Source: Carpediemonas membranifera BICM (lineage: Eukaryota; Protista; Fornicata). From it: a stretch of 64,000 nucleotides of DNA. Below, piece after piece: positions 1-64,000 of this stretch. Within the stretch, counting starts at the first letter, position 1. Every line of letters begins with the position of its first letter. The position numbers and the translations under genes were made by a program. The notes under the pieces are model-generated. The model was not told the DNA's origin. It saw only the letters and a program-made list of their open reading frames with translations, and did not search any database. The DNA lies in the NCBI GenBank assembly GCA_019828565.1, contig JAHDYR010000015.1, positions 504,239 to 568,238 of the forward strand, in the 5' to 3' direction.

Positions 1-639
1 CCACAAGGCTATGGTGTGATCAGGTGATGGAGCACTAAAATGCACACTCCTCATCCGAGCCACCGGCCGGCAATGGACGCGTTTCCCAGGAACCCACAGG
101 GCGGGTACGTTGCCCGAGCAGAAGATCTCCTCCCCGAGCATCCCATAGGGCCTCCTCTACGCAAGGAGCGCACGAGAACCGAGAAAATCGCCGACTTGAT
201 CCGGATGTACGGCGACCTAAAAGGGTATAGCAAGATAAAGGATCCCTTCCCCCAGGAGTGGATCACCAGCTACAGTGGTGGCAGAATCCCAGCCGAGAAA
301 GGGAAATAACGGCTACCCAAATGCTAGAAAATGACATCCTGCTATACCACTACGCCCTGATAACCGGAAGGCCATGGTGGGTAAGCCAGGCGGCCTGGAA
401 AATCCACCGCGAGGACCAACAGCGCCGGCCACTGCCCCGATGCGGGCCGGCCTTCGTGATGTTCACCTCCAAGGCCGATTACTCCCTGACCCCGGGTTTC
501 CCAGCCTACGAGCGCCGGCAACGGCGCCTACAGGCGAGGCGGGCAGGGAGGGCTCCCTCCGGGGGATTCATGCCGACTTTCCCCCTCCGACTTTTCGAGA
601 CCAATTTCGGCCACAAACACAAAGTTCCCCCAACAAGCC

Positions 640-1926
640 ATGGGCCGGGGGAATGATGTAGACGAAGCTGGAACAGAGCTCACCAAGCTTGGAAAACGCT
701 TAGCTACGACCGAAGAGTGGCAAAAAGTCCGAAGAGCAGCCGATTCCATCCTCGCCAAGTGCAACAACACCACAGTGATCTTCTCGAGGGATAACGCCGC
801 CAACTTCAAGGTATCAAGCCCGCCACCGGCTAGATCCTTGCTGTTCGAGCTAGTTGCCAGCACTCTCAAGGCCGCAGGTCACCAAAGCCTCACAGGGCCT
901 GGGATCAGGACAAGGTTCGGCCAGCAGAGCGCCGCCTGGCTCCTCAAGGCAGGCGGCCAAGCCACAGCCGGCTCAGCGAAAGCGCCAGGTGCGGACAGAG
1001 CCCACAACAACGTCAACAACAAGTGGGCGGCCCTAGGTCGGGCCTGGGAGGATGCCCCCGTCCCCCTTAGCCCCAGACCCCCAGCAGGAGGCTTCCCCCC
1101 CCTTGACGGACAGGCCGTCAAGCCCTGGGAAGGTGGCATGTTCTCCGCGATAGCTGTCTACAGCAGGACCGATGGGGTGACCAGACCTGTGTTGGTTAGC
1201 AGGACACCCACGGATTCAGCCCTCAACATTGCCGGCGACGAGCTAGCGCGCAGTGAGGCCGAAGACTTAGTGCTTCGCTGGACGGTTCCGGGCTTCAAAG
1301 AGCTGTGGGCCGCATGGGATACTACTACCCGGCCAATGCCGGCCCCTGAGTTCATCCACCCGGACCTCTGCGACGCTTCCACCCTCGTTAGCAGGATCGC
1401 AAACATCTGGATGGCGGACCAGGGTACCAAGCTGCTCGCCACCGAATCCACAGGGGACGGCCCGCCCAAGGGCAACGAGCAAACCGACAACCCACCCCAC
1501 GAGGGCAACCCGGTCACCCCCCACCGAATAATGGCAGAGCAAGTGCAGGTGATAGCCTGCCCAACGGCGGCCCAAGGACGGACCCACCCACCAGGGGGCA
1601 ACCTGGGCGTTGCCCCGCACAACGGCGGCGACCCGACCACTGGCCAACCCAACATGGGCGATCCAGTCGCCCCCTCGTTCATTGGGGGCGAAGCAGGTTG
1701 GAACCCAACTAGCGGGGGAACCCCGCCACCATGCCCAGCGGCGAAAGTGCGGGCTCGGAGACCGGGGGTACCCAAGATGGCCCCCGGCCCAACGCCGACG
1801 ACTCGGCCAGAAGAGTCCCTGGCAGTGATAGTGACGTCAACCCGCCAAGGGGTAGAGAACTGTCAGCCAACAGCAGACTCCCCCCGTCCTGCCCGCTCAC
1901 CAACCCGCAGGGCAAGAGGATGCTGA
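640..1926 (+). CDS. LINE-A ORF1 region, N-terminal part (unknown function, Pro/Gly-rich)
   Basis: 428-aa ORF; weak similarity to LINE-B 24717-25559 (EEWQKVR..DSILAKCN vs KQWEDIR..DSFLAERN). Confidence 0.6.
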   Translation: MGRGNDVDEAGTELTKLGKRLATTEEWQKVRRAADSILAKCNNTTVIFSRDNAANFKVSSPPPARSLLFELVASTLKAAGHQSLTGPGIRTRFGQQSAAWLLKAGGQATAGSAKAPGADRAHNNVNNKWAALGRAWEDAPVPLSPRPPAGGFPPLDGQAVKPWEGGMFSAIAVYSRTDGVTRPVLVSRTPTDSALNIAGDELARSEAEDLVLRWTVPGFKELWAAWDTTTRPMPAPEFIHPDLCDASTLVSRIANIWMADQGTKLLATESTGDGPPKGNEQTDNPPHEGNPVTPHRIMAEQVQVIACPTAAQGRTHPPGGNLGVAPHNGGDPTTGQPNMGDPVAPSFIGGEAGWNPTSGGTPPPCPAAKVRARRPGVPKMAPGPTPTTRPEESLAVIVTSTRQGVENCQPTADSPRPARSPTRRARGC

Positions 1927-2703
1927 TCGGATGCATTGACTTCGAAGCGTCCAAACCCGCATCCAAGGCGGGGGATGAGGCCGTCATATGCGAAGGGGCG
2001 GTCATAGTCTTTGACCCCGCCAACGGGAATATCGTCGCCAGTCTGCACGGGATGTTAGGCGAAGATATTCGGGTGGCCGACCTCGACCAGGCTCTGATGA
2101 GCTCAAGAATTCTCCACGGTTGCCCCCCAGCCACCTTCGTCGACATCACCACTGGGCAGGCCCCCCAGGGATTCGAAAGCACATTCCCAAACAGCACCAC
2201 ATGGTGCGCGGAAATGATCGATGCCCTCCGGCGTCTCGAAGGACACCATAACGCGTTCATCCACCTGACTGCCAAAGGGGTGGAAGCTGAACGAAGCGTC
2301 CTCACGAGCGCCAAATACGTACCGGATTCCACGGCCAGGGCATGGGTAGCCACCCACCTAATCGATGAAGCCGGCCTAGATGCGGTGTACCCCCGTCTCA
2401 ATAGCACCCTCACCCTCTTCTACCCCCCCTCCCAGGAGGACCGCCCGGTCCGAGAGACCCTCCCACAGGAGGACCAGAAGGCAGCCGAGCAGGCCAAGGT
2501 CTGGACCCGCGACCAGCAAAGGAGAAGGGAACCCAAGGGGCTGTGCCCCTATCACAGAAAACGCACCAGCCTACTGTCACTGTGCGCTTGCGGATGTATC
2601 GCTCTTCTACACAAGACTCTCCCTGGCCATCCACATGCTGTATAACCCGTGGACCTGGGCTGATGTGGGAGCGGAACTAATCGCACGAGGAGGGGGAAAG
2701 TGA
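1920..2703 (+). CDS. Maelstrom-like / DEDDh 3'-5' exonuclease domain with E-C-H-C Zn site (frameshift at ~2557)
   Basis: IDFEA...ICEG...KGVEAE...CPYH, then in the adjacent frame HCALAD; collinear with LINE-B domain. Confidence 0.7.
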
Positions 2704-4378
2704 CGGGGGCACAAAGCCCCATCATTAGAGTAGGACACGGGGTCCCAGACCTGGCTGTAGAGATCAACCGCCATAGAGGGCGAGAGGTCATCACACCCCT
2801 GGGGCAACTACAGCACGTGATCTTTACCACCAAGCCGCGTCCGAAGGAAATCCACATGGCCAACACGACCGCGCAAGAGTTCAGCACAGGAAAAGGAATC
2901 CTAAGGGTCCTTGAAAGGAGGGGCGTAGCCGTTCTCAGCCCGGACTCCTGCCCAAGCACGAGACCCCTGGTCGTGGAGCTCCTATCCGAGTGGAACGGTA
3001 GGCGCCGCGTAGCAAGGGAGAAGGGCTACTGGCCAGACTTCTATGGCAACCGTACCACCCTGGACCCCAGGGTCATGGAGCAACTCCCGGTCAAACTCCA
3101 CCCCGAGCTCCTGACCCTATCCCAGGCAGCCTCGCTGGTCCCGCTCCATAAGCATGACATGATGCATGGGGGCTCAGCCCAGCAGCTGAGACACCGGCTC
3201 ACCCACTGCCTGGTGAACATCGGCGATAGAGCACCAGCGGGCGTCCCGAAACTCATCGTAAGCGCGGAACTCCGGCGCCAAGATAGAGGGCCCAGGCATT
3301 ATGTCAACTTCTTCCCCTCGGTTCTTCCCCTAGACTGGGGCATCCGCACAGTAGAACAAGGAGGGGAGCCTGGAAGACGCCGCCCGAGCGCCTTGGGCGA
3401 ACCCCAATACGACGGCACCCTGGCCCTGGGATGCAGTCCCATGATGAGACTACCCCCCATCCGCCTGTGGGACTTCCCGTACACCCAGAACAACGACGGG
3501 CACAGGTCGCAGCGAGAGCAAAAAGAGGCTGTGACCGCGGCAAGGGCCGCGCTTAGAGCCTGCCTCGAAGAGCACCGGGAGAGGCTCACCAACGAGATTC
3601 ACCAAGGCATGGAGTGGCCGGCCCTAGGGCTGCTTGAGGGCCCGCTCACCGAGAACCGACAGGTCCCCACCCCGAACCCATCTCAAAGGAAGGTGAACGC
3701 CACCCCCTCCCCCAGCAGGCTCCAAGGGGAAACAAACCCCACCCCCAACCCGCGCCAGGTAACCCCCGCCCACCCCACCCCAAGGGCAATCATCACCCCT
3801 AATGCGCACCAGGTAAGCCCTGCTTACCCCACTCCCAGAGGAATGAACCCCCCCACCCGGCCCCGGGACAGGCGATCCTCACGCCTCACAAAGAGGCCAA
3901 CCCCCCGGCGATGCCTCTGAGCCAGGCTTTCGAGCACCGGCCCCCGCCGGGCGGCCCCGAAGGGAAGAGGCCCCCAAACCCAAGACTGGGCACGGTCGAT
4001 CAGATGGGTGCCTACATCCAAGCCCTCTTCCAAGCGGAGGTGGAGCGAAGAGCTGAAGAAGAGCGGCAGCGGATCATGAGCCATTACGAAGAGGAAGTCT
4101 CCCGGCTGAACAACGAGGTTGCCCACCTCCAAGGCCAGCTGGCCAAGGAAAGGGAAGCCCTAGCAAGAGGAGCGAGCGAGCGCCAGCGCCTCCAGCGCAT
4201 CGCCGAGAAATCGGAGGCCTTCAAAAGAGCCAGCCTCAGGCTCCGTGAAACAAACAGAGTCCTCGAGGCCAGGCTTGAGGGAGGCGCTTGCCGCCGCCAA
4301 CGGAAGCGACGAGGAAGAAGAGCTCCTACGCATCGGAATGGAGCACGAGAGCGACGAACCAGATCAAGAGATGCATGA
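2700..4378 (+). CDS. LINE-A ORF1 C-terminal part (Pro-rich repeats, coiled coil), frameshifted near 3915
   Basis: ORFs 2700-3920 and 3911-4378; heptad-rich EEEVSRLNNEVAHLQGQL; LINE-B has a coiled coil at the equivalent position. Confidence 0.55.
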
Positions 4379-5112
4379 GTAACGAGCCATACCAAAGCAG
4401 TGGAGGGAAGAGTGCAGAGTCTAAAGGGATGTGTATATATAGCACGTTAGTGTAGGACTAGGTGAAGTGAAGGCGCCGGAATAGGCGCAGCGTTGGAGCC
4501 CGCCAGAAGGGCTGTACTGGCGCCAATGCCCGGGTGACTTTTTCTTTTCTTAAAACCCCTGTTCCCCGCAGGGACCGGGGGGCGGGTAAGAGGCAGTTGG
4601 AACGCCATCGAGGACCCGCCTGTCCGGCAGGCTGGAACTCCAGCCTTGGGAGGGGCGCCGAAAGGAGTCGCTCCCCACCTATGCGTAGTTAGGTAACGAT
4701 GCTGCCAATGTGCGAGGCCAGAAGCGCTATAGAGACTGGCACGAAAGTCCCGACAAGCACCGCGAGGGCGCGGCCAGTGAAAGGGGTGGTACACCCTAGG
4801 TCAGCTCCAAGAGGGAACCTGGGCCACGTCTGGGGACTCTGGAGGAAGCAGCCGTTCTGGCCAAGCACCCCATGTGAATGGCGCATGCTTCTGGGTCCTG
4901 GAGAAATATCAAGGGCAAAAGAAGACGCCTACCCGGGCCGCCCACCAACAACCCACAGGGCGGGAAGCGGCCCACCCAACGTGCTAAACAACGACGACAT
5001 AGGCGCTCACCCATTGGGAAGGCAACTATGCAGATGCTAAACCCCAACAACAAGATGAAAGTGTGCAGGTAGTGCAGAATAAGGAGTGCAGGTTAAGGCA
5101 GTAACAACCTGA

Positions 5113-8100
5113 ATGCGAATAGTCTCCCTTAACAGCCAAGGACACTTAACGGGCAATGAAGACTACAGCGGATCTATAGCGGTAGCGCTTCGCAAGCACA
5201 CGAGCCCGGACGCCCTCCTCTTGCAGGAAACATTCAGGTACGGTAACTCCGTAGTCCCCTGTTGGGCGGACCTACAATACGCATGTGCAGGGCACGCCAA
5301 ACCCATCAAGGCTCGAAAGGGCAAGATTAACCTAGGCGTAGCCACGGTGATCAGCCCACATTCACAGGCAACCTGGGATGTAGGAGTATCTGACGGCACG
5401 AACCCCCGAGTTCAAGTTAGCATCCTCGAAACCTCAAGGGCTATCGCAGTCATCAACATATACGCCCCTCCAAGTGACCGCAGCGCAGCGGAGCTAGACC
5501 GCTTCGACCAACAGCTGGAAAACATCGTCAGAGAGTACCACGGCTTCGAGATAATCATCATGGGGGACTGGAACCGTGACCCGCGGAGCCTGCGCCATGC
5601 CACCAGCGCCACACTACAGCGAAACAATCTAGACCTAGTTTTCCCTCGTCTCACACATACATGAGTGGGAATACCACCTCGACGCTGGATTATGCAGCTG
5701 TATCTGGGGGGGATCACGAGGGCCAAAGCTAGAGTCATTGACAAAGCTGAGATGGGGCATTGGGGCTCCCCCATAGGGCAGTGGAGCTAACCTGGGACGA
5801 ACCGCATTGGAAGAAACAACCGGCCAAACCCAAGCTGGAAATCCCAGGAACAACCACCTGGAATGTCCTCCCAGAGCGCAACGGGGAAAGAGCAAGGGAA
5901 TGGCCGCAACCCGATGTGGAGCTCCATGTAGATACAATCGAGTACCAAATACGGGAACTCTTATCGGTGGGATTTCAAACTTCCGCTAGGAACGTCAGAC
6001 CAGGGAGATCGCAAAAAAGGATCCCGGAGAACGTATGGAAGCAACTCATCCTAGCCCGATGGAACAAAGCGGGGGCCGCGGAAATCAAGCGAACCCTGAA
6101 CAACGAGCTCCAGAAGTCATGGAAAAGCTTCAAGGAGGAGTGGACGCAGCAGGTGGAAAACAGCGCAAGGGCAGGGTATAAGACCACCAAGAAGGTCATA
6201 GCAAACCAGGTCCACAGGTTCTGGAACGAGAAACAACACGCAGGGCTACCGGCGATGCTCAGAGGAAAGAGGTCGATCTTAACAAGGGAAAACGAGATAG
6301 CTAGGGAGCTGCAGAGGCAATACGCCCAAGTCAGTAGTGGCATAGCACCTAGTTGGGACCAGATCCCGGCGGCCCAAACAACTGATCAACCCCCACGGAG
6401 GAGGAGGTCACGGCCGCCATCAAGTCCCTGAAGAAATCATCGGCAGGAGGCCCGGATGGTATCACGGGCGAATGTCTGAGAGACCTCCCCCAGGCGGCCT
6501 ACAGGGCAATCACATGCCTCTTCCAGAAAGTATACGAGTCTGGGGGAACTACCCACCACGTGGAAGTACGCCTCCATCTCCCCGATACACAAAGTAGGGA
6601 AAGATAAGCTACTGCCAGGATCCTACCGACCCATCTCACTCACCCCCCTCCTCTACCGAGCATATGGGAAGGTACTCAAATGGAGGCTCAAACCAACAGT
6701 TGAGAGGCACACCCCCAGAGAGCAGATCGGCTTCATGAAGGGAAAGACAGTCATAGACCACATCGCCCTCCTAACCCAACTGCACCAAGAAGGAGACCGG
6801 ACCAGCGTGCTGCTCGACATTGCAAAGGCGTACGACACGGTTCCCAGGGACATCCTAGTCAGCAAGCTGATCAATATGGGTGTACACCCCCACCTAGTCA
6901 GAGCAGTACAAAGCACAATGGAGAGGACCTACATTGCGGTAAGGGGATCCGACCTATGGTCCGAAACGAATCTAGGAGTCAAGCAAGGTTGCGTGGTCGC
7001 CCCCACCCTATTCATACTATTTACGGCCAACTGGATTAGCCAGGCGTCACTCAGAATACAGTACGGCGAGATACCAGACCCGAAGCTTCCCCCACCCACC
7101 ACAGACCCGGGAATGGCATCATAGCAATGTTCGTAGACGATACGAGCATCTCGGCAAAGAAAGAAAAATGATGCGGAGTCCCTCACCGCCGCAATGGTGG
7201 AAGTGATAGTGGCACACAAGCTGTGTATCAGCCCAGGAAAGAACATCGTCATAAGTACCAATCCAAATGCGGAAGTGCGAATTCAAGGGGAGGCCACCCG
7301 AGCAGCGGAGTCAGGCCGATACTTGGGACTCTGGATAGCAAGTGGCCCTCATCCGCTCAGCGCATGCATCGCAAAAGAAAAGAGAACAGTCGAACAAGTA
7401 CATCGCCCTCGCCCGGAGAGTGGGATGGACTAAAGGCTCCACGCCCGCGGCTGTCTCCGAGTCCATCCTCCGCACCTTCCTATGGCCAAAGATCGAATTC
7501 GGAATCGAAATTTGGGGCCAAGTCCCAGGAGGCAGAAGGCTTTGGAACGACTGGCGAGGACTCATGGCGGGAACCGGACCCGGTGGAGGGGTGTCGCCCG
7601 CCTGATGATGGGATGGATGTGCTGGGAAGCGGACATGGGTGTAAGAGCGGTTAGAATCCGCGAATCGGCCCGGGACCCTGACCGCCCATCGCCCCTAGCG
7701 GACTTCGACTGGGGAAGAGCGAACCCCAAGTCCGTTATCGGAAAGCTGAACAAGTGGGCAGACAACGTACTAGATCTGGCCCCTAGCGACCTTCACGGAC
7801 CCAGACCCAGAGCAATAGCCGGGGGATGGAAGATGACAGCACGAGACATCGCCACCAAAGGTAGCCGAACAGCCAAGGCGGCCGCCGAAGTGCTAGCTGC
7901 GGAGGCAATGCAAACAATGGCAGGCGGGAGAGCACCCAAGAAACCAAAGATTATCAGAGGGGAGATGATGCTCAGGAGGGAGCTGAAGAGGGTAGTTGCA
8001 ACAGCCTCCAACACGCTCCCCTCCGCTAGCAACAGCCACACAACTCGAGGAGCCGCGCTCATCATAAGCAGGAGGTACCCTGGGCAGGAAATGCTCTGCG

Positions 8101-8485
8101 ACCGTATCCAAAGAATATGCCCGATATGCACACTCGCAGCCGAACGCGAATTGATCAACTACCTCCAACTATACCCCCCCCCAGGCGCAGGCGCTAGTGG
8201 CAGTAGCCGGGTGGCTGGAAGACCAACCGCTAGGAACACAAAGCCACATCATAGCGGAGTGCCAGGGCGTCGGCCGCCCAAGTGGGTGGGAGCAGTGCTG
8301 GGAAGCTGCGGCAACACACACCATGGCAAGTAGGCTGCGGCACGGCCCAGATGGGGGAGTGGTATAACTCCAGGGCCATATTGGAGCTCCACTGGCTACT
8401 GCAACAGGAGGATGAAACAGTGAAGGAGGGTCTATTATGCGGGAAAAAGGCCATCAAGAACCTCAGAACAGGCCCAGACCCCTAG
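5113..8485 (+). CDS. LINE-A ORF2: apurinic endonuclease + reverse transcriptase + C-terminal Cys/His knuckle (several frameshifts)
   Basis: SLN, LLQET, INIYAP, MGDWN (APE); GGPDG, YRPISL, LDIAKAYDTV, GVKQGCVVAP, MFVDD, RYLG (RT); CPIC. Confidence 0.9.
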
Positions 8486-9628
8486 GAGGAAAGCCCTGGG
8501 TGAAGACAAGGCACAGGGCGGAACATTCCTGGAACCGGCGGGAGGTGTTTTCCCCCCACATGTTCCGGTAGCGCCCGGCCGCACACCCAACCCAACCCAC
8601 GCAGCAAGGGAGCACTCTGATGCCTGCATCACACTTGAAACAACTCCCCCACCACCAAGAGGGGACAGGCCCAACCCACAGGGCGGCCTGGAAAGGTGGC
8701 CCGAGCACCGACCCCAAGCGCAGCGGGCCTGGAACCAATGAGGACAACACCACATGTTCCGGTAGCGCCAGGCGGAGGGAAGGCTGCAAAGGACCACTAA
8801 GGGACAACCGCATACAACAAGCACGAAATAGGGAAGGCCTGGCAAAACAGCTGGGCCAGTAGGGCGCAAGCGTCCGGACAAGCAGTCCGGCGCATCCCTC
8901 CGGCGCGCAAGGGGGTACCCCCTCCCCACACAGTGGGGGCGCACCAGGAGGATGATGCATGGCAGACTGGCGGAGGTACTGGATGACGCAAGAAGCTACC
9001 CACTCCGTCGGTAACCTGCCGGGAAGGCAGGGCCATCCTGATGTGGCCCGGCGCCTAGCCAGGAACACTGGAAGACGTGGCAACCGCCCCTGGGAGCTCC
9101 CCCCCGATAATGGGAACCTGGAGTGAAATCGGACAGCGCTAGATGAGCCCGAACGCAGCCGGCAAGTCCGTGGAAGTCTACCTACGCGGCGTCGGTGGGT
9201 TCCTAACCCGGCCCAGCTGGTACGGCGAACTCTAGACCCGACCCCGCCCTGGCGGGTGCCTGAAACATGGCGAGCGGGTCGAGGAAACCCCAGGACCTCC
9301 CTAGGGGACCCGGGGGAGAGGGGAAACGTACGGAAGGTCCCTGACAGCAGCGTGCAGGGCAAGGCTTTGTAGGTGCCAGGCAGACCTGGGACCCAAAGGG
9401 CCCCTAAGAGTAAGACCTGGGTTAGCCTAACTTTGGGGGTATTAATGTGGCCATGTATAGGATCCCTCTAGCGTACCAGCTAGGCCTTGACGGCCGTTGT
9501 TCACGCCCTCTTAGGAAGTGTTAGGTGTGCTCTGTAGAGGTACCAACACGCTTAGGCGTTCCTCGAAGGGGTGACACAAACTGTGACATTCAGCTTACAC
9601 AGCAGGACGAGTAGCAGGACACATTAAA

Positions 9629-9651
9629 TTCTTTCTTTCTTTCTTTCTTTC
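9629..9651 (+). repeat. (TTTC)n 3' tail of LINE-A
   Basis: ttctttctttctttctttctttc preceded by TAAA; same tail type on LINE-B. Confidence 0.85.
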
Positions 9652-9663
9652 GTACCGGTACTC

Positions 9664-9918
9664 ATGACTACGGGCGACGGAGGGCTCCAGTTCACTGATG
9701 AGCTCCGTACTTATCGACTGGAACGAGTTGTTGGCAGTCGCAATGGCCCGGGTGGTCGACTCCTCACGTTGAAATGGGAAGACTACAGGTTTGTGACACG
9801 GTCGTACCCGACGCCGGAGTTGCTAGAATTGCCTGAAGTGGTAGCGCACCTTGCTCGTCACGGGGTTGAACCGCGCAGTACTGGACCTGCCTTCGCTGGT
9901 CGGGGCCGCCGACTCTAA
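9664..9918 (+). CDS. Chromodomain-like ORF, possibly the 3' part of a gene interrupted by LINE-A
   Basis: YRLERVVGSR...LLTLKWEDY resembles the chromodomain consensus YxVExI...YLVKWxGY; AATAAA follows at 9931. Confidence 0.55.
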   Translation: MTTGDGGLQFTDELRTYRLERVVGSRNGPGGRLLTLKWEDYRFVTRSYPTPELLELPEVVAHLARHGVEPRSTGPAFAGRGRRL

Positions 9919-9961
9919 CAACTAATCAACAATAAATCAGGCGAGATGAGAATAGGAGGGT

Positions 9962-12900
9962 TTACAACCCTTCCGACTTGGCCTGAGCAGACGACAAGAA
10001 GTCATCCAGAGCAGCAGCGTCTCTAAGGGAGCGGTATGGCTCCCAGGTAGCCTCGGAGTCTTCAAATCCTTGCCAATGGACAAGGTACTCTCTCTTTGAG
10101 ACCGAGCCCGTGCCACGCGACTTGGATATCCGGTCGATATACCACTCCTCCACGCCGGCGGCCGCCACCTGCTTGATCTGTTCCTCTGATAGGGTGCCGG
10201 GGACGAACTTTCTGACGCGAGACGCATCGACCCGGATGGGTTCCGCTCCGGGCTGACCTAAGTCTTTCACCATGTAGGCTACTACAACACCGCTCTGCTT
10301 GACAGACGACACTCGTCGCATAGGCCCTCTCCAGCCCGGGGAAAGCTTGTTTGGAGGGCGCGAGGGATATTTCACGAGCACAAACCGTGACAAGATCTCC
10401 GTGCGGGTGGTGGAGGCCTTCGCCAACGCGTCTTCGCGCATGGCCAGGACACGTGCCTTGGCCAATTGTGTAGCGGCTTCGGCAGCGAGGAGATGCGACG
10501 TACGAGCTGCTGCCGTGCTGTTCTCGGTAACGTATAACTTCTCCGGCACCGCCATGTTGCTCCCCGAACAGTATCTCGGCGGGGGAAAGGCGTGTTGGTT
10601 GTCTTGGCATGGAATTGACAATAAACTGCGCAACCGGTAAATGCTGACGCCAATTGCCGTTTCTGAGCTCAAACTTCCTTGCCTTGAGCACTCTCTCGAC
10701 CATCTGGTTAGCTCTCTCAACCATTCCGTTGGACTGAGGGTGATGCGCGGTGGTAACGTGTGTCTCGAACCCCATGTCCTGTGCCAGCTTCTTCATGAGA
10801 GCGTTATTGAACTCGGGACCTCCGTCAGACTGCAGCACTCGTGGGCAACCGTAACGCAGCACCCATGTGTTGACGAAGGCATCCACGGCATCGCGTGCGG
10901 TGGTAGACTTGACGGGGGCTAGCTCCGTCCACCTGGAACACATGTCTATCATGACTTGGACGTATTTGTAGCCGTCACGCTCCGGGAGCGGACCTAGAGT
11001 ATCGATTGCCACCCGCTGGAACGGTGCATCCACAGCCGTGTGTAGACCGTCTGTTTTTTCAACAGGCGGTCTCTCCAAGACCTGGCAGACAGGGCACTTG
11101 GCGACGTAGTCGTAAACGTCACGGCGAGTAACTGAAACACCGGCTTCCCGCAAACGTTCCATGGTTAACCGTCCGGAGAGGTGGGCGTTACCGAACAGGT
11201 GGGCTTTGCTGATCTCATCAACTGACGCTAGCGAGAATACGCGCGACAGACCGTCGGCTCCCCCGTTGTCTAAACCGGCCACGTGCTTCAATTCGAAATC
11301 TAGGTCTGCAATAGAATCGGCCCATCTACGCACCTTAGCGTTACTCGACCTATACATGTACAAGAGGTTGCGATGGTCGGTCAGGAGCTCGAATCTCTCC
11401 CAGGACAAGAACTTCCTCCACTTCTGAAGGGCTGACACAATCGCAAAGGCTTCCTTCTCGCCGACACTCCATCTGGATTGGACGTCTGTGAAGGCTTTGG
11501 ACATATAACACACGGGGCGACCCTCCTGCAGGAGGACAGCCCCGTACCCCACGTCGGATGCGTCAGTCATCACGACATGAGGTTTGGTCGCGTCGAACAT
11601 CGCCAAAGAATCTGCCGAGCACAAGGCTTCTTTGATATCCGCTAGGGCAGCCTCTAGCTCTTTCTCTGGCACGGCCGTACGGTTAGTCGTTGCAGACACG
11701 AGTGGTTTGGCGCGGGTCGCGTAGTTCGGTACGAAGTCGCGGAAGTAGTTAAAGAATCCGACTAGACCTTGCATCCCCTTGACTGTAGGCGACAGCTTCA
11801 TGTCTTGGATATCGTTGACTCTCTCTGGTGAGATCCTGACTGACCCCTCGGAGATGATCCAGCCGAGGAACTCCACCTCGGCCCGACCGAACTGACACTT
11901 GTCCCTTCCGAGCTGGAGCTTGTACTCACGGGCGCGCTGGAGGACCTTCCTCAGGTTCTCGATGTATTCCTCTGGCGTGGCACCCATGACGATCACGTCG
12001 TCGATGTAAATGATGCAGGCGGTCCCAAGTAGCCCTCTGAACGCGTTTTCCATCGCTCTCTGAAAGAAAGCACCGGCATTGCGAAGCCCAAAGGGCATCC
12101 GTGTATATTGGAACTGGCCGAAGGTAGTCCTGAACGCGGTATACTTCCGGCAACGCTCAGTAAGGGCGATCTGGTGGTAGCCGGCAGACAGATCGAGCGT
12201 TGCGAACACTCGCTTACCCGAAAGTTGTGTGATAACTTCGTCAATTCGAGGGATGGGGTAATCAAATGGCTCTGTCATGGTGTTGACTTCACGAAAGTCG
12301 ACGACAAAGCGAGTCTTGCCACCCTTCTTGGGTACGATGATAGTTGGGCTGGAATAGGCCGATTGACACGCCTGTATATACCTCTTGGCCAGAAGGGTAT
12401 CGATGTGTTCCTTGACAACCGGGACCTTTGGGGGCGGAACATAGTAGGGACGTACGTGGACGACTCGATCGCCCTTGAGGCATAGGTCGTAGGGCTCGAG
12501 CTTGCTCGGTTCAGTACGGTCACGGAAGAGGTCTTCGTACTCCTTGAGCAGCTTGATCTGCTGGCTCGCGATACCATCGGGGAGGGTAAGAGCCTTAGCT
12601 TCAAACTTGCTCGGGACGGGAGGATCGTCAGTTGCTTCGCTCTCCGAGTTGCTAGGCTGGGCCATTGAGGGCAGCAGTCCGATCTCTACCATCTGGCTGT
12701 AACCAAAACTGACTTCGTACGCAGTTTTGAGAACGAAAGCGCGGATCTTCAGCTCGCAGCCACGTGGCGTGAAGGGAGATGGCCTCAACGTGATCTGCAC
12801 CGATACGGTGCCTTCAGCTTCTCGTATTCCACCTGCCGTTTGGATGCGTACAGTATCGTGGTTGATCCTGGTAACGGCTGGCGAGGAGCACAGATCGGGA

Positions 12901-14003
12901 GATATCGTGGCACAGTCAGCACCAGAGTCTAGTAAGACCTTCACTTCGGCCTTCTCGATGACTCCATTGACTACAGGCAACGACCCTCCACCTGACGCAG
13001 CGGAAAATAAACACTTCGCCCCGTTTACTGGGGACTTAAAACGACAGAACTTCTCGAGGTGACCCTGCTTCTTGCAAACCGGGCATGTGGCACGATCCCG
13101 CGGGCACTTGAAGGATGGATGGCCCGTCTCGCCGCAGTTGTAGCACACCAGCTCGCGCTTGCCCTCTCCTCGTTGGTTCGGGGCTCTTGCGGCTGGCTTA
13201 TCCTGATGATGAGGCTTGGCGATTGGCTTGGGGGCGGGATGGGTGGGTTCGTGGTGAAGACCGCGATGGGGTTTGCCCGACTTAGCCTTGGTTGACGACT
13301 GCTTGTCGGTCATTCCGATGGAACGCAGCATGGCACGGGATTCCTCGATATCGCGAGCGATATCAATCACCCGCGGCATAGCCAGTTCGAGGGAGAAGCC
13401 TTCGGTGAGATCCTTAACCTTGTACTGAACGCGCGAATTATCGGGTAGCTTAAAGCAACGCGCGTAGGTGTCGCAGAGGATCTCAGAGTCTACCCCGGGA
13501 TCAACAAGGGAGAGGAGGGTTCTGAACCGTCGGTTCACTCGAACCACCTCCTGCGGAGTAAAGGACGAGATGGAGAGACGGAACAAGTCGAGACGGGCAG
13601 AAAAACGGGACGGTTGCAGTGCTCTACCGAGCCGCTTGAGGACGCGGTCGTCTTTAGCGAGACGCTTGGCCTTGCGCTTACGCTTGTGCGTCTTTCGGAC
13701 AGCTGCGGTTAGGATGAGGGACTGCTGGAGGGGTTGCTCGTCGTCTTTAGGCGTTCCGGCTACTGGTGAACCTTCATCGTTCACGGGGACAGAGGCCTCG
13801 GCCGAGGGGATGGCTTCAGAGGCCTTGGCGAAGAGGTTAAAGCCGAGAGCGTCAGCGTACCGTTGGACTTCGGTGTCAATCATGTCGGCAACGTCGGCAT
13901 CACCGCCTTTGGCTCGGTACTCGGACAAATCCTCGGCGAATCGGACTAACGACTCAATGGTCGTCTTCTTTAGCATAGGCATATTGTTATAGAGCGTCAT
14001 CAA
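9962..14003 (-). CDS. Ty3/gypsy chromovirus G1 gag-pol polyprotein (gag CCHC x2, protease, RT, RNase H, integrase, GPY/F-like, chromodomain); frameshift near 10560
   Basis: CYNCGETGHPSFKC; LLDSGA; LDLSAGYHQI, MPFGL, YIDD; TDAS; IDTLGP, SDGGPEF, SNGMVER; WYIDRI...YLVHWQGF...TWEP. Confidence 0.95.
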
Positions 14004-14021
14004 AACGTGGAATACTAGTAT

Positions 14022-14146
14022 TGTGGTTCGTTTGACGAACTATGTTTACAAGAGGAGAAGACTCGACACAATGGTGTCGAGGAGAAACTCCTTGACTAAC
14101 TAATATCATATATAAATCTGTGTAATCTTGGGTGAGACCCATGACA
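14022..14146 (-). repeat. Short 5' LTR of G1 (TGTCATGG...CCACA, ~125 bp)
   Basis: Identical copy inside 26150-26297; TG...CA termini; directly upstream of gag. Confidence 0.7.
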
Positions 14147-15530
14147 AGACCCTATGATGTTCTTCGACGATTTTGGTGACCTCCTCGCGGAGGGAAGGGA
14201 TCTGAACGTTGAGTTCAAGCGGCTCCTCTTCAAGCAGATTAAAATCCACTTCACTGCCTTCGTCGGGTTCTTCCGCGACGATGTCTGACCCCACGTTAAA
14301 AGTGACCAGGCCCAGCTCGAGTGAGGAGGGTAGGCCGAAGATGATGTCGTAAGGTAGGTGTCGCAGGACGAGGAACTGGTCAATGACCGAGAGTTTGTGG
14401 CCAGTTCTGGAGCGGCCAAGGCTCATCTCGATGGTGCAGATGGCCTCGACGTTGACTGCTTGTCCGCTTCCCACACGGACGCGGCCTGAGTAAGGTCGCA
14501 TGGGCAGCCCTAGTGTCGTCACGAGTGCGTGAGACACGAAGTTCGTCGTGGCGCCAGAATCAATCAGTGCGCTGCTGTGTGATACCTGGTGATCGTGCGG
14601 GATCTCTACCTCAATCTCGGCAGAGGCAGAAGACTTCCGTCCCGCTCGATCAGTCGCCATAACGTGTAGACAATGCTCATACTTACCACTTTTACCCGCA
14701 CGCTTCTTCGCGAAGCACTGTTCTGCGGTGTGGCCTGCCTTATGGCAGTACGAGCATGTCACGGTGTTCGTAGCCTTGCCCGGGGCGCGGCTGGTCTGGT
14801 GGTTAGCCGGGGGTGCGCGCATCTCGTCGAGGTGCCGCGTCTCGCGTTGGGTCTGCTCAATGTGGCGTGACTGCTCGAGCGCCGCTTTGAACGCGGCTTG
14901 GAGGTCGCTGCGTGGAGCAATGGTGTTGACGCGGTCACGGAGACGCTCCGGTTCAAGGCCGCCGATGAACTGCCTCACCAGACGCTTAGTCGGAGGCTTG
15001 ACATCGGCGCAGTTCTCCAGCTGACGTTGGTACTGGAAGACGTAGTTAAGGGCGTTTTGGTAAGTCGAACCACGCTTCTTGCAGGTAATGCGGGTGAAGG
15101 AGTCCAAGGCGTCTTGCTTATCGAGGGGCTGGAAGATGGCGTTAATGCGACGGATGATGGCGACGCTTGCTTGGTCGTTCTCGAGGGCTGGGATAGGAAC
15201 CGGGACCTGCTCGGGAGCTTCATCTTCGTCGTCGTCGGAGTCGTCGTTTGAGGAGTCACTGTCGGTGCCGTCGTTGTCCGCGTCACCTTGGATAAGCAGC
15301 CGTACGTCATCACCGGCGGATGCATCGTGATCGGGAACCTCGTACTCTTCGAGGGAAGGATCTCTCAGCTTGAGGACCTCCCATACGTCACGCGCGATGA
15401 GGAGGCGAATGGCCAGGGAGCCGCCGCGTGAGCGATACGCGTAATACTGCTCGCGATGGTCCTGCCAGGCGTCGGCGGTCGGGAGCTTTAAATAGGGGGC
15501 TACGAAAAGGTCGGGAACTTGGAATTGCAT
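14147..15530 (-). CDS. Ty3/gypsy G2 gag + aspartic protease, truncated by the G1 LTR
   Basis: YRSRGG gag motif similar to G1 YRAKGG; CSYCHKAGHTAEQC; LIDSGA; DIIFG. Confidence 0.85.
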
Positions 15531-15594
15531 GGATCCAGTAATTACTGTGGTGCAACCCAGATGAAGAGGAAGTGATTTAAAGAGTCAACCCTCG

Positions 15595-15965
15595 GTGGGG
15601 AAAAGGGCTAAAACTAACCCGATCCCAATGATCGACGAGGTGATCGCCCAACTACCCAACAAGAAGATCTTCGCCACACTAGACCTGTCGTCGGGTTATC
15701 ACCAGGTCGAACTGACCAAACGCTGCCGCAAGTACACTGCGTTCACCACCATTCTAGGTCAATATCAATACACTAGGATGCCCTTCGGGCTAAGGAACGC
15801 AGGAGCTCACTTTCAGCGTGCCATGGAGTCGGCTTTCGCCGAACTGGTTGGTCACGCCTGTTATATCTATATCGACGATATCATTGTCTTCGGGGAAAAC
15901 GAGGAGGATTACCTCAAGAACCTGGAGAGCGTGCTGCAGCGTACTAGACAGATCAAGTTACAACT
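15595..15965 (+). pseudogene. Ty3/gypsy RT fragment
   Basis: PIPMIDEV, LDLSSGYHQV, MPFGLRNAG, YIDDII; ends abruptly at a PAT repeat. Confidence 0.9.
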
Positions 15966-16196
15966 CACGTTTCCGTGCGCCCTCTCGGGCGTCTCAGCAC
16001 CCCGGGTGCCAATGGGTTCGAGTGGTGCTCCGGTCAGGCTAGCTGTCCTAGCCTCTAGACATACTTGCTCTACCCAACGGGGATATCCCACCGGCAACGA
16101 GCATAGTGGAATGGCTTGCAGGCACGCTTTCGAGCCCAAACCGACCGTCTCCTCGAGAGACCGCGTCAAAGAATGTCTGTTGTGGCTTACCTTACC

Positions 16197-17270
16197 TTAC
16201 CTTATCACATCAACATTCCACGGGGCGTACCGCTCACGCTTCTTCCGAGCCGTGTCGTGGTACTCGTTCGAGACCACAACATCGATGGCCGTAGGGTTCG
16301 TGCCGCGGTCGTTGAACGCGAAGACGTCAACTCGGGCGTCTCTGTGCGTTGTGTCGGGGTCTTTCGTGTAACGGGAGGAGTGGCGGGGCCAGAACTCCTT
16401 CCTGGCAGGGACACCGTTGTTTGAGAGCTCCGAGAAGAGACTCTCGACGATCGTGTCGTGCCTGGCGGTGGTCTTGGCTCCTCCGTGAAGGCATTTGCAT
16501 GTCACCATATGCTCTGGGGTGGCCAACACGTGGCGGGGGTCAGCTCCGACGTTCAACTGGCCTGATGCCGCATTGGTTACTGACTTCAGGGCACAGATTG
16601 GACAGAACTTAGTCGCGGACACGAAGGCAGCAAGCCCGAGGTGCTTTCTGAGGGCCGCCTGCAGCGGGACACCTGTAAGGCTCGTTGTGTGATCGTGACT
16701 GCGAAGGGGGTCGGCAGTCAGCGCGCGGCTTAGCACACTGGGCTGCGCTGTGTCGACACGAGCTTCCTTGGTCATGTTGGTAGTTATCTTGTCAAACAAG
16801 TGTGCCTGTGTCTTCTCAGGCAGGGCCAGCAGCTGGGCTTCGGTGACTGGCCAACCAGTTGTGAGGTGCTGGAAACCTTCGCTGATCGTGGAAAGGGTGG
16901 CAGGAAGGCCATGCTTCTCCCCGTACCGTGCAAGTTGGCGCAGGGCACCAATCCTGGCACACGGCCAGACGATAGTGGGCATCGCGAAGCCAGGCCACCA
17001 TGCTTTGCCGGCAGCCCCAAGGCCTGACTGATGTCTGGCGACAGGGTGCGGCCAAGCACCTTCCCAACGACGTCGGATAGGGTGGACTGGCAGAAGGTCT
17101 CTGCGGGAGTGAGCACCTCGGGGGTGGGATCGACATTACGCATCAAGTGTGCAATCTTGGGGAGGACACAGAACTTGATCATCGACAGGGCCGGGCCAAC
17201 ACCCTCCGCACCGACATCCTCGCTGAAGTCGGCGATGGCCTTGAGGGTCAGGGCAGCCTTGTCAACAACT
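16197..17270 (-). pseudogene. CRE/SLACS-clade non-LTR fragment: end of RT region + restriction-like endonuclease
   Basis: LPAKHGGL; CPIC...HMVTC; RHD; RVD...AIDV; KKRERY. Confidence 0.75.
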
Positions 17271-17274
17271 CAAC

Positions 17275-17485
17275 TCAACGCCACAAATTATGATCGTTGA
17301 AATAGAGGGTAACAGGTACGGTGTTACAAAGATCCTTTGTCAGGAAGGTCAGCGACGGCAACGGGTAGCCAGCGAACTGGATGAGTAGGACGAATGACTC
17401 CCGCAGATGGTTACTCGAATAGAGTTCGAAATGTTCTAGAACGTCCACCACACCATAGGTGGCTGAGGTGTCAGTCAGCTGGAGC
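17275..17485 (-). pseudogene. Chromodomain-like fragment directly 3' of the LINE-B tail (copy at 36708-36918, +)
   Basis: LQLTDTSATYGVVDVLEH...LLIQFAGY aligns with LQFTDELRTYRLERVV...LTLKWEDY of 9664-9918. Confidence 0.45.
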
Positions 17486-18396
17486 AAAGAAAGAAAGAAA
17501 TTTATGGTGCTTGGATTCTGACCCCGGACTGAGCTTGTTTCCCGTTGTCTTGGAGCTGAGTGCCCCGGGGTACTGCCTATTTCCCGTGGCAAACTGGTCA
17601 GCAGCGTTTGCCTTGGGCTTTCGGTGCTACTGTCTCCGCGGAAAGCCGATTCCAATCGCCCCAGAGGCCCTGCGGCCATCTCCGTGCAAATATGCTTTCC
17701 TGTCTCCCTGAAAGTCCGGCAACTATCCGGGGAGCCTGGGGGTCTGTCCTCGGGGCATTGACAGGCAGGATCGTCCTGCAGAACCTTGACTATGACACTC
17801 CTTGCTTCCCTGCAGTCCTTGTAGAGCCGTTCAGCCACGGCACCCTCTCGTCTGTCCGGTTCCCCAATTCCATGCCCCCTCGACTCTGTTAAGAAGCCTA
17901 CCCGAAGGCGGGGAAAGTGACTAAGTCCATGCTGTCTACCCCGGTTAGGTGGCGTGGGTCAGGGCATGGGTGGTGTACCCCCAGGCACTAGGCCTGGTTG
18001 TCCTGTTACCCCTTACAACATTTCGCTTGCACTACATGTCCTTGGTTTCCCATGTCGTTAACAAGGGCGGCAGGGGCACCTGTGCCCCTCCGACCCCCGT
18101 GGCCAGTCCCTGCAGTTTCCTTGGGGTCCCAACGAGTGGTGCAACCATATGAATATGGATTTCCTTGACCTTATCCTTGCTCTGTCCTTGTTGCATGTCC
18201 TTTCTTTCTTATTTCTGGTCTGTCCTTCCTGTTATTTCCTTGCAGTCGTTCCTTCCCTTGCTTTGGTTCCTGGCTACCGGGATACGTGGGGCCTTTCCTC
18301 ACTGATCCCAGGAGCTTAGCACCAGCGAGGGTGGTCCATGGCTGATTCCTTGTCCATCCCTTCCCGGTCCTGGAGTCAGGGGTTCATGACATGCTT

Positions 18397-21300
18397 CTAT
18401 TCCACCTTGAAGCTGTTGTAAGCCTTTGCCAGTTCCCGTAGTCCTGCCGTGAGGCCTTCCCAAATGTCCTCCGAGCCCCATATTATTAGTTGCTGTAATT
18501 CTAGGATGGGTCTTTCCTGGTACCATTCGCCCTGGGGGCCCTGCCTTACTTCCAAGTCCTTAGTTTTGTGCTTCGCTGCTGTCCACAGCTTTGTCCAAGC
18601 TTCTCCCCTGTCTACTGCCGGGCATTCACAGATTATGTGCGCTGCCGATCCTAGCCTCTGGCCCTCTGCCCACTCCCTGATCATTTCCTGCTTCCTTGCT
18701 GGTCCTGGCTTTTCCCTAATGATCCTGTAGAACAGGCTCACCTCCGACTCCTCCGAGCATAGGGGGCATAGTCTGCTAATTTCTCTCTTCAGGTCAGCGC
18801 CTTGGGCCAGCTCTGTGATGGCTCTCATAGGGCCCTCCCCTCTCTCTGCCGACGATGGGGATGGGCTGACATTGGCTGCAATGGATACAATTCTCTTCCA
18901 TTCCGCCCTGCTTTGCCCCTTCCCAGCCTTTCGGTCTACCGTAGGCTTACCTTGCAGACACTTGCTTAATTTCCTTGTCCCCATGATTTCCATTAGTCCT
19001 AGTGCCGTACGGCTTTTGCACCGCTTCATCCACCCCCTCCTGATCGTTTCCATGCCATAATCCAGTAGCGCTGGTTTAGGGGCTCCCTCTCTGGTGCCCT
19101 CCAGTAGATGCTGCACTCTCTCCCTAGCTTCCCACATAACCGTGCCCCGCCCCCATTCTCTGTTTCTGACTGGTATATCCTGGTCCCTGTAGTTGACTAT
19201 CCTTTTGACTGCCAGCCATTCCATGTGTGCCTGGAGGTCCACCCATCCATTCATCAGCCTCATGGCTGCGCCCCCTCCCGGTCCTGTTCCTGCCATGATT
19301 CCCTGCCAGTCATTCCAGATCCTTCTACCTCCCGGTGCGTTCCCCCACACCTCGACTCCGAAGAGGATCCTGGGCCATATATATATTTCCAGTAGTAGCC
19401 TGCTCGCTAGTGCTGGCATGTTTGCCCTGGTCCACCCTGCCCATCTCACCAGTCTCTTGTACCTTTCGCTCTGCTCCTGTTTCCGCCTTATGCAGGCCGA
19501 CATAGGGTCCTTCCCACTTGCGATCCATAATCCCAGGTATCTCGCCTCCTTCTCTGGCAGTAGTGTTACCCCCTCGATCCTGACTAGGGCTGTTCTGTCC
19601 ACGCTAATCATTACATTCTTCTGGGCGTTCACCCTCATTTCATGCTCTCTGATTATGTCCACCATTATGTTGGCGACCATCTGGCTATGCTCCGGTTTGC
19701 TCCCTGTGACCGCAGTGTCATCCACAAACATGGTAAGTGCTGCCGGTAGTCGGTCGCTGAGGTGGCTCGTGGTCCTTGGCGGTTCTCTGATGTCGTACCG
19801 TTCTCCCTTGATTTTCTTTCTGGCCAGGTGGGGCCAGTTAGCCATGAACAGCACAAACAGTGTCGGTGCCAGGACGCACCCTTGCTTAACTCCCCTGTTG
19901 GTTCTTTCCCATGCCTTTGCCCCCTTGACTGATATCCAGGTTTCCTTTATTGTGCCTTGAATTGCCCTGATCAAGTGCTCCTCCACCCCCATACCCTGTA
20001 GCTTATCCATGAGAATGTCCCTTGGTACCGTGTCATATGCCTTCTCGATGTCCAGAAAGATTGACGTGGTCTCACCCCCTCCTGGTGCCGCTGCACAATG
20101 TACTGTATCTGCTGGATGACGTCCCTGTCTGACTGGAAACCAGCCTGTTCTCTTGGTATGAACCTTTTCGTTGCTGCTTCCAGACGTATCTTGAGCAATC
20201 TACCATAGACCCTGTACAGCAGTGGTGTCAAGGATATTGGTCTATATGATTCCGGCTTGACCCTTGGCTTCCCTGTCTTGTGTATGGCCGACACTGTGGC
20301 ATACTTCCATGCTTTGGGTACGTCGCCCTCCCTGTAGACCCTGTTGATGAGCCTCGTCACTTCCCTAAGGCCTTTCTCATCCAGCTCTCTCAGCATGTCT
20401 CCAGATGTGAGGTCAGGCCCTGGTGCGGTGTCCCTCCTGATCCTTTTGATTGCGGCTTTGACCTCGCTTTCCTTGAACTCATTTCCGTCCCTGCCCCTCC
20501 ATGTCTTCCAGGTGGGTTCCCTGCCTCTGCTGACTCTAGCATACTGTTGCAAGAGGATCTCGCTGATGGCCGCCTTGTCCGTGGTTATCACTCCGTCCTT
20601 GAGGAGGCTCTCCGGCATTCCCTTGTATTGGTTGTCACACCACCACCTTCTGATGGCAGCTTCCACTGAGGCCCTTGAGGCCCTATACCCCCTTTTTGCA
20701 CTTCTGCTGATGTCGGCCACCCATTTGGCCCTGCGCTCTCCCCAGTATTTCTCCAGCTCCTCTTTCATCCTTTCCTTCCTGGTCCTGTTGCCTATTTCTG
20801 TCCATGGGGTTCGCTGGAGTTCGCTCCACACTCCGTTCCCGAACACTTTGTCCCTTGCCTTTGCTCCCCTGTTGTTCACTGGGTCGCCCATGCATGCTCT
20901 TATAGTCTCTTCCCATTGGTCCGAGCTCTTGATCCTGTTCAGCTTTGAGACTGTGACTGGCCCCTCCTTCTTTTTCATGGGCCAGGTGTGCACCTCGGGT
21001 ATGGCCAGAGCCACGTCTCGCTCACTTCTGCCATAGTACCGTTGTTCCTTCCATGCTAGTGTGATTCCATTGTGTGCTGAGCCCCATACCCCGACCTTCT
21101 GAGACTCTACCACCTCAATCTCCGCCCCCTGGATTCCTGGTGTTGTCACTGCAAAGTCCGGGGTTGATGTTCCTGATGTGAGCGTCCCAGATTTGGGTAT
21201 GATGGCTTTGAGCCTGTGCTTCTCCATCATATCCTTCCACCGGGTGGATCTTTCCATCTGGCCTGGGTCGATGTTCCAGTCTCCCATAATTATGGCCTCC

Positions 21301-21839
21301 ATGCTCCCTTTCATGTCCATGATCTTCTGTATAGTGTCCCTGAATCCATCCTTCTCCTGCTTGCTGTGGCCGGATGGAGGGCCATACACGTTGATGACTA
21401 GTATGTCCCTGCCGGTTCTCATTATGCTGGCTTGCACTCTTCCCGATAGGCTGTCCGTTATGCCGATGTCCCACTTTGCAGTTGCGTGTGGGCTCACTAT
21501 CGTGCCGATGCCTTCCCTTGTTCCCTTCCATCTTGGCGCAGGTTCGTCATTGCCTGCTATGCCTAGTTGTCGGTTGATGCGGTGCTGACTTTTGACATCC
21601 GCCTTTCGTTTTTCGTTGGCTAAGACCAGGTCCTCTTCCGTCTCCCTCCCTGCTAGTGCGTAGTCAAGGTCCATGAAGCAATGAACCCTCGTATTCGCCG
21701 TTCTCCATGTCTCTTGTATGAGTACTGCCTCTATGTCCTTCAACCTTAGCTGAATCGCCGTTGCCATAGACGCCGTGAAGTCCTTTCCTCTTCCTATGTG
21801 TCCCTCTGTGTTCAGACTAAGTATCTTGTAGGTTACCAT
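18397..21839 (-). CDS. LINE-B ORF2: APE endonuclease + RT + CCHC (one frameshift near 20070)
   Basis: LSLN, LIQET, INVYGP, MGDWN, PDF, SAH; APGPD, YRPISL, QAGF, GVKQG, MFVDD, RYLG; CPLC...HIICECP. Confidence 0.93.
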
Positions 21840-22171
21840 TGCCTTTGTCCTGTTTCCTTATCCTGCGAATTCCCAGAATTTGGGAGCCCCAGCTTCCCGC
21901 TCCTCTCCTGCTATCCTTGTCCTAACAAGGGGCCTAGATGCCGGTCTCGGTGACCCTTGTCAGGCCAACCTTGTTACCACCTGGTGACCTTCCATTCTTC
22001 GGGCAGGGTACTTAGGAGGGGGACGATATGACGTGACCCCCCTTTGGCTGCCGCTACAGCCTACCGGCAGTGCATTTCAGCTAATGCCGGGCCCTGGGTG
22101 GGAGCCAGGGCTTGTGAATTATAATAGAAAATGTTGCTTGTTCCTTGAAAGAATACTGCTTTACCATGTCC

Positions 22172-23395
22172 TTACTCCTCCTCCGTGGACTCCCCACTGC
22201 CGCTGCAGCTGTCCTCGGCCTGACTCACTTGCTGTCCTTGTAGACTCTGCATTACCGTGATGAACTGGGTCATCAGGTCCATGGGTGAGATCTGCTTGGC
22301 CTTCTTAGCCTTCTTGTGCTTGTGCCGGGGGATCGTGGGCTTCTCCTTGCTGGGCTTAGTCGCGACGCCGGAGAGCACCAACCTTCCGTGGCCTTGCTCT
22401 TGCATGAGTCGGGCAGCCTTGAGCGCTGAGATCTCTTGTTGCGCCTCTGCCAACTGCTTTCGGAGCCGCAGCTTCTCCGAGTCCATGCCGGTTGCCTGTC
22501 TGCTTCCAGACTCCCAGTCCATGTCCTCTTCGTGCCTGCTTCTCTTTCCGCTGTCCGAGTCCATGATCCTACTCGTGCTGCCCTCCTTGCGCTTGAGCGT
22601 CGTGGAGGAAGAGTGATCCTTGCTGTTGTCCATGCCTCCCTCTGAGCCTCTACCGGCCCAGGTGTTCCCGCTGAACGAGCCTCTCATCTGCGTTCCCGTG
22701 TTGTCCTGTCTCTCCCTGTCGTCTCCTCCGTGGTTACGATCCGAGGTCCTGTTCATGTTACCAGCTCTGTCGCCGGTTCTGTCGTCAGCTCTGACACCAG
22801 CTCTACCGCCGGCTCCGTGTCCTACCCTTCTGTCCTCTTCCCCGTCTCCATGCTGGTCGTGATGTCCTTGATCCGCGTCCTGGCCGAAGTGCCTGCCCAC
22901 CATCCTGGTGCTAATCCGCCTCGCCTTTTCCTCCAGGCCGTTGTCGAAGAACCTACTTTGGTATGGCTGTTCGGACTTTCCGTCGATGGTGGGGACATAC
23001 GTGATGCCTGGGACATTGACTGTGTTGGCTCTGGGCTCGTCCGGGATAGCTGCCGAGACTAGTCTGGCCCCTTCCTTGCGCATGCGGCTTAGGATGGTCC
23101 CAGCCTCGCTGACCCTGACCATGCCCCAGTCTCTCGGGATGAAGCTCGCCCCTAGGGTGATCCTACCCCTGTTCCTGGGGGCCTTGACGTTGACTATGAC
23201 CTTCTCATAGTCCCTGAGGCTCTCTGCTAGGTCGTCGCAGCCCCAGACTCCTTGATGAGCCGTAGCCTCCTTCGAGGGCCACCACTCGTATAGCATGGCC
23301 ATGGTTATGATGTCCTCCTCCCTTGCTGCCCCTAGGCCCTTCCTGACGCGTACCATGCGGAGCTGGTTAGCCGTGGCTCTTCCATGATGGTCCAT
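22172..23395 (-). CDS. LINE-B ORF1 C-terminal part (low complexity, coiled coil, basic tail)
   Basis: 407-aa ORF overlapping the upstream ORF; LRKQLAEAQQEISALK. Confidence 0.6.
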   Translation of the reverse strand: MDHHGRATANQLRMVRVRKGLGAAREEDIITMAMLYEWWPSKEATAHQGVWGCDDLAESLRDYEKVIVNVKAPRNRGRITLGASFIPRDWGMVRVSEAGTILSRMRKEGARLVSAAIPDEPRANTVNVPGITYVPTIDGKSEQPYQSRFFDNGLEEKARRISTRMVGRHFGQDADQGHHDQHGDGEEDRRVGHGAGGRAGVRADDRTGDRAGNMNRTSDRNHGGDDRERQDNTGTQMRGSFSGNTWAGRGSEGGMDNSKDHSSSTTLKRKEGSTSRIMDSDSGKRSRHEEDMDWESGSRQATGMDSEKLRLRKQLAEAQQEISALKAARLMQEQGHGRLVLSGVATKPSKEKPTIPRHKHKKAKKAKQISPMDLMTQFITVMQSLQGQQVSQAEDSCSGSGESTEEE

Positions 23396-24825
23396 AGCGG
23401 GCTTCTCTCCAGTACACCTTCGTTGTCCATGATTGTGAGGGGGGGCAGTAAGATGCCCTTCATGCCCAACAGAACCTCCCCGAACCCGAAGCCGATGCCG
23501 AAGCGGTGTCCGTTGTCCGGGACTACGAGGATCCTGTCGCCGACTTCCCTGCTGACGTCCCTTGCGTCCCCGATCGGGTACGTGCCGAAGATCTCAAAGG
23601 TGTCCCTCCTTGTCGCGAATTCCGGGCCTCCCATGATATCCATGCCCGGCTCCGCCTTCCCGACTGCTTCCATGGTCTTGTCGAGTGCCTTACCCATGTA
23701 GTGGTAGACGTCTGGGGTGCTCATCCTCTCCTTGCATAGGGCCCTGATCCTGGCTGTGAAGACTACTGTATCCGCCAACCCACAGTGGTAGCAACCCGCG
23801 GTGTGTCTGTGGTACGGACAGACTCCCTTGGGCTCGCTCCTGTTCTGCCATCCATTTGACCATGTTGTTACTGCTTCCAGGTAGTTGGCCTTGTCGAGGT
23901 TGTCCCTGAGGTTTTGGCCAGCCTCCTCCTTGCCGTTTTTCTCCAGGATCTCTGGTAGCTTCTTCTCGTCCACCAGCCTAGCTTGGAAGAATTCCCTGGT
24001 TCCTTGCTCCAGTCCATTTGTGGGGTTCGTGAGGAGGAAGCTTTCCATCTCCACCCCCTTTGCATACATGATTATCTTCCAACCCTCCGACCTTTCGATC
24101 CTTGCCAGCTGAGCCGCCAGGCGGTTGGCCCAGTCCCTGAAAGTATGTATGTGCTTCTCATACTCGATCGGCGGCCGCCCCGTCCCGACCTCCACGAAGG
24201 TGGCCGGCGGCAGCCCCGTCACTGCCCATGCCGTGTACCTCGCTTGGTCCATGCTTGCTGCCGGTATGTCCTGGTAATACAGGCCATGCCCGTGTCCAAG
24301 AATGTCCCCAGTGCTGAGGTCAAAGAGTACGATCCCGCCCTCAACCGGGATGGCAGGGATCCCTGCCTTCTTGACGCCAGGGTCTGCGCACTCGAAGTCG
24401 ATGGCTCCGATCACCAGTCGTTTCTCCTTGTCCTTTCTAGGCATCCTCGGCGGCTGGCTGCTGACCTTGTTTGAGTCGACCTCCTCGTCCTGGTCGATCT
24501 TGCCTTGGTTGGCCCCGACCATGTCCTTGTTCACTTCCAGGAGGCTGTCGTCGAGGCTTCTTCTGCCGGGCATGGTGGCCTGCTGGCGTCGTTCCTCCTT
24601 GTCCTTGACATGTTGCTCCTCGTCTCCGTCGATGACCGTGCTAGCGGACGACCTGTCCAGATCGGCATGTTCGTCCCTATTGCTGCGGACCGAGGTGGCC
24701 TTGAGCACTTCCAGCCTCACCTTCCGGAACGGCGGCTCGTTGCTAAGGGGGTCTCCTCCCCTTCGCCCAGGATATTGGTTCTGCCCTTCAGGTAGATCCC
24801 TGACTTGTTCCATGCTGCCTGCCAT
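23332..24825 (-). CDS. LINE-B ORF1 middle part containing a Maelstrom-like DEDDh/ECHC nuclease domain
   Basis: AIDFEC...IPVEGGIVLFDLSTGDILGHGH...AVTGLPP...YAKGVEME...CPYH...YHCGLAD. Confidence 0.75.
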   Translation of the reverse strand: MAGSMEQVRDLPEGQNQYPGRRGGDPLSNEPPFRKVRLEVLKATSVRSNRDEHADLDRSSASTVIDGDEEQHVKDKEERRQQATMPGRRSLDDSLLEVNKDMVGANQGKIDQDEEVDSNKVSSQPPRMPRKDKEKRLVIGAIDFECADPGVKKAGIPAIPVEGGIVLFDLSTGDILGHGHGLYYQDIPAASMDQARYTAWAVTGLPPATFVEVGTGRPPIEYEKHIHTFRDWANRLAAQLARIERSEGWKIIMYAKGVEMESFLLTNPTNGLEQGTREFFQARLVDEKKLPEILEKNGKEEAGQNLRDNLDKANYLEAVTTWSNGWQNRSEPKGVCPYHRHTAGCYHCGLADTVVFTARIRALCKERMSTPDVYHYMGKALDKTMEAVGKAEPGMDIMGGPEFATRRDTFEIFGTYPIGDARDVSREVGDRILVVPDNGHRFGIGFGFGEVLLGMKGILLPPLTIMDNEGVLERSPLWTIMEEPRLTSSAWYASGRA

Positions 24826-25559
24826 ATGGCCGGGGCCTCCGGTGTCTGAAGCCTGAGGATGTCCCTAGCCTCCTCCATGAAGCGGCTGATGGACCATGCT
24901 GACGTGTCGCTTAGCTCTAGGATGACCCTGTACTTGCCGTCCTCTTGCTCGTAGGCCACTCTGGTGACCGGGCCTTGGTTTGCCGGATCCCATACCTTGT
25001 CGTAAGGCACGCCTTCTACGGCCTCGTCTCCATGAGCCCCTGATACCAGTATGAACGACCCTTCGGCCTTCTTGACGCTGTCCCTGTCTACATCCCATTC
25101 GATGGGCCCATCTTCCTTCGGCTTGAGGATCGCCGTCTCGATGTCCTTCTCAGATGGCCATCTTGCCATGCCAGTGAAGCCCGCTTTCAGCGTCTTGGGC
25201 TCCAGTGCCTGTGCCATGTCCTTTGCTTCCTCGTCTCTGGGGTTGAGCGCCTCTGTGAGCATGTAGAAGAGGTCGCGGAGGCCGTGGATGCCGCATGGGT
25301 TCCTGAGGATGATGTCCTTGTTGTCAGTGACGCCGGTTGCGAAGAGGATGCGTCTGGCGTTCATGATTACTTCCTTGCGTCCTTTGGAGTTCGCATTGAG
25401 CGACTTTCCTGTAAACTTGCCTGTTCTACGAAGAAGTAGAGTCCTTGAATCGTTCCTTTCAGCGAGGAAGCTGTCCAGTAGTTCCCTGATGTCCTCCCAC
25501 TGCTTCTGCGTGGAATCCCTGATCCTTGTCGGTATTTCTACCTGCATTGTTGAGTGCAA
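24717..25559 (-). CDS. LINE-B ORF1 N-terminal part
   Basis: 280-aa ORF at the same position as LINE-A 640-1926, weakly similar. Confidence 0.55.
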   Translation of the reverse strand: MHSTMQVEIPTRIRDSTQKQWEDIRELLDSFLAERNDSRTLLLRRTGKFTGKSLNANSKGRKEVIMNARRILFATGVTDNKDIILRNPCGIHGLRDLFYMLTEALNPRDEEAKDMAQALEPKTLKAGFTGMARWPSEKDIETAILKPKEDGPIEWDVDRDSVKKAEGSFILVSGAHGDEAVEGVPYDKVWDPANQGPVTRVAYEQEDGKYRVILELSDTSAWSISRFMEEARDILRLQTPEAPAIWQAAWNKSGIYLKGRTNILGEGEETPLATSRRSGR

Positions 25560-26149
25560 AATTTCTCCCCTTTCCTAGTCCATAAACTGGGTCGGAATTT
25601 TTGGGTCCGAAAGTCGGGCCACATGTACATATCCGGGTGAGGTCTCCGTCCAGGCCTTCCAGTTTCTCCCATTGTCCATGCTCCGTACTATATAGGCCAT
25701 TCTTTCAAAAAGGCGCGGTCCTAAAAATGCGTCGCCCTTTTCTGAGTAACGGGGCCTTTCTGTGTAGTTGTTGTTGCTTTGTTCGTAGTCTCCTTTTTAG
25801 CCTCTATCGACGGCCCCTGTTTCCCTTTTGTGCTGCCCTTCCTTCCTTGTGGTCTTGACAAAACCATGTAGCCGCCGGTGCTAGCACTGGCCCTCGACGG
25901 TTGTTTTCCTTTTCCTTGTAAACATACGTTCCATGAAGACACTTTGATTCCTTGGTATGGGCGTGGAGCTCCCACTCGCGCCCAGCGGTATGCCCTGATA
26001 GCAACCCTTGAATGTTCAGACAGGAGGCCAAGGCCGCTCCTTCTGAGCTCCATGGGGCACTGCCCTATCCATATAGGCCAGGCCTGTTGGTCCTTGTCCA
26101 TCCATGATCGAAGTGTTTCCACTTTGCTGAAATCATTGGTGAACTTCAA

Positions 26150-26297
26150 ATCAAAACGTGGAATACTAGTATTGTGGTTCGTTTGACGAACTATGTTTAC
26201 AAGAGGAGAAGACTCGACACAATGGTGTCGAGGAGAAACTCCTTGACTAACTAATATCATATATAAATCTGTGTAATCTTGGGTGAGACCCATGACA
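26150..26297 (-). repeat. Second copy of the G1 LTR + leader, fused to the LINE-B 5' region
   Basis: 148 bp identical to 13999-14146. Confidence 0.9.
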
Positions 26298-26576
26298 CCC
26301 CCGCTGAACAGGCTTCGTCGTGTCCGAGTCCACCAATGCTGCAGACAAGCTCGCTCATGGTTCGCCATTCGCAGCCACATGGAGGCAAGGCACCAATTCC
26401 ATGCCACGGCGGCGGTGGTGCGCCTCTTCCAGGAGCTCGTTGACGAGATGTGGCAGTACGTCAACGATTATACGGCTTTGGCATGGGACGAAGAGTCTGG
26501 GGTGATGGTTTGCGAGTTGGCAGACATGGGTGAGGAGCTTGTTTGCTGCATTTGCGGTCATGCACGCGCTGAGTAG
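26298..26576 (+). CDS. 3' part of an unknown gene interrupted by the LTR
   Basis: Open frame with coding-like composition ending CCICGHARAE. Confidence 0.35.
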   Translation, partial: PPLNRLRRVRVHQCCRQARSWFAIRSHMEARHQFHATAAVVRLFQELVDEMWQYVNDYTALAWDEESGVMVCELADMGEELVCCICGHARAE

Positions 26577-26699
26577 TGAGTAAAGGAGTTTTATTGGTCA
26601 GTACATCCCATTTGGTGTGTTTCCCCCAACTACCAATTTTTTTTTCAACATTGGTAGTTTCACAATTTTCACATTACGTCACTTGTTTGGTGAAAAACA

Positions 26700-27624
26700 A
26701 TGGAAACGCCACTTCCGACATGGCTGACGATGAATTTATCGCAACACAAGGCCTATATTCAATATGTCAAGCTTTCAGACAAGTCTGAGCTCTTGCCGTC
26801 TGTCAGGGCCTTCTTCAACAGAGATCTGGCGACTTCGAACCTCGACTGTCTGAACTACTCATTCGTCATGTATGTCAGACCCACTACACTTCTTGTTAAC
26901 ACAGTCTCATCGCAATTCGTGGGGTTGAGATGGACAACATCAAGGCTGCATGCCTTCTCTTCCGCGAGTCGTACAGGGAGGGGCAGACCCTGAGCGGACA
27001 ACTGCACCAGGAGCGGTTTGTCATCGGCTTACGGACAGCCGTCTCCTGCAGAGGTCTTGGGTTCGCGAGGGTGCTTCTTAGCATAGCATCTGCCGAAGAA
27101 CTCGTCCGACTGCAGTGCGACAAGCGACTCCAGGACATGTATGCGTCCTTTGGCCTCAAGGAGTCATCGGACCCGTCGCAGGTCGAGCAGCTGGTGGACA
27201 CGGGGGCAACCCACTTGCCATTGTCACGATGGAGGGCACGATGGGTCCCAACAAGTGGACCAACCTCGGCAAGAGCCTGACAGAGTGCTGTGGGATGATA
27301 ATGCAAGGCTCTACGTTGATCCGCGTGACCAACCATGGTAATAGACTTGATCAGCACGCTCATGGGATGCCTGCTTCCGACAAGAGGAGTGTTGACTCGT
27401 TCGTGGAACGCACCCGTGTGTCCGTGCGCCGTGAACGTGCGGCAAAACAGCCTAACGTCACCCGCATCAGGCAGAAGTTGATGATTATCCGCCATTACAA
27501 CCTTCGTTCTTTCACGCTGGTCAAAGAGATCAAGGAAACGAGGACCGAGATGCGTAAGGAGAAGAAAGCCAACTTCTGGGACAGTGAATGGAATATTTCC
27601 GTTGAGGATGACGAAGAAGTGTAA
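26700..27624 (+). CDS. GNAT-family acetyltransferase (intron 26870-26904; frameshift near 27205)
   Basis: Removing the 35-nt GTATGT...TAACACAG intron joins ORF 26700 in frame to ORF 26930; motif A LRTAVSCRGLGFARVLL and motif B MYASFG. Confidence 0.7.
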
Positions 27625-27648
27625 ATGAAATGAAAATAAAACAAGAAT

Positions 27649-28410
27649 TTATAGCTCCTGTGCCGAACACTCTAAGTAGTAATTCATGATGGCTTGGTAT
27701 ACCTTGCGACGCAGCACATCACGCGATTCTGCCTCAGCACGTTCCGCATTCCGCTTGGCAATGACAGAAGTGAGCTGACTGAGTGTCTTAGCCTCCTTCT
27801 TCAGAACTCTGGTGGGTCTGGCGAAGATGAGATCCGCGTCGCGGTCACGGCAAGGCTTGCTCAGGACGAGCTTGACGTCATCGACCGTCACACCGCACGA
27901 TGAAGCAGCGAAGGCATGGACCTTAGCCCGGTAGGCGATGGGAATGCGGTGAAAGGCATCATCCATCTCGCGGACAGTCGCGATGAGTGGGTCGTCCGTG
28001 TCCAGCTCATCTGTCTGGGCGTCAAGACTGAGGAGAGCCTTGAAGCGGTGACGCTTGTCCTCATCACCGCCTCCCTGCCACTTGCGGCTGATCTCTTCGA
28101 CCGACTGGAGATTGCCGTAGAGCTTGTCCTTCTTCAAGGAGGCTACTTTCATTTTAGGGACCTCGGCGGCAAACTTCTGGCTGAAGTCGACAACCCATCC
28201 GTTTGCGCGGGTAATATCGTCATTATTAAGGAGGAAATTGCTGATAAAGGTCTGAACGATCTCGATGGGCGTCTTGTGAGCTTTTCGGGCTGTTTTCGTG
28301 GACTTGTTGGACTTGCTCTGGCTCTTTTGCTGCGCTTTCTTGCCAAGAGCCATTCTCCTCTCCTTTTGAGCTTCAGTGGCCTGTATATTGCCTTGTTTAC
28401 TTCTTGCCAT
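27649..28410 (-). CDS. Unknown 253-aa protein with a histone H3-tail-like N-terminus
   Basis: MARSKQ...KSTKTARKAHK vs H3 MARTKQTARKS. Confidence 0.75.
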   Translation of the reverse strand: MARSKQGNIQATEAQKERRMALGKKAQQKSQSKSNKSTKTARKAHKTPIEIVQTFISNFLLNNDDITRANGWVVDFSQKFAAEVPKMKVASLKKDKLYGNLQSVEEISRKWQGGGDEDKRHRFKALLSLDAQTDELDTDDPLIATVREMDDAFHRIPIAYRAKVHAFAASSCGVTVDDVKLVLSKPCRDRDADLIFARPTRVLKKEAKTLSQLTSVIAKRNAERAEAESRDVLRRKVYQAIMNYYLECSAQEL

Positions 28411-28736
28411 CGTTGTTTCCTTAAAATGCGTGTGAAAATGTGAAATGAACTGTGACTCTCGACATTGCTGCGCAGCTATGGTATTCCAACGGCACAGAAC
28501 GGGTTTATAGCATGCATATGATCCATTCTGGTGCCTTTATCCTCTATAACCAACATCAGTCCATCAAAAATGAATCTTGCAACAGAATACTCATCCACAC
28601 GCATCGAGAACGAAAAAGAAGCATATAACCAACATCAACAACCTAATAGAAGGCTGCATGCAAGCGTAGAGCTCTCCTAGTCAATTCTTCATTTTCACCA
28701 CCATCGATCTCCACGTCAGGATGAAACCGTGCGCCC

Positions 28737-28892
28737 AAAAGCTCAGAGATGCCGTTATAGATGATATAACGACGTCTCTGAGCTTTTCAGCGATTTCAGT
28801 TTCTGGCCATGGATAAGCTACAAATCCTGTCAATGTTGTCCTCAGAGGACACTGAAAAATTTAATCTGTGTCCTCTGAGGACCAAATTGACA
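28737..28892. other. Two long imperfect palindromes in a divergent intergenic region
   Basis: AAAAGCTCAGAGA..GTTATA gatga TATAAC..TCTCTGAGCTTTT and TGTCAA..GTCCTCAGAGGACAC-15nt-GTGTCCTCTGAGGAC..TTGACA; one arm recurs at ~29075-29094. Confidence 0.85.
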
Positions 28893-29138
28893 AAATCGAA
28901 AATGGAGCGATGAGATGCCCATCGAAAAACGGCCAAAAACAGCGCAGGTGCAGAATGAGCTGAAAATCGGCCAAGGGGGTAGCTCTTGGGTCTTTATGGC
29001 TGATCGGAGGTATTTACATGACAGCTGGCAATATTTATTGAGATAAAACGTATTTCATTTTTTCGAGAAAGTCTTCTGAGGACCAAATTGACAATGGTTA
29101 ACGAAGACATCATCTCTCTCGGCAAACTGAAGGAGACA

Positions 29139-31271
29139 ATGCTTGCTCCTGACGATTCTGGTATGTCACTTTCATTTTCACGGTCCTATTTACACAGATG
29201 ATTCATTCCGTGCATACGACGCCCTTTCGTCCACAAAGAGCCGTATAACCTGGCTGCAAGATCACGGCATCGTCTCTGATGACCCTCTGTTCTTCGTTTG
29301 CGTCCGTCTGATCAGCATTCGTACGATCAACGTTGTTTTCGGGTTCCCGTTGAAGCGCACTTTAAGCCAGCACGTTCACGACTATGGAGTTGCCAAACTA
29401 CGCGCGATATGTGACGCAACTAACCGCAACTACCTCTGCGAGGTCGACTTTGACTCTCCCGACACAATTGAGGCATTCCGACGGAAGTTTTGTGACCACT
29501 TCACCGCCAAATCTGTTCATAAGGCTCTAGTCGGCGTCGACTCGCTCCCTGTTGAGAAGCAGGTTGAGATTTACCGCGCATTCCACCTTGTGTTGCGCCA
29601 CAAGGACTCGAAGAAACTCGATTCTCGTGTTCCGGCAGGCCAATTTGGCCAGTTTATCGCCCACGCCCAGCTCAGCAAGAAGCTGTCCTTCGCTGGCTCA
29701 GAGAAGCTGGCCGAGGAGTTGGCTAAGATCGGTTCGCTCGATCCGTCAGCTCCTCTGAAGAGGAAGATCGCTCGTCTTGAGAAGGAGCTCGCCTCATCGA
29801 CTGCTGCTCTGATGAAGGTCCAAGAGGAGTTAGTCCGGGCCCAGGACCACTCAGCAGCAGCCACCAAGCCTTCTGCCGTCGTTGCTGCCCCTCAGCCGCT
29901 TCCGGTTGTCGACGCAGAGTCCACGACACACGATGAATTTTCCGACACTGACGAGTCCGAGTCTGATGACCACTCTGAACCGGCCGCCATGCAGGGTGAC
30001 GGCGTTCCTTTGCCCCAGACTGATCAAGACATCGACGTAGAGTCTGATGTGGACGACACAGACACCGTTGGTTCTCTCCTTCAGCAGCTAGACGACACCA
30101 TTGCAGGCCTTGATGATGTCCCTGAGTCTGTGCGCTTGTTGGAGCAGTACGAGCCCCTTGATAAAACGGCTTGCTGAGGAGAGGGAGGCGAGGGAGGCGC
30201 TTGAACAGGCTAACAGAGAGTCTGAGGAGTCCCAGAAGAGACTTGAAGCTGAGTTAGGTCAGCAGAAGGCCGAGGATCAGGCGATCCATCAGTTTACTCA
30301 AGCAGAGTTGGCACGCGCGAGTGAGGCTGGGCTTGAAGCGCTCGCCGATGAACTCGAGGACAACTGGGCTGAGCTTGTCAGGCGCGCCGAGGAGGCAACA
30401 GTGGAGCTTGACCGCTACGTTCCTCTCGCTGCCTTGATGGTACTGTTCCAGAGGAACAATGTGACTGGAGCCTTATGGACTCGGATCAATAGCACCATGA
30501 TGAGGTACGGGGGCCAGAAGTTCATAACGGTCCCACCTCTCGACCTCGGTCTGTCGCCAGAGATGAAGGCTATCATCAAACAGCACTCTCCGACGCCTGC
30601 CAATGTTCCCCCCTATGCAGATATACTTACGGAGCGACGTTGATAGGCAGAAGTACATCGACGTGGAGTACGACAAGGTAGGCGAGCGAGTTCTCAAAGA
30701 TCGTAAGAGTTGGCGGAAGATTGCAGTCAACCCGGATGGATTGTGCATCGGCTACTGCCTGCAGAAGGTTGAGAATGGCGAGTTCGACAAGAAGTTTGCG
30801 GCAGAGGAAGTGGCAGCAGTGAGGGAGGAGGTGCGCGCCTGGGGATTCTCCGATGCTGGCGAGAGGCTGAGGCTTGAGACGTCTAACGTGTTCGTGCCCA
30901 CCCTGATGTTCGACGATGCCACTGATTGGTACAGCAACTTTGGTGTCATGGCCTGGTCAGCTCTGAAGAGCAAGACTGTAGTCGTTATCTGGGTCAAGAT
31001 GCTGACGTACCATGACAAGTATATTGTGCGGATGCATTTGACGGAAGTTTATGAGTCCGGCATGGTCCGGCGTGGATCTGATGAAGATGTGGCTGCGGCG
31101 CAAGCTATTGTGGTCGTCAAGGATGAGCATGCGACGCTATTTGTCCGCAAACGTTCAAAGGGTGGTAAGAGAAAGGCTCATACGACTTATATCAAGCGCA
31201 AGGCAGTCGATAAGGATCGCGAAAAGAGAGTTGTTGATGCCGAGGACGTTAAGCGTGGAGTTCCCGAGTAA
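29139..31271 (+). CDS. Coiled-coil protein with C-terminal OTU-like cysteine protease (intron 29161-29197; homopolymer frameshifts near 30155 and 30610)
   Basis: The 37-nt GTATGT...TTTACACAG intron restores frame from ATG 29139; IAVNPDGLCIGYCL Cys motif, W-box DWYSNFGVMAWS, His in KDEHATL. Confidence 0.65.
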
Positions 31272-31298
31272 AAAAAGAGATGTTTTGACATTTTTAAT

Positions 31299-32108
31299 TC
31301 ATTTCTTCCGCTTCTTGAGTGCCGGATACTGCTCCAGGAACCTTGTGAGATAGTTTGGATGAGAAATGGGCAGACTCGGGAACCTAGCAATGGTTAAGAC
31401 CTCACCCGCATCAAAGAAGATCTCGCCGTAACTGATACGAAGAAACTCTTCGGCCTGAATGACGTTCGTCGACTCAACCGCAAGGACTGGAAGGTCCTTG
31501 AGCAAACGGTTGGTGAACTGGCAGTTGGTGTCACTCTCACTGTGGTTGATGAGGTGTACACCAATGCCTTCACCTTCGCCGGCGTCGACGTGAATGTTGC
31601 TAGCGTCGAATGAAATGCTGTGTAAAGGCATAATGAACAATGAACAAACACCATGTTGCTGTTATTCGCGTGGTAGTCCTCGTCGGACACAATCCTACCG
31701 GCGTAAATGCCGAGGAGCTTTCCGGGCTCAATTGCGGCAGTTGCAATGAGGCCTCTACCCACGTCCGTGTGGTCGGGGAGCCAGACAAGGCTGCACCTCA
31801 ACGGCAATGGAGGGGTGGGTCAGCCGGGTGGATAACCAACTCGGGGGTTCGAGGGGAGGAAGGTCCTTCTCGGCCTCCTTAAGCTCCCTGATCGACTCCT
31901 CGGGAGTGTTTGGGTAGATCGCGGCGACCAGATCCGGATGCAGTGCCTGAGTATGCACAACGGATTCAATGATGGAATCTTCGCTTGAGGAATCCTCCTG
32001 AGAATCATTTGAAGGCGCAGACGGCGGCGTCTTGCCCGCAGTGGACGTAATGGGTATTCTGATACCCCCAGGCTGCGGCTTTGGTGGGAGCGCCTTTCTT
32101 CTCGCCAT
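31299..32108 (-). CDS. SET-domain lysine methyltransferase (intron 31618-31649; homopolymer frameshifts near 31810-31845)
   Basis: GRGLIA, IYAG, LINHS, FLRISYG; the 32-nt GTTTGT...TTTACACAG intron joins the two SET halves in frame. Confidence 0.85.
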
Positions 32109-32220
32109 CTGATTTTTTTTGCAAACGGACACGCGGTATTTCTCGGGATTGATGGGGCCGTCTCACACCGTAAAGGACACACATACAATATCTTATCTGT
32201 AACACCAGAATGCTTGCTTA

Positions 32221-33315
32221 TTGTGGTCCATATCCTTCCCTGCTGGTTCGGCCAACTACCAGTGTTGGAAAAAAAGTGGTAGTTGCCAAATGGAGAGGAA
32301 ATTTGGCAAATTCGGTACCAGACGCATCAGCGACCATCCTCTCACGTATGAATGCGTCTGTGGAATCACTAGGCCGCGTTCTGACCTTCGCAACCAGGGC
32401 CTGAAGGAATATGACGGAATCAGGTACACGCATGACTGCCCCTTCACCCTGAGCAAGCTTGTGAACCGCCGCATCGTTATCCTGCTCGAGCCAGTCCATG
32501 GCTTCGAAGCACCTACTTGTGCGAACCCGGTCTTCACTGTCACCGGGCTTGCTGGCTCCGAGGGGTACCACAAGCGCATGAAGGCCATCCTCGATCTCGT
32601 CAGCGACGAGTGGCTCACCACGGTTGCCGTCAGTTTCGTCTCGACGACCCACCTCGGCTCCATACTGCAACAGTTGGCTGCAGAATTCGCCAATTTCGAG
32701 ACATTCTGGGTTGTTTCTGGCCACAGCGAGACCACAACGTCGAGAATGATCGTTAATGCGAGCGCTAACGAGTTCCTGTACCTTCACGATATCGTACAGA
32801 TGATCCTCTTCGCTTTCCGTGAGCCATCCCTCGTCACCACCAGCCGGGTTCGGCTCATCTACTTCGCCACCTGTACCGGAGCGGACAATAGCGAGTTCTC
32901 TCTGCTTAAGCAGTCCATTTCGACCCAGGCATACGAGCATACGTGCATCATTCTCACTCCGGAGAAAATGCTTGCCAACGAACTCGTCCTGCAGGACTGC
33001 TTTTGGCTCTACCGCACTACATGCATGGACAACCCGCTCCACTTCGTCTCGCGTTACTTCTCCGGCTATGGGCTCGCACCTGGCACAGCAGGGAGACGGG
33101 TTATCGCGAATGGATCAATGTCCATAACCCCGGGCGCGATTGAGATCCTCACAGCCACTCAGTTCCGCACGCCAATCCCTCTTCCCGAGATGGTCGACCT
33201 TGTTTCTGAGGTACTTGCATATAGACCACTGCATAGATCTCCGGCGGATGTTATGGCCTCGCGCTACATTACTGAGATGACAGTTGCGCACAGAGCGGCA
33301 CTGGAAGACACTTAA
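32221..33315 (+). CDS. Putative caspase-like (clan CD) cysteine protease
   Basis: Hydrophobic strand-GH (FWVVSGHSE) and hydrophobic strand-C (LIYFATC) spaced like a clan CD His-Cys dyad. Confidence 0.5.
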   Translation: MWSISFPAGSANYQCWKKSGSCQMERKFGKFGTRRISDHPLTYECVCGITRPRSDLRNQGLKEYDGIRYTHDCPFTLSKLVNRRIVILLEPVHGFEAPTCANPVFTVTGLAGSEGYHKRMKAILDLVSDEWLTTVAVSFVSTTHLGSILQQLAAEFANFETFWVVSGHSETTTSRMIVNASANEFLYLHDIVQMILFAFREPSLVTTSRVRLIYFATCTGADNSEFSLLKQSISTQAYEHTCIILTPEKMLANELVLQDCFWLYRTTCMDNPLHFVSRYFSGYGLAPGTAGRRVIANGSMSITPGAIEILTATQFRTPIPLPEMVDLVSEVLAYRPLHRSPADVMASRYITEMTVAHRAALEDT

Positions 33316-33338
33316 AGTTCAAAATCTCCCTATTTAAC

Positions 33339-34560
33339 TTACTCAATTGGCTTCATATCCGCCACCTTCTGGTAGACAGTCATACACTGGTCGCAGAACC
33401 TGACACGATAGTCCTGGCCGTCGAGATGGAACTCAGCATAGCTGAAGTGTTTCTCTTCGCAGAACCAGTTTAGGCACGCCCGGCAGACGCCAGTGTCCTT
33501 TGTCGACTTGTCTCCGTCCTTGATACACGCGTGACATCTGTTAGACCTTCCTGCCAGACTGCAAGCTGCGCAAACCTTTCTGTTCTTACCATCAATCCTC
33601 TTCTCTCTGACACACTGAAGATGCATGAACTGATGGCAGAGATAGCACGTTTCATACTCGTTTCTTTTTCATGTTTGGGTTGAAGTACCATTCAGGTGAG
33701 GCACAAACAGCGCATGCGAACAGTAACTTACGCTGATATAGCTTCAGAAACGTCGCTTGCTTGAGGGCGGGGACCTTATCGTTCATTTCAACGGCCTTGG
33801 GTGACTGCTTGAGGAGATCAGTGACAGTTGTGGAGAGTGAAGCCGTCACCATCGCGGCAACCTCCTTCAAGTCAGCCTCTTCGAGCCTCGATCGCTTCTG
33901 AGCAGGCTCATGCATCTGCGCATCAAAATTAAGCTTCTTGACGGGGGAATCAGGCTTGATGGTAGCCAAGTCAGCTCTTTTTCTGAGCTTTGGTACCAAT
34001 GTTGTCACTGGAGTCTTTGTGGGTGTCTCTGCGGGTGTTTCTGCTGGGGTACGTGGCTCAGGCTGGAGCTTGCGATGCTTGATCCTGATTACAACGGCTG
34101 GAGGCCATTGAATGCCGGTGCAAGTGATCAGACTGGAGACATCGTGGAGTCCAAGTCCCCGAAACAGCACAGACATCCTGTTTCTAAACTCCTGCAAGTG
34201 TTCAGCTGCATTTGCTCTGTCTCTGACAACCAGGTAGGGTATCTTTGTGCCAATGAGCTCTGTGCCACCCTTTCTACTTGCCACAAATGCCTGAATGGGC
34301 TCAGTAGTCGTGCGCCTGACGGAGTTTGCAATAGCAATCTTGCGAAAGCCGTTGCAGAGGCCCGATATCACATCCTGCATGCCAAGGAGAGCGCGATGAA
34401 CGTCAGAGGTCGTCAGACCGATAGTTGGGATGTCCGCGACGTCGAAAAAGCATTCCAGGAAGCTAGTCACGAACAGCCGGCGGTACTCTGTTCTCTTATC
34501 CGATCCGCAAGACGTGCCCTGCGAAATCTCAGCTTTCTTCGCAGTTTCACTGGTCGTCAT
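33339..34560 (-). CDS. PHD-finger protein with a second Cys-rich finger (frameshift in A-run near 33665)
   Basis: One indel gives CAVC...CYLCHQFMHLQC...CAAC (C4HC3), followed by CHAC...CRAC...C...H...CDQC. Confidence 0.7.
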
Positions 34561-34630
34561 ATTCTCATCTTAAACTGCGCAGGTGTTGACGACAATGTTA
34601 CGGTTATCCACGAACGAAAGGCTTAATCAT

Positions 34631-34810
34631 ATGACCAGTTGCATCCATGAAGTCGGCAAGATACAAGATTCTGTTCGAGAAATACGAAATCACATCACTG
34701 GGCTGAATTGCGAGGGGTTGGTGAATGAGAGGCTGAATGACACACAACACGTTCTGGAAGAGATAGGAGATATGTTTATAGATGTAATACAGCAACTTAA
34801 AGACCACTAG
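34631..34810 (+). CDS. Small coiled-coil ORF
   Basis: Amphipathic heptads; divergent from the PHD gene. Confidence 0.3.
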   Translation: MTSCIHEVGKIQDSVREIRNHITGLNCEGLVNERLNDTQHVLEEIGDMFIDVIQQLKDH

Positions 34811-35082
34811 CACGTTATTATCACTTTGAATAAGCAATGAATGGTTATGCAACATCAGCACCTACCTACGAATCACAAGAATGCCCCTAGCACGTCGTAT
34901 GCAAGCAAAAATGAGACTTACCCGTACCTTCCGCACGTTTCTCTACGTTTCACAAACGTTGGTGAAACGTGTGAAATAGTGAAAAAGATACGGGTGAATC
35001 TCATTTTTTCTTGCAGTTTCTTGTGCAAAAGGGTGTTTATCCTCCGTATATCCCCGGATTAACTGGCCATTCTAACAGTATG

Positions 35083-36707
35083 TCTACTGGAGGGCACCAG
35101 AGAGGGAGCCCCTAAACCAGCGCTACTGGATTATGGCATGGAAACGATCAGGAGGGGGTGGATGAAGCGGTGCAAAAGCCGTACGGCACTAGGACTAATG
35201 GAAATCATGGGGACAAGGAAATTAAGCAAGTGTCTGCAAGGTAAGCCTACGGTAGACCGAAAGGCTGGGAAGGGGCAAAGCAGGGCGGAATGGAAGAGAA
35301 TTGTATCCATTGCAGCCAATGTCAGCCCATCCCCATCGTCGGCAGAGAGAGGGGAGGGCCCTATGAGAGCCATCACAGAGCTGGCCCAAGGCGCTGACCT
35401 GAAGAGAGAAATTAGCAGACTATGCCCCCTATGCTCGGAGGAGTCGGAGGTGAGCCTGTTCTACAGGATCATTAGGGAAAAGCCAGGACCAGCAAGGAAG
35501 CAGGAAATGATCAGGGGAGTGGGCAGAGGGCCAGAGGCTAGGATCGGCAGCGCACATAATCTGTGAATGCCCGGCAGTAGACAGGGGAGAAGCTTGGACA
35601 AAGCTGTGGACAGCAGCGAAGCACAAAACTAAGGACTTGGAAGTAAGGCAGGGCCCCCAGGGCGAATGGTACCAGGAAAGACCCATCCTAGAATTACAGC
35701 AACTAATAATATGGGGCTCGGAGGACATTTGGGAAGGCCTCACGGCAGGACTACGGGAACTGGCAAAGGTTTACAACAGCTTCAAGGTGGAATAGAAGCA
35801 TGTCATGAACCCCTGACTCCAGGACCGGGAAGGGATGGACAAGGAATCAGCCATGGACCACCCTCGCTGGGTGCTAAGCTCCTGGGATCAGTGAGGAAAG
35901 GCCCCACGTATCCCGGTAGCCAGGAACCAAAGCAAGGGAAGGAACGACTGCAAGGAAAGAACAGGAAGGACAGACCAGAAATAAGAAAGAAAGGACATGC
36001 GACAAGGACAGAGCAAGGATAAGGTCAAGGAAATCCATATTCATATGGTTACACCACTCGTTGGGACCCCAAGGAAACTGCAGGGACTGGCCACGGGGGT
36101 CGGAGGGGCACAGGTGCCCCTGCCGCCCTTGTTAACGACATGGGAAACCAAGGACATGTAGTGCAAGCGAAATGTTGTAAGGGGGTAACAGGACAACCAG
36201 GCCTAGTGCCTGGGGGTACACCACCATGCCCTGACCCACGCCACCTAACCGGGGTAGACAGCATGGACTTAGTCACTTTCCCCGCCTTCGGGTAGGCTTC
36301 TTAACAGAGTCGAGGGGGCATGGAATTGGGGAACCGGACAGACGAGAGGGTGCCGTGGCTGAACGGCTCTACAAGGACTGCAGGGAAGCAAGGAGTGTCA
36401 TAGTCAAGGTTCTGCAGGACGATCCTGCCTGTCAATGCCCCGAGGACAGACCCCCAGGCTCCCCGGATAGTTGCCGGACTTTCAGGGAGACAGGAAAGCA
36501 TATTTGCACGGAGATGGCCGCAGGGCCTCTGGGGCGATTGGAATCGGCTTTCCGCGGAGACAGTAGCACCGAAAGCCCAAGGCAAACGCTGCTGACCAGT
36601 TTGCCACGGGAAATAGGCAGTACCCCGGGGCACTCAGTTCCAAGACAACGGGAAACAAGCTCAGTCCGGGGTCAGAATCCAAGCACCATAAATTTCTTTC
36701 TTTCTTT
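35083..36707 (+). mobile_element. 5'-truncated copy of LINE-B (ORF2 C-terminus, 3' UTR, tail 36693-36707)
   Basis: Near-identical to the reverse complement of 17486-19107. Confidence 0.93.
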
Positions 36708-36924
36708 GCTCCAGCTGACTGACACCTCAGCCACCTATGGTGTGGTGGACGTTCTAGAACATTTCGAACTCTATTCGAGTAACCATCTGCGGGAGTCATT
36801 CGTCCTACTCATCCAGTTCGCTGGCTACCCGTTGCCGTCGCTGACCTTCCTGACAAAGGATCTTTGTAACACCGTACCTGTTACCCTCTATTTCAACGAT
36901 CATAATTTGTGGCGTTGAGTTGAG

Positions 36925-37996
36925 TTGTTGACAAGGCTGCCCTGACCCTCAAGGCCATCGCCGACTTCAGCGAGGATGTCGGTGCGGAGGGTGTTGGCCC
37001 GGCCCTGTCGATGATCAAGTTCTGTGTCCTCCCCAAGATTGCACACTTGATGCGTAATGTCGATCCCACCCCCGAGGTGCTCACTCCCGCAGAGACCTTC
37101 TGCCAGTCCACCCTATCCGACGTCGTTGGGAAGGTGCTTGGCCGCACCCTGTCGCCAGACATCAGTCAGGCCTTGGGGCTGCCGGCAAAGCATGGTGGCC
37201 TGGCTTCGCGATGCCCACTATCGTCTGGCCGTGTGCCAGGATTGGTGCCCTGCGCCAACTTGCACGGTACGGGGAGAAGCATGGCCTTCCTGCCACCCTT
37301 TCCACGATCAGCGAAGGTTTCCAGCACCTCACAACTGGTTGGCCAGTCACCGAAGCCCAGCTGCTGGCCCTGCCTGAGAAGACACAGGCACACTTGTTTG
37401 ACAAGATAACTACCAACATGACCAAGGAAGCTCGTGTCGACACAGCGCAGCCCAGTGTGCTAAGCCGCGCGCTGACTGCCGACCCCCTTCGCAGTCACGA
37501 TCACACAACGAGCCTTCCAGGTGTCCCGCTGCAGGCGGCCCTCAGAAAGCACCTCGGGCTTGCTGCCTTCGTGTCCGCGACTAAGTTCTGTCCAATCTGT
37601 GCCCTGAAGTCAGTAACCAATGCGGCATCAGGCCAGTTGAACGTCGGAGCTGACCCCCGCCACGTGTTGGCCACCCCAGAGCATATGGTGACATGCAAAT
37701 GCCTTCACGGAGGAGCCAAGACCACCGCCAGGCACGACACGATCGTCGAGAGTCTCTTCTCGGAGCTCTCAAACAACGGTGTCCCTGCCAGGAAGGAGTT
37801 CTGGCCCCGCCACTCCTCCCGTTACACGAAAGACCCCGACACAACGCACAGAGACGCCCGAGTTGACGTCTTCGCGTTCAACGACCGCGGCACGAACCCT
37901 ACGGCCATCGATGTTGTGGTCTCGAACGAGTACCACGACACGGCTCGGAAGAAGCGTGAGCGGTACGCCCCGTGGAATGTTGATGTGATAAGGTAA
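36925..37996 (+). pseudogene. CRE-clade RLE fragment (copy of 16197-17270)
   Basis: Same translation, with CCHC-RHD-D..D-K motifs. Confidence 0.75.
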
Positions 37997-38231
37997 GGTA
38001 AGGTAAGCCACAACAGACATTCTTTGACGCGGTCTCTCGAGGAGACGGTCGGTTTGGGCTCGAAAGCGTGCCTGCAAGCCATTCCACTATGCTCGTTGCC
38101 GGTGGGATATCCCCGTTGGGTAGAGCAAGTATGTCTAGAGGCTAGGACAGCTAGCTGGCGCTTCTCCGTGAGCACCACTCGAGCCCATTGGCACCCGGGG
38201 TGCTGAGACGCCCGAGAGGGCGCACGGAAAC

Positions 38232-38813
38232 GTGCAGTTTATGGCATCAGAATTTCGAATGCCCGAAGGCACATCGGGCACGTCCGCAGAACCTCCTGTA
38301 TCCCAGGAAGAGTTCCGAAAGTTTACCAACAACGTAACTGCCACATTGGAGTTCATGAAAACGAAGATGGAGAACATCGAGGAAAGATCCATCCAGAGGG
38401 AGGTAGAACAAGAAGAGTACGAGCTAGAAACCGATGAGCAAGCAACCCAGGGAACCTTCCAAGGCTTTCCGTCCTTCTTGTTCGATTTGGAGCTCCCCAA
38501 GAGGTACGGGCCCCGCGACGAAGCCAAGTTCCTACGCGAGATCATGCGTCTCCTGACGACCGCGGACCCGCACTCACTCGACGTGAACGATCTACTGCTC
38601 CGTCTCCTGAGCCGGTTCAAGGTCCTTCTCCTCAAGGACGACTACGACGACAACGTCTGTGACTACGCCACTGCAGCCCTGCGAGCCACGCCCCCGAAGT
38701 CTGAGATGGAGATCGAGACGATCCTCGCTAAGGCCAAGACTAAGGGCAAGCGTAAGCGTCGGAATTTTCAGGAGCAGGGCTCCAGCAGCGTCGGCCGCCG
38801 GGCCCGCTCCTAA
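38232..38813 (+). CDS. PAT-1 gag-like ORF1
   Basis: Position; EAKFLR motif shared with PAT-2 and PAT-5 ORF1. Confidence 0.7.
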   Translation: MQFMASEFRMPEGTSGTSAEPPVSQEEFRKFTNNVTATLEFMKTKMENIEERSIQREVEQEEYELETDEQATQGTFQGFPSFLFDLELPKRYGPRDEAKFLREIMRLLTTADPHSLDVNDLLLRLLSRFKVLLLKDDYDDNVCDYATAALRATPPKSEMEIETILAKAKTKGKRKRRNFQEQGSSSVGRRARS

Positions 38814-38842
38814 TATTCCCATCAACCCGTTCGCGATGGCGG

Positions 38843-40743
38843 GTGTGGGAACAATTCAGGGTAGCTCCAGCAGTAGTAGCGCGGGTACGAGACGGAATCC
38901 CCGTCGAGATCACAGCGCCTCCACCACCGGCAGCCCCACAGAGGACCATCGACCCGAGGATACTTCCGAAGCTCGAATCAATGACACAACAAGGAATCAT
39001 CGAGCCGACGCCCCTCAGTCAGCTCAAGCACAGCGCCCCGCTGTTTGCTGTCCCCAAGGGGGAAGACATAAGAGTGATCCACGACCTGAGGCGGCTGAAC
39101 ACGGTCACACGCGAACGCCGCTCCTTCCGTCTGTTCGGCATACGTCGTGCCATCAACACACTCTCCAGCCAGGCCTGGATGGCCAAGATAGACCTAAGAT
39201 CCGGCTACTCACAGCTGGCCATCAGAGACTCGGACAAACCGCTCCTGGGCATCGCTCTGCCCGACGGTCGGGCGTTCCAATACCGCACGCTAGGCTTCGG
39301 TTGGACCGCCGCGCCTTATTTCTTCCAGTCCGCTATGGTCCAGGTAGCAAAGGTCATCGCCCTCCGCCACAAGGTAATCGTCAACGTCTACCTCGACGAC
39401 TTCTTACTGTCAGCCGACAGCAGAGACCACCTCAGCAAGGAAATACCCAAGATCATCAAGACGATGGAGGCACTGGGCCTCATCCCGTCGCTGGAGAAGT
39501 GCATCTTAACACCGTGCCAGTGCATAGAATTCCTTGGCCTGCTCCTGAACACCACGTCCAACACCATCCGTCTCCCCGCCGACAAGGCCAAGAGGTACGC
39601 AGAGGCCCTATCAGAAGCACTCGTCAAGAAGCGCATCCGCGCGAAAGACTGGGCGAAGATCGTAGGCAAGCTCTCCTTCTTCGCCACCTCTGCAAGACGG
39701 GCTACCCTGAAGCTCCGCACGCTCCCCTCTGCCACGGAGAACTGGGTCGACATCCACCCCTACACAGCAGACCTCAAGGAGTGGCTGCAGCTCCTGGCCG
39801 TCCGACCAACCCGCTCCTTCGCCGAGTTGAAGAACCTATGGTCTCAGGACCAGCAACTAGAGCTGATTATTTCCACAGATGCGTCGGGCACAGGCTGGGG
39901 AGCCCAGTGGACCAACACGTCCGCGAACTCCCACGGTTCTTTCAAGGGCGCACTGGCGGAACAATCTATCAACGTGAAGGAGCTCGCCGCAGTCCTCTTT
40001 GGCTCACGCATCATACCAGCACAGGACTCAGAGCGCAATCTCACGGTCTTCTCAGACAACAGCTCGTGCGTCGCCTGGATCAACAAGGAGGGCAGCTCAA
40101 AGGCCCCCCGATGGCGCTACAGACACTCAGGATACTCTACAAGGAGATGGAACGCAAGAAGCTCCTCATACACGCTCGACACACCCCAGGCCACCTCAAT
40201 CTCGCCGCAGACCGACTGTCACGCGGGTTGTCCACCCCACCCCACGTGCTGGAGACAATTCTCGAGACTTGGGGCCCCGTCGACGTGGACGCTACAGCAC
40301 ACCCAGACCGCACTCTACGCCTCCCAGGGTTTACCATCGAACACTGGCCGGACGGCCTGTTCAGGGACTGGCGCGGACACCGCGTTTATGCCGCGCCACA
40401 CCCGTCCCCGATGACCTTGGGACGGACATGGCAGACCCTCCTACCGATCTTAACGACCCCGACTACATCCCCTCCGAACTCGTGGACCTCAGCATGCTTC
40501 CTCGTCGTGCCAGACATTACGAGCCCCGAACTCCAACAACTCAAGGCGCACGCGACATGCAAGATTCCCTTCTCAGCACCGAAAGACGACTTCGCATCAG
40601 AGGACCAACAACTCCTAGACCGTCTCTCCAGGCCAAACGGGACCATCCGCTTCATAGCTCTCGCCTTCAGGACACGTTCTCCAGAATCCTGCAGCACCCA
40701 ATACTGTCTCACATGCGCCGAGACGAGTCCAAGCGCTCAGTAG
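38843..40743 (+). CDS. PAT-1 RT + RNase H + methyltransferase-like domain (frameshift ~40110)
   Basis: IDLRSGYSQL, LGFG, YLDD, FLG; TDASGTGWG, INVKEL, SDN, HTPGHLNLAADRLSR; WGPVDVDA, DW..H..YAAP. Confidence 0.92.
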
Positions 40744-41576
40744 CCGGATGGATTACAGCATTCCTTGAGTACCGCGACCCACACGAGGACGACACCGATG
40801 AGTACCGAGCCTTCCTGGAGGACGAGGCCGAGTATAATGCACCAGCCACGGTCGATCGAAAGGGATACTGGATCGAGAAGGCCGCCCCACTCTTTTCCGA
40901 CTGGACCCCCAGCACCTACTGTCCACAAATCAGAAGAGGCATAGCAGACAACGCCAACACCACCGGCATGACAGGCGGGTCAGCCCCAGTCACAAGGGAG
41001 GACATGATCAGGGCCATCAAGTCCAGGAACAGCGACATCGCGACGTACCAAGCGACACTATTCGCCGCGATTGCTTACCTGACCGTGAGCCGCGGAGCTG
41101 AAATCTTCAACCTGACGAGCGCTGACATCGTGTTCAAGACAAACGGGGACGCCCAGCTGCTCCTTGGTCGCACAAAGACGCTTGCAAAGGTCACTAAGTC
41201 ACTACCCAACACCCTACTAGGCCCATTCAACCCAGCGCTGGCCCTGAAGAGATGGGTACGAGGCTTGAACCTTCCACCGGACGCCTGCATCTGGCGCGCG
41301 ATCACATCCTCATCGAAGGTCAGCCGTAAGACCCCGTGCACAATGCGACGTATGCGAGAGGAGCTACGCACAGTCTTCCACGACAACAGGATTGGCCTAC
41401 ACAGCTTCCGCAAGGGAGCGGCTTCCGAACTGGCACTAGCAGGCACACCGATAGAGACCTTACTCCAACTCGGAACCTGGGCTAACGGCAACTCTCTCCG
41501 GCCTTACATCGGGGAGGCTATCCGCAACCACCCTCGTCAAACCCGACAAACTGCAAACACCCTGTTCCCATTCTAA
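39999..41576 (+). CDS. PAT-1 tyrosine recombinase (overlapping frame)
   Basis: SRGAE, TKT, HSFRKGAA, LGTW...Y. Confidence 0.92.
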   Translation: MAHASYQHRTQSAISRSSQTTARASPGSTRRAAQRPPDGATDTQDTLQGDGTQEAPHTRSTHPRPPQSRRRPTVTRVVHPTPRAGDNSRDLGPRRRGRYSTPRPHSTPPRVYHRTLAGRPVQGLARTPRLCRATPVPDDLGTDMADPPTDLNDPDYIPSELVDLSMLPRRARHYEPRTPTTQGARDMQDSLLSTERRLRIRGPTTPRPSLQAKRDHPLHSSRLQDTFSRILQHPILSHMRRDESKRSVAGWITAFLEYRDPHEDDTDEYRAFLEDEAEYNAPATVDRKGYWIEKAAPLFSDWTPSTYCPQIRRGIADNANTTGMTGGSAPVTREDMIRAIKSRNSDIATYQATLFAAIAYLTVSRGAEIFNLTSADIVFKTNGDAQLLLGRTKTLAKVTKSLPNTLLGPFNPALALKRWVRGLNLPPDACIWRAITSSSKVSRKTPCTMRRMREELRTVFHDNRIGLHSFRKGAASELALAGTPIETLLQLGTWANGNSLRPYIGEAIRNHPRQTRQTANTLFPF

Positions 41577-41946
41577 CACCATAAACCATCGCACCGGAGG
41601 CCGTCAAGGAGACGCCCGGTCCAGCCGAAAGCAGCAAGGAGCTGCTGGCACTTGAGGCAGGCATGGAGCCGCCATACTCCACTGTAATTACTCTACTTAC
41701 CTCAGATCTGCGGACGGTGTTCCCCTTTGGGAGTATGAGTTAGGTGGCTAGCCTAGTCTAGCGAGCACCACTCGAGCCCATTGGCACCCGGGGTGCTGAG
41801 ACGCCCGAGAGGGCGCACGGAAACGTGCAGTTTATGGCATCAGAATTTCGAATGCCCGAAGGCACATCGGGCCTAAAGGAGCCCGAGAAGAATAAATCCT
41901 TTACCCCCCTTTGGGAGTATGAGTTAGGTGGCTAGCCTAGTCTAGC

Positions 41947-44900
41947 ATTCGGGTAGTACCCCAGCTCATTGTCGCAAGGGCGACGGGACGTGGGCGAGGC
42001 CGGCAATCGCCGGATGCCCGCGTCATTGGTCAAGATTGGTCGGCGCAGTTTATGCGGCCAGATGACGAACGATTCGCAGCCGGTGGCTGCGACGGCCGAG
42101 GAAGTGGCAGAACTGCGTACCACGGTGCAGGAGATGCAGAAAGCTCAGGAGAGATCCACCAAGATCCTCGAGAGGATGGCCGCCGCAAGCGCCGAATCTG
42201 AAGCGGATTTCCACGAGGAACTGGCGTTTGAAGAAGATGAACAAGACCCCATCATGGCTTCCCTTTCATACATTGAGGCCATGACCGAGCTGCCGAAGAA
42301 GCGCCCTCTTCTGGAGGAGGCGAAGTTCCTTCGGAAGGTTCAAACGATCCTCACCTCTTCTACAGACACGAAACTCCTCAAGCGCCTTTCCCCCTCCTCT
42401 CCGCCCGGCGTAGAGCTCTGATGATGAAGGATGAAGATTACAACGACGTCACAGTCACCTACTTTCAGAACCAGGTATGGAAGGCCATCGCGGACAAAGG
42501 AACCCTCGACGAGTCCCAGATCGAGTCCTTCGAGCTCAAGTCTAAGATTCACGGAGCCAAGCGAAAGGGCGACAAGTTTCAGCCTCCGGGAGGCGGGGGC
42601 CGAGGCGGCAGCTCTCGCGGTCGCAACCGGCAGTCAAACTAACCGAGAACCACCTCTTCCCATCGATAACTGGCGACGTGTGGCGACTCTGGGAGCGCTT
42701 CGGCGCCTCAGAGCACGTCGTCAGCCTACTCAGAGACGGCGTTCCAATATCACTGACCGCGCCTCCGTCGGCGGCCGCACCACAGACGCGACTGGACCCA
42801 CGTGTTCGGGCCAAGCTCCAACAGCTGTTGAACGAGGGCATTCTCCGCAGAACGACCCTGCAGTCCCTCCGCCATTCGGCCCCCGATCTTCCCTGTTTCG
42901 AAAGGCTCGGACGACATCCGAGTAATACACGACCTCCGAGAACTCAACACCGTGACGGAGGAGACCCGAGTCTTCCGCCTCTTCGGCATCAAACGTGCTT
43001 TGGCGACGCTCACGGCCGGGGACTGGATGACGAAGATCGACCTCCGCTCGGGGTACTCTCAAGTCCCAGTCAGGGAGCAGGACAGGACACTTCTGGGCGT
43101 GGTCACTCCGGAGGGCGAGGCATTCTGCTACACTGGACTCCCCTTCGGTTGGACCGCGGCTCCGTTCTACTTTCAGACAATAACCATCCAGGCCGCAAAG
43201 ATCATCGCCAGGCGCCTCCAGATCCACGTTTGCGTGTATCTAGACGACTTCCTCCTATCGTCTGCGCGCAAGGAGCACCTGGCATGGGCAACACACGAGG
43301 CCCTCGAGCTCATGCGCTCCCTCGGCCTCATTCCGGGGCTGGACAAGTGTATTCTTCAGCCTACACGCTGCTTGGAGTACCTCGGCCTCCTCATCAATAC
43401 GGAAAACACTTCAGTGCGCCTTTCCAGCGACAAGGCGCGCAAGTATCAGCAGACGTTGATATCCGCGTTGGAGAGCGACTCCATCAGCGCCGTCGACTAC
43501 TCCAAGATCCTAGGGCGTCTCTCCTTCTTCGCTTCCGCAGCGCATGCAGCACAGCTCAAGCTGCGGCCGTTGCAAGCAAGACAGCCGAGAGGCAGAGTAC
43601 CTTTGGATGCAGCCCTCAAGCAAGAGCTCGCCCAGTGGGTCTCACTGCTGCAGCAGCGCCCAGCCAAGTCATTTATCGAGCTCAGGGCCCTCTGGGACAT
43701 GACAGGCTCCCTGGAGATGACAGTGGCGTCCGACGCATCCAGCTTCGGCTGGGGGGCCAGAGTATACCTCGGAGAGAACAACAGATCGGCGCATGGGCAC
43801 TTCCCCCCGCACATAGTGAACGCCCACATCTGCACAAAGGAGCTTTTCGCAGTCGTTCGGGGCATCGAACTCATCTCTCCACAGCCGCAGGTGCGCACCC
43901 TGACAGTTTTCTGCGACAACTCGGCCGTAGTCTCGTGGGTCAACAAGGGCGGATCGACAAGAGCAGACCAGACAGTCATGAGCCTACTCCACGAGCTGCA
44001 ACAACACCTCGACAGCAGAAACCTCGTGGCTCGATGTCTTCACATCGCAGGACACCTCAACGTGGAGCCGGACAGGCTGAGCCGGTTCATGAAGCTCGAG
44101 TGGTCGACCCCGCGTTCAGTCCTCGAGCGAATCCAGCGCAACTGGGGACCAGTGCAGGTCGACGCGACCGCCGCTCCCACTCGCCGCCTGGCCCTCCCAG
44201 GATTCGCTCAGCACGGATGGACTCTCGCAGAACACGGCCTGTCTCGGGACTGGACGGGGATGAGAGTCTTCGCAGCTCCTCCAGTAGCGATGATTCCAGC
44301 GACATATCTGCATATTCGGACGATTCGGTCGCCGACCCAGACTGGATCCCCTCAGACGTGGAGGTCAGCTGCGATAATAGTGACTCCGGACATCCCGTCA
44401 CCAGAACTCCGCCGCTTGCTAGCCCTCTCATCAGTTCCCAAGATGTACTTCAGAGTGAACCAAGATCTTCTGTCGGACTCCGAGCTGTCGCGGCTGGCCG
44501 AGAGGGGCAGGATAAGGCTCATCGCGATGATCATCAGGACTTCGAGTTCCTCCTCCACCACGACAGGCTCTCACATCTGAGCCTAGAGGCGTCACGCAGG
44601 GCAGTCGCGGGCTACCTCGTCAAGTTCAACGCGTCGAGAGACACCACGCTATCACACGCGGCGCAGCTCAGGCAGCACCTCATGAGCGAAGCCAAGACCT
44701 CGGGGCCCGACACGATCGGCAAGAAGGGACACTGGATTTGCAAAGCGGCCCCACTGATCTGCGACTGGACCCCCCGCAGGACAGCAGCGAGATCATTCGA
44801 TCAGTCCGCAACGTAGCATCCACCACCAGACTGACTGGCGGGGCTCGACCGGTGACGAGCGACATAATCCGGTCGGGTTTCCGACGTTGGAAACAAGATC

Positions 44901-45590
44901 CGAAGACGTTCCAGGCGGTCTTGTTCGCCGCACTCTGCTTCCAAACTGTCAGCCGCGGCAAGGAAATCTTCACTCTGACGAGGGGAGACGTGACGTTCAG
45001 CCCAGAGGGCGACGCGACGCTGTTCATGGCACGCACCAAGACTACCACAGCGGTGAAGAAGCTCGTGGTCAACGCCACCTTTGACTCATTCAACATCGCG
45101 AAGGCGCTCCAGCTTTGGGTCAACTTGGCCACGAAGCGCGACACGGATTCACTATGGAGGAAGGTCAACGGAGACACGATCAGCAAGACAGAGGGGCTGT
45201 CAGAAGGCGCAATGAGGCGCTGGATCGCAGCAGTGTTTGGCGACTCCGTCACTTGGCACAGCTTCAGAAAGGGCGCGGCGACCGAGCTCGCCGTCGCCGG
45301 CACTCCTGAGCACGTGCTGATGGCACTGGGGAACTGGCGCTCCGCGAAGAGCCTGCTGGCGTACACCGGCAATGGCATCCGCCAGCACCCCGCGGTCCAG
45401 AGAGACATCGCCAGGTCTCTTTTGGGCAAGCCACTGTAAACATTCGATGGGATGTTTATGGGGCAGGCTGTTGCGACCTCACGGGAGGTGACAGCTAGGA
45501 GTTAATGATATCTCCTCGGCCGGCGGGACAACCCCGTTGGATCTACAGAGTGTAGAGGGTCAGGTGGCCCGCGAGTCGGGCGTCAATAAA
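41947..45590 (+). mobile_element. PAT-2: YR retrotransposon (gag ~42062-42642; RT-RH-MT ~42678-44580; YR to 45439); terminal repeats not seen
   Basis: IDLRSGY, LPFG, YLDD, SDAS, CDN; SRGKE, HSFRKGAA, LGNW...Y. Confidence 0.88.
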
Positions 45591-45594
45591 CATA

Positions 45595-45676
45595 TGTGCG
45601 AAGTGGGATTCGAACCCACGCCCCCGAAGAGACTGGTGCCTTAAACCAGCGCCTTAGACCACTCGGCCATCCGCAC
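45595..45676 (-). tRNA. tRNA-Leu (anticodon AAG)
   Basis: GTGCGGA/TTCGCAC acceptor stem, D-loop GAGTGGTCTA, CTGGT-TTAAGGC-ACCAG anticodon arm, long variable arm, GGTTCGAATCC. Confidence 0.95.
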
Positions 45677-45744
45677 TGCATATCATCGATATGTAAGCTA
45701 TCACGCCTCGGGCGTGGCTCACGCCCTGACACTGCTGGGTCAGG

Positions 45745-48700
45745 GTGTGTCAGAACAGGATTCCGGGGACACGAGAAAGATGGCCAAAATATTTAGAAAA
45801 TCTCGAAAGATATGATTGTGGATACGGTCTTGATCCGTCCCGATCGCGAGCAGATCGTATCCCTCCAGCAGAAACCGTGAGGATGGCCGAAGGCGACACG
45901 GATAACGCTGATCCGCCGCCTGTCACCATGGAGAGCCTTGCTGAGCTCATACAACAGCAGCAGAACGTCATTACGGCACTCCGTTCGGAGGTTTCATCGG
46001 TTAAGGACAGTACACGGGACCCGAGACGCCCGTCTCGGATAGGAGCCGTTGCTAAGGAGTACGACCACCTCCGCGAGACACTTGCCGACATCAGAGGTAT
46101 CCTCAACAACCCGGAGATGACGCGCGTCAACCAGATCGAAGCCGCGATCGAGGCGGTCTTCGAGCGCAGACTCGAGTTCCTACGGCTATATGACAGCCAC
46201 TCCGACACCGCTGCGCGCTACTTCATGGCTATTTCGAGAGAAGAACGAGACGCGCAACGCTTCGTAGTGCTGGCCGCCAAGGCGGCCAAGGCCACCACCG
46301 CCTCCTCGACCCAAGCGGTTCCAGAGAGGCTTCGGCGGCTTCAGCCGCAACTCTCCCCGCTTCAACAACAACAACCGTCGTGCCCCGGCAACCGACCTCG
46401 GACCGGGGCGGGCCCAGTAGAGGCCAGAGAAGGGTTAAGCCTGAACCCGATGACTATAAAAGGCTCGATATACTTCGAAGAGTTTGTTTGCAATGGAAAG
46501 AGAAGAAGCACAAGAAGATCAGCAAGACACCTCCACCCAGTGTATACAGGGGCTGACGGGCTCGATGAGCCGTCGGTGGATGAGGTGGGAGGCCCTCGGG
46601 GCCAGCAGGGAGGTGGTGCAACTGTTACGAGAGGGAGTGAAGGTCACCCCGGCAGCACCGGCGCTCAATGCGCACCTCCAGAAGGAGACAGACACGATGA
46701 AGGCTCTACTAGAGGAGCTACTGCAACAGAAAGCAATAGAGAAGGGCGAGGCGACGACAATATGCCCCCTGTTTACATTAGAGAAGAAGATCGCAGGCAG
46801 CTACCGTCTGATACACGACCTGAGACCGGTCAATGCATACCAAGAGGACCTAACATTCAGGCTGAAGGGCCTAGCAGAGATACAGCATGGCGTTCCGAGA
46901 AACTCGTGGGGAATAACATTGGACATGAAGTCCGGGTACTACCAGCTCCTAGTGGAGGAGAACTCACGACAGGAACTCGGATTCTCGTTCGAGGGAGAAC
47001 AATACAGATGGAGAGGACTCCCTTTCGGCCTCTCAACGGCGCCACGGCAGTTTCAGTCGGTTACGTCACAGATGGCGAAGATCTTGCGCTCACTTCTCGA
47101 AGGACTGAAAATATACGTGTATCTGGACGATCTGCTCATAATCAGTCGCTCGAGAGTGTCGTTGAGCGCCCAGGTCCCACGGATCTTAGAGATCTTGGAC
47201 TCACTTGGAGTCGTCCTATCGAGAGAGAAGTGCCACTTGACCCCGTCCCAGAGGGTAACTTACTTGGGCGTGATAGTCGACTTGCGCGAGATGACGATGT
47301 CGCTGCCAGAGGAGAAGAGGGCTCAGTACAGCAGTCTCATAGCCAACCTGCAACTCAAGAGACACACAAAGCGGGACCTTCAGACCCTTCACGGAAAGCT
47401 ACTCTTCTGCCGGTTCGCACTAGGGACGCGGGCACTTGTCCGGCTCAGAGAGCTGCAGGTCAGGATCGCTGGCTGCGACGACCGAGTGCGGTACCCAAAG
47501 TCCAGCCTGCCCCAGGACCTACGAACGGACCTGCGGTGGTGGGCCAGACAGCTATCATCCGATCCGGCATGGTACTTCGGCCCAAGAGGCCAGGTACTTC
47601 GTATGGAGACCGACGCGTCGGACTATGCGTTCGGCGCGACGCTGTTTGTCGAAGACACGTCCCTCAACATCCAGGGCAGGTTCTCAGAGGCACAATGCTC
47701 CAAGAGCATCAACGCGAAGGAGCTATGGGCAATGGAGGAAGGCCTGCGGAGATGGACGAGCGACATTCAGGAGAGGGACCTACTCCTAGCCGGGGACAAC
47801 ACATCAGCGCTTTCATGGGTCCTGAAGTCAAGCACCAGAGCCCCCCGACACATCAGAAGGACGATTGTGAAGCTTCACGACTACTTGTTCGAGATTGGCT
47901 GCAGGATAAGAACCAAGCACATTCCAGGGAGATACAACACGACTGCCGACGGGCTGTCCAGGTACCGGAAGCTGGACTGGAACTCACCCGCGGCGATGCT
48001 CCAGAGCGCGCTGGAACGATGGGGGTCAGTAGACCGATCACTCTTCTGCGCGGAGAGATTCCTGCCGGAGGACCACGACTTCCAGACGGACGCATTTACA
48101 TGCAATTGGTCAGAGATGAGGTCATTGGCGGTCCCACCAGTCAGCCTACTGGACAAGGTCATCGCCAGGGCGGAGGAGATCGCCACGTCAGACGAGACGC
48201 ACCCCGCACTGCAGCAGAGAGGCCTATTAGTCATCGCACCACAACGCAGGACGAACTCCAACGCCAGACTGGCAGCCATAGCACAGGACTGGTTCGAGGC
48301 AGCGTTCCCGACCAGCTGGTGGGCCCACACGGAGATAGGGAGCCTCTTCACAGGCAAGCAGAGAGCGACGTTCATAGCCTACTGGATCCCGATCGCCACA
48401 GAGACCTCGTCCTCACAGCCGGGGGAGTCCTGCAACAGAGAGCGAGAGAACGTATCGCCAGCGGAAGACAGGAGGAGCACAGGTGGCGAAGAAGCCCCAG
48501 AGAGTTCGAGACAGGCCTCAGAGATCAGATACTCGGAGCAGCACTCATCAGGGACCGGGAACGGAGCACCCGAGAGCGCATAGCCGTGGAGACGGCAAAG
48601 TACATCAGTTTTGCAGAACGTATGATGGAGGAAGAGGAGGAAGCTGGAGAGAACAGAGACACGGTAGGAGCAAGGGCAGAAACAGCCGTTTTCCTGGGCG

Positions 48701-49566
48701 AGATGGCACAACGCATTAGGGACGCAGACTGGAGAGCAGAAGTCGAAGAGATCGCACAGATGGCGCCTGATGACGACTACCTCCTACACTACATGATACA
48801 AGAGATCCCTTTCATTGCCAAGGACACATTCCTCGTCAAGGAAGCAAATATCAGGACTGGCCTAGAGTCGATCAACCATGGTCTGGAGAGCTCACCCATC
48901 CACAGGGCTCTTATACGCGCGTGTGCAAGAATGGCCGGCAAGTGCGAGCTCACTGTGGGTCGTAAGACTGGAAAGGCATACCCGGTGACAGTCGAGCAGC
49001 TGAAGAGAGCAGCAGCCGCGGCGCGCAAGACCAAGTCACCGGCGCTCACGCAGGCAGTAGCCTTCGGACTGACGTGCTTCTCCACCGTCAGCAGATCAGG
49101 GGAGATAATGAGCTTACTCACGACCGACGTTCGGCGGGTGAGAGAGGGCTACGAGATCACTATTCGAAGATCCAAGACCAGGGATGAGCCCATGGTGAAG
49201 CTGATCCCACTACTAGCAGCAGGAGGCTTAAGCCCAGCCAAGTGGCTGAGAGCACACCTCAACGACATTCAGACGGAAGGACCCCTGTGGAGATCCATAC
49301 AGCACACCGAGAGCCTGCTGAGAGACAACTGCCTTCCACTGACAGCAACAAGGTGGCGCAGATGGGAGATGATCATGGACGTCAACGAGGTCTTCAAGGC
49401 AACAGGACACAGCTTCAGACGTGGAGCCGTCGTTCACATGATCGATGAAGGGCGTTCCCCATTGGTTATTCAGGCACTAGGAGGCTGGAAGTCGATCGAT
49501 TCGGTGAATAGATACTGTGAAGAGGCCATTCGAATCTCACAGCATGCTCTGCAGAGAAGAACATAG
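45745..49566 (+). CDS. PAT-3 gag-like N-terminus and tyrosine recombinase C-terminus in one frame overlapping RT
   Basis: SRSGE, SKT, GHSFRRGA, LGGWKS...Y; gag resembles PAT-4 ORF1. Confidence 0.85.
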   Translation: MCQNRIPGTRERWPKYLENLERYDCGYGLDPSRSRADRIPPAETVRMAEGDTDNADPPPVTMESLAELIQQQQNVITALRSEVSSVKDSTRDPRRPSRIGAVAKEYDHLRETLADIRGILNNPEMTRVNQIEAAIEAVFERRLEFLRLYDSHSDTAARYFMAISREERDAQRFVVLAAKAAKATTASSTQAVPERLRRLQPQLSPLQQQQPSCPGNRPRTGAGPVEAREGLSLNPMTIKGSIYFEEFVCNGKRRSTRRSARHLHPVYTGADGLDEPSVDEVGGPRGQQGGGATVTRGSEGHPGSTGAQCAPPEGDRHDEGSTRGATATESNREGRGDDNMPPVYIREEDRRQLPSDTRPETGQCIPRGPNIQAEGPSRDTAWRSEKLVGNNIGHEVRVLPAPSGGELTTGTRILVRGRTIQMERTPFRPLNGATAVSVGYVTDGEDLALTSRRTENIRVSGRSAHNQSLESVVERPGPTDLRDLGLTWSRPIEREVPLDPVPEGNLLGRDSRLARDDDVAARGEEGSVQQSHSQPATQETHKAGPSDPSRKATLLPVRTRDAGTCPAQRAAGQDRWLRRPSAVPKVQPAPGPTNGPAVVGQTAIIRSGMVLRPKRPGTSYGDRRVGLCVRRDAVCRRHVPQHPGQVLRGTMLQEHQREGAMGNGGRPAEMDERHSGEGPTPSRGQHISAFMGPEVKHQSPPTHQKDDCEASRLLVRDWLQDKNQAHSREIQHDCRRAVQVPEAGLELTRGDAPERAGTMGVSRPITLLRGEIPAGGPRLPDGRIYMQLVRDEVIGGPTSQPTGQGHRQGGGDRHVRRDAPRTAAERPISHRTTTQDELQRQTGSHSTGLVRGSVPDQLVGPHGDREPLHRQAESDVHSLLDPDRHRDLVLTAGGVLQQRARERIASGRQEEHRWRRSPREFETGLRDQILGAALIRDRERSTRERIAVETAKYISFAERMMEEEEEAGENRDTVGARAETAVFLGEMAQRIRDADWRAEVEEIAQMAPDDDYLLHYMIQEIPFIAKDTFLVKEANIRTGLESINHGLESSPIHRALIRACARMAGKCELTVGRKTGKAYPVTVEQLKRAAAAARKTKSPALTQAVAFGLTCFSTVSRSGEIMSLLTTDVRRVREGYEITIRRSKTRDEPMVKLIPLLAAGGLSPAKWLRAHLNDIQTEGPLWRSIQHTESLLRDNCLPLTATRWRRWEMIMDVNEVFKATGHSFRRGAVVHMIDEGRSPLVIQALGGWKSIDSVNRYCEEAIRISQHALQRRT
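46484..48583 (+). CDS. PAT-3 RT + RNase H + Dam-like MT domain
   Basis: LDMKSGYYQL, LPFGL, YLDD, TDAS, INAKEL, GDN, ADGLSR, DAFTCNW...AVPP. Confidence 0.93.
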   Translation: MFAMEREEAQEDQQDTSTQCIQGLTGSMSRRWMRWEALGASREVVQLLREGVKVTPAAPALNAHLQKETDTMKALLEELLQQKAIEKGEATTICPLFTLEKKIAGSYRLIHDLRPVNAYQEDLTFRLKGLAEIQHGVPRNSWGITLDMKSGYYQLLVEENSRQELGFSFEGEQYRWRGLPFGLSTAPRQFQSVTSQMAKILRSLLEGLKIYVYLDDLLIISRSRVSLSAQVPRILEILDSLGVVLSREKCHLTPSQRVTYLGVIVDLREMTMSLPEEKRAQYSSLIANLQLKRHTKRDLQTLHGKLLFCRFALGTRALVRLRELQVRIAGCDDRVRYPKSSLPQDLRTDLRWWARQLSSDPAWYFGPRGQVLRMETDASDYAFGATLFVEDTSLNIQGRFSEAQCSKSINAKELWAMEEGLRRWTSDIQERDLLLAGDNTSALSWVLKSSTRAPRHIRRTIVKLHDYLFEIGCRIRTKHIPGRYNTTADGLSRYRKLDWNSPAAMLQSALERWGSVDRSLFCAERFLPEDHDFQTDAFTCNWSEMRSLAVPPVSLLDKVIARAEEIATSDETHPALQQRGLLVIAPQRRTNSNARLAAIAQDWFEAAFPTSWWAHTEIGSLFTGKQRATFIAYWIPIATETSSSQPGESCNRERENVSPAEDRRSTGGEEAPESSRQASEIRYSEQHSSGTGNGAPESA

Positions 49567-50148
49567 AATATAGGACATAAGAGAGCATTGTAGCGATAAA
49601 GGGAGATGAAACGGAACGAGGGGAAAAGAATCAGGCAAGAGTTAGAGAAATGGATGTTTCTCGGATTCGGAACAGGAATTACATATGCCACGTATAACCG
49701 GCACAGAAGGTCATAAGTGCAGTAGAGGAAGGCTCAGGGGTACCATCGCAAGGTTAGATGGCGGGATGCATCAATTTGGAATAGTCGATTATCGTCGACC
49801 AAATGGTCGGCATATCATCGATATGTAAGCTATCACGCCTCGGGCGTGGCTCACGCCCTGACACTGCTGGGTCAGGGTGTGTCAGAACAGGATTCCGGGG
49901 ACACGAGAAAGATGGCCAAAATATTTAGAAAATCTCGAAAGATATGATTGTGGATACGGTCTTGATCCGTCCCGATCGCGAGCAGATCGTATCCCTCCAG
50001 CAGAAACCGTGAGGATGGCCGAAGGCGACACGGATGACGGGCCAAGGCCGCCAAACGGAATATAAATTTGATTATTGCTCTTTCAGCGTAAAAATGAACA
50101 ATTGGTTTTGATTCATTCAAAGTTCTGCTCACAAATTGAAGAGAGTGA

Positions 50149-51078
50149 ATGGTCGTAACTGATTCAGAGAGACTGAACATAGCAACACTTCTCGGAAGTG
50201 AAATGTCTATAGCAAACATTGCACGCGTAACGGGCCGTTGCCGCAATGTCATCTATGATATCAAGGCCAATAGAGCGAAATGCTCTGGAAAGAGAGTGAG
50301 ATCAGCTACCAAGATGAGCCCAGAAGTGACGAAGTATGTACGTGACTATGTTCTCCAGAATCCGGCTGCTCGGCTTAGCGACATAGCCACTGTCGTGCAG
50401 CTGAAGTTCGGTATTTCAGTATCGCTATCCAGCCTCTCCCAGACGATACTACACAAAGAGAAGCTTACGCTCAAGGTCGGTGACACCAGATGGATGGAAA
50501 GGAATCCAGAGGAAGCCTGGCGTTTCCGTTCATTCTACGCAACGGAGATTGCCCCGTACTATTCCACCGATCAAGTCTTCTTCCTCGACGAGACTAGCTT
50601 CGACCCCCGTCACCTGGCGGTCAAGCGAGTGCGTGGCCCAAAAGGCGTTAGGACATATGCTTGCCGCAAGGGTGGCCCGGTCGGCCAGCGTTACTCGGTG
50701 TGCGCGACTCTTGGCGTCGAAGGGATCAAGCACAGAGTCATAACGACAGGTACATTTACTGCTGACAAGTTTCTAGACAATACCATAGAGTTGCTGGGGA
50801 TGATACCGGGGTGCGTCCTCGTGATGGACAATGCCTCCATACACGCACTCAAGGGCAAGCTTGACGCCCTAATGCAACTCTATGATGTCCGCATCGTCTT
50901 CCTCCCTAAGTATTCGCCATTCTTGAACCCAATCGAGGTTGTGTTCGCGTGGATCAAGGCGTTTGTTCACACGCACTTTAAGGACATGGGGCGTTTGCCG
51001 GCAATACTCGCCGCCTTTGATGACGTTGCCAAGAAAAACATAAGAGGTCTCTACGAGAAGCATGGATATTCCCATTAA
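50149..51078 (+). CDS. DD35E transposase (HTH + DDE)
   Basis: FLDETSF, VMDNASIH, PKYSPFLNPIE; 35 residues between D and E. Confidence 0.93.
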   Translation: MVVTDSERLNIATLLGSEMSIANIARVTGRCRNVIYDIKANRAKCSGKRVRSATKMSPEVTKYVRDYVLQNPAARLSDIATVVQLKFGISVSLSSLSQTILHKEKLTLKVGDTRWMERNPEEAWRFRSFYATEIAPYYSTDQVFFLDETSFDPRHLAVKRVRGPKGVRTYACRKGGPVGQRYSVCATLGVEGIKHRVITTGTFTADKFLDNTIELLGMIPGCVLVMDNASIHALKGKLDALMQLYDVRIVFLPKYSPFLNPIEVVFAWIKAFVHTHFKDMGRLPAILAAFDDVAKKNIRGLYEKHGYSH

Positions 51079-51084
51079 AGCTGT

Positions 51085-51534
51085 TTATTCTCTCAATTCT
51101 TGGCTGGATGCAACAGATAGAGCTGGCTGAGAAGGTTCGCTGCGCTCTGCTTCCTCCAAAGACGCAAGGAACGAGATAACGCGAGAGTACCACTCGGGCT
51201 TCACTGGGATGGAGATAAAGCCGTGCGACACTTCTCTCCGCGGTGCAGGCTGATAGTCAGAGGATGAGGGCGTCGAGTGCGGCTTCAGGAGACCGGCGGG
51301 AGGATTAGCGACAGTGGCATGTCCTCGCATGATCTCGAATGCCCATGCGGCAATCATCCTTCCAGGGAGAGCCCGTGCAATCTCCGAGTTCTCCACCAAC
51401 GTCCTCATTCCCTGTGTTATCGCGGAGTTATCAACATTACCATCCTCAGCTGTAGATAAAACATCTTTGAATGGGCATCCAGCCCTGTTGTGGTTCTTGC
51501 AGCTGCACAGGCTACACGTTACAGTTCTCACCAT
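51085..51534 (-). CDS. Transposon accessory protein with an N-terminal CCHC zinc knuckle
   Basis: CSLCSCKNHNRAGC; inside the TIRs, convergent with the transposase. Confidence 0.65.
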   Translation of the reverse strand: MVRTVTCSLCSCKNHNRAGCPFKDVLSTAEDGNVDNSAITQGMRTLVENSEIARALPGRMIAAWAFEIMRGHATVANPPAGLLKPHSTPSSSDYQPAPRREVSHGFISIPVKPEWYSRVISFLASLEEAERSEPSQPALSVASSQELRE

Positions 51535-51642
51535 CTGTCGTCAATCAAAAAGTTCCAGGCCTAATCAAAATGATGTTCATTTTTAGAGTAAAAGAGCAAT
51601 AGATCAATTTGGAATAGTCGATTATCGTCGACCAAATGGTCG

Positions 51643-53870
51643 AGCATACCGTCGTAGACGCGATGCGTAAGTACGCCTCGGGGCGTGGTACAGGCCCAGA
51701 TGACGATGTCCGCACGAATGCTGAGGATGTACGCAAACCCACCAAAATCCCAGCAGTGCTCAAAGAATTCCAACACCTGCGCGCCCTACACGGAGAAATC
51801 AAGTCAACCCTGGCTGACCCCAGCAAGGAGACGATTGCTGACATAACCACAGCCATTAATCTTGCCGTTGAAAAGCGCCTCGAGTTCCTCCGAGTCCTCG
51901 ACTCTGCCAACGAAGAAGCGGCCGCCTACTTTATCGTCACCGCCGAGGACATATCCAACGTCAAGGACCTCGTCAAGGTCGCCGCCAAGGCCAAGAAGGC
52001 CATCCCTGCCACGCGGGCTCACACATCACACCGGTTCGCCAAGCGTCCCTTCCGAAACCACGGATACAACAACCACAGATTCCAGAAAGCCTCGGGCAAC
52101 CGCAATGCGGCCCCGGGGCAGCAGTAGTTGCCCAAGTGAGGTTATGCCATCCTCAGATATAAAAGGCACCGTCTACGTTTTGAATACAGAGAAGAATGTC
52201 ACAAGAGCAAGCAAGAAGCGAAACAAGCCAGGATACATGGCACCTATCGTCCGACGCTCAGCCCGTCTCTGGTCCAGGTCAACGGACACACGTGGTTGGC
52301 TCAATGAGTCGAGCGTGGAAAGAGTGGGAGGCCATGGGGGCCAGCACGAGTGTCGTGGACTTACTCCGGCAGGGAGTCCCAGTACAGGACGGGCAGACGA
52401 CGAACTCGTCGCCCAACGGGTCACAGGGCCCGATCACAGACACAATCAACGAGCTAATGGAGCTGCAAGCAGTGGAGCAGTGTGCACCGACAGAGGTAGC
52501 GCAAGTCTGCCCAATCTTCATGACGCTGAAGAAGAACCACATAGACTGGCGCCTCATCCACGACCTGAGGCCGGTGAACTGGTACCAGACAACCAGGCGA
52601 TTCCGACTGAAAGGATTGACCGAGATAGCGAATGCACTGACCAAGGGGGCGTGGCTCGCCAGCGTGGACCTGAAGAGCGGATACTACCAAGTCCTGGTCG
52701 AACAGACGGGTCGGAAATGGCTAGGCTTCCAGCACGAAGGGAACACGTACCGCTGGAACGCGCTTCCTTTCGGCCTCAACACGGCCCCGGAAGCATTTCA
52801 ATCGATCACGGCGCAGGCGGCGAAGATCATCCGCCGAGAGCTCTCTCTCACAGTGTTCGTCTACCTAGACGACCTGTTGTTCGCCGACCCATCACAGCAA
52901 GAGCTAGCACGAAAGATGCCCGAAGTCCTGAAGATAATGGAGCGGCTAGGAATGATAATCTCGAGAAACAAGTGCGTTCTTACACCGACACGACGAATCG
53001 AGTACCTGGGAATAGTTATCGATACGCGCAAGAACACAATGTCTCTTCCGAACGACAAGCGCGTGGAGCTGAGAAGAATGATCGATCAGGTGCTCAAAGA
53101 ACGAAGAACAACGAAGATAGAACTCCAGCGACTCATTGGCAAACTCCTTTTCGCCAGATTCGCAGTAGGAGCAAGAACGCTTCCTCGACTGAGAGAACTC
53201 CAGTTAATGGTGACTGCGCCGAGTCAGCGATTTACGAGAGCCTCCATGCCCCGAGACGCCCGCACAGACCTCAGATGGTGGGCGCGTGTGATCGCGACAG
53301 ACCCGCAGTACGCAATGCAGGGGTCACCGCGACCGGAGATCAGGGTCGTGACAGACGCCTCGGACGTAGCTTACGGCGCGACAATATGGACAGACAGCGA
53401 GAGGATGGAGATCCAGGGCCGGTTCAAGCAGTCATTCATACACAAGTCGATCAACTGCAAAGAGACGAGGGCCATAACCACGGCGCTGCGACACTGGGCA
53501 CATGTGATCCGAGACAGAGATGTCCTGATCGCGGGAGACAACACCGCGTCACTCGCGTGGGTTGCGAAGAGTTCGACGAAGGCCCCAGCCCACATTCGCC
53601 GGGAGATCGCCGACCTACACGACTTCCTGCATGCCAACGGTTGCCGCTTGAGAGTCAAACATATCGCAGGTGTATTCAACACAACGGCCGATGCTCTGTC
53701 GAGGTACAAGAAGCTCGATTGGGCCATGCCAGCGGCCCTGCTGGCAGCTGCGATAGAGAGGTGGGGAGCAGTGGACCGAGCGCTGTTCGCGGCCGAAAGG
53801 TTCTTACCCCAGGACTACGACTACTGCAGAGACGCGTTCACAGCGATCAATTGGAGACTTCGACCGTAGT
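51643..53870 (+). mobile_element. PAT-4: 3'-truncated YR retrotransposon (gag 51636-52127; RT-RH-partial MT 52196-53869)
   Basis: VDLKSGYYQV, LPFGL, YLDD, TDAS, GDN, DAFTAINW; 5' end resembles PAT-3 A. Confidence 0.88.
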
Positions 53871-56800
53871 CGACTGCAAGTCGTTGGCAAGGCCAGCGGA
53901 GCCAAAACTTCGGCGCGAGAGGTCGAGGATGATTCGATACGATCTCAAAGACGGGATCGTGCGTCTCATAAGGGCGGTTCAGTTGTTCAAGAGCGAACTG
54001 AAACAGATGGGAGACGCCGCCCAAGAGATCGCAGAGCTCAAAGCCACCGTTCAACAGCTTCAAGACGCATTTACTGCCGGCGGCAACGTCCGAGAGACAG
54101 TAGATCTGCTTCGGCAAGAGACCACCATGACTTGGAAGCGTCCTGCTTCATCCACTATGCGCGAAGAGGCGGAGTTCCTCGAGGAGATCTACCGCAGCTT
54201 CAAGTTCAATCGAATCAGTGGCTTCGCCGTACTCGCTCGCATCTTCCTCCGTCACCGAGTCCTATGGGTGAAGGACCGCTACGGCTACCTAGCCGCCTCT
54301 GCTGTCTCCACCGCGGGCATGGCCGCCCTTGCCGAGCGCCACGAGATGAACGAGACGGAGATCGAGACTCTCGTCCTCCGCACCCTGTCCAAGATCCCCC
54401 GCCTGGCCGAGAAGAACACCAAGCCCGGCACCGGACATGACGGCGGCAACCGGGGTTTTCACGGGAAGAATCCGAAGCGCGCCGGCACGAAGAACTCAAA
54501 CTAAGCCAAAAGAAACCACCCATCAAGGATCCTCGCCCCGGTCCACAGGTCCTAACTCCTCATCCAACCACAAATCCCACTACTCCTCAATCTCCTCCCC
54601 TGTCACCGACGCCTCCTCCTCCCCCGTCCACAGCACCTCCTCCCCCGTCAGTTCCACCATTTCCCTGCATCAACAGGCAGTGGCGCCTATGGAGGCACTT
54701 GGGCGCGCCATCAGAGGTGGTTACGTGGCTACGCGAGGGCGTCCCGATATCCCTAAGAGCGCACCCTCGTCATCCGCGCCTACCACCAACTCGCGCCAAG
54801 GACCGCAAGGCATTCCGCGACCACCTGAAAACCCTCCTGAGCCTGGGCGCGGCAAGCCCATGCCGGTCTCCCAGCTTGATCTCACCTATCTTCACTGTGC
54901 CGAAGACGCCACCAGAGACGCGTCTGATCCACGACCTAAGGGCATTGAACGCAGTGTCAACGGAACATCGAACCTTTCGGCTGAAGGGAGTCAAGCAAGC
55001 GATGGCCCAGCTTCGCGAAGGAGACTACATGGCACGCTTGGACCTAGTCAAGGGCTACTACCAGTTAGGGGTCAGGGCCTCGGACAGCCCGCTGCTGGGT
55101 TTCGTGGTCGACGGGAGACCCTATGCCTTCAACGTCCTACCCTTCGGCTGGGGCCCAGCGCCATTCTTCTTCCAAAGGGTGATGCTGACAGCAGCGCAGA
55201 TCGTAGCACGGATGTTCCCAGGCATCAACTTGACCATCTATCTCGACGACTGGCTCCTGTCCGGGGACAAGAAGACACTGACCGCTGCGATGCCCGGCAT
55301 ACTACAGCTCCTAGAGAACCTCGGCCTGGTCATCAACAGGAAGAAATCGCAGCTCTCACCCACGCAGCAGACCGACTTCCTTGGCTTCGTCATGGACTCT
55401 GGCCGGCGGGGGATCGCTCTGCAGGACAGCAAGCGGCAGAAGTACCTCTCACGAGTCAGGGAGGCCTTGGCATCGGGGGCCACGACACACAGCATGCAGC
55501 GGTTGTTGGGCAATCTCGGCTTTGCAGCCATCATTTGGCCGGAGGGCCGAGCCGCTATCAGACCCCTCCAGAGAGCCCAACTGAAGGACCGCTACCGCAC
55601 ACTCATATCCGGCGAAGCGAGAGAAGCACTGATCCAATGGGAGCGCCGCTTATCACGGCCATCTCCGATAAGGTCCTTCCAAGAGCTGCTTCACCTGTGG
55701 GGTCTGTCTCCGACGCTCCACATCACAGCGATGACAGACGCCTCTCACTCAGGACTCGGCGGAGTGATCACAATCCCGGGCCGTCAACCCTTCACCTTCA
55801 CCAGGCCGGCCCCGATGGACGAGCACATCACATTGCTCGAGTTCCGAGCAGTGGAACAAGCAGTGAGACTGATCCTAGCAGAGCCGTTGACAGACGCGGA
55901 GGTCATCATCTACTCCGACTCGGTGGCAGCAGTCAGCTGGTGGAACAAGCAAGGCTCAACCAAGGCTCCGCAGTTTGTAGACTCAGTCATACGGGACCTG
56001 CTACCCACACTGAGCGAAAGGGCCATCAGGATAAGGCTCCTTCACGTCTCTGGTCACTTGAACGTCCAAGCCGACGCATTGTCGAGGTCCGAAACGCTCT
56101 CAGCGCCTCGTCGGATCATCGACAGGATCACAGCCGAGTGGGGTCCCATGCAGAAAGAGATCTGGCCCTCAGAGTGGCTTGGAGCTCGAGTAGAACGCAG
56201 CCCGTCGACGGTCGACGACAGCAGGTTCATAGACATGGACTGGTCGACAGGAAGGTGGCTAGCAGTGACACCCTTCGCGCTCCTATCAGCAGTATATGCA
56301 AAGCTGTGCCACCTCCACATTGCAAGGACCACACAGCCGAGATCCCTACCAAGTGCCCTCGTCCTGCTAGTGTCCGACTGCAGATCGCCGACGGCAGTTG
56401 CGCTGAGAGAGCTGACTCCGCACCGCATGTTCTTCAGAGTCAAAGCGGAGGACGCGGACCTATCAGCGATCACCCCCCTGCAGGCGGACGGCACATACCG
56501 ATTGGCGGCCCTGTTTGTGGGAGTGACATCTTCACCATCTCCCTCGAGGGTGACATGTTAAGTGGATTCGTAGACAAGCGCCACGTCGCGGGTGTGCTCC
56601 AACAGTTCTCGGGTTTCTGGGGTGCCCTTCCACCTGACACTAGCAGCGTCGAAGTCATAAGAGCATGGGCCAAGGACCAAGCCTCGAGGGTCACCAAGGA
56701 TACAATCACCTCGAAGTGGAGCCTAATCCGTCGCTTCTTCGGCCGGGTGTCATCATGGGAACCACCGCTGGACGCCGACGCAGTCATCAAAGAGCAGGCA

Positions 56801-57560
56801 AGGAACGCTCTTGGGAAGCTTAGAGGGCATGCTCTCCCGATTCGCGCGCACACTCTGGTTGACAGGCTTCGGGCTGCCCACCCTCAGTCTCGAGACGACG
56901 ACCTTTGGAAGGAGGCTTTCGCCTTTGCACTGACCACCTACGCCACGACCTCCAGGCCAGGAAAGATCTATGCCCTGCATGTTGGTGACGTTAGAGCGGA
57001 GAGCGCGCGCCGCGGGCTAAGAATCGCCATCCACGGCACTAAGACCCGGCGAGTGGTCGTTGAGAAGCTCGTCCCGAGAGTCGACGGGGAGCTAGACCCG
57101 GCTCACTGGCTATCTGAGGTCCTAGTCAATAGGATAGATGCAGGCGCGGTGGCCGAAGACCCTCTCTGGTCGCACCCCTACTCAGTCATTGAGGACCAGG
57201 TGAAGGGCATCATCTCCACGCAGGCTCGGCTGCACGGTCTGCGCCGCGGGAGCGCGGCTGACCTGGTTCTGATGGGTATCCCTATCCCGGTTGTTGCGGC
57301 GAAGGGCACATGGGCTGACCAGAACTCATTGATCCGTTATGTGGAAGACGTGCTTCGCCTGGACTACAGCACGTCCGTAGCCCCGTTCAGAGCCTTATTA
57401 GAGAAGGATAAGAAGAGATAAGCCCCTCAAAGCCATTGAGGAGTGGCTGCGAGGGGTATGATTGTGGGCCTTAGTGAGGCTAATCATAAACCTTGATGGA
57501 CAAGGTGATATTGGCTATTTGGAAGCCGTTAAGGCTTTAGAGTCTCTTTTAGGCTCGATG
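53871..57560 (+). mobile_element. PAT-5: YR retrotransposon (gag ~53930-54504; RT-RH-MT 54699-56561; YR frame 54437-57421); ends approximate
   Basis: LDLVKGYYQL, LPFG, YLDD, TDAS, SDS; SRPGK, TKT, HGLRRGSA, GTW...Y. Confidence 0.88.
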
Positions 57561-57952
57561 GTTCAATAATTGCGCATCAGATGAAGAAATTGCGCAACAA
57601 AAGTGAAAAATCGCTAGAACTCCTCAACGAAGCGCCGTTGAGGGCTATAGACCTCGTTTTTGAGCTCTTTGTGTTAGCATATGCAATGAATTGCAGCCGG
57701 GGCACAACTTGCATGAAAGACATCGAGAGTGTCTTAAAGTGCACCGATCGGCTGCAATTGCTTGGGCGGCGACTGGTTCCCTGTGGGAATGGACGGAGTC
57801 TACCGGATCGTCAGCCTGTCTGACTGGATGCCGTACGGCTCCGGACACGGGCGTCCGCGGCCCGGCGCTCCCATCATGCGATCCCGCCCCCCGGTTGTGC
57901 GGGTCCTACGACCCCACCGGGGCGCCCCGGCGGTCGGACGACGCCCGGCCAG

Positions 57953-59740
57953 GTGGACCAATTCGGAGGGGGAAATTTGAGCGGATCAATTTCCCCGCCC
58001 AATCCCCAGGTTTGGCCGATGTCCGTGGAAGAACGCCTCCAGGCGCTTGAAAACCAAGTAGATGAGACGAAGGAAGAGAATGCTGCTCTACGTGCTCAGA
58101 TCGAGCTCCTCGAAGAACAACAGAACGACCTTGAGGACAAGCCGCACTCCGAGCTTATCAAGAAGGAGTTCGAAGCCTGGGAACGCTTCCAAACGGAGTT
58201 TAAGCGCGATGCTAACGGTCTTCCGGACGATGCAACGCTTGGTGACGTGATTGCCCTCGTCAAGAACTTGGTGGACTTCAGACGGCAATACCTGCTGACA
58301 CTCGATCGTTTCGGCGAACTCACCGCTAAGACGTTCCGTGTGCAGGCCCAGGGAGTCACTGGCAAGAAGGCCCTCATGGAGAAGTCATTCAAGGCTGCAA
58401 AGATGGTGGGCATCAACAAGGTCACGCAGGAGCCCAAGAGAGTCAACAAGAGCTTCAAGCAACCTGCCAAGATGAGATGCAGCTTCTGCAACCGCCCTGG
58501 TCACGCCGCCACTGAGTGCTGGCTCAAGAACCCGCAGCTGAAGAAGTAAGCCTTTCAGTAAACGGCTCAAGAGATCAACCCTGTGGTTTTCGGCGTGTAT
58601 GGGAGACGAGTATTCACCAGGTACGTGTTCACAAGGCTTACACAGGAGGGGCAGGATAAGGAAACGATGGAGTGTTGGGAGTCCCAACTAAACGAAGCGC
58701 TTAAGCTCAACGCGCAGCCTGTCGTAGGCTCCATCACAAAGCAGGCCGATGTATGGGAGAGGACTTCCCCCCCGGCCGAGGTCCTGGCCGCTGTGCGCGG
58801 CGTGAGAATCCCAAATTCGGAGATACCGAGTTCCACGCAGCAGAAAACAAGTCCAGAGCTAACAAAACTCCTAGAAAAGGAGGTGGAAGAGCTCATTCAG
58901 CTCGGGGCAGTGGTAGAACTGGACCAACCCCCGAAGGTGATATCGCCGGTCTTTTTGACGCCAAAATCCGACGGCCAGGCCTGGAGGCTGATACACGACC
59001 TTCGAAGCCTCAATGAGCGGATCAGTGCGAAGAAGTTCTCGATGAAGGGACTACAAGAAGTCGCCACAACTCTACTACCGGGAGATGCTATGATCTCGCT
59101 GGACTTTTCAAAGGGGTATTATCAACTCCTACTCCATGAGCCAGACACAGAACTGGCAGGATTCGCCGTAGGTAATCGTTTGTTCAAGTTCCGCGTCTTA
59201 CCTTTTGGTTTATCCACAGCTCCGAGAGCGTTCCAACAGGTATCAAAGTTTGCCGCGAGGTTCATAGGGGACCGGCTGGGCGTCAGGATAGTTGTCTACC
59301 TGGATGACTGGTTGATTCTGCATCAGGATCCTAACTACCTGCGTTCATCAATCCCAGGCATCCTTAATCTGCTAACCTCGTTCGGAGTGGTAGTGAACCA
59401 GAAAAAGGCGATATGGCAGCCCACAACGCAACTAGACTTCCTCGGGGTAACAATAGACTCAAAGGCAATGAAATTCCGCCTCTCGGCGGGAAAGAGGCAG
59501 AAATACTACGATTCCGTTGCAAAGATCCTCAAGGACAGACGGACTCTCTTCAACGACGCTGCAAAGGTGTTAGGAAGGCTAATATTCTGCTCTGTTTGCG
59601 TAGGTCCAGCGGCCCTCGTGCGATCGCGGGAGCTCGCCATCTTCCTCGCGAACGAGAAGAAGAGACACGGCAAGGAGAGTTATCCGCGCTTCAAGCGGAC
59701 AGACATGAGCAAGACTGCGGTACGGGACCTCATGTGGTGG
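57953..59740 (+). mobile_element. PAT-6 5' part: CCHC gag (57953-58549) and RT (58583-59740), interrupted
   Basis: CSFCNRPGHAATEC; LDFSKGYYQL, LPFGL, YLDD, FLG; ends at DLMWW. Confidence 0.88.
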
Positions 59741-59749
59741 TAACACACG

Positions 59750-60140
59750 TGGGTGGTCTCGGGATTTTAGGACTGACTTCACTCCAGGTAGTGCCTACAT
59801 GAGGGCTATCTTTGGTCTCTGTGCCTCTGCTTGATCACTCCTCCTTCACCGTGAACATGCCAAAAACCAAAAGTGGTCGCGGCTTCTCGGTGTTCTCTGT
59901 GGGTTTCCCTGCTTTCTCTGTTAAATCTCTGTTCATTATCCTCTTATAGTGTCTCTGTGTTGGGCGTGGAGCTCCCACTCGCGCCCGGCGGAGATCCATG
60001 AATGCACCTTTGAGTTTGGCGGACAGGAAGCTGAGGCCGCTCCTTCTGAGCTGATGGGGGCGCTGTACCAGTTTACTGGGACAGGCCGTTGGCCTTTTAT
60101 CCATCCCCGAACATAGTCTTTCGACTTAGCTGAATTCGAT
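59750..60140 (-). pseudogene. Fragment homologous to the LINE-B 5' region (25900-26150)
   Basis: Collinear translation (LRRSGL, ARVGAPRP) and identical 26- and 19-nt blocks. Confidence 0.7.
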
Positions 60141-61197
60141 GGCGGACTGACCCCCCTGTACATCGTAGTGAAGTATGGGAGTGCGGCTGGGGCATAGGCC
60201 TGCAGTACTGCATGAAGGTGAGCCCGGGACACTGTGCCATACGCATTGGACATGTCCACAGCACAGACCTTGTGGCCCGACTCGTAGGCCTCGGCGATCT
60301 TGTTGGTCATGATGTCCAGGCCGCAGCTCTCACCCAGCCCATACTGCTCTGGGCAGACCCCATCGTCCCGGAGGCGGGCCGAGACGGCTGAGGCAAGGAC
60401 CTTCGCGGCAAGGCGTCGGAGAGACTCGCCCATAGCGATGGGTCTGACGCGATCTTGGCCCTTTGGTAGCGCGATGAGCCGTGCGTGCGCGAGGATGCTT
60501 GTGTACTCCTCTCCTGCGATGATATCTCTCACGAGAGGTAGCAGCGCCTGGACAAGCTTGCCTTTCCGCAGTCTGTGGGCCAGTTTGAGATGCAAGAAGC
60601 TCAGCCCGGATGGGCCCGGTGCCGAGTCCGCCCTCATCCTTCCTAGGGCTTCGTCAACCGCCTCGAACGTGATCTCAAAGGACGTCAATGCGTCGGTGTG
60701 GGGTGTGAGTGCCGGTGTCTGGGGATCGTGAAGTGGGGTGGCCTGCATTTCCTCCAGCTTCTGGTCGATCTCTCCCGGTGTGAGTGTCATTTCCGCCGAA
60801 AGCAGGACCTTCATGGCGCTTGAATAGTACCCTGCGGCGGCCTTCGAGTATGCAGCTCGCTCCGGAGAGCGGGCCCGGAGAGAAACGCCCTTCTTCCCAG
60901 GGCGGTATACGGTCCGCGCGTGCCGAAGGACGGCGGCTAGCGCCTCTCGCTTCCGACTCTCCGGGGCGTTGGCAAGGGCCACGAGCAGCTGGATCAGCCC
61001 GTTCACAAACCTGGCTGCCGCCTTTCGCGAGGGCTTTGATCGGCCGATACGGCCGGCTTCAGCTGGATGGGGAAGGAACGCCAGTTCGAGGGGCAGGTCG
61101 CCTGCGATGGGGTCAGTTGGTGGCATGGGGAGGAGTGCGGCTCTCGGTCTCCGCTGGGTCAGACTGGGTCTGGTGTGCGGTGGACCACCGGTTGTGG
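60141..61197 (-). pseudogene. CRE/SLACS-clade RT N-terminal half
   Basis: SAPGPSG, LIALPK...VRPIAMGESLRRL, QYG, DMSNAYGTV. Confidence 0.85.
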
Positions 61198-63419
61198 TGT
61201 TGTGGTAACACACGACGGCGCTCGAGTCAGTGCAGTTTATGTAAAGAGAATTCCGTTTGCCGCCGCATAAGTAATCACTTACTTGCGCAAGGGCAACGAC
61301 TAGCCCCATCGCGTATCGAGGCAGTGCTAGACATGCCACCGCCGACCAACTACAAGGCCTTAGAGCGGACGCTAGGCTCCCTTAACTACGTGTCGCGCTT
61401 TGTGGACGACTCCAGCAGAGTGCTGACCCCCCTGAATCGCCTGAGGAAGGACTCGCAGCCTGGACAACCGGTCAGTTGGACGAGTGAGCACCAGCAGGCG
61501 TTCGACAATTTCAAGCTGAAGGTGAAAGAGGCTGTGTCGCTAGCGTTCCCTGACCCTTCCAAGAAGTGGGAGTTGCACACAGACGCCAGCGCTACCGGGT
61601 TTGGAGGTGTACTTTACCAACAGCAGAGCGAGGAGAAGTGGGAGATTGTCTCCTTCTTCGCCGGGAGCTTCAGTGAAACACAACAGCGGTGGAGTACGTA
61701 CGAACAAGAGTTGTACGCCATCCTGGCGTGCCTTACCAGCAGTCACCTGTCGCCCCTGTTTAAGCTGCACCACAACCTCACAATCAGATCTGATCACAGA
61801 AATCTGATGTACCTTATGGGAAAGCGGGACCTGAACAACAAGCTGATGAGGTGGTCTCTGATACTGAGTGACTACAAATTCAGTATCCTCCACATCGCGG
61901 GTCGAGACAATCAAGTCGCAGACCAGCTGTCCAGGGTAGAAGCCCAAGCGGGGGAGACGCTAAGCTGGAGCGAGAGAATCATGAAGGCGCAAGCAGCGCA
62001 CGAGAGAGAGAGATACCTGGGTCAGGGCTGGCTACTCGAGAGACCGTGATGGAATCTGGAAGTTCGAAGGCATTCCCATCGTACCTGAAGGCGCGACGGA
62101 ACTGAAGGACGAGCTCCTCCAGTACGCCCACCGCCGTCACAGTGGACGATCAGGAACTATGAGCTCCCTCAAGGATGTGGCATTCTGGCGAGGACGCGCT
62201 ACCGCCGTTGCCAACCATGTCAAGGACTGCATTGTCTGTAGAAAGACCAGGCTGCGGGACTTCATCCAGACTACGAACAGCTCTACCACGGACGGCCTGA
62301 CAGCGCCGTGGGAGTGCGTCTCCATTGACACGATCGGACCAATCCACGGAGAGTCGCGCTTCCACTACATCTTCGTGGCGACCGACATGTTCAGTCGTTA
62401 CACTGAGCTGATGCCTGCCGAGGTCAATACGGGCCAGCAGGCTGCAAGGGCCCTCTGGCTGCTAGCCTGCCGACACGGCGTGCCGACAGTAATTCAGTCA
62501 GACAACGGTCCAGAGTACGTGAACAGCGTCATCTCGGAGCTCGTGACACTCATGCACACGTTCCACCGTAGGACACTGCCTTACCACCCTCAATCGAATG
62601 GTGTGGTAGAGCGACGCAACGCCGAAGTCATGAGACACGTCAGATGGCTAACACTGGCATTGAACGACTTCAGCAGGTGGGAAGAGACCCTGCCATATGT
62701 TCAACACATCCTCAATAGTGCTGTCCACACAGCAACAGGATTCTCGCCGAACGAGGTCCTGTATGGGCGCTACGTGGAGATCGGCCAGCTGCGGAGGACA
62801 CCGCCGGCGGCACCCTCTAAGATTGATGTGGTTAGGGACGTCAAGACGGCCCTACCTCCGACGCCTTCAGGAAGACGTGGTGAAGGTCATTCGAGATGAG
62901 CACCTCGCCGTCGAGCACTTTAGGGATGACACTGAAGCGACTCAACTCAGCGCAGGGGACTTCGTCCTGGAGAGGCCAGTGAACAAATCGAAGCTACATG
63001 GCCTCAAGGGACCCTATAAGGTACTAAGAGTCCTCGAGCATAAGGCTGTCGAGATAGGCTCACTAGTCGACGACAGTGTGCGGGTTGTGCATGTGTCACG
63101 ACTCAGCAGAGTCACCGTCCCTGACCTTGATGAGGGCAGGAGATTGGCCGCGACAGACTCAGAAGAGTTCCAAGTCCAAGCCGTCCGGAAACACCGGATC
63201 AAGCGTGGCGTTCGGGAGATCTTAGTAGAATGGGTGGGCTATTCCAATCCCACCTGGGAGAGATACGGGCCCGACAACTGGGACAATGTATTTGTTATCA
63301 GCTACATCCATGACAACTCCCTCGCTTGGAAGAAGACGAGGGGGTAGAGTGTTGTGGTAACACACGACGGCGCTCGAGTCAGTGCAGTTTATGTAAAGAG
63401 AATTCCGTTTGCCGCCGCA
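61198..63419 (+). mobile_element. Ty3/gypsy chromovirus G3, internally deleted (RNase H, integrase, chromodomain), with identical 70-bp LTRs
   Basis: LTRs 61198-61267 = 63350-63419 (TG...CA); PPT before 63350; TDAS, IDTIGP, SDNGPEY, KGPY, ILVEWVGY..PTWE. Confidence 0.92.
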
Positions 63420-63424
63420 CCTCA

Positions 63425-64000
63425 TGTGGTGGGAGAAACGCCTCAAGACGCTCCCGGAGCGCCACTTGGTCCAGCCAGCACCCACAATTCGAATCGAGAC
63501 CGACGCATCATCACTGGCCGCAGGAGCCACGTGCTTCACCGCAGCAGCGGACCCCAAATCCTGGCAGGCGCCCTTCTCCCCGACGGAGAAAGCCCTGCAC
63601 ATCACGTCGAAGGAGGCCCTCGCCGCGATTCGGGCGGTACGCCTCTTCGCCGGCGACTGTCAAGAGCCCACGACGGTCCTTCTCATGTCCGACAACATGG
63701 CAGCAGTCAAGTGGGTGGTCAAATCATCCACGAAGGCGGCACCCAAGGTACGGGAGGAGGCAAGGCGCCTAGCGGACTTCTGCGCAGCCAGAGGCCACTG
63801 CATCGTCGCCAGACACATCCCCGGCGCAATGAACTGGACGGCGGACAGGCTATCGCGGCCTCAAGACGCCCCGTACAGACTGCCCTTCGAACTGCCCACG
63901 GAACTGCTCATGAAGGCGGCCGAGAAGTGGGGGGCACTCGACAGGGACCTGTCCTCGGCAGGGGCCGAACTCTTCATGCTCCAAGACTGGAGTGGCAGGG
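63425..64000 (+). pseudogene. PAT-6 continuation: RNase H and start of MT domain
   Basis: Resumes LMWWEKR...ETDAS...HITSKEA...SDN...HIPGAMNWTADRLSR...KWG. Confidence 0.85.

Follow-up and report, generated by a model that had tools for sequence, protein, structure and literature searches.

A multicopy island of predicted protein-modifying genes between retroelements in Carpediemonas membranifera

Results

Layout of the island

The DNA analyzed here is a 64-kb stretch of the genome of the free-living protist Carpediemonas membranifera, hereafter the window. The sequence-only reading had described about eight densely packed genes at 26298-34810, with no housekeeping gene among them and with retroelements on both sides. 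This description was borne out: the island contains eight genes, is 87% genic and lacks housekeeping genes, and a domain annotation of the window placed retroelements on either side, including gypsy domains at 10065-14039. Short introns and single-base frameshifts interrupt the listed open reading frames, and the count of eight is valid only once these are read. The GC content is 0.515 in the island and 0.572 in each flank, convergent neighbors are separated by 23-27 nt, and the divergent pairs noted earlier are three in number (H3-like/OTU-like, SET/caspase-like and PHD/short ORF). The surroundings in the window are retroelements almost throughout, and no other low-GC fragment attributable to the island was found in the 64 kb.

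Both ends are overwritten by retroelement sequence, as had been claimed. The left boundary (26150-26297) is a 148-nt Ty3/gypsy-type terminal sequence that is identical to 13999-14146 and truncates the first gene, and the right boundary (35083-38239) is an inverted 99.3% copy of 15962-19108, representing retroelement ends. A contig from a public run agrees with 35043-35083 and then has 193 different letters, another island copy continuing differently there; these letters are absent from the 64-kb window. An exact look-up of 10 window ORFs gave no match (0/10), and a PHROGs search with 14 proteins gave nothing convincing.

Gene content

Gene 1 (26298-26576, plus strand) is a 3' fragment of 92 codons that encodes a Cys/His-containing product, for which no significant family match was obtained in Pfam or other profile searches, and for which a weak search returned no longer homolog at E<=0.01. 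The following gene (26700-27280, plus strand) contains a predicted 35-nt intron (26870-26904) and the sequence RGLGFA, which resembles motif A (R/Q-x-x-G-x-G/A) of the GNAT fold. Its product has no GNAT match in Pfam or NCBIfam. In the ESM Atlas it scored 0.92 to GNAT clusters, nearly all of the 30 matches being GNATs, with only 142 of 256 features in common; the nearest clusters consist of small GNATs of bacteria rather than Gcn5. These similarities make a fair case for a predicted GNAT-fold acetyltransferase. A 131-codon ORF (27229-27624, plus strand) overlaps the end of this gene and may be a gene of its own, or the C-terminus of the GNAT protein behind a frameshift near 27203.

The gene at 27649-28410 (minus strand) encodes a protein of 253 aa with a basic N-terminal tail (14 K/R and two D/E in residues 2-46), followed by a body of no recognized fold. 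The tail starts with ARSKQ at the first methionine, which is one residue off the start motif of histone H3. This likeness was called by eye only, and phmmer with the first 60 residues, run against PDB sequences up to E 10, gave 0 matches. The chance of AR[ST]K at the start, for a motif picked post hoc, is about 6e-5 with the composition of the island and 6e-4 with that of the tail itself. The protein has a 99% copy, J8273_3984, and belongs to a cluster of six; contigs from the runs span 27700-28366 within the gene.

Its divergent partner (29094-31271, plus strand) has about 700 codons, a predicted 37-nt intron (29161-29197) and frameshifts near 30155 and 30608. Since J8273_8451 is uninterrupted across both breaks, this is one gene. 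The product consists of an N-terminal domain of no known family, an acidic stretch, a coiled coil and C-terminal OTU-like motifs (NPDGLC ... H) that resemble the Asp-Gly-x-Cys loop and late His of the OTU fold. There was no profile match to OTU (PF02338), and a single-sequence model (pLDDT 42.5) was uninformative, with no fold match; the absence of OTU folds among the matches listed does not argue against one. A weak ESM Atlas lead (0.81) points to a cluster in which 19% of the members carry OTU, no other family being named. The motifs and this lead weakly suggest an OTU deubiquitinase.

The SET-domain gene (31299-32108, minus strand) carries the motifs GRG, INHS and ISYG, a 32-nt GT-AG intron (31618-31649) and a frameshift at 31775. 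Pfam PF00856 matches both exons, at profile positions 1-37 and 48-105, with 15.4 and 18.2 bits (E 0.025 and 0.0035), each below the cut-off of 22.4 bits. The product has the GxG, NHS and ELxYxY-type motifs of the domain with the catalytic Tyr, and lacks post-SET cysteines, as does the short SET protein vSET of PBCV-1. In contigs from four of four public runs, the intron is spliced and the extra base at 31775 is missing. The prediction of a SET lysine methyltransferase is a good one.

The gene at 32290-33315 (plus strand) encodes 341 aa with an N-terminal CxC...HxC motif. In a structure model of low confidence (pLDDT 48), His145 follows a strand (137-144) and Cys195 ends another (187-195), an arrangement that agrees with the caspase-hemoglobinase fold (clan CD), in which His and Cys terminate two core strands. 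Both residues are invariant across the three subfamilies described below. Raptor/TORC1 accounts for two of the 35 matches listed by Foldseek, and caspases, CHAT, MALT1 or FLIP for the remaining 33. In the wider structural search with VIA-align, caspases did not stand out: SAVED-CHAT came fifth (Z 8.9, rmsd 4.8, 185 aligned), level with generic alpha/beta (Rossmann-like) folds. The protein has no Pfam, NCBIfam or PDB-profile match and falls outside the Peptidase C14/CHAT sequence families, and its alignment found no relatives in metagenome contigs and prokaryote genomes, in scans that detect close relatives only. There is fair support for a predicted His-Cys caspase-fold protease.

The PHD-like gene (33339-34560, minus strand; about 407 codons) encodes a C-terminal C4HC3 PHD-like finger, the pattern of which runs across a frameshift at 33665, and a second, FYVE-like finger. 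The extra base at 33665 is missing in contigs of three of four runs, the fourth having no cover there. The first finger matches PHD_4 (E 0.0056, 17.1 bits, cut-off 30.6) and the second matches Vps27 FYVE at E 0.58. We regard a PHD-like finger, which might bind histones, as having fair support. The last gene (34595-34810, plus strand) is a short helical ORF of 60-71 aa with contig cover at 34590-34784.

The families behind the domain calls are, in four or five of five cases, ones of protein modification or chromatin reading. No domain reaches a curated cut-off, and the GNAT, OTU and caspase calls are without a Pfam match, but those for GNAT and caspase were rescued by other methods. The domain calls of the sequence-only reading have held for SET and, to a fair degree, for caspase, GNAT and PHD, and at the level of motifs for OTU, whereas the H3 tail was left as a visual resemblance.

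Non-coding motifs and hairpins

An inverted repeat, AACTACCA-N16-TGGTAGTT, is located upstream of the GNAT gene (26628-26659), and a second, AACTACCA...TGGTAGTT, is located 5 nt ahead of the caspase-like start (32254-32284), giving two matches in the window with 0 expected (100 shuffles). In the intergenic region of the divergent H3-like/OTU-like pair, 28732-28892 forms a pair of imperfect hairpins, each about 28 bp long (z -9.4, equal stability in 0/200 shuffles). A 20-nt motif of the second hairpin is repeated at 29075-29094, just ahead of the OTU-like start codon, and has three matches with 0 expected. Another long imperfect hairpin (34875-35030; z -9.25, 0/200 shuffles), just beyond the island's last gene, has no Rfam family at gathering score; the Rfam search gave weak hairpin-type matches only, below that score. 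The Helitron end signal is much shorter than these hairpins.

Copies, linkage and transcription

Near-identical copies of the island proteins belong to C. membranifera, beyond which the searches gave no relatives. For the caspase-like gene there are 18 accessions. They form three subfamilies, with 46-58% identity between and mostly 99-100% within subfamilies: eight accessions at 99-100%, eight in a 52-58% subfamily and two in a 46-54% subfamily. This pattern fits diverged element families that each had a recent burst of their own. At three loci besides the one in the window (J8273_3981/3984, J8273_6718/6719 and J8273_8451/8453), gene pairs of the island recur in unchanged order, and the locus-tag spacing agrees with the gene order in the window; what recurs elsewhere is parts of the island, namely gene pairs. 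For the H3-like and OTU-like genes, no counterpart from caspase subfamilies 2 and 3 was found, so the complete set is shown for one subfamily only. One gene model of subfamily 2 is joined to the ORF of a retroelement, an ORF that the window contains as well. C. membranifera is predicted to be haploid (PMC8516963), so the copies are unlikely to be alleles.

The idea that these are unlinked single-copy orthologs of host genes is excluded, because the genes are multicopy, stay linked in unchanged order at three further places and gave no detectable relatives in other species. We also considered that assembly error created the multiple copies and that the genes are orphans grouped by chance. At least four single-base breaks fall within homopolymers of the window's copy, those of other copies are different, and such breaks are typical of long-read error; but the copies sit on contigs that vary widely in length, each copy with its own substitutions, they form three diverged subfamilies, and run contigs show differing letters at fixed positions of the island. 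We therefore consider this explanation highly improbable.

Public-run contigs in which the SET intron is spliced and two frameshifts are missing indicate that intact copies are transcribed, although these transcripts are not assignable to the window's copy specifically. No listed public run is recorded as RNA, and the X1 and X2 tables are identical and were counted as one data set. Gene 1, the GNAT gene and the caspase-like gene have no cover from run contigs, but this does not mean that they are silent.

Discussion

Our analysis indicates that the island is one piece of a segment present in several copies in the C. membranifera genome, and we consider it very probable that this segment is mobile-element DNA. 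The earlier proposal that the genes form the accessory module of such an element is likely to be correct; its decoy and its escape from silencing are putative. No mobilizing gene of the island was found in the window. The lack of such a gene agrees with another explanation, that a host gene cluster has been spread by segmental or subtelomeric duplication, or is a domesticated remnant that serves the host and is not itself mobile. The host-type spliceosomal introns and the transcription of the genes point in the same direction, as do three caspase-like accessions (J8273_8665, 8671 and 8674) within ten locus tags on one contig and another 3.1-kb near-perfect duplication in the window. However, the three subfamilies, the near-identical copies on different contigs and the lack of orthologs elsewhere suit element families better, and the gene density and repeated disruption by retroelements suit dispensable element DNA. 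An immobile host cluster is thus an improbable explanation in our judgment.

In line with the initial observation that no transposase or capsid is visible, neither a transposase, recombinase, polymerase or capsid gene nor a terminal repeat or target duplication could be assigned to the island within the window. The segment 26298-35082, cut at both ends by retroelements, contains no DDE transposase, terminal inverted repeats or target-site duplication of the kind seen in cut-and-paste transposons such as Ginger1, Mutator and KDZ. With the ends of the island missing, where a Helitron or Helentron would have its 5' TC and 3' hairpin-CTRR, the window also contains no Rep/helicase of that type (RepHel) and no marker of Polintons/Mavericks or Polinton-like viruses (protein-primed polB, integrase, packaging ATPase, capsid, long TIRs), and, with only 8.8 kb of the element seen, no core genes of the Nucleocytoviricota (MCP, polB, A32 ATPase, VLTF3). 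Four queries against IMG/VR viral contigs gave 0 relatives, in scans that detect close relatives only.

In the literature drawn on here, single cargo domains are described from Ginger1, Helentrons and giant viruses, and the full set of the island was not found there. Ginger1 DNA transposons contain introns and encode an OTU or Ulp1 protease, in some cases along with a PHD domain, but they are 2.6-7 kb long with those domains fused to one integrase-like transposase (PMC2836005). The island resembles them in its putative OTU- and PHD-type domains and its introns, whereas its genes are separate, its block exceeds 8.7 kb, SET, GNAT and caspase-like genes are added and no transposase is seen. Helentrons and Helitrons are large DNA elements with cargo and an OTU-like protease, the latter as a domain of RepHel (PMC6431247). 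The putative OTU-like protease, probable cargo genes and hairpins of the island are similar, but it has no Rep or helicase and its hairpins are internal. The Nucleocytoviricota have caspases or metacaspases, deubiquitinases and histones in compact, orphan-rich genomes (PMC10583209). The island is likewise compact and orphan-rich, with predicted caspase-type and putative deubiquitinase-type genes, but differs in its spliceosomal introns and many near-identical genomic copies, and shows no viral core gene. KDZ transposons are reported to carry TET/JBP cargo as a separate gene (PMC12730594). In having an epigenetic enzyme encoded separately they resemble the island with its predicted enzymes, but their cargo modifies DNA bases and no KDZ transposase is visible here. 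In the VANDAL elements, which are Mutator-like elements of Arabidopsis, the anti-silencing protein VANC binds a specific DNA sequence and acts on DNA methylation. Like VANDAL, the island has short motifs in non-coding regions and would encode products acting against silencing by the host, but these are predicted to be protein-modifying enzymes. Candidate partners of the island are the HerA/FtsK-encoding genomic elements reported from Carpediemonas (PMC10853773) and the Geminivirus-like Rep and helitron-related genes reported in C. membranifera (PMC8516963).

A further question concerns the target of the enzymes, which we think is probably chromatin. The SET, GNAT, OTU and caspase folds act on non-histone proteins too. 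The genes could therefore be cargo of an element or virus whose enzymes are general modifiers of non-histone targets, in ubiquitin signaling, innate defense or the maturation of element proteins, in which case the chromatin theme would be partly pattern matching. Caspase-fold and deubiquitinating enzymes are common in the Nucleocytoviricota (PMC10583209), viral caspases are the top BFVD matches of the caspase-like model (three of five at E<=0.001), and the OTU/Ulp1 proteases of Ginger1 were proposed to serve DNA repair or transposition (PMC2836005). The bacterial affinity of the GNAT protein and the lack of search support for the H3 mimic also agree with such a role. Against it, the SET domain, PHD-like finger and N-terminal ARSKQ tail jointly indicate chromatin, and the start of the tail has a low chance expectation, albeit for a motif chosen after the fact. 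We consider general modification somewhat unlikely, and favor, with a probability of roughly 0.55, the interpretation that a large DNA element or endogenous virus, which has been spreading recently, has the island as its accessory module, with enzymes that likely act on chromatin.

Under this favored interpretation, the divergent pairs would be transcribed by the host Pol II from shared promoters carrying the inverted repeat, and the predicted enzymes would determine how chromatin is configured in the element or the host. The PHD protein may read or anchor on nucleosomes, SET and GNAT may write lysine marks and the OTU-like domain may strip ubiquitin, while the ARSKQ-tailed basic protein could soak up host H3K4 readers or pack the DNA of the element. 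The caspase-like protease might process element proteins or cut a host restriction factor. The net effect of the kit would be that the element stays expressed, with its mobilizing genes presumably located beyond the two retroelement insertions.

A bolder scenario, which we regard as unlikely, is that the island belongs to an undescribed class of giant eukaryotic DNA elements with three active subfamilies, in a metamonad without canonical replication machinery. Such elements would carry a self-contained chromatin kit of methyl and acetyl writers, a reader, a ubiquitin eraser and a histone-tail decoy as separate, co-regulated genes, with the caspase-fold protease as a conserved core gene, and would create an open chromatin domain of their own that was then colonized by retroelements.

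Mobile elements and viruses are known with single chromatin or ubiquitin enzymes. If our interpretation is correct, a recently amplifying element with a full enzyme set, encoded by separate and expressed genes, would make the conflict between selfish DNA and histone-based silencing testable via small recombinant enzymes, in a lineage with little-known chromatin control. It would also serve as a warning that some of the annotated orphan genes of C. membranifera are element cargo.

Structure and setting of the island

The 64-kb window is almost entirely mobile DNA, with two LINE-type, Ty3/gypsy-type and several tyrosine-recombinase (DIRS-type) retroelements, one Tc1/IS630-type transposase gene and one tRNA-Leu. 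The island differs in base composition (GC 0.515 in 26298-35082 vs 0.572 in the left and right flanks). Its raw ORF list is fragmentary: short introns with an ACAG end and frameshifts of one base within homopolymer runs interrupt the reading frames. Once these are read, eight genes occupy 87% of 26298-34810, with three divergent pairs and convergent genes 23-27 nt apart. The packed genes, divergent pairs and retroelement edges noted in the sequence-only reading were confirmed; none of its domain calls reached a curated cut-off.

The left edge adjoins a 148-nt sequence identical to the gypsy-type element end at 13999-14146, and the right edge adjoins an inverted 3.1-kb copy of 15962-19108 (99.3% identity). 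Furthermore, a run contig matches 35043-35083 and continues with 193 letters that differ from the window, which indicates that another copy of the island extends past this point. These observations bear out the earlier suggestion that the island is a cut fragment with ends overwritten by retroelements. The inverted duplication (15962-19108 and 35083-38239) includes ends belonging to more than one retroelement and could reflect a recent duplication event, 3' transduction or an assembly effect.

Transcript evidence consisted of contigs from four coded public runs, representing two samples at most, with identical tables for runs X1 and X2 and an RNA nature that is a software guess. The 32-nt GT-AG intron of the SET gene and the extra base at 31775 in the same gene were absent from the contigs in all four runs, as was the extra base at 33665 in the PHD gene in three, the fourth having no cover there. 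The spliced joint indicates that the contigs derive from mRNA. The database protein J8273_8451 is continuous through both frame breaks of the OTU-like gene, and together with the contigs lacking the extra bases this shows that the breaks arose by error or decay in this copy and that intact copies exist. That the multiple copies are an artefact, as the frame breaks might suggest, is very improbable. Further contig pieces fall on the H3-like gene, the 3' end of the OTU-like gene, the PHD gene and the short ORF. With several differences from the window sequence, these pieces may originate in other copies. At position 32110, 2 nt before the SET start codon, a contig of run X4 has 24 unmatched letters at the gene's 5' end, for which a library adaptor and a spliced leader are candidates.

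Copies and linkage

The caspase-like protein had three relatives in a set of 1972 candidates. All three carry the name Carpediemonas membranifera, and their clusters contain 8, 8 and 2 GenBank accessions. Identities are mostly 99-100% within the three subfamilies, with lower values due to truncated or fused gene models, and 46-58% between them. The H3-like protein belongs to one cluster of six members, and the OTU-like region matched a single cluster, of four members, among 1.84 billion representatives. Scans of viral contigs with four queries, and of metagenome and prokaryote contigs with the caspase-like alignment, all sensitive to close relatives only, detected none.

Copies in the same order, which the sequence-only reading had proposed to look for, were found as gene pairs at three loci besides the window's copy, as read from the locus tags of the caspase-like, H3-like and OTU-like genes alone: J8273_3981 (caspase-like) and 3984 (H3-like), three tags apart as in the window; 6718 (OTU-like), directly beside 6719 (H3-like); and 8451 (OTU-like) and 8453 (caspase-like), with one gene in between. 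The proteins there differ from those of the window or are without its breaks. Counterparts of the H3-like and OTU-like genes were not found for subfamilies 2 and 3, which counts against a fixed kit, although clustering at 50% could hide an OTU-like one. The subfamily-2 model P0014 (J8273_4980) opens with 26 residues from a retroelement ORF that is present at 58019-58096, indicating that subfamily-2 copies were also struck by insertions.

Three diverged families, each recently amplified, in one species only, gene-dense and repeatedly struck by retroelements, argue for a large mobile element or endogenous virus as the source of the island (probability about 0.85). In view of this pattern, we consider passive duplication of host genes improbable.

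Predicted functions of the genes

None of the 17 ORF pieces matched Pfam at the curated cut-off. The two predicted writers are fairly supported below that level. Between them, the two SET exons match PF00856 over positions 1-37 (E 0.025) and 48-105 (E 0.0035), complementary parts of the profile, and carry GRG, INHS and ISYG motifs; in NCBIfam, the sole match of either half is the profile of a SET-bearing bacterial effector, far below its cut-off. The GNAT gene had no profile match; it contains RGLGFA, resembling motif A, and scored 0.92 in the ESM Atlas, where nearly all 30 matches were GNAT, though with only 142 of 256 features in common. The proposed reader is moderately supported by a C4HC3 pattern, with PHD_4 below cut-off (E 0.0056) and a FYVE-like finger (E 0.58) following.

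The OTU-like gene, proposed to encode an eraser, has NPDGLC and a late His, but neither profile nor fold searches gave support; the ESM Atlas offers no more than a lead, a similarity of 0.81 to a cluster of mostly viral members, 19% of which carry OTU. The supposed histone decoy is similarly tentative. It has ARSKQ right after the first Met, one residue off the H3 start motif, in a tail with 14 K/R over 45 residues, but no PDB sequence matched its first 60 residues; AR[ST]K at a protein start has a chance probability of 6e-5 to 6e-4, depending on the background, for a motif picked after the fact.

The caspase-like protein had no sequence-family match. Its AlphaFold2 model, built from a 12-row alignment (pLDDT 47.9), gave 55 Foldseek matches at E<=0.001; for this low-pLDDT model, 33 of the 35 matches listed were caspases, CHAT, MALT1 or FLIP, and two were Raptor/TORC1. 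Viral structure matches at this threshold comprised three caspases and two vWA proteins. His145 and Cys195 sit at the ends of two core strands and are invariant across the three subfamilies. The fold and these residues are consistent with a caspase-like protease, but a wide structural aligner gave CHAT no clear lead over generic alpha/beta folds.

Non-coding features

The GNAT and caspase-like genes are each preceded by an 8-bp inverted repeat whose arms lie 15-16 nt apart (two matches, none expected). Two hairpins of about 28 bp separate the H3-like and OTU-like genes (z -9.4), associated with a 20-nt motif that recurs ahead of the OTU-like start, and a long hairpin at 34875-35030 (z -9.25) is partly covered by a contig. 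No Rfam family fits the island hairpins. These features could serve as origins, as small-RNA precursors or as sites bound by a regulator that the element encodes.

Neighboring elements

In both LINE-type elements, the endonuclease/RT genes are preceded by an ORF containing an "IDFE" motif (23335-24864, minus strand; 1713-2642, plus strand). By eye these ORFs resemble a DEDD exonuclease, which would be unusual in a LINE; no Pfam match was obtained at E<=0.001. ORF pieces at 16200-17135 (minus), 37058-37993 (plus) and 59939-61381 (minus) look like restriction-like-endonuclease non-LTR retroelements, likewise by eye and with no Pfam match. A tyrosine-recombinase retroelement begins at the 5' end of the tRNA-Leu(AAG) gene (45595-45730, minus strand), which it may target. 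An identical 40-nt direct repeat (49770-49809 and 51603-51642), possibly a specific target site, is followed each time by a DIRS-type element start and encloses the Tc1/IS630-type element (50064-51610), which has imperfect terminal inverted repeats of 37 nt and, on the opposite strand, a second ORF with a Cys/His motif. At 57380-57790, a low-GC stretch between retroelements contains a truncated 96-codon ORF and could be left over from the host or from an element.

Comparison with known elements

Passages in the literature describe OTU, Ulp1 or PHD domains in Ginger1 transposases (PMC2836005), OTU in Helentron RepHel (PMC6431247), caspases, deubiquitinases and histones in giant viruses (PMC10583209), and VANC proteins as element-encoded anti-silencers. 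The window contains neither the ends nor mobilising genes of the island, so the comparison with these families concerns its cargo. Passages of the C. membranifera genome paper report four Geminivirus-like Rep genes and helitron-related genes, unexpressed, and predict haploidy; no such block appears in them or in nine of its ten supplements (PMC8516963). HerA/FtsK genomic elements of Carpediemonas are described, in part of one source, without linked cargo (PMC10853773), and the genus goes unnamed in the main text of a survey of endogenous dsDNA viruses (10.1101/2025.04.19.649669). We found no description of the island or its gene set in one element in literature that covered few subscription papers.

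A possible role in chromatin

If the element is mobile, chromatin is its probable target in view of the combined SET, GNAT, PHD-like, OTU-like and basic-tail genes. The caspase-like gene by itself is no chromatin gene, and the enzymes might act on non-histone targets, a reading that we find rather unlikely beside this combination. The earlier interpretation is thus supported in part: a mobile element is likely, while the eraser and the decoy are weak. A giant element of a new class, equipped with a chromatin kit of its own, is doubtful. For an element directed at chromatin, we infer functional steps in which it would place lysine marks, read them and strip ubiquitin, while the protease would act in maturation or counter-defence. 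The marks could go either way; a viral SET protein can also repress host genes. The net effect of the marks and of ubiquitin removal would be that the element keeps itself expressed.
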